A DNA stretch of 32,000 bases, taken from contig NC_006908.1 in the NCBI RefSeq assembly GCF_000008365.1, positions 30,001 through 62,000 on the forward strand, read 5' to 3'. The notes under the pieces are model-generated. The model made no database searches. It had not been told where the DNA came from and was given only the letters and a program-made list of their open reading frames with translations. The stretch is from Mycoplasma mobile 163K. Lineage in GTDB: Bacteria > Bacillota_I > Bacilli_A > Mycoplasmatales > Metamycoplasmataceae. The translations under genes were made by a program, and so were the position numbers. Positions 1 to 32,000 of the stretch are shown here, piece by piece (the first letter of the stretch is position 1; every line of letters begins with the position of its first letter).

Positions 1-901
1 GTATTTCTAATTCATTTTTAGCTAATCTATTTTCTTGAGTATTAAAATATCTTTTAAAAAAGTCTTGTGAATATTCCATTTGTCTTAAATTTATTGGATT
101 ATTAATTTTATTTATAAATTCTTCTCTATTCACATTTTCATCAATATCAAATTTAACTCTTGAAGTATTTATTCTTATTAAATAAGTATAATCAAAACCA
201 TTATTATCAGCTCTTTGTTTTTTCTCTAATAAGAAAAATCCATTTTCAGTTGTAAATGTTTCAGGATTAATATTATTATAAGTAGCATCAACAAAAAAAC
301 TACCAGCATAATCGTTTGGAACTAAATCTTTGGGGCTTAAATTAGCATTTTTAAGCCCTATTAATAAGCGGTAAGCTGAAGTTAATTTATCTTCACTATT
401 TATAGTACCTATCATTTCACTTGTTGGTATACTTGTAAATCAGTTAGAATTTCTACTTACATATGAATCATTTGAATTTAAATAAGTTAGACCTCTTAAT
501 CTATCTTGAATTGTTTCTTTTGTATAGCGAAGATCTATTCGGGAAACATTATTTCTACTAATTTCTTTTATTAATTCTATATGTTCTACAGCATTTCTTG
601 GAATACTTAAATCTTTATTTAAAAGTGGTGAAACTAAAATTCTTTCAAGAATTTCATTATTAGCAAAATCTCCATATGCATAACCACTAGCATATTTATT
701 ATTTGTAGGAGCTAAAATTTCTGCAGATGAATTTTCTATAAAATTAGCATTTACCTTATTTTTATTTAAAGTAAAAGTTTCTTCTTGAATGAATTTTTCT
801 TGTGATTTTTTAATTAAAATAACACCATTAAACAAAAAAGAACTTAATGCTAGAGTTCCACTAAAAAAGAAAATTGTTTTTAAAAATTTATTTACCTTCA
901 T
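1..901 (-). CDS. Tandem-family membrane-anchored surface protein, copy 1 (N-terminal ~300 aa only; the gene runs off the left edge)
   Basis: With table 4, track ORF 440..964 continues in frame through TGA at 440..442 down to base 1. ATG at 901..899 is preceded by GGAG (ggagttatATG). The N-terminus MKVNKFLKTIFFFSGTLALSSFLFNG is a hydrophobic signal/anchor. The track's upstream extension MLKTILDNF... (GTG at 964) covers the promoter and is not used. Confidence 0.75.
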
Positions 902-929
902 ATAACTCCATTTTGTTTGCAATATAAAA

Positions 930-938
930 ATTATATCA
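930..938 (-). promoter_or_regulatory. Extended -10 box (TGATATAAT on the minus strand) upstream of copy 1
   Basis: Minus strand reads tttTGaTATAATttttatattgcaaacaaaatGGAGttatATG. The element recurs identically upstream of every copy. No convincing -35 at 17 bp spacing. Confidence 0.45.
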
Positions 939-1004
939 AAATTATCTAATATGGTTTTCAACACTAATTTAAAGCTATTTCGCTAGTGCTTAATTCAAAA
1001 AATT

Positions 1005-3335
1005 TTATTTTTTACTTTTTTTTGACTTAATGAATTTTCATAAACTAAAAGAAGTAATTGCAACTACTAAAAAGCTAGCACTAATAGAACCTATAATTAC
1101 AGGTAAATTATTGTTAATAAGAACATCAAATCCTAAAACAAGTCCTAAATCTTGATTTAAAGTAAAATCTTTATTTGTAATTTCATTATTTACAACATTA
1201 GTATTAAATTCATTTACTAAATTTCATTGAATTCTAATTTTTGCACTACCATTAGCTTTATTTGCTTCATAAATTTCTAAAAAATTTATTTTTGATAAGT
1301 ATTCTAAATCTGAAATTATTAAACCTTTTAAAGCCAATTCTTTTTTAAATTCTTCGATTGATTTATTATTTCTACTAAATATTTCATTTTCAGGGGTAAT
1401 TTTATTATTAATTTCCATTTTCATTTTTGAACTATCAAAATTTTGGAATCCTTTTATTTCAAAAGAGTTGAAAAATTCAAAACCTTTTTCTATTAATTGC
1501 AATATTGTTCGATTAAAATTAATTTTAATATTTGCACTTCCGTTTAAAATATCACTATTTGAAATTTCAATACTATCAATAGTTTTTTCGATTTCTGGAT
1601 TTTCAAAATTTAATCCTGTAAATCTCAAATCTTTATTAAGATACATTCCATCAATAGCAAAAAAATTATTATTTGCATTAACTCATTTTGGATAGGATGA
1701 ATTATTATTAATATTAACAGCTTTAAAAGAATTGAAAGGTGTTAAAAATTCATGAGAATAAGTTCTTATTTGCCTATCAACTTCTGAAAGAGAAAATTCC
1801 ACATTTTCAAAATTAATTTTAATATTTGCTCTTCCGGTAATAAAATCACTTTTACTTATCTCAATTGATTTAATTTGTGTAGTCATAAAATCATTAACAT
1901 TATTTAAAATAATTCCATTAGCATCAAATTGAGCTCTTGTATATATTCCATCTACAGAAAAAATATTATTATTAAAACTTAAATTATTTTCTACTCAATT
2001 ATTAAAATTATTATCTTCTAATTTTCTAAAGAAATAATTCATTGGAATTCTAATAATTGTTTTTCTAAAATTCTCAACAACATTTCCATTAGGAAGAGTT
2101 AGATTTTTTGGTCCTTTTTCTACAAATAAATCTTTATAATTAATATTAACAAATCCTAAATTTGGATTTTGTCCTCCCTTAATCATATAAATATCACTTA
2201 ATATTTTATGAATTCTCTCTCCTAAAATTTCTTCAATTTCTAAAGGAGTATGAATCACTACTCCACTATTAAATGGTCTTGTGTTTAATTTTTGATTAAT
2301 ATATGTATCATCATATTCAACATCAATAAAAAATCTATCTTCTATTTTTAAATTCACATCATTTTTCACAAAAAGATCTAATTTAGGAATACTTAAATTT
2401 CCTAATTCATTTTTAATACTTAATTTTTCTAAAAGTATTTCTAATTCATTTTTAGCTAATCTATTTTCTTGAGTATTAAAATATCTTTTAAAAAAGTCTT
2501 GTGAATATTCCATTTGTCTTAAATTTATTGGATTATTAATTTTATTTATAAATTCTTCTCTATTCACATTTTCATCAATATCAAATTTAACTCTTGAAGT
2601 ATTTATTCTTATTAAATAAGTATAATCAAAACCATTATTATCAGCTCTTTGTTTTTTCTCTAATAAGAAAAATCCATTTTCGGTTGTAAATGTTTCAGGA
2701 TTAGTATTGTTATAAGTTGCTTCAACAAAAAAACTACCAGCATAATCATTTGGAGCTAAATCTTTGGGGCTTAAATTAGCATTTTTAAGTCCTACTAATA
2801 AGCGATAAGCTGAAGATTGTTTGCCATGAGAATTTATACTATCTATCATTTCATTTGTTGGTATACTTGTAAATCAGTTAGAATTTCTACTTATATATGA
2901 ATCGTTTGAATTTAAATAAGTTAAACCTATTAATCTATCTTGAATTGTTTCTTTTGTATAACGAAGATCTATTCGGGAAACATTATTTCTACTAATTTCT
3001 TTTATTAATTCTATATGTTCTACAGCATTTCTTGGAATACTTAAATCTTTATTTAAAAGTGGTGAAACTAAAATTCTTTCAAGAATTTCATTATCAGAAA
3101 AATCTCCATATGCATAACCACTAGCATATTTATTATTTGTAGGAGCTAAAATTTCTGCAGATGAATTTTCTATAAAATTAGCATTTACCTTATTTTTATT
3201 TAAAGTAAAAGTTTCTTCTTGAATGAATTTTTCTTGTGATTTTTTAATTAAAATAACACCATTAAACAAAAAAGAACTTAATGCTAGAGTTCCACTAAAA
3301 AAGAAAATTGTTTTTAAAAGTTTATTTACCTTCAT
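1005..3335 (-). CDS. Tandem-family membrane-anchored surface protein, copy 2 (776 aa)
   Basis: Table-4 fusion of track ORFs 2874..3398, 1995..2849, 1683..1886 and 1224..1646. Gaps of 24, 108 and 36 nt are all in frame and each junction is a TGA. In-frame 1005..1223 is added, ending in TAA at 1005..1007. ATG at 3335 follows GGAG. N-terminal hydrophobic anchor; C-terminal TM LPVIIGSISASFLVVAITSFSLW followed by KFIKSKKSKK. Confidence 0.85.
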
Positions 3336-3363
3336 ATAACTCCATTTTGTTTGCAATATAAAA

Positions 3364-3372
3364 ATTATATCA
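3364..3372 (-). promoter_or_regulatory. Extended -10 box upstream of copy 2
   Basis: Identical TGATATAAT element at the same offset from the ATG as in the other units. Confidence 0.45.
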
Positions 3373-3438
3373 AAATTATCTAATATGGTTTTCAACACTA
3401 ATTTAAAGCTATTTCGCTAGTGCTTAATTCAAAAAATT

Positions 3439-5766
3439 TTATTTTTTACTTTTTTTTGACTTAATGAATTTTCGTAAACTAAAAGAAACAATAGCAAATG
3501 CTAAAAATGCGCCACTAATAGAACCTACAATAATTGCTAAATTATTATTAGTAGGAACATCAAATCCTAAAACAAGTCCTAAATCTTGATTTAAGATAAA
3601 ATCTTTATTTGTAATTTCATTATTTACTACATTAGTATTAAATTCATTTACTAAATTTCATTGAATTCTAATTTTTGCACTACCATTAGTTTTATTTGCT
3701 TCATAAATTTCTAAAAAATTTATTTTTGATAAGTATTCTAAATCTGAAATTATTAAACCTTTTAAAGCCAATTCTTTTTTAAATTCTTCGATTGATTTAT
3801 TATTTCTACTAAATATTTCATTTTCAGGGGTAATTTTATTATTAATTTCCATTTTCATTTTTGAACTATCAAAATTTTGGAATCCTTTTATTTCAAAAGA
3901 GTTGAAAAATTCAAAACCTTTTTCTATTAATTGCAATATTATTCGATTAAAATTAATTTTAATATTTGCACTTCCGTTTAAAATATCACTATTTGAAATT
4001 TCAATACTATCAATAGTTTTTTCGATTTCTGGATTTTCAAAATTTAATCCTGTAAATCTCAAATCTTTATTAAGATACATTCCATCAATAGCAAAAAAAT
4101 TATTATTTGCATTAACTCATTTTGGATAGGATGAATTATTATTAATATTAACAGCTTTAAAAGAATTTAAAGGTGTTAAAAATTCATGAGAATAAATTCT
4201 TATTTGCCTATCAACTTCTGAAAGAGAAAATTCAACATTTTCAAAATTAATTTTAATATTTGCTCTTCCAGTAATAAAATCACTTTTACTTATCTTAATT
4301 GATTTAATTTGTGTAGTCATAAAATCATTAACATTATTTAAAATAATTCCATTAGCATCAAATTGAGCTCTTGTATATATTCCATCTACAGAAAAAATAT
4401 TATTATTAAAACTTAAATTATTTTCTACTCAATTATTAAAATTATTATCTTCTAATTTTCTAAAGAAATAATTCATTGGAATTCTAATAATTGTTTTTCT
4501 AAAATTCTCAATAACATTTCCATTAGGAAGAGTTAGATTTTTTGGTACTTTTTCTACAAATAAATCTTTATAATTAATATTAACAAATCCTAAATTTGGA
4601 TTTTGTCCTCCTTTAATCATATAAATATCACTTAATATTTTATGAATTCTCTCTCCTAAAATTTCTTCAATTTCTAAAGGAGTATGAATCACTACTCCAC
4701 TATTAAATGGTCTTGTGTTTAATCTTTGATTAATATATGTATCATCATATTCAACATCAATAAAAAATCTATCTTCTATTTTTAAATTCACATCATTTTT
4801 CACAAAAAGATCTAATTTAGGAATACTTAAATTTCCTAATTCATTTTTAATACTTAATTTTTCTAAAAGTATTTCTAATTCATTTTTAGCTAATCTATTT
4901 TCTTGAGTATTAAAATATCTTTTAAAAAAGTCTTGTGAATATTCCATTTGTCTTAAATTTATTGGATTATTAATTTTATTTATAAATTCTTCTCTATTCA
5001 CATTTTCATCAATATCAAATTTAACTCTTGAAGTATTTATTCTTATTAAATAAGTATAATCAAAACCATTATTATCAGCTCTTTGTTTTTTCTCTAATAA
5101 GAAAAATCCATTTTCAGTTGTAAATGTTTCAGGATTAGTATTGTTATAAGTTGCTTCAACAAAAAAACTACCAGCATAATCATTTGGAACTAAATCTTTC
5201 GGACTTAAATTAGCATTTTTCAGTCCTACTAATAAGCGGTAAGCTGAAAATTGTTTTTGATATTGTAAAATTGAATCTAATCTTTCTTGAGTAGGTATAG
5301 ACGTAAATCAATCACTATACATAGTTGTATAACTAAAATGATTATCAATACCTAAAGTACCCAATCTATCTTGAATTGTTTCTTTTGTATAACGAAGATC
5401 TATTCGGGAAACATTATTTCTACTAATTTCTTTTATTAATTCTATATGTTCTACAGCATTTCTTGGAATACTTAAATCTTTATTTAAAAGTGGTGAAACT
5501 AAAATTCTTTCAAGAATTTCATTATTAGCAAAATCTCCATATGCATAACCACTAGCATATTTATTATTTGTAGGAGCTAAAATTTCTGCAGATGAATTTT
5601 CTATAAAATTAGCATTTACCTTATTTTTATTTAAAGTAAAAGTTTCTTCTTGAATGAATTTTTCTTGTGATTTTTTAATTAAAATAACACCATTAAACAA
5701 AAAAGAACTTAATGCTAGAGTTCCACTAAAAAAGAAAATTGTTTTTAAAAATTTATTTACCTTCAT
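3439..5766 (-). CDS. Tandem-family membrane-anchored surface protein, copy 3 (775 aa)
   Basis: Table-4 fusion of 5308..5829, 4429..5001 (with 306 in-frame nt upstream lacking a Met), 4117..4320, 3658..4080 and 3439..3657. TAA at 3439..3441. ATG at 5766. The C-terminal anchor is a variant: LAIIVGSISGAFLAFAIVSFSLRKFIKSKKSKK. Confidence 0.85.
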
Positions 5767-5794
5767 ATAACTCCATTTTGTTTGCAATATAAAA

Positions 5795-5803
5795 ATTATA
5801 TCA
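5795..5803 (-). promoter_or_regulatory. Extended -10 box upstream of copy 3
   Basis: Identical TGATATAAT element at the same offset. Confidence 0.45.
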
Positions 5804-5869
5804 AAATTATCTAATATGGTTTTCAACACTAATTTAAAGCTATTTCGCTAGTGCTTAATTCAAAAAATT

Positions 5870-8233
5870 TTATTTTTTACTTTTTTTTGACTTAATGAAT
5901 TTTCATAAACTAAAAGAAGTAATTGCAACTACTAAAAAGCTAGCACTAATAGAACCTATAATTACAGGTAAATTATTGTTAATAAGAACATCAAATCCTA
6001 AAACAAGTCCTAAATCTTGATTTAAGATAAAATCTTTATTTGTAATTTCATTATTTACTACATTAGTATTAAATTCATTTACTAAATTTCATTGAATTCT
6101 AATTTTTGCACTACCATTAGCTTTATTTGCTTCATAAATTTCTAAAAAATTTATTTTTGATAAGTATTCTAAATCTGAAATTATTAAACCTTTTAAAGCC
6201 AATTCTTTTTTAAATTCTTCGATTGATTTATTATTTCTACTAAATATTTCATTTTCAGGGGTAATTTTATTATTAATTTCCATTTTCATTTTTGAACTAT
6301 CAAAATTTTGGAATCCTTTTATTTCAAAAGAGTTGAAAAATTCAAAATCTTTTTCTATTAATTGCAATATTATTCGATTAAAATTAATTTTAATATTTGC
6401 ACTTCCGTTTAAAATATCACTATTTGAAATTTCAATACTATCAATAGTTTTTTCGATTTCTGGATTTTCAAAATTTAATCCTGTAAATCTCAAATCTTTA
6501 TTAAGATACATTCCATCAATAGCAAAAAAATTATTATTTGCATTAACTCATTTTGGATAGGATGAATTATTATTAATATTAACAGCTTTAAAAGAATTGA
6601 AAGGTGTTAAAAATTCATGAGAATAAGTTCTTATTTGCCTATCAACTTCTGAAAGAGAAAATTCCACATTTTCAAAATTAATTTTAATATTTGCTCTTCC
6701 GGTAATAAAATCACTTTTACTTATCTCAATTGATTTAATTTGTGTAGTCATAAAATCATTAACATTATTTAAAATAATTCCATTAGCATCAAATTGAGCT
6801 CTTGTATATATTCCATCTACAGAAAAAATATTATTATTAAAACTTAAATTATTTTCTACTCAATTATTAAAATTATTATCTTCTAATTTTCTAAAGAAAT
6901 AATTCATTGGAATTCTAATAATTGTTTTTCTAAAATTCTCAACAACATTTCCATTAGGAAGAGTTAGATTTTTTGGTACTTTTTCTACAAATAAATCTTT
7001 ATAATTAATATTAACAAATCCTAAATTTGGATTTTGTCCTCCCTTAATCATATAAATATCACTTAATATTTTATGAATTCTCTCTCCTAAAATTTTTTCA
7101 ATTTCTAAAGGAGTATGAATCACTACTCCACTATTAAATGGTCTTGTGTTTAATTTTTGATTAATATATGTATCATCATATTCAACATCAATAAAAAATC
7201 TATCTTCTATTTTTAAATTCACATCATTTTTCACAAAAAGATCTAATTTAGGAATACTTAAATTTCCTAATTCATTTTTAATACTTAATTTTTCTAAAAG
7301 TATTTCTAATTCATTTTTAGCTAATCTATTTTCTTGAGTATTAAAATATCTTTTAAAAAAGTCTTGTGAATATTCCATTTGTCTTAAATTTATTGGATTA
7401 TTAATTTTATTTATAAATTCTTCTCTATTCACATTTTCATCAATATCAAATTTAACTCTTGAAGTATTTATTCTTATTAAATAAGTATAATCAAAACCAT
7501 TATTATCAGCTCTTTGTTTTTTCTCTAATAAGAAAAATCCATTTTCGGTTGTAAATGTTTCAGGATTAGTATTGTTATAAGTTGCTTCAACAAAAAAACT
7601 ACCAGTATAATCATTTGGAGCTAAATCTTTGGGGCTTAAATTAGCATTTTTAAGTCCTACTAATAAGCGATAAGCTGAAGATTGTTTGTCAGATTGTAAA
7701 ATTAAATCTAATCTTTCTTGAGTTGGTATAGATGTAAATCAATCACTATACATAGTTGTATAGTTAAACTGATTATCGATACTTAAAGCGTTTAATCTAT
7801 CTTGAATTGTTTCTTTTGTATAACGAATATTTATTTGAGAAACATTATTTCTACTAATTTCTTTTATTAATTCTATATGTTCTAAAGCATTTCTTGGAAT
7901 ACTTAAATCTTTATTTAAAAGTGGTGAAACTAAAATTCTTTCAAGAATTTCATTATCGGAAAATTCACCATATGCATAATCACTAGCATATTTATTATTT
8001 GTAGGAGCTACTATATGCTCTGCAATACTAATAAAACTATTTATATTTATTCTATCTTGATTATTTATAGAAGTATTATTAACGCTTCTTCTTACTCTTG
8101 CATTTGTATTATTTAAATTTTCAGGATTTCTTGTAATGTAATTGCTATTAACGGCAATGTTAGCAAACGAAAAAGAACTTATCGCTATAACTCCAACTAA
8201 AAAAATTATTTTCAAAATTTTATTTACTTTCAC
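5870..8233 (-). CDS. Tandem-family membrane-anchored surface protein, copy 4 (787 aa; divergent N-terminal module; GTG start)
   Basis: Table-4 fusion of 7739..8233, 6860..7432 (plus 306 in-frame nt), 6548..6751, 6089..6511 and 5870..6088. TAA at 5870..5872. The start codon is GTG (plus-strand cac at 8231..8233) behind the same GGAG. The first ~75 aa are unrelated to copies 1-3; homology resumes at APTNNKYAS. Confidence 0.8.
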
Positions 8234-8262
8234 ATAACTCCATTTTGTTTGTACTATAAAAA

Positions 8263-8271
8263 ATTATATCA
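8263..8271 (-). promoter_or_regulatory. Extended -10 box upstream of copy 4
   Basis: Same attatatca (plus strand) element. The region between the -10 box and the RBS differs slightly from the other units (A6 versus A5 run). Confidence 0.4.
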
Positions 8272-8376
8272 AAATTAGCTAATATGATTTTAAACATTAT
8301 TCTAACATTTTGCAAAATTAGCTTTTAAACTTATTGTTATATAAATTTGTTTTATCATAAAGATAATGTTTGAATG

Positions 8377-8382
8377 TATAAT
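8377..8382 (+). promoter_or_regulatory. Candidate -10 box (TATAAT, preceded by TG) for the small-ORF/protease operon
   Basis: Plus strand reads gaaTGTATAATttt, about 100 nt upstream of the ATG at 8480. A palindrome AGAAATAaaaaTATTTCT at 8405..8422 lies between this box and the RBS. A/T-rich context makes chance matches common. Confidence 0.3.
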
Positions 8383-8479
8383 TTTTGTGAATAGAGATAG
8401 TTAAAGAAATAAAAATATTTCTATTTCAATCTAATGAATTGCATTTTTTAAATAAAATTAAGAAGACATGAGGACAAAA

Positions 8480-8736
8480 TGGAAAATAAGAAAAATGAAA
8501 AAAATTTCGAGTGATTTAAAAATAATTTTGAAAGTTTAAAAAAAGCATATTCAAAAAAATATTTTTTAATAGAAGATGAAAAAATTTTAGCTAATTTTGA
8601 CGATTTGAAAGAAGCTTCTTATTTTCTTTCGAAAGAAGAAAATAAAGATAAAGATATTTCTATTCAAAGTGTTGAAGATTTAAATTTGAAAAATCAAAAT
8701 TTCTTTTCTAATATCGGAAGAAAATATGCCAAATAG
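8480..8736 (+). pseudogene. Small ORF (~85 codons if repaired) interrupted by a 1-nt frameshift in an A-run at 8519..8522
   Basis: ATG at 8480 has a good RBS (GAGGAcaaaATG) and reads MENKKNEKNFEWFK, then hits TAA at 8537. The adjacent frame is open from 8521 to TAG 8734..8736 (NNFESLKKAYSKKYFLIEDEKILANFDDLKEASYFLSKEENKDKD...GRKYAK) but contains no Met. One extra A would join the two parts. The 3' end overlaps the next gene's ATG by 11 nt. Confidence 0.45.
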
Positions 8737-9361
8737 AATTTTTCAAAAAATCCATGAAAATAAAATTATTATTAAAGTAATATTAGTTAATAATATAGAC
8801 ATTTTAAAGTTTTGGAAAAACAATTCTCATTTAACTGAAAAAGTAAATGATTTTGTAAAAGGAAAAATTTTGCAGCGATATGGAAAGTTAGTAGACATTT
8901 CTCAAGAAGAATTTTTTAAGATTCTTAATGAAGACATTCCTTTATGAAGTAAATGATTAGAGTTTCTTAAAAGTATTGAAAAATATCAAAAAGAAATATT
9001 CGCTTTAATTGATACCGGAGCTACAAGTTCAGCAATTTCTCAAGAAATTGCAAATGAGTTAGGTTTAATTTCAATAGGAAAATCATCAGTTCAAACAGCA
9101 TCAAATAGACTTATTACTTCCAAATATCTTGTGTCGTTATCCTTTTTAACAGAAAGCACTTTACTTTTACCTTCTATAGAAAAAAACTTTCAAGAAAAAT
9201 CCTTTTATACAAATAAATTAGTACCTTTTGAGCAGATTATAGAAGTAACAAGTCTAGAAAATTTAAGACAATCACAAAATATTGATATGTTAATAGGTAT
9301 GGATATATTGAAAAACACTCATTTTACTATTTTTAGTGACAATGCTATGATTTCTGTCTAA
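8726..9361 (+). CDS. Retropepsin-like (clan AA) aspartic protease domain protein, 211 aa
   Basis: Track ORFs 8726..8947 and 9131..9361 are in the same frame and are joined through two TGA codons (PLWSKWLEF). The product contains the catalytic-type motif ALIDTGATSSAIS and, ~100 aa later, MLIGMDILK. This is the DTG plus (I/L)LGxDxL pairing typical of bacterial/archaeal retropepsin-like proteases. Stop is TAA at 9359..9361. Confidence 0.7.
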
Positions 9362-9616
9362 AGTTTTTGTATTTTAATTAGTTTTGTAATTTCTATTTTT
9401 TCTCATCAATTCCATAAATCAATATTTGAGCAATTAATTCAAGCAAATTTTTTATTAATTCTTTTCTCCAGATTTTCTATAGATGTTTTACTTATCCATG
9501 CATTTCATTTTTCGGATTCCTTTTTCGTTATTAAGTCTTTTTTAATTTAGAATTTAGCTTTTATAAAATACTCATAATTATGTATTTAAAGAAATTATTT
9601 ATAATGGGAAAAACCC

Positions 9617-12600
9617 TTTCAAGAATACATAAGAATGATACTACACCAAAACTGTTTGAAAAAGTGGAGTTGTTTGTCTAATGTTTAAGAATACATAAGA
9701 ATGATACTACACCAAAACATTTATCTTGCAATGCTTGGAGTAAAATTAGTTTAAGAATACGTAAGAATGAAACTACACCAAAACATTTATCTTGCAATGC
9801 TTGGAGTAAAATTAGTTTAAGAATACATAAGAATGAAACTACACCAAAACATATAAAAAATTTTATTTCCGAAAGTGAATGTTTAAGAATACATAAGAAT
9901 GATACTACACCAAAACTGAATCTCTTCTTCGTTTAATGTATCACGTGTTTAAGAATACATAAGAATGATACTACACCAAAACATGTTTTAGAATATGATA
10001 TTAATTTTAAAAGTTTAAGAATACATAAGAATGATACTACACCAAAACTATTAAGTGTAGATAAAAAATTATCTTTAAGTTTAAGAATACATAAGAATGA
10101 TACTACACCAAAACAATTACTACATAATGGAAAATCAAATCAAAGTTTAAGAATACATAAGAATGATACTACACCAAAACATATAAAAAATTTTATTTCC
10201 GAAAGTGAATGTTTAAGAATACATAAGAATGATACTACACCAAAACTGTAGGTTATACAGTTGCTTTAAATACTTAGTTTAAGAATACATAAGAATGATA
10301 CTACACCAAAACCAATGCAGCACTATTTAGAAAATGATTTAAGTTTAAGAATACATAAGAATGATACTACACCAAAACCAGACCAGCCTTATTATAAAAG
10401 TGAAATTTGTTTAAGAATACATAAGAATGATACTACACCAAAACTTTAATTTTGCGCTATCTTTAATTTTTTTAGTTTAAGAATACATAAGAATGATACT
10501 ACACCAAAACAAAAGAAGAATGAGATTTTTTACTAAATGAGTTTAAGAATACATAAGAATGATACTACACCAAAATCATATATCTCCTTTTATTGAGAGT
10601 TGTTTTGTTTAAGAATACATAAGAATGATACTACACCAAAACCTGCAGGACAAATAACTTTAAGAAATACAGTTTAAGAATACATAAGAATGATACTACA
10701 CCAAAACTTTAAGAAACATAGAAAATAATCAATATGAGTTTAAGAATACATAAGAATGATACTACACCAAAACTACAAAGACCAGAACTAATAGGAGCAT
10801 TTTGTTTAAGAATACATAAGAATGATACTACACCAAAACTGACGAAACTCATTCATATCAATACCTTTTGTTTAAGAATACATAAGAATGATACTACACC
10901 AAAACGCATAACTTAATTTGTATTTATAAGGTCGTGTTTAAGAATACATAAGAATGATACTACACCAAAACAGTGGAGGTTTTAGACAATGAAGTAGATA
11001 AGTTTAAGAATACATAAGAATGATACTACACCAAAACGATTAGTAGATAACGTAATTAAAGTAGTAAGTTTAAGAATACATAAGAATGATACTACACCAA
11101 AACGACCTTAATGTGCTAACAAATGGACAAATTGTTTAAGAATACATAAGAATGATACTACACCAAAACACATTAAACAAATCTAAATTTGCATTTAAAG
11201 TTTAAGAATACATAAGAATGATACTACACCAAAACCGAATTAAATGCAGAAGTTATTGCAATTAAGTTTAAGAATACATAAGAATGATACTACACCAAAA
11301 CGAGTTTCTGACTTTGAGACTATAACAGCGAGTTTAAGAATACATAAGAATGATACTACACCAAAACTGAAACAAGTCCAGTCGATAAAGGAAATGAGTT
11401 TAAGAATACATAAGAATGATACTACACCAAAACCTTCACCATGATAATATTTTGCTAATTCTAGTTTAAGAATACATAAGAATGATACTACACCAAAACT
11501 CATTGTATAATCTTTTTTTCAATTTGTATGTTTAAGAATACATAAGAATGATACTACACCAAAACCAGATCAACCTTATTATAAAAGTGAAATTTGTTTA
11601 AGAATACATAAGAATGATACTACACCAAAACTAGAATAGGTTAAACCCAGTCTGCTTAATAGTTTAAGAATACATAAGAATGATACTACACCAAAACCCC
11701 ACAATTTATTACAAGAAATAATAAACAGTTTAAGAATACATAAGAATGATACTACACCAAAACATATATTATTATACTATCAAAATAATACATGTTTAAG
11801 AATACATAAGAATGATACTACACCAAAACAATATTAGAGCAGTAAAATTAAGTATTTATGTTTAAGAATACATAAGAATGATACTACACCAAAACAGTAT
11901 TAACTCCTGTAATTCTAATTAAATGGTTTAAGAATACATAAGAATGATACTACACCAAAACAAGAGCAATTGATTTAAGAATTTTCCAACCGTTTAAGAA
12001 TACATAAGAATGATACTACACCAAAACATGCACACACTGACACCATAATATAAAAATGTTTAAGAATACATAAGAATGATACTACACCAAAACCTTCACC
12101 GTGATAATAAGACGTTAATTCGAGTTTAAGAATACATAAGAATGATACTACACCAAAACAATATCTTCTCTTGTTGTATATCATTCGTCGTTTAAGAATA
12201 CATAAGAATGATACTACACCAAAACATATTATAGTTAGTAGTTTCTTCTTTATTCGTTTAAGAATACATAAGAATGATACTACACCAAAACAGAGTGATT
12301 ATACGCTCACTTCAAAATTAAGTTTAAGAATACATAAGAATGATACTACACCAAAACGAATGATAATAACTATATCTGCTTTTTGCTGTTTAAGAATACA
12401 TAAGAATGATACTACACCAAAACTTATATGCGCCTGCTTTTCCATGGAAAAAGGTTTAAGAATACATAAGAATGATACTACACCAAAACATGGTATCAGG
12501 TGATAGTAAAATAGTAGAAGTTTAAGAATACATAAGAATGATACTACACCAAAACTACTGGATTTGAATTAAATTTTGATGACGGGTTTAAGAATACATA

Positions 12601-13743
12601 AGAATGATACTACACCAAAACCAATGCAACACTATTTGGAAAATGATTTAAGTTTAAGAATACATAAGAATGATACTACACCAAAACGGTAATGATTCAG
12701 GCTCTATTTGATAGATTGTTTAAGAATACATAAGAATGATACTACACCAAAACAGACTCAAGCACCAATAGATTCAGTATTAAGTTTAAGAATACATAAG
12801 AATGATACTACACCAAAACTAAAAGAAAGAGAGTTATACTCTCTTTCTTGTTTAAGAATACATAAGAATGATACTACACCAAAACGCTGACTGTTCTTTG
12901 TTGTTTGTTTCATTTGTTTAAGAATACATAAGAATGATACTACACCAAAACATTCTGCCCAACTAATAAATCAAAAAAATAGTTTAAGAATACATAAGAA
13001 TGATACTACACCAAAACTGTCTGTATCTAAATAATAAACATTTTTTCGTTTAAGAATACATAAGAATGATACTACACCAAAACGCACTGTCTGCAAGCTT
13101 TGCTTATGTAGCTGTTTAAGAATACATAAGAATGATACTACACCAAAACTCACGAAGTTTTATGAAAAGAAATTGAAAAGTTTAAGAATACATAAGAATG
13201 ATACTACACCAAAACCTAATTTATCAAATGAAATTGTTAATTTATGTTTAAGAATACATAAGAATGATACTACACCAAAACCCTACGCTTGCAACTTTTA
13301 AATTCGTCATAGTTTAAGAATACATAAGAATGATACTACACCAAAACATAGGTCAGATTTTTTCTAATGCACCCTTTGTTTAAGAATACATAAGAATGAT
13401 ACTACACCAAAACTGATTATATAAGAGAGCACCAAAATGCTTAGTTTAAGAATACATAAGAATGATACTACACCAAAACATATATTATTTTAATGGTAAT
13501 TTAATACATGTTTAAGAATACATAAGAATGATACTACACCAAAACACAAAATTGTAAATAATAAATTATTACTTGGTTTAAGAATACATAAGAATGATAC
13601 TACACCAAAACTGAAACATCATTTATATTATCTGAACAAGAGTTTAAGAATACATAAGAATGATACTACACCAAAACTCTAAACTTATCAGCAAACCACA
13701 TTTATCAGTTTAAGAATACATAAGAATGATACTACACCAAAAC
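9617..13743 (-). CRISPR. Type II-A CRISPR array, 63 repeats of 36 bp and 62 spacers
   Basis: Plus-strand repeat is GTTTAAGAATACATAAGAATGATACTACACCAAAAC. On the transcribed strand it is GTTTTGGTGTAGTATCATTCTTATGTATTCTTAAAC. Period is 66 bp throughout except for one 29-nt spacer at 10643..10671. Degenerate repeats cluster at the low-coordinate end: 9617..9652 starts tttc instead of gttt, 9749..9784 has 2 SNPs, 9815..9850 has 1 SNP, and 10541..10576 ends in T. This marks 9617 as the trailer end and 13743 as the leader end next to csn2. Confidence 0.99.
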
Positions 13744-13761
13744 CTCAAATTTCAAAAAATT
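13744..13761 (-). promoter_or_regulatory. CRISPR leader remnant (18 nt between the csn2 stop and the first repeat) ending in ATTTGAG
   Basis: Minus strand reads TAG(csn2 stop)-AATTTTTTGAAATTTGAG-GTTTTGGTGTAG(repeat 1). From memory, ATTTGAG abutting the first repeat is the conserved leader-end motif of one group of type II-A loci. Confidence 0.5.
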
Positions 13762-14445
13762 CTAAATTTTTTCCAAAAATTTATTTATCAAAAATGAATC
13801 AAAGCTTTCTTCACCTTTTAAATAATTATTGATTTTTTCAACCGTTATTAAAGTTTTAGTTCCTGATTCTAAATAATTTATCAATTTTTCTTTGTCAAAA
13901 ATTTCAACAATTTCTTTTTTATTTGCAAAAACAAGTTGCTCAATATTTTCAAAAGATAAATTGTATGCAAGTTTATCAATTAAATAAATAATATTTAATT
14001 TATTAAAAATGAATTCACTAAAATTTTTTAGTTTTATTCCATAGATTAAAATACTAATTGTTTCGTTAGAATATTTATCAATTATTTTTAAAATATTTAA
14101 AATATTTATTTCATTAATTAGTAAATCTTTATCGATTTCTAAAAATGATTTGGTATTTTTTTCTAAATCTAAATTTGTAGAAACAAATTCAAACCCTAAT
14201 TTTTGATTTATATCATTTGACATTTCATTAATTTTTTCATGCGAAATGAGATTTAGAAAATTAATACTATATTCGTCCATAAAAAAATTATTAAAAAAGC
14301 TTTTAGATTTAAAATTAAGAATTTCAGAAACTTTTGAAAAAGGATTAATAATTAAAAAATCATTTATATTTTCTAAATTTAATAAAAATTCAAAATAATT
14401 ATTAGTATAAATAATTTTATTTTCTGCAAAATTAATTTTCATCAT
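13762..14445 (-). CDS. csn2: Csn2 (type II-A signature protein), 227 aa
   Basis: Position directly after cas2 and before the array; size ~220 aa; N-terminus MMKINFAENKIIYTN resembles canonical short Csn2 proteins. Start overlaps cas2 by 14 nt. Stop is TAG at 13762..13764. Assignment rests mainly on context and size. Confidence 0.8.
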   Translation of the reverse strand: MMKINFAENKIIYTNNYFEFLLNLENINDFLIINPFSKVSEILNFKSKSFFNNFFMDEYSINFLNLISHEKINEMSNDINQKLGFEFVSTNLDLEKNTKSFLEIDKDLLINEINILNILKIIDKYSNETISILIYGIKLKNFSEFIFNKLNIIYLIDKLAYNLSFENIEQLVFANKKEIVEIFDKEKLINYLESGTKTLITVEKINNYLKGEESFDSFLINKFLEKI

Positions 14446-14773
14446 GATTAATTTTTATAAATCTTTCGTTAGAATTTATACTTTCATTTATTTTTCTATT
14501 TCCTCTTAAAATTTTCATATCTAAAAACTCTCTATCTGTAATTTTTAAAATTCTAACATGGCCATTAGAAGGCAATTTTTTTTCTACTAATTTTACAAAA
14601 GAATCAGCTTTGGAATTAGTATTAGCAACTCTATAATAAACAGAATATTGCATCATTATAAAACCTAAACTTTGAATATACCGATGGAATTTATTATACT
14701 CTTTTAATTCATTTTCTTCTTTCATATTAAAATCATACATCAAAATTAATCTCACAATTCTACTCATTCTCAA
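14432..14773 (-). CDS. cas2: Cas2
   Basis: The sequence (M)RMSRIVRLILMYDFNMKEENELKEYNKFHRYIQSLGFIMMQYSVYYRV matches the type II Cas2 pattern (compare S. pyogenes MRMILMFDMP...KFRKFLLSEGFIMHQFSVY). The track start at 14773 is TTG. The first ATG is at 14767 and may be the real start. Stop is TAA at 14432..14434. Confidence 0.9.
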   Translation of the reverse strand: MRMSRIVRLILMYDFNMKEENELKEYNKFHRYIQSLGFIMMQYSVYYRVANTNSKADSFVKLVEKKLPSNGHVRILKITDREFLDMKILRGNRKINESINSNERFIKINHDEN

Positions 14774-15648
14774 CTTCTTTTATTTACTAAATTATCTGCT
14801 ATTTGATCAAATGTATCATTTACATAAAAATACTTTCCTTTATAGATTACTTTTTTATTTAAAACATTTATTAATTCATCTTTTATTTTTACATCAAAAA
14901 ATGTTTCATCTTTATGTAAATATGCAATTTCATCTACTAGAGGTCTAAAAATTTCAATCAAATCACTTGCAAGGGCAAAGAAATTAGAAAAAGATTTATG
15001 AAATATACTAAATCTAGGATCTAAACCTTTTTTAATAATTGATTGGATTGCAGAAGATCTTAAAATAGAATAACCATAATTTAAAATTGCATTAACAATT
15101 TCAAATTTATCAAATTTTAATTTTGTTGCTGAATTATTTCTTATAAATTCTTTTGAATATGTCATATTTCAATAGACTTTTGCTGCATGACCTTCTCGAT
15201 TTGAAATGTCAAACAAATTCACATTATTAATTAAATCATCAAAATATTCAATTCCAAATTCAGAGTTATTAAATAATTTATTTTTAATTAATAAATTCTT
15301 TTGATTATGAATTTTATTTTTAATAATATCTTTTCATAAAATTGCTTTATATTCTTTAGTTCATTTTACTTGTTCTGCTACAACTTTTAAAGAATTGTGA
15401 TTTCCTTCAATTGGAATTAAATAAGAATTAGGCTCATTTTTTTCATTCATAAAAATAATATTGACATTATTTTTAGCTAAAAATGTTAAAAGTCTTATTG
15501 AAATTGTTGAATATTGATTATTAAATAAAATAGTATCTATATCTCTAATGTTTAAAAGAATTTTTTCATTTTTTCTTTTTATATACAAATTATTTAAATA
15601 TAAGTGAACATATTCATCTGTATTAATTTCTACAATTTTTCAACCCAT
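14746..15648 (-). CDS. cas1: Cas1 (300 aa under table 4)
   Basis: ATG at 15648 (MGWKIVEINTDEYVHLYLNNLYIKRKNEKILL). Track ORFs 15361..15588 and 14770..15165 are in frame and are bridged by 65 stop-free codons that include NREGHAAKVYW. Downstream motifs are NAILNYGYSILRS and ALASDLIEIFRPLVD. The apparent stop at 14770..14772 is TGA, so the ORF continues (WEWVELWD) to TAA at 14746..14748. Confidence 0.9.
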
Positions 15649-15651
15649 AAA

Positions 15652-18600
15652 TTATTTTTTAAATATTTCTCCCATATAAGTTAAATTAACTTTTTTCCAA
15701 TTTGGAAAATACTTTTTGACAGGTTTCTGAATTTGTTTTTGATCTTTTATTTTTTTTCCTAAAATGTATTTTATTTCCAATTTTTGAGGTTTTTCATCTC
15801 TTCCAACAATATAAAACAATTCTTTTTCTTCATTTTCAAACAAATCTCCTTTATTAATTTTTAAAATAGGTTCTTCATTTATAATTTGCAATTTTTCTTT
15901 TTGAGTTTTTAATTTTTCATAATTTATTTTTATTTCATCCTTTTCAAATTTTGAGTTTCTTGCATCAATTGAGATGAAACAATATTGATCTTTTTGATTT
16001 TTATACACTCAAATTTGAACTCAATATAAAGTATTGTGAAACGAAAAATTTTGTCTTTGATCAATTTTTAAAAAATTGCTTTGAGAGAAAATTATTTCAT
16101 CAGTTTCCTTTTCTTCACTAGAAAATTTAATGTATCTAATTTTTCTGATAATTTTGAAATCATTATCAAGAATAGGAACCCATTCATTAAAGGAAATTTT
16201 TCCTTCTTGAAGTTTTTTATTTACAAAATATTTGAAGTAATTTTTTTCATTTAGATTTTTATTTTTAATTTCAATTTTCACTTCATTTCAAATGATTTTA
16301 AGAGTTTCATACAAGTTTTTATCATGATTAAAAATATGTAATTTAGTTAGTTCATTCTCCTTTAATTTGTCTTCGTCAAAAAACTCTTCAATTTTTTTAA
16401 TTTTATCTGTTCTATTGTCTAATAAATTCAACTTTTCAACTTTTTTTATCGTATTTTTCCCCTTATCATATTTACCTGAGTAAAGAGTTTCATTAAATAA
16501 TTGAGTATTTTTCTTTGTAATAACCATTCTACTAAATCTCATCTGATTTAGCTTTTCATTTAATTCATCCAAAGCATTAATTAATAGAAAATTGTCAAAA
16601 CTAGCTTTTTCTTTAAATTTAATATTATTTTTTTCAAGATCATCTAATTCTCTTGTTTCTTTTCTATAATTAACATTTAATCTTTCAATTCTTTTAAAAC
16701 TTCTAAAATATTGGCTAATTATTGTTATAAAATAAGCATCTTCAGCATGATGTCCGTTAAAACTTCTATCCTTAATAAGAACATCATCTTTTACATCATT
16801 TTTTCCTTCTTCTCTTATTAAGAAGTCATTACTATTAATACTTTTAAATCCTTCAGGTCTTTTTCATTCTCTTTCGGTTTCTTTATTATTTTTTATACCA
16901 ACAAAAGCAATTTGATTTCTCAAATTAGATGTTTGCTTTCCATTTACAGAAACCACAGAATATTTATATTTTGAATTTGAAAAAGTTAAGTGATTTACAA
17001 GAGCATTTGTAATGTAGCTTGTATCACTTAAATTTCTATTAATAAAATCACTATTATCAAATTCATCTAAATTATCAATTGTATATAATTTTATAAATTT
17101 ACCTTTATCATTAAAAGCCTTGCCATTAGCATTTCTTAAATATCAATTTCCTCAATTTTCTTTTGCTTCTTTTAATTTTTCTATTCCATATATTTTTTCA
17201 ATAAATTGCTTTGCGCTTAAATCATTTGATTTTTTAGCATTATCTAATTTATTAACAATAACAAGATTTGAAAAAGAATCATCAAAAGATATACTTCTTG
17301 GAACAATATGATCAATATCATAATTTCAAGGTTTGTTTATAACATCATTAGCTTCAATTTTTCTTAACGAATATGCATCATATCCTTGTTGTTGCCTTAA
17401 TAATCACAATTTTTTTAACAAAGTTGTATTTTCATTTGGTAAATCATAAACTTTTTTTAGTTCTTCGTATTTTTCTTTTCTATATTTATTTATTCCTTCA
17501 ATTTTTTTTCTTTCGTGTTTATTATTTGAACTTCTTGTTACTTCAACAACAATTTTTTCAATTTCTAAATTATTTTTTTCGCTATACTTAAAAATTTCTT
17601 TTAGTAGATTCATTGTTTGTCTTAAAGATCTTTTTACAGTAGGAGAAGCAATAAGATCTTCTACTCAAGTTTTTTCAAATAAATTTGAATGAGAAAAATT
17701 ATTTTTCTGGTTTTGTAATGCTTTTTCTTCATATGAAATTGTTGAATAATTTTTAGATCCCTCAGAAATTAAATTTGGTATGAATTTATAATAAGCTCCA
17801 AAACTTAAAGAAGAAGTTCCACTAAATTCTCTTAATTTAGCAATTTCACTATATATTTCTGAAGATTTAACATCTTTTTTCAAATTAGAAAATTCAAAAT
17901 ACCCTTCTAAAATTCTTATTCTATCTTGTATTGTTGAAAATTTATTCAGGATATTTGAAATAGCATCAAAAATATGCAATACGTTGTTATTTTGATTTAT
18001 TTCATAACTTCCTTTTTCATTAGGAACAAATAATTTTTCAGATTGTTGTTTATAAAAACTCATTAATTTACTTAAATCATTTTCATTAGAAATTAAATAA
18101 TTTTCAAAATTTATTAAATGCTTTTTAAAAATAGTTGTCAAGCTGTGGTAAGCATTAATAATAGGTAAATTAATTTTATTATCATCTTTATTGTAAGCAA
18201 TTTCTGATAAGTTTTCAAATTTAATATTTTCTTCTTTAAGTATTTTTTCAACTGCGGATTTTGAATCTTTATTTAGAAATCTAGACAGTAAAATTTTTCT
18301 TTTTAATCTTTCAGAAATATATTCATTTTTATGTTTTCAGTCTGTTAGTTTATTTGTTATATCAAAAACTTTAGCAGAAAAAGAATTTTTAGGCGCTCGA
18401 TATAATTTTTTATCATAAGAACATTTTCCTATTTTAGATTCCCATAAGGTTTTAAAAATTTTAGTATAAATTTTTTGTCCCTTTTCATTAATTATTAGTT
18501 CCGGATTACCATTTTCATTAGCATACAAACCGTATTTTGAAAAACTTTTTTCATTACCTGGTCCTTCTGAATAATTTCTAATTCTTGAAAAAAAACTTTT

Positions 18601-19332
18601 TTCTTCCATAGCAAATTTTTCATAATTCATAAAATCAATATTTTGCTTTTCAAAAACTTGTTTTATTTCTTTAAGATAATCTTGATGACCAAATTTTAAA
18701 TTAATAGTACTTCTAATTTTTCCTGAAATTTTATAAAATTCAATAATTTTGTCTATTGGAAATTCTGCATTTTTTATGCTTTCATTTTTGTCAAAAATCT
18801 CAATTTCATTCTTATTCATTTCTTTAGATTTTGTATCTTCTGGATTGTCAAAAAATGCTCCTCTTAAAGATAAATAAAAATATAGCAATACAATAAGTTC
18901 ACTTTTATCTAATTTATATTTTTCATTAATTGCAGCTTTTCTTAAATTGTGAAATCCAATTGGTAAATTTGTTACACTTTTATATTTTAATTCTAAATTT
19001 TTACTAAAAGGATTTATATATTTCTCAATAAAATTTCTTACAAGAATTTTAGGATTTTTATCAAATTCTAATTCAATAATATTGTTATCGATTAAATATT
19101 TAATAAAATCTCTTTTTCTTGTAAATAACCTTCTATTTCTTCGTCTTTGTCCACGTTTTTTTCTTCTTGTTTCATTTAATAACTTATCATCGCTATCATC
19201 CACTGTTTCGAATAACCTTACTCCATGTAAAATGATTGGAAACTTATTATCTTCTTTTTGTGAAATATCTGTGAGACATCAACCTACAGAAGCAATTCCT
19301 AAATCAAGCCCTAAAACAACTTTTTTATTCAA
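15652..19332 (-). CDS. cas9: Cas9, type II-A, 1226 aa
   Basis: Track ORFs 15652..16008, 16021..16281, 16288..16572, 17404..17613, 17665..18141 and 18337..19203 share one frame and are separated only by TGA. Motifs: RuvC-I NKKVVLGLDLGIASVGW; Arg-rich bridge helix RRKKRGQRRRNRRLFTRKRD; RuvC-II IVVEVTRS; HNH YDIDHIVPRS...NLVIVNKLDNAKKSN; RuvC-III NGHHAEDAYF. Start is TTG at 19332, with AAGGAG 6 nt upstream and no ATG before RuvC-I. Stop is TAA at 15652..15654. Confidence 0.95.
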
Positions 19333-19360
19333 TTTATTCTCCTTATTTTTGTAAAAGTAC

Positions 19361-19392
19361 AAAAAAAACTACTTATTTTGAAAATAAGTAGT
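19361..19392 (-). terminator. Rho-independent terminator of tracrRNA
   Basis: Arms CTACTTAT and ATAAGTAG can extend to 11 nt each. They are followed by eight T on the minus strand (plus-strand a8 at 19361..19368). Confidence 0.8.
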
Positions 19393-19469
19393 AGTTACGG
19401 CATAAAGCCTTTTTTTAGTGATGTATCATTCTTATGTATTCTTAACTGTACATCTGTATTTCGAAATAC
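19361..19469 (-). ncRNA. tracrRNA: tracrRNA (anti-repeat, nexus-like hairpin, terminator)
   Basis: Minus strand 19446..19413 reads GTTAAGAATACATAAGAATGATACATCACTAAAA. It pairs with the crRNA repeat with 21 contiguous bp, then 2 more bp, a 2x2 mismatch, GUG:CAC, and a U-rich/A-rich end. This is followed by AAGGCTTTATGCCGT (nexus-like GGC/GCC stem) and the hairpin CTACTTATTTTCAAAATAAGTAG plus T8. The 5' end is inferred from a TATAAT box, not measured. Confidence 0.85.
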
Positions 19470-19475
19470 ATAATA

Positions 19476-19481
19476 ATTATA
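19476..19481 (-). promoter_or_regulatory. Candidate -10 box (TATAAT) for tracrRNA
   Basis: Minus strand reads ttagttatgTATAATtattatgtatttcgaaataca. It lies ~30 nt upstream of the anti-repeat and predicts a start near 19469. Confidence 0.45.
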
Positions 19482-19645
19482 CATAACTAATAACATTTTT
19501 TAAAAAATTTATACTTATTTTTCAAAATTATACATTACTAATATAAATATCTAAATTTTTAGTCTTTTAAAATATGAAATCTTATTAATTGATTTAAATA
19601 ACGCTATTTAAAGTAAAATAAATTTACAAATAATTTGGAGTTGAA

Positions 19646-20512
19646 ATGGAACAATATTTATCTTTACTTAAAGAAATTTTAGAAAAAGGACAAAAAAAAG
19701 AAGATCGTACTAATACAGGCACAATTTCTTATTTTGGAACTCAAAGAAGATATGATCTATCTAAAGGATTTCCTTTAGTAACAACTAAAAAAGTTCATCT
19801 TAAATCAATTATTTTTGAACTATTATGATTTATTAAAGGCGATACAAATATTAAGTATCTAGTTGATAATGGAGTAAATATTTGAAATGAATGGCCTTAT
19901 GAAACTTTTAAAAAATCAAAAGATTTTAATGGTGAATCTTTAGCTGATTTTGTTTTAAAAATCAAAAGTGATACTCTTTTTGCTAAAAAATATGGTGAAT
20001 TAGGTCCTGTTTATGGAAAACAGTGAAGAAATTTTAATGGCACAGACCAACTTTTTGATGCAATTGAGACAATTAAAAAAAATCCTGATTCAAGGAGAAT
20101 TATTGTTTCGGCTTGAGCTGCAAATGAAATTTCCAAAATGGCTCTTCCTCCTTGCCATGCTTTTTTTCAATTTTATGTAAATAATAATAAATTATCATTA
20201 CAGTTATATCAAAGATCAGGAGATACATTTTTAGGTGTCCCTTTTAATATTGCTTCTTATTCAATTCTTCTTGCAATGGTTGCTCAAATAACAAATTATG
20301 AAGTAGGTGAATTTATTCACACAATAGGTGATACTCACATTTATCTAAATCATTTAGAACAAGTAGAAGAGCAATTATCAAGAAAACCTTTAAAATTACC
20401 AAAATTAGTTTTGAACAAAAAAATTAAAAATATTGATGATTTTAAATATGAAGATATTGAAATTATTGATTATGAATCTCATCCTGCAATTAAAGCAAAG
20501 GTGGCTGTATAA
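19646..20512 (+). CDS. thyA: Thymidylate synthase, 288 aa
   Basis: Track ORFs 19646..19828 and 20138..20512 share a frame. Joined with TGA=Trp they give [40 protein letters not shown], the active site [14 protein letters not shown], and [22 protein letters not shown] is GGAG. Confidence 0.97.
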
Positions 20513-20985
20513 TGATTAAATTAATTGTTGCAATTGATCCTAATAATTTAATTGGTAGTGGCACTCAAATGCCTTGACATATTAAAGAAGAATTTAAACA
20601 TTTTAAAGAAACTACTTTAAATCATGCTTTATTATTTGGACAAAACACTTTTACTAATTTGCCTTCTAAATTAGCAAATAGAATCTCTTATGTTTTTGGC
20701 TTTACAAAAACACCAAGTGCTGATTTTTCAATTACTTCCGAACAAGAACTTCAAAATCTTTTTGATAAATTTAGAAATTCTGAAGAGATTTTATTTATTT
20801 CGGGTGGAAAATATATTTATGAAACTTATTTTCATGAAGCTGAAGAGCTAATTGTAAGCGAGCTAAAAAATATTCAAAATGGCGATGTTTATTTAAATTG
20901 AGATTTATCCAATTACAAAAAAACTCTTTTAAAAGAATTTGAAGAATTTAATGTTTATTCTTATAAAAAGAAATTTAATGTATAA
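20512..20985 (+). CDS. folA: Dihydrofolate reductase, 157 aa
   Basis: ATG overlaps the thyA stop (TAATG). [35 protein letters not shown] is the DHFR N-terminal signature. It is in frame with track ORF 20659..20901. Stop is TAA at 20983..20985. Confidence 0.9.
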
Positions 20986-21072
20986 AAATTTAAATTTTTC
21001 AAAAATTACTTTTTATTTTTAACATATTGAATAAATTTAATAGATTTGAATTTTTTTTATCCCCTTTTTAGT

Positions 21073-21078
21073 TATAAT
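21073..21078 (+). promoter_or_regulatory. Candidate -10 box (TATAAT) for the ABC transporter operon
   Basis: The box sits in agtTATAATtatt, 37 nt upstream of the ATG at 21115, with RBS AGAAGGTG in between. Confidence 0.35.
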
Positions 21079-21114
21079 TATTCAATAAAACAAAAACAAG
21101 AAGGTGAATTTTAG

Positions 21115-22590
21115 ATGAACAAAAATACAAAAAAAATTCTAATCGGATCAGCAATCGCTGCAACAGTTGCAGCTTCAGTAGGAATTATTTTTGGAGCAAC
21201 TCCAAGAAATACAGGGCTTCGTGTTACAGATAATCAAGTCTTTAGAGATTTAGTTGCTTCAAGAGAAGCCGAATTTGCAACTCAAAGAGTAGCAAATAAT
21301 TCGCTATTTAATAGTAAAACTTTATTAATAACAGCAGGTGGGGTTGTAAATGATTTAAGTTTTAATCAATCAATTAATGAAGCTTTATTAGAAATTGGAA
21401 GACAAACTGGAAAACCTGGTAATTTTTCATTTGCAGAAACAACAGCAGGAACTCCTGATCAATTGCAAAGGCAATATGATCAGGCTTTATTTTTTAATCA
21501 TAAGTTTTGAGTTCTTACAGGATTTCAACAAGATGGTGCATTTCAAAATTGACTTCAAATTGGAAATAATAGAGCAGAATTCATTAGAAAACAAGTAATT
21601 ATTGTTGCAATTGATTGAACAACTAATTTGGAGCTTGTTCCTCCTGGACAATTCATTTCAATCAATTATCGTACTCAAGAATCTTCTTGAATAGTTGGTA
21701 ATGCTGTTGCAAAATTCATTTCAGATAATCATAATAATAATAGAACGTTTAATACTTTTGGAGGGGGAGCTTTTCCTGAAGTAACAAATTTTAATGCAGG
21801 TTTTTTACAAGGTATTTTAGATTTTAATAACTCAACTTTTTTAGAACCAGGTGAAACATCAATTACTGATAATAAAAAATTATCTTTTACTCCAGGAGAT
21901 ATAATAAACATAAATACAGGTTTTGCTGTAACTCCTGAAGCAGCAACTGCAATTCAATCAATTGTTGGAAGTGGAACACAAGTTGTTTTCCCTGTAGCAG
22001 GTTCTTTAACTACATTAACAGTAAATAGTATTAGTCAAGAAAATTCAGGACAATTTGTAATTGGTGTTGATAGTGATCAAGCAAAAGCTTTTTCTCCTGA
22101 TTTAGCAAAATTATTTTTTAGTTCTGTTGAAAAAAATGTTGCAGGAACAACATATGCAGCATTAGCTTCATTATACTTAGGAACAGTTAGCACAGATCCA
22201 TTTTTCAATATAACAGGAAGTAGTTCAAGATTTATTCCTGTTACAGAAAAAAATAATTCAAGTTCATTACCTTTAGCTAATGCAGACATTACTAAAGGAT
22301 TTGTTGAATCAACAGAACCAGTTGATTTTGTAGGGTTTTCAAAATCTGCTTTAGGTGGTAAAATTACGCAAAGTCTTGTTCAAGCAAATGTTGGGAGATC
22401 ATTTGCAGAAGTTGCAGATGAATATTTAGCAGCTTCTTTAGCTTTATTTAATAAAAACAAAGCTAAAATAATAGCTACAATTCCTGTTCAAATCCCAAAC
22501 TTTTCTGGAGGCCCTTCAACTCCAGAACAGATCCCGAATCCTTTAAATGAATTAATTAAAAAAATAAACTTTAGAAGGGTTGCAAATTAA
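21115..22590 (+). CDS. BMP-family (PnrA/Med-like) ABC transporter substrate-binding protein, membrane-anchored, 491 aa
   Basis: Track ORF 21115..21510 extends through several in-frame TGA codons to TAA at 22588..22590. Motifs are LLITAGGVVNDLSFNQSINEAL, VFPVAG and VIGVDSDQ. The N-terminus has a hydrophobic anchor. The gene precedes a matching ATPase and permease pair. Confidence 0.8.
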
Positions 22591-22591
22591 A

Positions 22592-24124
22592 ATGTCTTAT
22601 GCAATTGAATTTGTTAATATAACAAAAGAATTTGGCAATGTTGTTGCTAATAAAGATATTAATATCGAAATAAAAAAAGGTACAGTTCATGCTTTAGTAG
22701 GTGAAAATGGAGCTGGAAAATCCACATTAATGTCTATCTTATTTGGACTTTATGAGCCAACAAATGGATACATAAAAATCAACGAAAAACAAATTACTAT
22801 AACAAATCCTAATCAAGCAAATGATTTGGGAATTGGAATGGTACACCAACATTTTAAACTAGTTGATGATTATTCGAATTTAGAAAATATTGTTTTAGGA
22901 AATGAAACAATCAAAAATGGATTTTTGGATTTAGAAATTTCTAAATACAAAATTTCTGCATTACAAAAAAAATTCAGTTTAAATTTTGATCTTAAAGTCA
23001 AAACAGGAAATTCTACTGTTTCAACCCAACAAAAAGTTGAAATTCTTAAAATGCTTTATCGAGATGCAGACATTTTAATTTTTGATGAACCCACTGCTAT
23101 TTTGACTCCACAAGAAATTGAAGGACTTTTGCAAACAATATTAGAATTTAAAAAAGAAGGAAAGACAATCATTTTTATTTCTCACAAATTAAATGAAATT
23201 AAGAAAATTGCTGATGAAATCACAGTTATAAGACATGGTAAAGTTGTTAAAAAATTCAAATCTTTAGAAGGAGTTCAAACTTCAGACATTGCTAATGCAA
23301 TGGTTGGTCAAAATATTGTGCTTCCAAAAAATGACAAAAACACAAACTTTGGTAAAACAATTTTAGAACTGCAAAATGTAAATGCTGAGTATCAAAATAA
23401 GTCAATTGAAAACATCTCTTTCAAACTAAAAAAGGGAGAAATATTAGCTTTAGCTGGTGTTGAAGGAAATGGTCAAGAAATAATAGAATTTGTCATTTCA
23501 GGTTTAGCAAAATCTTCTTCTGGGAAAATTATTTTAAATGAAAAAGATATAACTCACTTTAATGTTAACAAAAGAATTAAGGAAAAAATATCTTATATTC
23601 CAGGAGATAGACATAAATATGGACTTGTCTTAGACATGAGTGTAAATGACAATTCAATTTTAAGAAAATTAGGTGATTCAAAATCACAAAAATACTCAAT
23701 TATTAATGAAAAATTTAAAGATAGTTTTACAAAAGAAATTATTAAAAAATTCGATGTTAGAGGTGCAAGAGAAGGAAATGAAATTTCAAGATCTCTTTCA
23801 GGGGGAAATCAACAAAAAGTTATTGTTGGAAGAGAATTTTTAACTGAACATGATTTTATTCTTATTGTCCAACCAACAAGAGGTTTGGATGTTGGGGCTA
23901 TTGATAAAATTCACAAAGCAATTTTGGCAGAAAAAGATGCTGGAAAAGCAATTTTATTAATATCTTATGAATTAGATGAAGTTTTTGCTTTAGCAGATAA
24001 CATCTCTGTTATGCATGAAGGAAAAATTATTGGAACTACTTCAGCAAAAAATGCAACAAGAGAAGAAATTGGATTGTTAATGACTGGTATAAATAAAAAC
24101 CAAAATAAAGAAAGGAGTTCATAA
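22592..24124 (+). CDS. ABC transporter ATP-binding protein with two fused ATPase domains, 510 aa
   Basis: Walker A is GENGAGKST. Signature-like LSGGNQQKV lies in the second half, and ILIFDEPT plus LIVQPTRGLDVGA are Walker B-type regions. ATG at 22592 is preferred over the track's TTG at 22580, which overlaps the upstream stop. Confidence 0.93.
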   Translation: MSYAIEFVNITKEFGNVVANKDINIEIKKGTVHALVGENGAGKSTLMSILFGLYEPTNGYIKINEKQITITNPNQANDLGIGMVHQHFKLVDDYSNLENIVLGNETIKNGFLDLEISKYKISALQKKFSLNFDLKVKTGNSTVSTQQKVEILKMLYRDADILIFDEPTAILTPQEIEGLLQTILEFKKEGKTIIFISHKLNEIKKIADEITVIRHGKVVKKFKSLEGVQTSDIANAMVGQNIVLPKNDKNTNFGKTILELQNVNAEYQNKSIENISFKLKKGEILALAGVEGNGQEIIEFVISGLAKSSSGKIILNEKDITHFNVNKRIKEKISYIPGDRHKYGLVLDMSVNDNSILRKLGDSKSQKYSIINEKFKDSFTKEIIKKFDVRGAREGNEISRSLSGGNQQKVIVGREFLTEHDFILIVQPTRGLDVGAIDKIHKAILAEKDAGKAILLISYELDEVFALADNISVMHEGKIIGTTSAKNATREEIGLLMTGINKNQNKERSS

Positions 24125-25719
24125 TGGAAAAACAAAAACTAATTAAGTCAATCAATATAAAAAATTGAATGAACAATTTTAAAAAAACTTTTTCAGGCGA
24201 AACTTCTATTTCTGGAAGAAGAAAACTTTATAATTCTCTTTGAGGAATTTTTTTAGGATTAATTCTAGCTTTAGTTATCATTTCTTTTAACGGAACAAAT
24301 CCTTTTGAATTTATATCTGTTGTTTTTTTAACAACTTTTGGAAGTAGCGGATCATTATTTGCAACAATTTTATTAGTTTATGTATTTGCATCCCTTGCTG
24401 TAGGAATAGGCTTTAAAGCAGGACTATTTAACATTGGGGTCTCAGGTCAAATGATGTTTGGTGGACTTTTAGCATTTTTCTATTTAATTATAGTTGCTAA
24501 TAGTGATGCAAATGGTAATTTATTTGTTGATGGTGGGCAAATCTTTTTAGCAATTATAATTTCTATATTAGGTGGGATTTCAATTTCTTTAATCGCAGGA
24601 GCTCTAAAAGCTTTTTTAAAAGTTAATGAAGTTGTTTCAACTTTATTATTGAATTGAGTAGTATTTTATTTTGCTTCATGAGCAACTTCAGGATCAAGTT
24701 TTAAATCTATTTCAGCTACTAATTCCTTAAAAACAGTTCAAGTGGATTCATTTTTTTATGAAGCAGGGTGAATTGTTTTAGCAATTATTATGATTTTAAT
24801 TATTTCAATTGGATTTTATTTTATTTTGAAAAAAACAACTTTTGGATACAAAATTAAAGCAGTTGGATTCAATCCTGATGCTTCAGAATATGCAGGAATT
24901 AGTAAAAAAACTCTTACAATGGTAATTTTTGCAATTTCAGGAGCTTTAGCAGGTTTTGCAGGATTCTTCTTTTATTTTATTTTTCAAAGAGGGAATTATG
25001 TAACAGAAAGTGTTGGGCCTTTATTAGTAGGTTTTGACTCAATTGCTATTTCCTTGCTAGCGTATAATTCTCCAATTGGAATTATCGCTTCAGCATTCTT
25101 TTATTCAATTTTAACAAATGGGAATGCTGCTTTATTACAAGAAGTTGGTTTAAGACCTGAAGCAAATCAAATTGCAGTTGGTGTGATCATTTACTTTACA
25201 GCAATAGCAATAGCATTCAATAAATTTCAATTAATAAATTACATTAAAAATTGACTGATTTTGAATAAGAATTCAAAATATCAAAAAGTTTTAAAAGATT
25301 TTAAAACTCAAAAAAGCCTTTATAAGCAAGAGCATCTAAAAAAAATTGAACAAATTAAAAGTCTAAAATCTAAAAACAAACTTAAATGAGATCAAATCAA
25401 AAATGATAATAAAAATAAAGCAGATGTTCTTTTAAAAAAATTGAGTGAATTAAAATCTAAAACAGATTCAAATTCTATTGATCAAAAAGTAAAAATTTTT
25501 AATGAGTTAAATTTCAATAAAAAAGAAATGAATATTATTTTAGAATCATATGGATTTTTTGAACAAAAAGATAAAGATAATTTATATTATTCTCAAATCT
25601 CTGAATTAAAAAACAATCTAAAAAAAGAAAAACATGAAATTTTATATAGTTACTATAAAGAAAAAAAGCTTAAAAAAGAAGAATATAAAAAACTAAAATC
25701 AGAACAGGGAGTTAAATAA
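24124..25719 (+). CDS. ABC transporter permease with a Lys-rich C-terminal extension, 531 aa
   Basis: ATG overlaps the ATPase stop (TAATG). Track ORFs 24451..24657, 24790..25254 and 25441..25719 share its frame and are joined by TGA codons. The core is polytopic and hydrophobic. The last ~150 aa are hydrophilic. Confidence 0.85.
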
Positions 25720-26636
25720 TGCAATTTACAATCGAATTATTCAATGCTTTTATACTTTATTTCAGTGTTCTTTCACTAGCTTCTTTAAGTGGGCTTATTT
25801 CAGAAAGAGTAGGAATCACAAACATTGCTATTAATGGGATGATGATTGTTGGTTCAACTTTTTATGCAATTTTTGCTTTAATTTTCCGTAGTGAAAATAT
25901 GTGATTGCAAATCCCTTTAATTCTTATTGCTACAATTTTTGGTTTAGCTTTTGGAGCACTTCATGGATTTGCAACAATTAGATTAAAATCAAATCAAGTT
26001 ATTTCAGGTGTTGCTATTAATATTTTAGCTTCAGCTGTTGCACTTATTTTATTACAAATTGTAGGAACAGCAAATAGATTTGAGTTTAGAACAAATGAAC
26101 TTGCAGCTTCTTCAAGTCCTTCTGATCCTTTAAATATTATTAGCTTTAAATTATTTCTTTCGTTAGCTTTAATAATTGTGATGTGAGTTGTTTTAAATAA
26201 AACAAAATGAGGATTAAGACTTCGTTCAATAGGTGAAAACCCACAAGCAGCAGATGTTGCTGGAATTAATGTTAATTCCTACAAATGACAAGGAGTTTTA
26301 CTTTCAGGAGCATTTGCAGGAGCTGCTGGAGGTCTATTTGTCCAATCGCTTGGAGTAGCTTTTTCAGGAGATGTTCAAGGATTAGGTTTTTTAGCTTTAG
26401 CTATTATGATTATGGGGCAATGAAAAACTCAGTGAATCATGCTAGCAACTATTGCCTTTTCATTCTTTTATGCTCTTGGGTTCCAACTTGCAACTTTACA
26501 AGGGAATATTCAAGATTTTTCAAGACTATTCTTAATTTTACCTTTTGCTTTAACTCTAATTGCTTTAGCGGCTTTATGAAAATCATCAAAAGCTCCAAAA
26601 GCTGTTGGAATACCATATGATAAATCTCAACGTTAA
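25719..26636 (+). CDS. ABC transporter permease, 305 aa
   Basis: ATG overlaps the upstream stop. Track ORFs 25719..25904 and 25905..26186 are in frame and continue through TGA codons (WGLRLRSIGENPQAADVAGINV...) to TAA at 26634..26636. Confidence 0.85.
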
Positions 26637-26656
26637 TAATTAAAATATTTTGATTT

Positions 26657-26685
26657 AAAAATTCTGTTAATTCAGAATTTTTTTA
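26657..26685 (+). terminator. Rho-independent terminator after the ABC operon
   Basis: AAAAATTCTG-ttaatt-CAGAATTTTT forms a 10-bp stem and runs into a T-tract, 20 nt after the permease stop. Confidence 0.7.
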
Positions 26686-26721
26686 TTAATTTTATTAATT
26701 TTATTATTTTATAATTTAGCT

Positions 26722-27393
26722 ATGCAAAATCAAAAGGAATCATTAAAATTTTTATTATTAAAAGAATTTAATATTAGATGCAAGGAAAACAAGATATTTT
26801 ACTCTTTGTTTTCTAAAACTCTAGAAAATTCCTTAAATTCTCCAAATTATTTAAATGAAAAAGAAGAATTAGAAGTTTTAATGACCTTAGAATCATATTT
26901 GCTATTAAAGGAAAAATTTCCACTTAATTGCTTAGATAATACAAACCATTCTAAGTTTTTTTTACTTAATCCTAGATTTGTCTTAAATAAAAACACTTTC
27001 AAATATGGAGATGATTATATAAAAATAATCATTATTTTACCAACATTAAAATCAAGAGCTTTTTTAGCAACAGATCTTCTAAAGTATATAAGACTAAAAA
27101 TAGGATCTCTTAGAACTAATAGAAATTTTGGTAAAAAACTTAAATTTTGGGAGAATTTAATTCTTTTTTTACTTCCTAAAAAATTTTTTAAATTTACTAC
27201 CTATGATATTTGTGATAAATTATCACTAAATAAAGATGAAGAAACAGAAGGCTTTTTTAAAATCAATGAATCACACTTTTCTTTTAAAAACTCTTGACAA
27301 GTGAATTTTAATTCTGTGACAAAAGAAGTTATTTTTTTGAATTCTTCCTTTACAATTCTAAAAATTTTTGATTCTAAAAATTTTAAGTATTAA
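26722..27393 (+). CDS. Hypothetical protein, 223 aa
   Basis: Track ORF 26722..27297 continues through one TGA to TAA at 27391..27393. I recognise no motif. TATAAT at 26710..26715 lies only 6 nt before the ATG and there is no RBS, suggesting a leaderless mRNA. Confidence 0.55.
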
Positions 27394-27515
27394 TTGATAA
27401 GTAAATTTAACTAAACTTATTCATTTATTTTGAGTAGGTAAATAAAAAAATAACTATTAATTACATTTTATTGGAAAAATTTGTTCATAATAGCACATTT
27501 TTTAAAGATAAGTTA

Positions 27516-27521
27516 TATAAT
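27516..27521 (+). promoter_or_regulatory. Candidate -10 box (TATAAT) for ldh
   Basis: The box sits in gttaTATAATattgg, 34 nt upstream of the ATG at 27555, with AAGGAG in between. Confidence 0.35.
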
Positions 27522-27554
27522 ATTGGTATTAGAAATTATAAGGAGATATTATAT

Positions 27555-28511
27555 ATGGATAAAAAAATTAAAAGAGTTGCCATGGTAGGTGCTGGATTAG
27601 TAGGAGTATCAGTTTTATACTCATGCATGAATAGAGGTCTAGCAGAACAATATGGAATTATTGATATTAACGATAAATTATCAGTAGGACATTCACTGGA
27701 TTTTGAAGATGCTTCAGCAGCAAACAATCACAATTTTAGTGTTGGTAAAATTGAATATTCAGATTTAAAAGATTACGATGTAGTTGTAATTACAGCAGGA
27801 AGACCTCAAAAACCAGGAGAAACAAGATTAGAAATGGTTGCAGATAATGCAAAAATTATGTCTAATATTGCTAAAAACATTAAAAAATCAGGTTTTAAAG
27901 GAGTAAGTATTGTTGTAGCAAATCCAGTAGATGTTATGACTTTTATTTATCAACATGAAACAGGTTTTGATAAAAATCGTGTAATTAGTAGTGGAACATC
28001 TTTAGATAGTGCAAGATTAAGATTTGAAATTTCTAAGAAATTAAAAGTTCATCCAAAGTCTGTTCAGGCATTTGTTTTAGGTGAACATGGTGATAGTAGT
28101 GTTTCTGTTTATTCAGCAGCAACAGTTTCAGGAAAATCTTTTAATGAAATTGTTAAAGAAAGAGGAATTTCTAAAAAAGAACTTGAAGATATGCATACAA
28201 CTGTTTATAAAAAAGCATATGAAATTATTAATAGAAAAGGTTCAACATATTTTGGAATCGGTTCAACAGTTGCAGAATTAGTAGAAGCCATCTTAACAGA
28301 TTCACATGCTATTTTTGGTGTTGGAGTATATTTAACAGGACAATACGGAGTTAAAGATCTTTACATTGGAGTTCCAACAGTTCTTGGTTCAAAAGGAGTA
28401 GTTGAAGTTATTAATTTTAACCTTACTAAAGAAGAACAAGAAAAATTTGTTAGTTCAGCAACTATTCTAAAAGGAAACATCCAAAAAGCTTTAGAAGCTA
28501 TTAAAGGATAA
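27555..28511 (+). CDS. ldh: L-lactate dehydrogenase, 318 aa
   Basis: Motifs are KRVAMVGAGLVGVS (NAD-binding GxGxxG), DVVVITAGRPQKPGETRLEM, IVVANPVDV, SGTSLDSARLR and VLGEHGDS. ATG at 27555 behind AAGGAG is preferred over the track's TTG at 27471. Confidence 0.96.
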   Translation: MDKKIKRVAMVGAGLVGVSVLYSCMNRGLAEQYGIIDINDKLSVGHSLDFEDASAANNHNFSVGKIEYSDLKDYDVVVITAGRPQKPGETRLEMVADNAKIMSNIAKNIKKSGFKGVSIVVANPVDVMTFIYQHETGFDKNRVISSGTSLDSARLRFEISKKLKVHPKSVQAFVLGEHGDSSVSVYSAATVSGKSFNEIVKERGISKKELEDMHTTVYKKAYEIINRKGSTYFGIGSTVAELVEAILTDSHAIFGVGVYLTGQYGVKDLYIGVPTVLGSKGVVEVINFNLTKEEQEKFVSSATILKGNIQKALEAIKG

Positions 28512-28513
28512 AC

Positions 28514-29923
28514 ATGAGCACATTTCAAATTTTTAGAAAGTCTGCCAAAGTTGATGAAAAAACTAAAATTCAAAATAAACCAAGTGGCCTTTCATTTAAG
28601 CAAGGTATTCTTATGTGAGGTATCTTGCTTGCAGGTTACATCTTATTTGTTGTGAATTGATTATTGTTAGGAAATTTAGGTGGAACAATAGGGAATCCAG
28701 GATGAGTATCTCATTTTTTTGGAACAACTGCTCCAAACACTGTTGTAACAGAAGCTATCAATTTTACAATTACATTCATGAGAGGAGTAGGATCATTAAT
28801 AGTAGGATGATTAATTGTTAAATTAACTCATAAATGAGCTGTTGTCATTTCCCTTGTATTTGTTTTGTTAGCAGTTCCTGCTGCTTTAATGCCTGCTGGA
28901 ATTGGTGGATACATAGGTTTTATAATTTTTAGAATGTTACTTGCAATTGGTGGTACAACCTTAATTATTTATGTTCAACCTGTTTTAGCAAAAAGTATGA
29001 CTCAAAAACAAAAAGGAATATTTTCTATAATTTCTCCTTTTGGATTTAATGTTGGAACAATTATTGCAACAATTCCATTCTTATTTATTGCAAATCAATT
29101 ACGTATTGATTGACAAATTGTAGCTGGATCTGCTGCTGCAACAGCGATAATCCCATTAATCTTATATATTTTATTTGGTAAAAATTTTGACACAGCATCT
29201 CAAACCAAATTAAATTCTACAGATGAAGTATCTCTTCCTTCTTCTAGTTTAAAAATTCTAAAGGAAAAACAGACATGAGTTTGAGTTGTTGTTTATGGAG
29301 CTTGATTAGTAGTGGCAGTTATTCCTTTATTCCCTATTTTTAGAACAGCTCTAACATCTCTTTCAAATGCAAGTGGTCTAGGTTTAAGTACTAATGAGAT
29401 TTTATTCTCTCACAACATTATGCAAATTTTATATGTTGCAGGAATCTTTTTAGCACCTTTAACTATTGGTAGATGAAATTTTTCAAACGCTAGAAGAAAA
29501 CCTTTTGTTGTATTTATTGGCTCAATGATCCTTGTAGCAATGGCATGTATGCTTTTAGGATGAGCTTATGGTTCAATTGCAACATTCTATGTATTTGCAT
29601 TTTTAGCAGGATGATTTACATGATCTATTCAAGGGGTTATTTTAAATAATCCTCACGAAAGAAAAGGTAATACACCAAAAAGAATTGGAGTTTTATTCTC
29701 GTTCATTTGAGGTTTTGGATACTTCTTCTTTACAATTGCAAATATTATTTTAGCTATAATTGTACCAGTAGGAGCATCATTAGGATTTCAAATTGGAATG
29801 TTGGCAGCTTTCTTTGTAATATCTGCTTTATTCCCAATAGGTTTCTTATTTGTTAAGGAAACTAAAGTTGGTGGAAAACTTATTCCAGATGGTTTAAAGT
29901 TTTGAAGAAAAGCAAAACGTTAA
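28514..29923 (+). CDS. 12-TM transporter (MFS-like 6+6 topology), 469 aa
   Basis: ATG lies 2 nt after the ldh stop. It is in frame with track ORF 28865..29113 and has many TGA=Trp codons in hydrophobic segments. By eye there are twelve hydrophobic stretches with a central hydrophilic loop. Stop is TAA at 29921..29923. Confidence 0.8.
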
Positions 29924-30042
29924 GATAAAAAAAGGATTCTCAAAGGATTCTTTTTTTATTTAATTTTAGAAATAAATTTAAATTGATATTTGGTGATATT
30001 TTAAAAATTTTTCTATTATAAAAAATATAAAGGAGATACTTA

Positions 30043-31446
30043 ATGAATATATTTAATTTTTTTAAATCCAAAAAAAATGAAAAATTCAAATCAAAAAATT
30101 TAACTTTTAAGCAAGGTCTTTTAATGTGAAGTATTTTAATAATTGGATATATTGTTTTTATTATTAATTGATTAATGCTAGGTAATTTGGCAGGACAAGG
30201 TGCTATAGATAGTAATGGAAATCCAATTGGATGAACAGCATATTTTTTTGGTGGAATTCCAGAAAATATTAATCTTATTACGCAAGCAGTTAATTATACA
30301 ATAACTTTCATGAGAGGAGTAGGTTCTTTAGTAGTAGGATATTTAATTGTTAAATTAACTCATAAATGAGCTGTTGTTATTTCTCTTGCTCTTCTTTTAA
30401 TGGCAATTCCTGCCATTTTAATGCCTTCTAATGTTGGCGGGTTTGCAGGATTTATTATTTTTAGGATGCTTTTAGCAATAGGTGGAACAACTCTAATAAT
30501 TTATACGCAACCTATTGTTGCAAAAAGTGTCCCACAAAAGCGCAAGGGAATTTTTACAATTTTTTCCACTTTTGGATTTAGCCTTGCAACAATAATTGTT
30601 GCAGCACCTTTTTTAAGTTTAAGAATTCAATTACAAACAAATTGACAATTTGTATCAGGAATAACAGCTGCAACAGCTTTTATTCCTCTTGTTATTTATA
30701 TAATTTTTGGAAAAAATTTTGACATTACTTCACAAGTCAAACTAGATCAATATGATAGTACTCTTTATCCGACAACAGGGAAAGAAATTATAAAAGAAAA
30801 ACAAACTTGAGTTTGAGTCTTAATTTATGGAGCTGGTTTAGTACTTGCGGTTATACCTATTACAGATTTATTTAGGCAAGCTTTAGTTAATCTTGCACCT
30901 GCTAATTTGACAAATCAAGCAAATTCTGCTTTTAGTATTTTTACAATTGTATATGTTTCAGGAGTATTTTTATCACCTTTTACAATAGGGTTATGAAATT
31001 CAACAAATGCAAAAAGAAAACCATTTGCTATTTTTATTGTTTCAATGATTATTCTTGCATTTATATTAATGTTTTTAGGTTGAAGATTTGGATCAGTTGC
31101 AACTTTTTATGTTTTTGGTTTTATATCAGGATGGCTTGTTTGATCGCTTCAATCAATAACACTTCAAAATCCACACGAAAGAAAAGGTAACACTCCAAAA
31201 AGAATAGGAATTATATTTTCTTTTAGTTGAGGTTTTGGGTACTTCTTTTTTACAATTATAAATATTATTCTAGCAGCAATTGTTCCTGAAAATGCATCTT
31301 TAGAATTATGAATAGGTTTTGTTATTCTCTTTTTAATTTTTTCTTCACTACTTGGTGTTGGATTTTTATTTGCAGAAGAAACTAAACCTCAAGGAAAAAT
31401 AATTCCTGGAAGATTAAAATTTTGAAAAAAATTAGACAAAAAATAA
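30043..31446 (+). CDS. 12-TM transporter, paralog of 28514..29923, 467 aa
   Basis: AAGGAG RBS. In frame with track ORF 30400..30645. Collinear with the upstream gene, for example FRMLLAIGGTTLIIY, KEKQTWVW, NPHERKGNTPKRIG and FGYFFFTI. Stop is TAA at 31444..31446. Confidence 0.8.
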
Positions 31447-31534
31447 TTTCTTCTAATAAAAGATAGGTTCATTTATGTTTTTTATTATATAATTCAAATA
31501 TATTAAAATAATTTCTATAAATGCAAGAGGATGT

Positions 31535-32000
31535 ATGAACCAAAAATTAAGTGAGCAAGAACTCATTCGACGTCAAAAAATTGAAAAACTACAAAAATTA
31601 GGTGTAGAAGTTTTTCACGAAACAGTGAAATTCGATTTAAATATTAATAAAATTATCCAAAAATATAATTCATTTTCAAAAGATGAATTAGCAAAAGATG
31701 AATTTTCATTATCAACAACAGGAAGAATTATTACAATTAGAAGTTCCTTTTTAGTTTTAAAATCACAAGGAAGTAAATTCCAAATTTACTTACCAATCAA
31801 AGAATTAGACAAAAAATACTTAGAATTAATTGATCTATTAGATATAGGAGATATTATTTTTGTTAATGGAAAGTTAATGAAAACTCAAACAGGTGAGTTA
31901 ACTTTAAGAGCAAATGAATTGAAACTTTTATCAAAATCTTTAAAAGTTTTACCTGATAAATTTCATGGCCTAAATGATATTGAAGAAAGATACCGTCATC
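31535..32000 (+). CDS. lysS: Lysyl-tRNA synthetase (class II), N-terminal part; continues past the right edge
   Basis: MNQKLSEQELIRRQKIEKLQKLGVEVF..., then an OB-fold-like segment (TTGRIITIRSSFLVLKSQGSKFQIYL), ending in DIEERYRH. This is the typical LysS N-terminus. Confidence 0.85.
   Translation, partial: MNQKLSEQELIRRQKIEKLQKLGVEVFHETVKFDLNINKIIQKYNSFSKDELAKDEFSLSTTGRIITIRSSFLVLKSQGSKFQIYLPIKELDKKYLELIDLLDIGDIIFVNGKLMKTQTGELTLRANELKLLSKSLKVLPDKFHGLNDIEERYRH

What the first reader, a model, noticed from the sequence alone, without database searches (positions are those of the whole stretch)
1..8271. Tandem array of near-identical ~2.43-kb units, each a complete promoter-plus-gene for a ~780-aa surface-anchored protein
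Four consecutive minus-strand genes (1..901 partial, 1005..3335, 3439..5766, 5870..8233) are head-to-tail copies of one ~2434-bp unit.

Each unit is one large ORF, visible only with TGA=Trp, plus a ~100-bp spacer that repeats the same extended -10 box and GGAG RBS. Every copy therefore looks independently expressible rather than being a silent cassette.

Copies 1-3 differ only by scattered substitutions over most of their length. More than 8 kb of direct repeat is recombinationally unstable in a minimal genome. Its retention suggests selection for dosage, copy-number plasticity or surface variation. The array continues beyond the left edge.

From memory, the Mycoplasma mobile 163K genome paper (Jaffe et al. 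2004) reported a ~2435-bp unit in five copies encoding nearly identical proteins. The period here matches, so the repeat may already be on record. I know of no assigned function.
Basis: partly seen in the sequence, partly recalled or inferred. Interest (0 to 1): 0.7.

Follow-up and report, generated by a model that had tools for sequence, protein, structure and literature searches.

The report
Known Mycoplasma mobile long-repeat surface-gene array
This is the already-annotated tandem array of five near-identical "long repeat protein" genes of Mycoplasma mobile 163K; the predicted membrane-anchored protein has no relative in any database searched, and the copies have swapped segments while keeping a few very different patches near the outer end.

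Summary
Window 1-8320 holds 3.4 head-to-tail units (period 2434/2434/2431 bp). Each unit is one minus-strand ORF that is open only under code 4, plus a 103-nt spacer carrying the same TGATATAAT extended -10 and GGAG.

The window is M. mobile 163K, genome 30001-62000. The ORFs match GenBank "Long repeat protein copy 1-4" exactly. Copy 5 and a 141-aa remnant lie left of the window. The array is therefore already on record, with no function assigned.

What this analysis adds:
- The family is a strict orphan. Exhaustive HMMER against 1.84 billion representatives, a word-indexed search of 5.8 billion clusters, Pfam, NCBIfam, PADLOC, PDB, phage, plasmid, viral and metagenome searches found nothing outside this genome.
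- The predicted protein has an N-terminal hydrophobic segment without a lipobox, a ~715-aa ectodomain ending in three ~95-aa modules, and a C-terminal transmembrane segment with a Lys-rich tail.
- The copies are mosaics. The core has dS 0.007-0.03 between full-length copies, while islands reach dS 0.3-0.74. Nine of 15 pairs of 2|3 splits are incompatible.

This indicates concerted evolution by gene conversion with retained islands of divergence. That fits a surface-diversity family better than simple dosage amplification. No classic phase-switch signal was found. Structure prediction failed. Expression and function remain untested.

The parts
1..901 (-). 5' 900 nt (first 300 codons) of LRP copy 4 (AAT27510, inferred tag MMOB0240); the rest lies left of the window
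   Evidence: The code-4 translation matches the N-terminus of P0006
902..1004 (-). 103-nt spacer upstream of copy 4, with TGATATAAT at 930-938 and GGAG at 906-909
   Evidence: Alignment of the four upstream regions
1005..3335 (-). LRP copy 3, 776 aa (AAT27511 / WP_011264545)
   Evidence: The window translation is the sequence used as query; it reads the same as P0003
3336..3438 (-). Spacer upstream of copy 3, with extended -10 TGATATAAT at 3364-3372 and GGAG at 3340-3343
   Evidence: No terminator-like hairpin between copies
3439..5766 (-). LRP copy 2, 775 aa (AAT27512), which has its own variant of the transmembrane segment
   Evidence: Reads the same as P0005
5767..5869 (-). Spacer upstream of copy 2, with TGATATAAT at 5795-5803
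5870..8233 (-). LRP copy 1, 787 aa with a GTG start (RefSeq WP_041362721; the GenBank AAT27513 model starts 6 codons later). Its first ~76 aa are diverged
   Evidence: Reads the same as P0002. N-terminal region dS 0.55, dN 0.51 against the other copies
8234..8320 (-). Upstream region of copy 1 and right-hand end of the repeat. The same TGATATAAT (8263-8271) and GGAG are present; homology to the internal spacers fades about 85-90 nt upstream of the start
2814..2930 (-). Hypervariable block B in copy 3 (aa ~136-174). The equivalent blocks are at about 380-496 (copy 4), 5248-5361 (copy 2) and 7679-7792 (copy 1). There are two deep types, {c1,c2} and {c3,c4,c5}, flanking an invariant WFTSIPT
   Evidence: dS up to 0.74, dN/dS 0.7-1.5 between types. 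Coordinates computed from the alignment
1107..2003 (-). Three tandem ~95-aa internal modules (R1 aa 445-545, R2 545-640, R3 640-742) in copy 3, next to the membrane; the same modules occur in every copy
   Evidence: Smith-Waterman against shuffles: R1-R2 z=14.3, R2-R3 z=4.2, R1-R3 z=2.7
1008..1106 (-). C-terminal transmembrane segment (aa ~744-766) and the KFIKSKKSKK tail of copy 3, including an A8 tract (1016-1023)
   Evidence: Hydropathy; homopolymer scan

Best explanation
SHOWN:
- This is the 'long repeat protein' (LRP) array of Mycoplasma mobile 163K. It comprises five full tandem genes plus one 3' remnant, of which copies 1-3 and the start of copy 4 lie in the window.
- Every unit carries the same extended -10-like box and RBS. 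No terminator-like hairpin separates the units.
- The product has no detectable homologue outside this genome.
- It has hydrophobic segments at both ends, no Cys and so no lipobox, a Lys-rich C-terminal tail, and three tandem ~95-aa modules just before the C-terminal transmembrane segment.
- The copies are mosaics. The core and spacer are homogenised (dS 0.007-0.03 between full-length copies). The core is under purifying selection. Sharply bounded islands have dS 0.3-0.74, and different islands group the copies differently.

INFERRED:
- The array evolves in concert, by gene conversion and unequal crossing-over between units. The conserved 3' core, spacer and 5' signal region serve as the recombination substrate.
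- Old islands of divergence persist, mostly in the N-terminal part of the ectodomain, which is probably the membrane-distal part.
- The cell would therefore display several isoforms of one orphan surface protein, anchored by the C-terminal transmembrane segment, with the three modules acting as a stalk.
- Recombination can reshuffle the patch combinations and change the copy number.
- The most likely role is surface or host-interface diversity in this fish pathogen, not a housekeeping function.
For: Identity with the known array. The genome position comes from MMOB0360 at 51115-52590, which is window 21115-22590.

Repeat and ORFs.

Promoter-like box and RBS conserved in all four upstream regions, including the otherwise divergent one upstream of copy 1. 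No terminator-like hairpin.

Orphan status.

Topology and internal modules.

Mosaic structure: segment-specific groupings; six distinct 2|3 splits with 9 of 15 pairs incompatible, where a five-taxon tree allows only two such splits.

Rate heterogeneity: core dS 0.007-0.03 between full-length copies, block B 0.22-0.74, N-terminus of copy 1 0.55, transmembrane segment of copy 2 0.27.

Purifying selection in the core: 9 synonymous against 10 nonsynonymous differences, where 18.5% of sites are synonymous, P=0.004. All full-length copies available as DNA or protein are intact.

The remnant AAT27509, with the copy-2-type transmembrane segment, lies between copies 4 and 5 and records a past rearrangement.

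A described analogue in which conserved regions of tandem surface-protein paralogues act as recombination sites that shuffle variable regions: PMC2568036.
Against: - No expression evidence for any copy was found.
- Surface location and topology are predicted only.
- Both structure predictions failed (pLDDT 30 and 49), so the idea of a stalk plus a distal variable head is a guess from sequence.
- dN/dS in block B is not significantly different from neutral (P=0.41). The islands could persist simply because high divergence blocks conversion, without any selection for diversity.
- Only one genome exists, so reshuffling and copy-number change have not been observed.
- The conserved -10 and RBS in copies 2-4 are part of the homogenised repeat. 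Only the copy 1 upstream region gives independent support for them.
Confidence: 0.6

Rival explanations
1. Dosage amplification. The array is a gene amplification kept to raise the output of one abundant surface protein, and the variable patches are incidental.
For: The core and spacers are more than 99% identical, the promoter-like boxes are identical, and all copies are intact.
Against: The islands have dS 0.3-0.74, so the copies have coexisted for a long time and are not a recent amplification. The differences cluster in the ectodomain N-terminal region and group the copies in conflicting ways. Dosage and diversity are not mutually exclusive.
Confidence: 0.22
2. A classic mycoplasma phase-variable surface antigen family of the vlp/vsp/vsa type, with on/off switching by promoter tract slippage or site-specific inversion.
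For: It is a multigene family in a mycoplasma encoding a predicted surface protein with internal ~95-aa modules.
Against: No homopolymer or SSR lies in the promoter or the 5' coding region; the only tract of 8 nt or more is an A8 eleven nt before the stop. No recombinase or invertase is encoded in the 32-kb window. There is no lipobox, since the protein has no Cys. The promoters are identical in all copies.
Confidence: 0.06
3. A neutral or decaying segmental duplication, or an assembly artefact.
For: The family is an orphan with no known function, and repeats are prone to mis-assembly.
Against: Every copy carries its own private differences and blocks, so these are distinct loci and not a collapsed or expanded assembly. 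Five ORFs of ~2.3 kb are intact in a 21-23% GC region, and the core shows an excess of synonymous changes (P=0.004). The one decayed unit, AAT27509, shows what loss looks like here.
Confidence: 0.05
4. A defence-linked surface function, for example masking a phage receptor, suggested by the position next to a retropepsin-like gene and the type II-A CRISPR-Cas locus.
For: The array ends about 1.3 kb from the CRISPR array. The intervening protease-like ORF has weak hits to the PADLOC candidate PDC-M08B.
Against: The LRP has no PADLOC hit. It has no phage, plasmid or viral relatives. No CRISPR spacer matches the array. Adjacency in a 777-kb genome is weak evidence.
Confidence: 0.03

Closest known systems
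Long repeat protein copies 1-5 of Mycoplasma mobile 163K (GenBank AAT27508, AAT27510-27513; inferred tags MMOB0220 and MMOB0240-0270)
   Same: It is the same locus. The window ORFs read the same as the deposited proteins, and five copies are named in the record.
   Different: Nothing differs. The record gives no function, and nothing about the genes was found in the held literature.
Staphylococcus aureus lpl tandem lipoprotein-like cluster in the nuSa-alpha island (Tsuru and Kobayashi 2008, PMC2568036)
   Same: Both are tandem same-strand paralogues for predicted host-interface surface proteins. In both, conserved sequence within the ORFs serves as the recombination substrate, variable regions give incongruent groupings, and the unit of evolution spans the 3' end of one ORF, the spacer and the 5' end of the next (one search compared).
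   Different: There is no sequence relationship. The lpl products are lipoproteins, and LRPs have no lipobox. The lpl copies are far more diverged overall. The lpl analysis rested on many genomes, whereas only one exists here.
M. mobile Mvsp variable surface proteins, Gli123 and Gli349, which carry lipoprotein-17 (PF04200) repeats (bioRxiv 10.1101/2022.09.07.507039)
   Same: Same organism, predicted surface proteins, and built partly from tandem ~100-aa modules that contain beta-hairpins.
   Different: LRP segments give no PF04200 hit even at E<=10. The tags MMOB02xx do not appear in that paper's supplement, which holds its lipoprotein-17 tables. LRPs have no lipobox. Mvsps differ from each other in repeat number, and they are not near-identical whole-gene tandem copies.
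Gene-conversion antigenic variation in mycoplasmas (M. genitalium MgPar with mgpB/mgpC; M. synoviae vlhA pseudogenes). Comparison from my own knowledge.
   Same: Segmental recombination between repeated copies produces mosaic surface proteins.
   Different: Those systems have one expression site plus silent, truncated donor cassettes. Here every copy is full-length and has its own promoter-like box and RBS.

Membership tests
M. mobile 163K long repeat protein (LRP) array | The protein sequences match the deposited copies | tested here: met
   Window translations read the same as P0003 (copy 3), P0005 (copy 2), P0002 (copy 1) and the N-terminus of P0006 (copy 4)
M. mobile 163K long repeat protein (LRP) array | Genomic position in strain 163K | tested here: met
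   MMOB0360 is at genome 51115-52590(+) in the supplement of 10.1101/2022.09.07.507039, which equals window ORF 21115-22590(+). The cluster's contig is 777,079 bp
M. mobile 163K long repeat protein (LRP) array | A ~2435-bp unit in five copies, as described in the 2004 genome paper | tested here: inconclusive
   The period of 2431-2434 bp and the five named copies fit. The paper is not held, so its wording is unverified
Lipoprotein-17 (PF04200) domain proteins / Mvsp | Match to the PF04200 HMM | tested here: not met
   No hit for the whole protein at E<=1, nor for five separate segments at E<=10. MMOB02xx tags are absent from the supplement holding the published M. mobile PF04200 tables
Lipoprotein-17 (PF04200) domain proteins / Mvsp | Lipoprotein signal peptide with a lipobox Cys | tested here: not met
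   The protein contains no cysteine
Lipoprotein-17 (PF04200) domain proteins / Mvsp | Fold of the ~100-aa module (three beta-strands plus a helix) | tested here: inconclusive
   The model of module R2 has pLDDT 49, with only a beta-hairpin at about 65. Foldseek against PDB gave nothing with E<=0.001
Phase-variable mycoplasma surface gene families (vlp, vsp, vsa types) | A switch element: a homopolymer or SSR in the promoter or 5' coding region, or invertible DNA with a site-specific recombinase | tested here: not met
   The spacers are identical and have no tract of 7 nt or more. The only tract of 8 nt or more is at the 3' end of the coding sequence. No recombinase is encoded in the window
Tandem paralogue cluster evolving in concert (interlocus gene conversion) | Head-to-tail copies on one strand with homogenised sequence | tested here: met
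   core dS 0.007-0.03 between full-length copies
Tandem paralogue cluster evolving in concert (interlocus gene conversion) | Mosaic copies: phylogenetically incompatible segments and sharp changes in divergence | tested here: met
   Six 2|3 splits, with 9 of 15 pairs incompatible. Block dS reaches 0.74 next to flanks with almost no differences
Tandem paralogue cluster evolving in concert (interlocus gene conversion) | Observed conversion or copy-number change between isolates | not testable with these tools
   No second M. mobile genome or relative exists in any collection searched
Anti-phage defence systems (PADLOC) | Match to a defence-protein model | tested here: not met
   No PADLOC family for the LRP at E<=0.01

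The most novel reading that the evidence does not exclude
The LRP array is a cassette-free diversity generator. It encodes an orphan-fold surface protein whose five fully expressed tandem copies exchange short hypervariable patches by intra-array gene conversion, and gain or lose units by unequal crossing-over. A clonal M. mobile population would then continually produce new combinations of surface isoforms, without silent donor cassettes, invertases or slippage tracts.
Probability: 0.2. Interest if true: 0.5.

Novelty: already known. Interest (0 to 1): 0.3.

Why it matters
The array takes up an estimated 12-13 kb, about 1.6% of a 777-kb minimal genome, yet its product has no homologue among about 15 billion predicted proteins and no assigned function. 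That retention needs an explanation. The mosaic pattern gives a concrete and testable hypothesis: surface diversity maintained by recombination within the array. It also identifies the exact patches to follow in long-read or copy-specific proteomic experiments (block B, the copy 5 block, and the transmembrane and tail variants). The existence of the repeat is not new, and M. mobile is a niche organism, so the wider significance is modest.

Tried and rejected
- Homology searches, all empty outside this genome: Pfam and NCBIfam on the whole protein; Pfam on five segments at E<=10, which gave only a sub-threshold MucBP_2 hint for module R2 (E=0.019, 15.9 bits against a 23.4 cutoff) that I do not rely on; the word-indexed search of 5.8 billion clusters with the protein and with a module profile; exhaustive phmmer against 1.84 billion representatives; PDB by sequence and by profile (the capsid and plastocyanin matches are chance-level); PADLOC; tblastn against phages and plasmids; metagenome and viral contig scans.
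- Left-flank DNA: both genome-contig scans were empty, and even the source genome was not returned, so it is presumably not held or is masked. The look-up of encoding contigs had no record for P0001 or P0004. Copies 4 and 5 and the remnant could therefore be analysed only as proteins.
- Structure: AF2 on the full protein gave pLDDT 30. AF2 on module R2 with a six-row alignment of its paralogous modules gave pLDDT 49. Foldseek on the latter gave nothing. I draw no structural conclusions.
- Literature: the 2004 genome paper is not held. Searches for 'long repeat protein', MMOB0220-0270 and MMOB02* gave no papers. The '2435' search gave nothing relevant. Three supplements contained no mention.
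- Rfam found nothing in the window.
- The generic promoter scan is uninformative in this AT-rich DNA (71 found against 81 expected).
- The antisense 140-aa ORFs inside each unit are rejected as shadow ORFs, because they contain no Met and are hydrophobic and low in complexity.
- My first column-wise syn/nonsyn count for the core accidentally included part of the variable transmembrane segment and was not significant. I replaced it with the pairwise Nei-Gojobori counts for aa 196-750.
Full report

Yes. The repeat finder reports four in-register copies with start-to-start spacing of 2434, 2434 and 2431 bp, at 98-100% identity over 300-nt probes. Whole-unit alignment gives 96.0% identity between the units at 1005-3438 and 3439-5869, and 93.5% between either of these and the rightmost unit.

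With translation table 4 the minus strand has four long open frames: 1-982 (which runs off the window), 1005-3416, 3439-5847 and 5870-8263. With table 11 each breaks into 3-4 pieces. Each copy uses 4-5 TGA codons for Trp and no TGG.

The products are 776, 775 and 787 aa.

The 103-nt spacers are identical between copies. They contain TTTTGATATAAT, an extended -10 of the TGnTATAAT type, 29-37 nt upstream of the start, and GGAG 5-8 nt upstream. The region upstream of the rightmost copy is otherwise different but keeps both motifs, and its homology fades about 85-90 nt upstream of the start. No terminator-like hairpin lies between copies. The generic promoter scan carries no information in this AT-rich DNA, with 71 sites found against 81 expected. 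'Independently expressible' therefore rests on motif conservation only.

**2. Where the window comes from, and what is already on record**

The word-indexed search of 5.8 billion protein clusters returned a single cluster, 'long repeat protein copy 1 [Mycoplasma mobile 163K]', from a 777,079-bp contig. Its six members are GenBank 'Long repeat protein copy 1-5' (AAT27513, 27512, 27511, 27510 and 27508) plus the RefSeq remodel of copy 1.

The window ORFs read the same as copies 3, 2 and 1, and as the N-terminus of copy 4. A supplementary table of a 2022 preprint places MMOB0360 (sugar ABC transporter binding protein) at genome 51115-52590(+). This is window ORF 21115-22590(+), a PnrA-like binding protein, so the window is genome 30001-62000. 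Counting genes back from MMOB0360, the LRP genes are MMOB0270 (copy 1) to MMOB0220 (copy 5). This tag assignment is an inference.

I could not read the 2004 genome paper. No paper or supplement in the held library mentions these genes.

**3. The family is a strict orphan**

- Exhaustive phmmer against 1.84 billion representatives of about 15 billion proteins found only one other sequence, P0007.
- P0007 is AAT27509, a 141-aa ORF of the same genome. Its accession number places it between copy 5 and copy 4. It corresponds to the last ~139 residues of an LRP and carries the transmembrane variant otherwise seen only in copy 2. It is a 3' remnant of a sixth unit.
- Pfam, NCBIfam and PADLOC gave nothing for the LRP.
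- PDB by sequence and by profile gave only chance-level matches.
- tblastn against phage and plasmid records gave nothing.
- A profile of the internal modules gave nothing new.
- Metagenome and viral contig scans gave nothing.

**4. Architecture of the protein**

There are two hydrophobic segments, at aa ~10-30 and ~744-766. The N-terminus (MKVNKLLK) and the C-terminal tail (KFIKSKKSKK) are both positively charged, and there is no cysteine, so there is no lipobox. The predicted protein is either a type I membrane protein, if the N-terminal segment is cleaved, or is anchored at both ends. Either way it has a ~715-aa external domain.

The C-terminal third of that domain consists of three tandem ~95-aa modules. 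Smith-Waterman scores against shuffled controls give R1-R2 z=14.3, R2-R3 z=4.2 and R1-R3 z=2.7. The modules share a hairpin-like motif, I-x-S-I-E-I-S-x-S-D-x-x-x-G-x-A-N-I-K-I-N-F.

M. mobile Mvsps, Gli123 and Gli349 are built from ~100-aa lipoprotein-17 domains, which made a relationship plausible. It was not borne out. There is no PF04200 hit even at E<=10, and the MMOB02xx tags are absent from the supplement holding that paper's domain tables. A fold-level test was not possible, because AlphaFold2 gave pLDDT 30 for the whole protein and 49 for module R2, and Foldseek on the latter found nothing. I draw no structural conclusions.

**5. The copies are mosaics**

Aligning the five proteins shows that the differences fall in bounded blocks, and each block groups the copies differently:

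| Segment (alignment columns) | Grouping |
|---|---|
| aa 1-76 | copy 1 alone |
| aa 86-138 | copy 5 alone |
| aa 150-188 (block B) | {1,2} against {3,4,5}, flanking an invariant WFTSIPT |
| Transmembrane segment | copy 2 alone (shared with the remnant) |
| C-terminal tail | {4,5} against {1,2,3} |

Between about aa 200 and 750 the copies are almost identical. Among parsimony-informative columns there are six distinct 2|3 splits, and 9 of the 15 split pairs are mutually incompatible. A five-taxon tree can hold only two such splits.

Nei-Gojobori estimates under code 4:

| Region | dS | Notes |
|---|---|---|
| Core | 0.007-0.03 | between full-length copies |
| Block B | 0.22-0.74 | dN/dS 0.7-1.5 between the two types |
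| First 80 codons of copy 1 | 0.55 | dN 0.51 |
| Transmembrane segment of copy 2 | 0.27 | |

The core shows an excess of synonymous change: 9 synonymous against 10 nonsynonymous differences, where 18.5% of sites are synonymous (P=0.004). Block B is indistinguishable from neutral (P=0.41).

**6. How it most likely works**

Shown: a head-to-tail array whose core and spacers are homogenised, with old islands of divergence that have been shuffled among the copies.

Inferred: concerted evolution by gene conversion and unequal crossing-over. The long conserved stretch, which runs from the 3' core through the spacer into the 5' signal region of the next gene, acts as the recombination substrate. The remnant ORF is a scar of one such event. 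This closely parallels the S. aureus lpl tandem cluster, where conserved regions inside the ORFs mediate recombination that shuffles the flanking variable regions (PMC2568036).

The islands are old, so the array is not a recent dosage amplification. All full copies are intact and the core is under constraint, so it is not decaying junk. The variable islands lie mainly in the N-terminal part of the external domain, so a family of surface isoforms for host-interface or antigenic diversity is the best-supported reading. I rate the composite statement at about 0.6. The identity of the locus and the mosaic structure are near-certain, and the functional reading is less than even.

I found none of the classic mycoplasma switches. 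There is no homopolymer or SSR in the spacers or the 5' coding region; the only tract of 8 nt or more is an A8 eleven nt before the stop. There is no recombinase in the 32-kb window, and there is no lipoprotein signal.

**7. Rivals**

- Dosage amplification, about 0.22. It is compatible with the identical promoters but not with the age of the islands.
- A phase-variable vlp/vsp/vsa-type family, about 0.06. The defining features were tested and not met.
- A neutral duplication or assembly artefact, about 0.05. Private differences in every copy, intact ORFs and a constrained core argue against it.
- A defence-linked role suggested by the adjacency to CRISPR-Cas, about 0.03. There is no PADLOC hit, there are no mobile-element relatives, and no spacer matches the array.

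**8. Novelty and score**

The repeat and its five genes are already annotated, so the finding is already known. This analysis adds four things: orphan status shown at very large scale, the three-module architecture, the remnant unit, and the quantified mosaic, concerted-evolution pattern. These make the question 'why does a minimal genome keep ~12-13 kb of this?' testable. They do not overturn anything. Interest 0.3.

**9. Surroundings**

Right of the array, in order:
- A 94-aa ORF (8452-8736, +) that overlaps a retropepsin-like aspartyl protease ORF (8726-9361, +). The protease ORF scores 33 bits against PF13975, above the 28.2 cutoff.
- A type II-A CRISPR-Cas locus on the minus strand. The array at 9617-13743 has 63 repeats of 36 nt and 62 spacers. 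It is followed by csn2, cas2, cas1 and cas9.
- thyA and folA, an ABC transporter operon, an unannotated 223-aa ORF, ldh, two tandem Mycoplasma-MFS paralogues and the start of lysS. The folA and lysS calls rest on my reading of the translations, not on a tool hit.

Noticed in passing
window 9617-13743 (array) and 13762-19368 (minus-strand genes): A large type II-A CRISPR-Cas locus. It has 63 copies of a 36-nt repeat (GTTTTGGTGTAGTATCATTCTTATGTATTCTTAAAC on the cas strand) and 62 spacers of 29-30 nt, two of which occur twice. It is followed by csn2, cas2, cas1 and a 1238-codon cas9. No spacer matches elsewhere in the window at up to 5 mismatches, and Rfam has no match to the repeat.
   Followed up: yes
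window 8452-8736 (+) and 8726-9361 (+): A retropepsin-like aspartyl protease ORF with an ALIDTGATSS motif (PF13975, 33 bits against a 28.2 cutoff). It has weak hits to the PADLOC candidate-defence model PDC-M08B (E=6e-5). A 94-aa ORF precedes it and overlaps it by 11 nt in another frame. The pair lies divergently between the LRP array and the CRISPR array. A single-DTG bacterial retropepsin in a minimal genome is unusual, and its role is unknown.
   Followed up: partly
outside the window, left of position 1 (protein P0007 = AAT27509): A 141-aa ORF that the accession order places between LRP copies 4 and 5. It is a 3' remnant of a sixth unit, 87% identical to copy 3 over aa 638-776. It carries the transmembrane variant otherwise private to copy 2. 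This is evidence of a past deletion or unequal crossover. Its DNA could not be retrieved.
   Followed up: partly
window 28505-29923 (+) and 30031-31446 (+): Two adjacent paralogous genes for Mycoplasma-type MFS transporters (the first scores 229 bits against PF07672), 58% identical to each other. This is a second, much older tandem duplication in the same window.
   Followed up: partly
window 1016-1023, 3450-3457, 5881-5888: An A8 tract (T8 on the + strand) lies within the last codons (KSKKSKK) of each LRP gene in the window. Copies 4 and 5 end with a different tail, SIKSKRSSKNKL. Whether that tail arose by slippage at this tract could not be checked without their DNA.
   Followed up: no
window 1273-1695, 2191-2619 (+), repeated at 3707-4129, 4625-5053, 6138-6560 and 7056-7484: Antisense ORFs of 140-142 codons inside every repeat unit. 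They contain no Met codon and are hydrophobic and low in complexity, so they are shadow ORFs of the N/K/E-rich coding strand and not genes.
   Followed up: yes
window 26671-27393 (+): A 223-aa ORF (from its first Met) between the ABC transporter permease genes and ldh has no Pfam match at E<=0.001.
   Followed up: no

Follow-up and report, generated by a model that had tools for sequence, protein, structure and literature searches.

The two-gene locus studied here lies on the plus strand of a 32,000 nt stretch of the Mycoplasma mobile 163K genome (the window). By sequence comparison it is a diverged copy, adapted to genetic code 4, of a widespread cassette in which a small DUF5678-type protein and a retropepsin-like aspartic protease are near-obligately paired. 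Retropepsin-like proteases have a central place in retroviruses and in eukaryotic DDI1. The few bacterial ones with a known role are attached to membranes, located in the periplasm or connected with ribosome modification. The comparisons reveal a large family of predicted cytoplasmic retropepsin-like enzymes that is near-obligately co-encoded with one small protein and that appears to move with it as a unit.

Organization of the locus

Translation table 4, in which TGA encodes tryptophan, was used because table 11 splits both genes at TGA codons, and the table 11 ORF calls were dropped. Under table 4 there is a small ORF at 8479..8736 (85 aa) and a protease ORF at 8726..9361 (211 aa), with tryptophan encoded by in-frame TGA once in the former (aa 12) and twice in the latter (aa 74 and 77). 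The two genes overlap by 11 nt, ATGCCAAATAG, and the motif WFKNNFESLKKAYSKKYFLIEDEKILANFDDLKEA was found in the small ORF. Both the overlap and the good RBS (GAGGA) reported ahead of the small ORF in the original prediction were verified (Table 1), and the overlap together with the internal RBS GGAAG suggests that translation of the small ORF and the protease is coupled. With the base composition of the window, a 211-codon open frame is expected by chance with P ~2e-7, and in 20 shuffled windows the stop-to-stop ORFs reached 158 codons at most. The GC content of the cassette genes is 18-24%, compared with 24% for the window.

The candidate -10 box at 8377 is the sole TATAAT within the intergenic region (8234-8478), and it was missed by the consensus promoter scan because it has no -35 match. 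Scanning for consensus promoters and terminators revealed neither a promoter excess nor a terminator, and the window contained no Rfam or tRNA match. The palindrome between the -10 box and the RBS, which had been likened to the operator of an autoregulated toxin-antitoxin (TA) pair, is indeed present. However, the window has about 1.5 inverted repeats of this kind, with 7-nt arms, per 245 nt, and when the intergenic region was simulated with a Markov-1 model, 68% of the runs contained at least one. The palindrome was rejected as an operator owing to this chance frequency. Among 55 partner proteins from the family none matched a DNA-binding Pfam family, and the partners, proteins of about 80 aa, are mostly acidic, with a median pI of 5.4. 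Given a chance-level palindrome and acidic partners that lack a DNA-binding domain, the operator analogy is unsupported.

Table 1. Features of the cassette and of the neighbouring CRISPR locus; positions are those of the window
Feature	Position	Strand	Basis and remarks
Candidate -10 box TATAAT for the two-gene operon	8377..8382	+	Read from sequence; TG directly before; putative function
Palindrome AGAAATA-aaaa-TATTTCT	8405..8422	.	Present; judged to be chance-level AT-rich sequence
RBS GAGGA	8470..8474	+	Read from sequence; 4 nt before the small-ORF ATG at 8479
Small-protein gene, 85 aa, diverged DUF5678-type partner	8479..8736	+	Table 4 ORF; partner-HMM match
Internal RBS GGAAG, within the small ORF	8716..8720	+	Read from sequence; 5 nt before the protease ATG at 8726
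Gene for the retropepsin-like (clan AA) aspartic protease (211 aa; product predicted to be cytoplasmic)	8726..9361	+	Pfam, HMM, AF2, Foldseek
Lineage-specific, mostly helical insertion, ~aa 21-85, between N-terminal strand and catalytic loop	8786..8980	+	Alignment and model
Catalytic motif D96-T-G-A	9011..9022	+	Invariant in 123-sequence alignment
Second clan AA signature L-I-G-M-D, aa 189-193	9290..9304	+	G191 and M192 invariant in 123 sequences
Type II CRISPR array (context only)	9617..13743	-	63 repeats of 36 nt, 62 spacers; degenerate terminal repeat 9617-9652
ORFs resembling Cas9, Cas1 and Cas2, plus a fourth, small ORF	13762-19362	-	Putative; assigned by size, order and recognisable motifs

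The protease

The motifs ALIDTGATSS (aa 93-102) and MLIGMDILK (aa 188-196) had been read as hallmarks of a clan AA retropepsin-like protease. In agreement with this, the protein matched PF13975 with 33.0 bits (cut-off 28.2) and PF13650 with 30.3 bits (cut-off 24.3), and it scored 105.5 bits against an HMM built from its closest subfamily. The catalytic Asp and the T, G and A that follow it are invariant across 123 aligned sequences, as are G191 and M192; of 56 proteases surveyed, 55 carry D[TS]GA, and D193 is nearly invariant within the subfamily of the window protease. The core of the AF2 model has a pLDDT of 88-95. Its top PDB matches in Foldseek, which included FIV protease (E 8.7e-5, TM 0.63 on target), APRc, DDI1 and RloA, were all retropepsins with a probability of 1.00, and DDI1 was also the top PDB sequence-profile match. 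These profile matches and the predicted fold place the window protease among the clan AA retropepsin-like enzymes. To our knowledge, all single-domain clan AA enzymes are homodimeric, and from its single-domain architecture this protease would also be proteolytically active and work as a homodimer. No hydrophobic segment, signal peptide or membrane segment was found in the protein.

The N-terminal part of the protease carries a lineage-specific insertion. At the insertion that precedes the catalytic loop, all relatives in the subfamily alignment are gapped by ~40-60 residues, and the model, with low to moderate pLDDT there, has predicted helices at residues 24-33, 60-67 and 73-87. A search of 1.84 billion representatives returned no homologue covering aa 1-60; the nearest non-self relative had an E value of 2e-9, and relatives are 28-39% identical to the protease over its C-terminal half only. 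Homology of the N-terminal strand is weakly supported, at 5.0 bits against the subfamily HMM, a score that was equalled by 10 of 1977 scored shuffles, and the main-family HMM gave no support for homology of aa 1-22. Searching PHROGs with both cassette proteins returned nothing significant.

The small partner protein

The small ORF had been predicted to be DUF5678-like. Pfam DUF5678 (PF18929) was its top hit, at 15.0 bits (E 0.022) against a cut-off of 23.2, so that the assignment fails by the Pfam threshold. It is upheld by an HMM of 64 protease-linked partners, against which the small ORF scored 39.4 bits (E 2.5e-14), compared with 10.0 bits for the best of 1000 shuffles. Among the profile members, 31 of 55 partners match DUF5678 (PF18929), and no other Pfam family was matched. 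Over 77 aa the small ORF shares 32% identity with the partner at locus L102, and it retains four of five nearly invariant positions (L20, I31, A46 and Q62). One TGA tryptophan codon of the cassette falls at a conserved aromatic column. On these profile and alignment grounds the small ORF is a member of the DUF5678-type partner family, as extended here. Its AF2 model (pLDDT 76) has an alpha-beta-beta-alpha-beta-alpha topology, and a fold search of the PDB and BFVD gave no hit with E <0.09. The top PDB hit, AcrIIC5, covered 24 columns with an E value of 1.9 and was dismissed as noise.

The fifth conserved position, a Gly, has been lost from the small ORF, which also has no YTQTxHSRV-type C-terminal tail as found in the family; the M. 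mobile copy may therefore work differently or not at all. It could be a decaying relic in which the pair has no current function, a reading that fits with both proteins being extreme outliers within their respective families: the protease has restricted identity to its relatives and a ~65-aa insertion that is unmatched and modelled at low confidence, and the partner, besides its two losses, falls under the Pfam cut-off. Decay is disfavoured by two frames that are intact in 24% GC DNA, a state with the low chance probability given above for the protease, and by the retention of the catalytic and structural signatures, the RBS sequences, the coupling overlap and the TGA tryptophan at a conserved aromatic position. 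We regard a relic as improbable.

Distribution and conservation of the pair

The pairing of such proteases with a DUF5678-type gene, which the original prediction had put forward, proved to be near-obligate. A partner gene lies directly upstream at 72 of 78 reference-genome loci, with three of the exceptions at contig edges, and an HMM-confirmed partner is directly upstream at 74 of 79 independent viral-contig loci, so the two genes are conserved as neighbours in other genomes. When proteins were instead recovered by the partner profile, a protease was found downstream in 3/3 cases. The closest subfamily of the window protease is paired likewise, at loci L001 and L102. Short overlaps or gaps are the rule in the family, the spacing between partner and protease being mostly -38 to +21 nt.

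The family comprises at least 3,300 clusters of proteases and 2,000 or more of partners, and the pair spans more than 15 phyla, with hosts that include bacteria, at least one archaeon, and phages. With one search pattern, 298 confirmed loci were obtained among 185,579 species genomes, and within the searches made M. mobile stands alone among the sequenced mycoplasmas. The divergences of partner and protease correlate (Spearman 0.41), with mean identities of 36.5% for the partner and 39.2% for the protease. A rate asymmetry between the two was considered as a discriminator and none was found; the rates therefore do not separate the hypotheses.

Retropepsins classically process polyprotein partners that are encoded alongside them, and the small protein could similarly be a dedicated substrate, cut for example at its conserved C-terminal tail so that a product is set free or activated, with the protease as its processing enzyme rather than an effector. 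A partner of this kind is consistent with conservation over the full length of the protein, with a nearly invariant C-terminal segment (LGTFLxQKCxPGxxxYTQTxHSRVxF), with a rate of evolution no faster than that of the protease, and with the lack of a DNA-binding domain. However, no cleavage site could be identified, and the tail varies strongly among subfamilies and has been lost from the window copy, in which the protease core is kept; the fold of the small protein also matches nothing of known activity. We consider this explanation unlikely; were it correct, the pair would represent polyprotein processing in a minimal, prokaryotic form.

The surroundings of the pair differ widely. The 115 immediate neighbours match 106 different Pfam families, and there is no conserved third gene, the largest neighbour cluster being present at no more than 4 loci. 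At one locus (L098) the pair is located between hisF-like and hisI-like genes. Neighbours in genomes include SocA/Panacea antitoxins, AAA_21, integrases, ORF6N and a HaeII restriction enzyme, as well as GmrSD/HNH at L001. The neighbours most often seen on viral contigs are integrases (at least 6) and repressors (at least 5), along with HicB-like antitoxins, endolysins and a superinfection-exclusion gene, and temperate phages carry the cassette beside integrase, repressor and lysis genes. Protease and partner queries located the cassette on 0 of 72,556 plasmids, a collection in which the host taxa are poorly represented; it was found on 81 viral contigs and in Leptospira LE1-like phages. Because the contexts vary and the cassette occupies moron positions in prophages, a role in defence or addiction is plausible.

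Position beside the CRISPR locus

Tandem minus-strand genes for ~790-aa surface-protein paralogues extend up to 8233, and the pair lies between this array and the CRISPR trailer, as originally described. The trailer end was correctly assigned, since it is the degenerate terminal repeat that faces the protease gene. The cassette is thus at the trailer end and convergent with transcription of the array, and it lies 256 nt from the last repeat. The location had been taken to raise the possibility of a defence or addiction module, and at face value the short distance would be in keeping with a pair that cooperates with the adjacent type II CRISPR-Cas locus. A parallel exists in the Sulfolobales, where a different small retropepsin-domain protein, 'Asp_prot', is listed as an accessory to type III-D/VIII-1 systems (PMC3973734). 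That protein is likewise encoded near CRISPR-Cas, but it is ~100 aa long and belongs to archaeal type III systems, where it lies inside the cas cassettes, whereas the window protease is next to a type II system and beyond its trailer. The trailer-end position and convergent transcription argue against cooperation, as do the other loci: at 72 other genome loci there is no cas family among the 25 commonest Pfam families of the 115 neighbours, and the 25 commonest PADLOC families listed for the neighbours include one 'Cas-associated DEDDh' hit. On this neighbour evidence, closeness to CRISPR is not a trait of the family. Such cooperation is very improbable, and the position of the cassette beside CRISPR in M. 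mobile looks coincidental.

The TGA tryptophan codons, the host-like GC content and the lack of close relatives point to a long residence in M. mobile. The cassette would thus have been acquired long ago and would not be functionally tied to the adjacent array. For M. mobile itself the gain is modest, in that two 'hypothetical' genes can be named and the closeness of CRISPR is not to be over-read.

Proposed role of the cassette

The DUF5678-type and retropepsin cassette probably acts in genetic conflict. Our best guess, a tentative one, is that it may well be a mobile conflict module resembling a TA or abortive-infection system, with the small protein holding the protease back. In such a mobile accessory module the small protein would be a stoichiometric partner, inhibiting the protease by blocking its cleft or its dimerisation, or gating access of substrates. 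If the partner were lost or displaced, the protease would be unleashed on an essential target. A more specific version of this proposal is that the pair represents an unrecognised TA or abortive-infection class, with an aspartic-protease effector held by an acidic, non-DNA-binding partner, that it is spread as a phage moron and a selfish chromosomal insert from CPR to Mycoplasma, and that the M. mobile copy is functional in a defence islet beside CRISPR-Cas. This combination of claims seems rather doubtful to us.

The cassette is similar to type II TA systems in that a small upstream gene overlaps a larger enzyme gene within an autonomous two-gene unit. Its patchy distribution, unrelated neighbourhoods, occasional clustering with TA pairs and carriage on prophages are also shared with them. 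It differs in that the small protein is not DNA-binding, there is no significant operator, and there are no plasmid copies. Several observations weaken the conflict reading. In contrast to the antitoxins of classical type II systems, the partner is acidic and lacks a DNA-binding domain, and the absence from plasmids is atypical for addiction modules, with the reservation about host taxa noted above. Antitoxins often evolve faster than their own toxins, and the rates of partner and protease are similar. The reading is weakened further by comparison with PADLOC-DB 2.0, in which the partners matched no model, PDC-M08A included, and PDC-M08B matched the cassette proteases weakly, at 20-26 bits. 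As these scores are at the superfamily level and the partner is unmatched, the pair was judged not to be the PDC-M08 system.

We know of no aspartic-protease toxin. A search of the accessible literature found no paper on the DUF5678 and retropepsin pair, which is also absent from the 2009 TA survey. Should the partner act as an inhibitor and the protease as an effector that arrests growth, aspartic proteases would join the effectors of TA and abortive-infection systems, and the inhibiting partner would be a natural protein inhibitor of a retropepsin.

Relationship to other retropepsin-like proteins

The window protease has in common with retroviral proteases and DDI1 both the fold and the D-T-G-A and hydrophobic-Gly-x-D motifs. 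In contrast to them it is a stand-alone, prokaryotic and predicted cytoplasmic protein outside any polyprotein; it lacks UBL and UBA domains and has an obligate small partner gene. Among bacterial enzymes, APRc is membrane-associated. APRc from Rickettsia conorii (PDB 5c9f), RloA/RloA2 from Pseudomonas (PDB 9g58 and 9g59) and RimB are also retropepsin-like, and APRc and RloA share the fold of the window protease. None of the three is known to be accompanied by a DUF5678 partner or is described as a mobile two-gene cassette, whereas the window protein has such a partner. The RloA enzymes are described as periplasmic or secreted and as acting in stress tolerance (PMC12239564), and RimB as a regulator of ribosome modification (PMC11957791).

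These enzymes provide a model for ordinary regulated proteolysis, in which the cassette would encode a housekeeping or stress protease and its adaptor with no part in conflict. The many cassettes located amid housekeeping genes fit such a role, as does the lack of plasmid copies. It accords poorly with the very patchy distribution seen with the one search pattern, with the lack of a conserved neighbourhood, with the moron positions in phages, and with the isolated occurrence in M. mobile among sequenced mycoplasmas, within the searches made. We therefore think ordinary proteolysis quite improbable, and continue to prefer a mobile conflict module.

Two curated families of the same clan, TIGR03698/COG5550 and TIGR02281/COG3577, contain proteins similar in size to the window protease, and of their function 'little is known' (PMC2642776). 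The protease had been thought to belong to the first of these, the AF_0612 family, a proposal that did not survive comparison with TIGR03698 (23.7 bits, cut-off 57.35). Membership in TIGR02281 was rejected in the same way (25.0 bits, cut-off 57.95). Typical members of the DUF5678-linked family also fall short of TIGR03698, which 34 of 123 match with a best E value of 9e-8. Because of these low TIGR03698 scores, the DUF5678-linked proteases are best regarded as a sister family with no dedicated curated model of its own.

Gene pair in the window

The window has a GC content of 24.4% and its genes read through TGA; in a table-11 ORF listing both candidate genes were fragmented. Under table 4 they are open frames in the same orientation, overlapping by 11 nt, and a 211-codon frame such as that of the protease has a chance probability of approximately 2e-7 at the base composition of the window. 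Checking of the sequence placed the peptide motifs quoted for both ORFs, the TATAAT box, the ribosome-binding sites (GAGGA and GGAAG) and the palindrome where the original prediction had them. An antisense ORF overlapping the protease gene is probably spurious, since the plus-strand frame has homology support.

Coordinates of features in the window
Feature	Position	Strand	Description
Tandem surface-protein genes	1-8233	-	at least three full paralogues (787-797 aa) and one partial copy
TATAAT box	8377-8382		
Palindrome	8405-8422		
Small ORF	8479-8736	+	85 aa, table 4
Antisense ORF	8680-9159	-	159 codons (code 4), probably spurious
Protease ORF	8726-9361	+	211 aa, table 4
CRISPR array	9617-13743	-	63 repeats of 36 nt, 62 spacers
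Last ORF of cas operon	13762-14445	-	

Protease family and fold

HMM searches upheld the assignment of the downstream product to the retropepsin-like proteases, with the general Pfam models PF13975 (33.0 bits) and PF13650 (30.3 bits) both exceeding their curated cut-offs. A PDB search with the protease-family profile retrieved DDI1 and retroviral proteases, and an AlphaFold2 model built on 123 sequences had a core with pLDDT of 88-95 over aa 85-140 and 169-211, its best structural matches being FIV protease, Rickettsia APRc, DDI1 and Pseudomonas RloA. The predicted catalytic Asp is conserved: D96-T-G-A, together with G191-M192, was invariant in the 123-sequence set, and D[TS]GA was present in 55 of 56 surveyed relatives. 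The architectures of characterised bacterial retropepsin-like enzymes differ from that of the cassette protease. Because it lacks a hydrophobic segment the window protease is predicted to be cytoplasmic, a prediction that holds for both cassette products. The suggested link to the AF_0612 family was rejected, as TIGR03698 and TIGR02281 scored approximately 24-25 bits against cut-offs of approximately 57; typical relatives also fell below these cut-offs.

The M. mobile protease is an extreme outlier of its family. Among 1.84 billion representative proteins its best non-self match had an E value of 2e-9, and no match covered aa 1-60. It scored 105.5 bits against the HMM of its own subfamily, whose members combine a short C-terminus (…H-I/F-T…I-I-x-S-F) with a long internal loop. 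Relative to this subfamily ~65 aa of helical sequence are inserted in it, at roughly aa 21-85; that its first 20 residues are homologous to the subfamily N-terminal strand is only weakly supported. As judged from the sequence, the catalytic machinery of this divergent copy is intact, and we consider it improbable that the copy is, in M. mobile only, a relic. Many family proteases (including P0003, P0004 and P0089, and those of loci L095-L101) end in a SEC-C-type zinc motif (CPCGSGKKYKxCC, PF02810), found in 30 of the 123 best-scoring protease clusters and missing from the M. mobile subfamily. In PADLOC this tail cross-matches the E2 and E1-E2 models.

The small upstream protein

The proposal that the small ORF is of DUF5678 type was supported. 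DUF5678 was its top Pfam match but at 15 bits lay below the cut-off of 23.2. An HMM built from 64 small proteins encoded upstream of related proteases (the partner HMM) scored it at 39.4 bits (E 2.5e-14), compared with a maximum of 10.0 when its sequence was shuffled 1000 times. It aligned to the partner family over its full length, keeping four of five nearly invariant positions. DUF5678 was matched by 31 of 55 partners, which matched no other Pfam family, and sources that name partners call them DUF5678 domain-containing. The partner at L102, from the closest protease subfamily, is 32% identical to the small ORF across a 77-aa stretch that takes in the C-terminal 'SIQ…FFS' segment, indicating at the level of sequence that both window genes are members of matching subfamilies. 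An AF2 model of the small ORF (pLDDT 76) has an alpha-beta-beta-alpha-beta-alpha topology, for which searches of PDB and BFVD gave no significant structural match. We hold the identity of the pair, a DUF5678-type partner with a retropepsin-like protease, with great confidence. Both domains are already catalogued in Pfam and the M. mobile genes are presumably in public records; a literature search found no paper on DUF5678, the cassette protease family or their pairing.

L102 is a metagenomic contig of 23.5% GC whose partner gene (59-298, upstream of protease P0008) has an in-frame TGA exactly at a nearly invariant Gly column (xxVxGxYD), which suggests that it is translated with genetic code 25 (TGA=Gly, Gracilibacteria or Absconditabacteria) rather than code 4.

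Pairing of the two genes

The pairing of partner and protease, noted in the original prediction, is the main result. The first three distant homologues examined all had an 82-100-aa gene directly upstream. In reference genomes (loci from 80 genomes) a partner-like gene preceded 72 of 78 protease ORFs, three of the six unpaired ones being at contig edges, and in an independent set of viral contigs an HMM-confirmed partner preceded 74 of 79. The partner HMM was derived from the genome loci, so its independent tests are the viral set and the window only. Conversely, all three proteins retrieved by the partner profile had a retropepsin-like gene immediately downstream. Intergenic gaps were mostly between -38 and +21 nt, overlaps of 1 nt and 4 nt being common, and pairwise divergences of partner and protease were correlated (Spearman 0.41). 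The two genes are co-inherited almost without exception. The family is large, with a minimum of 3,308 clusters for the protease and of 2,018 for the partner, and extends over Lachnospiraceae, Bacteroidales, Chloroflexota, Nitrospirales, Acidobacteriota, Omnitrophota, Pseudomonadota, several CPR phyla, an archaeon and a Mycoplasmatota MAG.

A palindrome upstream of the pair, likened in the original prediction to those of autoregulated toxin-antitoxin-like pairs, does not constitute evidence for an operator: equally good inverted repeats occur approximately 1.5 times per 245 nt of window DNA, and 68% of simulations of the intergenic region contain one. Partners are acidic (median pI 5.4), with no DNA-binding domain in a Pfam search of 55.

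Genomic context and mobility

The cassette is autonomous: the 115 immediate neighbours at 72 genome loci matched 106 different Pfam families, and in all-against-all clustering the largest neighbour family occurred in four loci. By raw occurrence, integrases, ORF6N, AAA_21 and a HaeII restriction enzyme are found among the neighbours, as are several PADLOC models, and many others are housekeeping genes. Locus L001 has an EcoRI-type methylase and GmrSD/HNH. At L098 (2487-3322) the cassette lies between His_biosynth (hisF-like) and PRA-CH (hisI-like) genes and looks to have been inserted into a histidine-biosynthesis operon. On viral contigs the commonest neighbours, in raw frequencies, were integrases, CI-like and other repressors, HicB-like antitoxins, endolysins or amidases, and a superinfection-exclusion gene; such positions serve temperate phages as slots for accessory genes. 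Leptospira LE1-like phages carry the pair, which was not found among plasmids in PLSDB. The cassette is horizontally mobile and phage-borne in moron positions.

In the record of Leptospira phage LbrZ_5399 (KF114879.1) the protease ORF (L094:3001-3471) is unannotated; the annotation at this locus is limited to the 80-aa partner (2747-2989) and an overlapping short glimmer ORF. At four loci (L028, L056, L059 and L070; one Paceibacterota MAG and three Bacteroidales MAGs) the cassette is followed by a second two-gene unit, a SocA/Panacea-type TA pair with one gene for a SocA/Panacea-domain protein (~190-230 aa) and another for a protein of ~155-160 aa, suggesting a four-gene island transferred between phyla.

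Proposed function

We propose that the protease would act as a homodimer, that the small protein may bind it and control its activity or access, and that the cassette could be a conflict module in which freed protease arrests the cell or an infecting phage. Together with the identity of the cassette, this scheme is given somewhat less than an even chance. Among the main rivals, we regard a partner that is the protease's dedicated substrate as unlikely, and an ordinary stress protease with its adaptor as less likely still. What is new is that a retropepsin-like protease belongs to a mobile cassette of two strictly paired genes, of which the window copy is a diverged member; this family-level observation is solid and open to experiment, and the Mycoplasma-specific and CRISPR-specific angle was not upheld.

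CRISPR array and surface-protein genes

The repeats of the array read GTTTTGGTGTAGTATCATTCTTATGTATTCTTAAAC on the minus strand. Its degenerate terminal repeat faces the protease gene, and the trailer end was therefore correctly assigned to the cassette side. This adjacency had been taken as a hint of a defence or addiction module, but cas genes do not recur among the commonest neighbour families at 72 other genome loci; a functional link between pair and CRISPR is very improbable, and the adjacency is regarded as coincidental or, at most, as shared residence in a variable region. Only ~18 nt (13743-13762) separate the first repeat from the stop of the last cas-operon ORF, so a conventional leader would have hardly any space unless it overlaps the end of that ORF. 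Two spacers are duplicated exactly (9718/9784 and 9850/10180), and in two further pairs (10312/12621 and 10378/11565) the spacers differ by only 2 mismatches, which points either to duplication within the array or to related targets having been sampled repeatedly.

The tandem genes on the other side of the cassette look like a variable surface protein family. Each paralogue begins with a signal-like segment and has a hydrophobic anchor at its C-terminus. Over long stretches the copies are nearly identical, while the one closest to the cassette (5870-8233) differs in its N-terminal ~100 aa.
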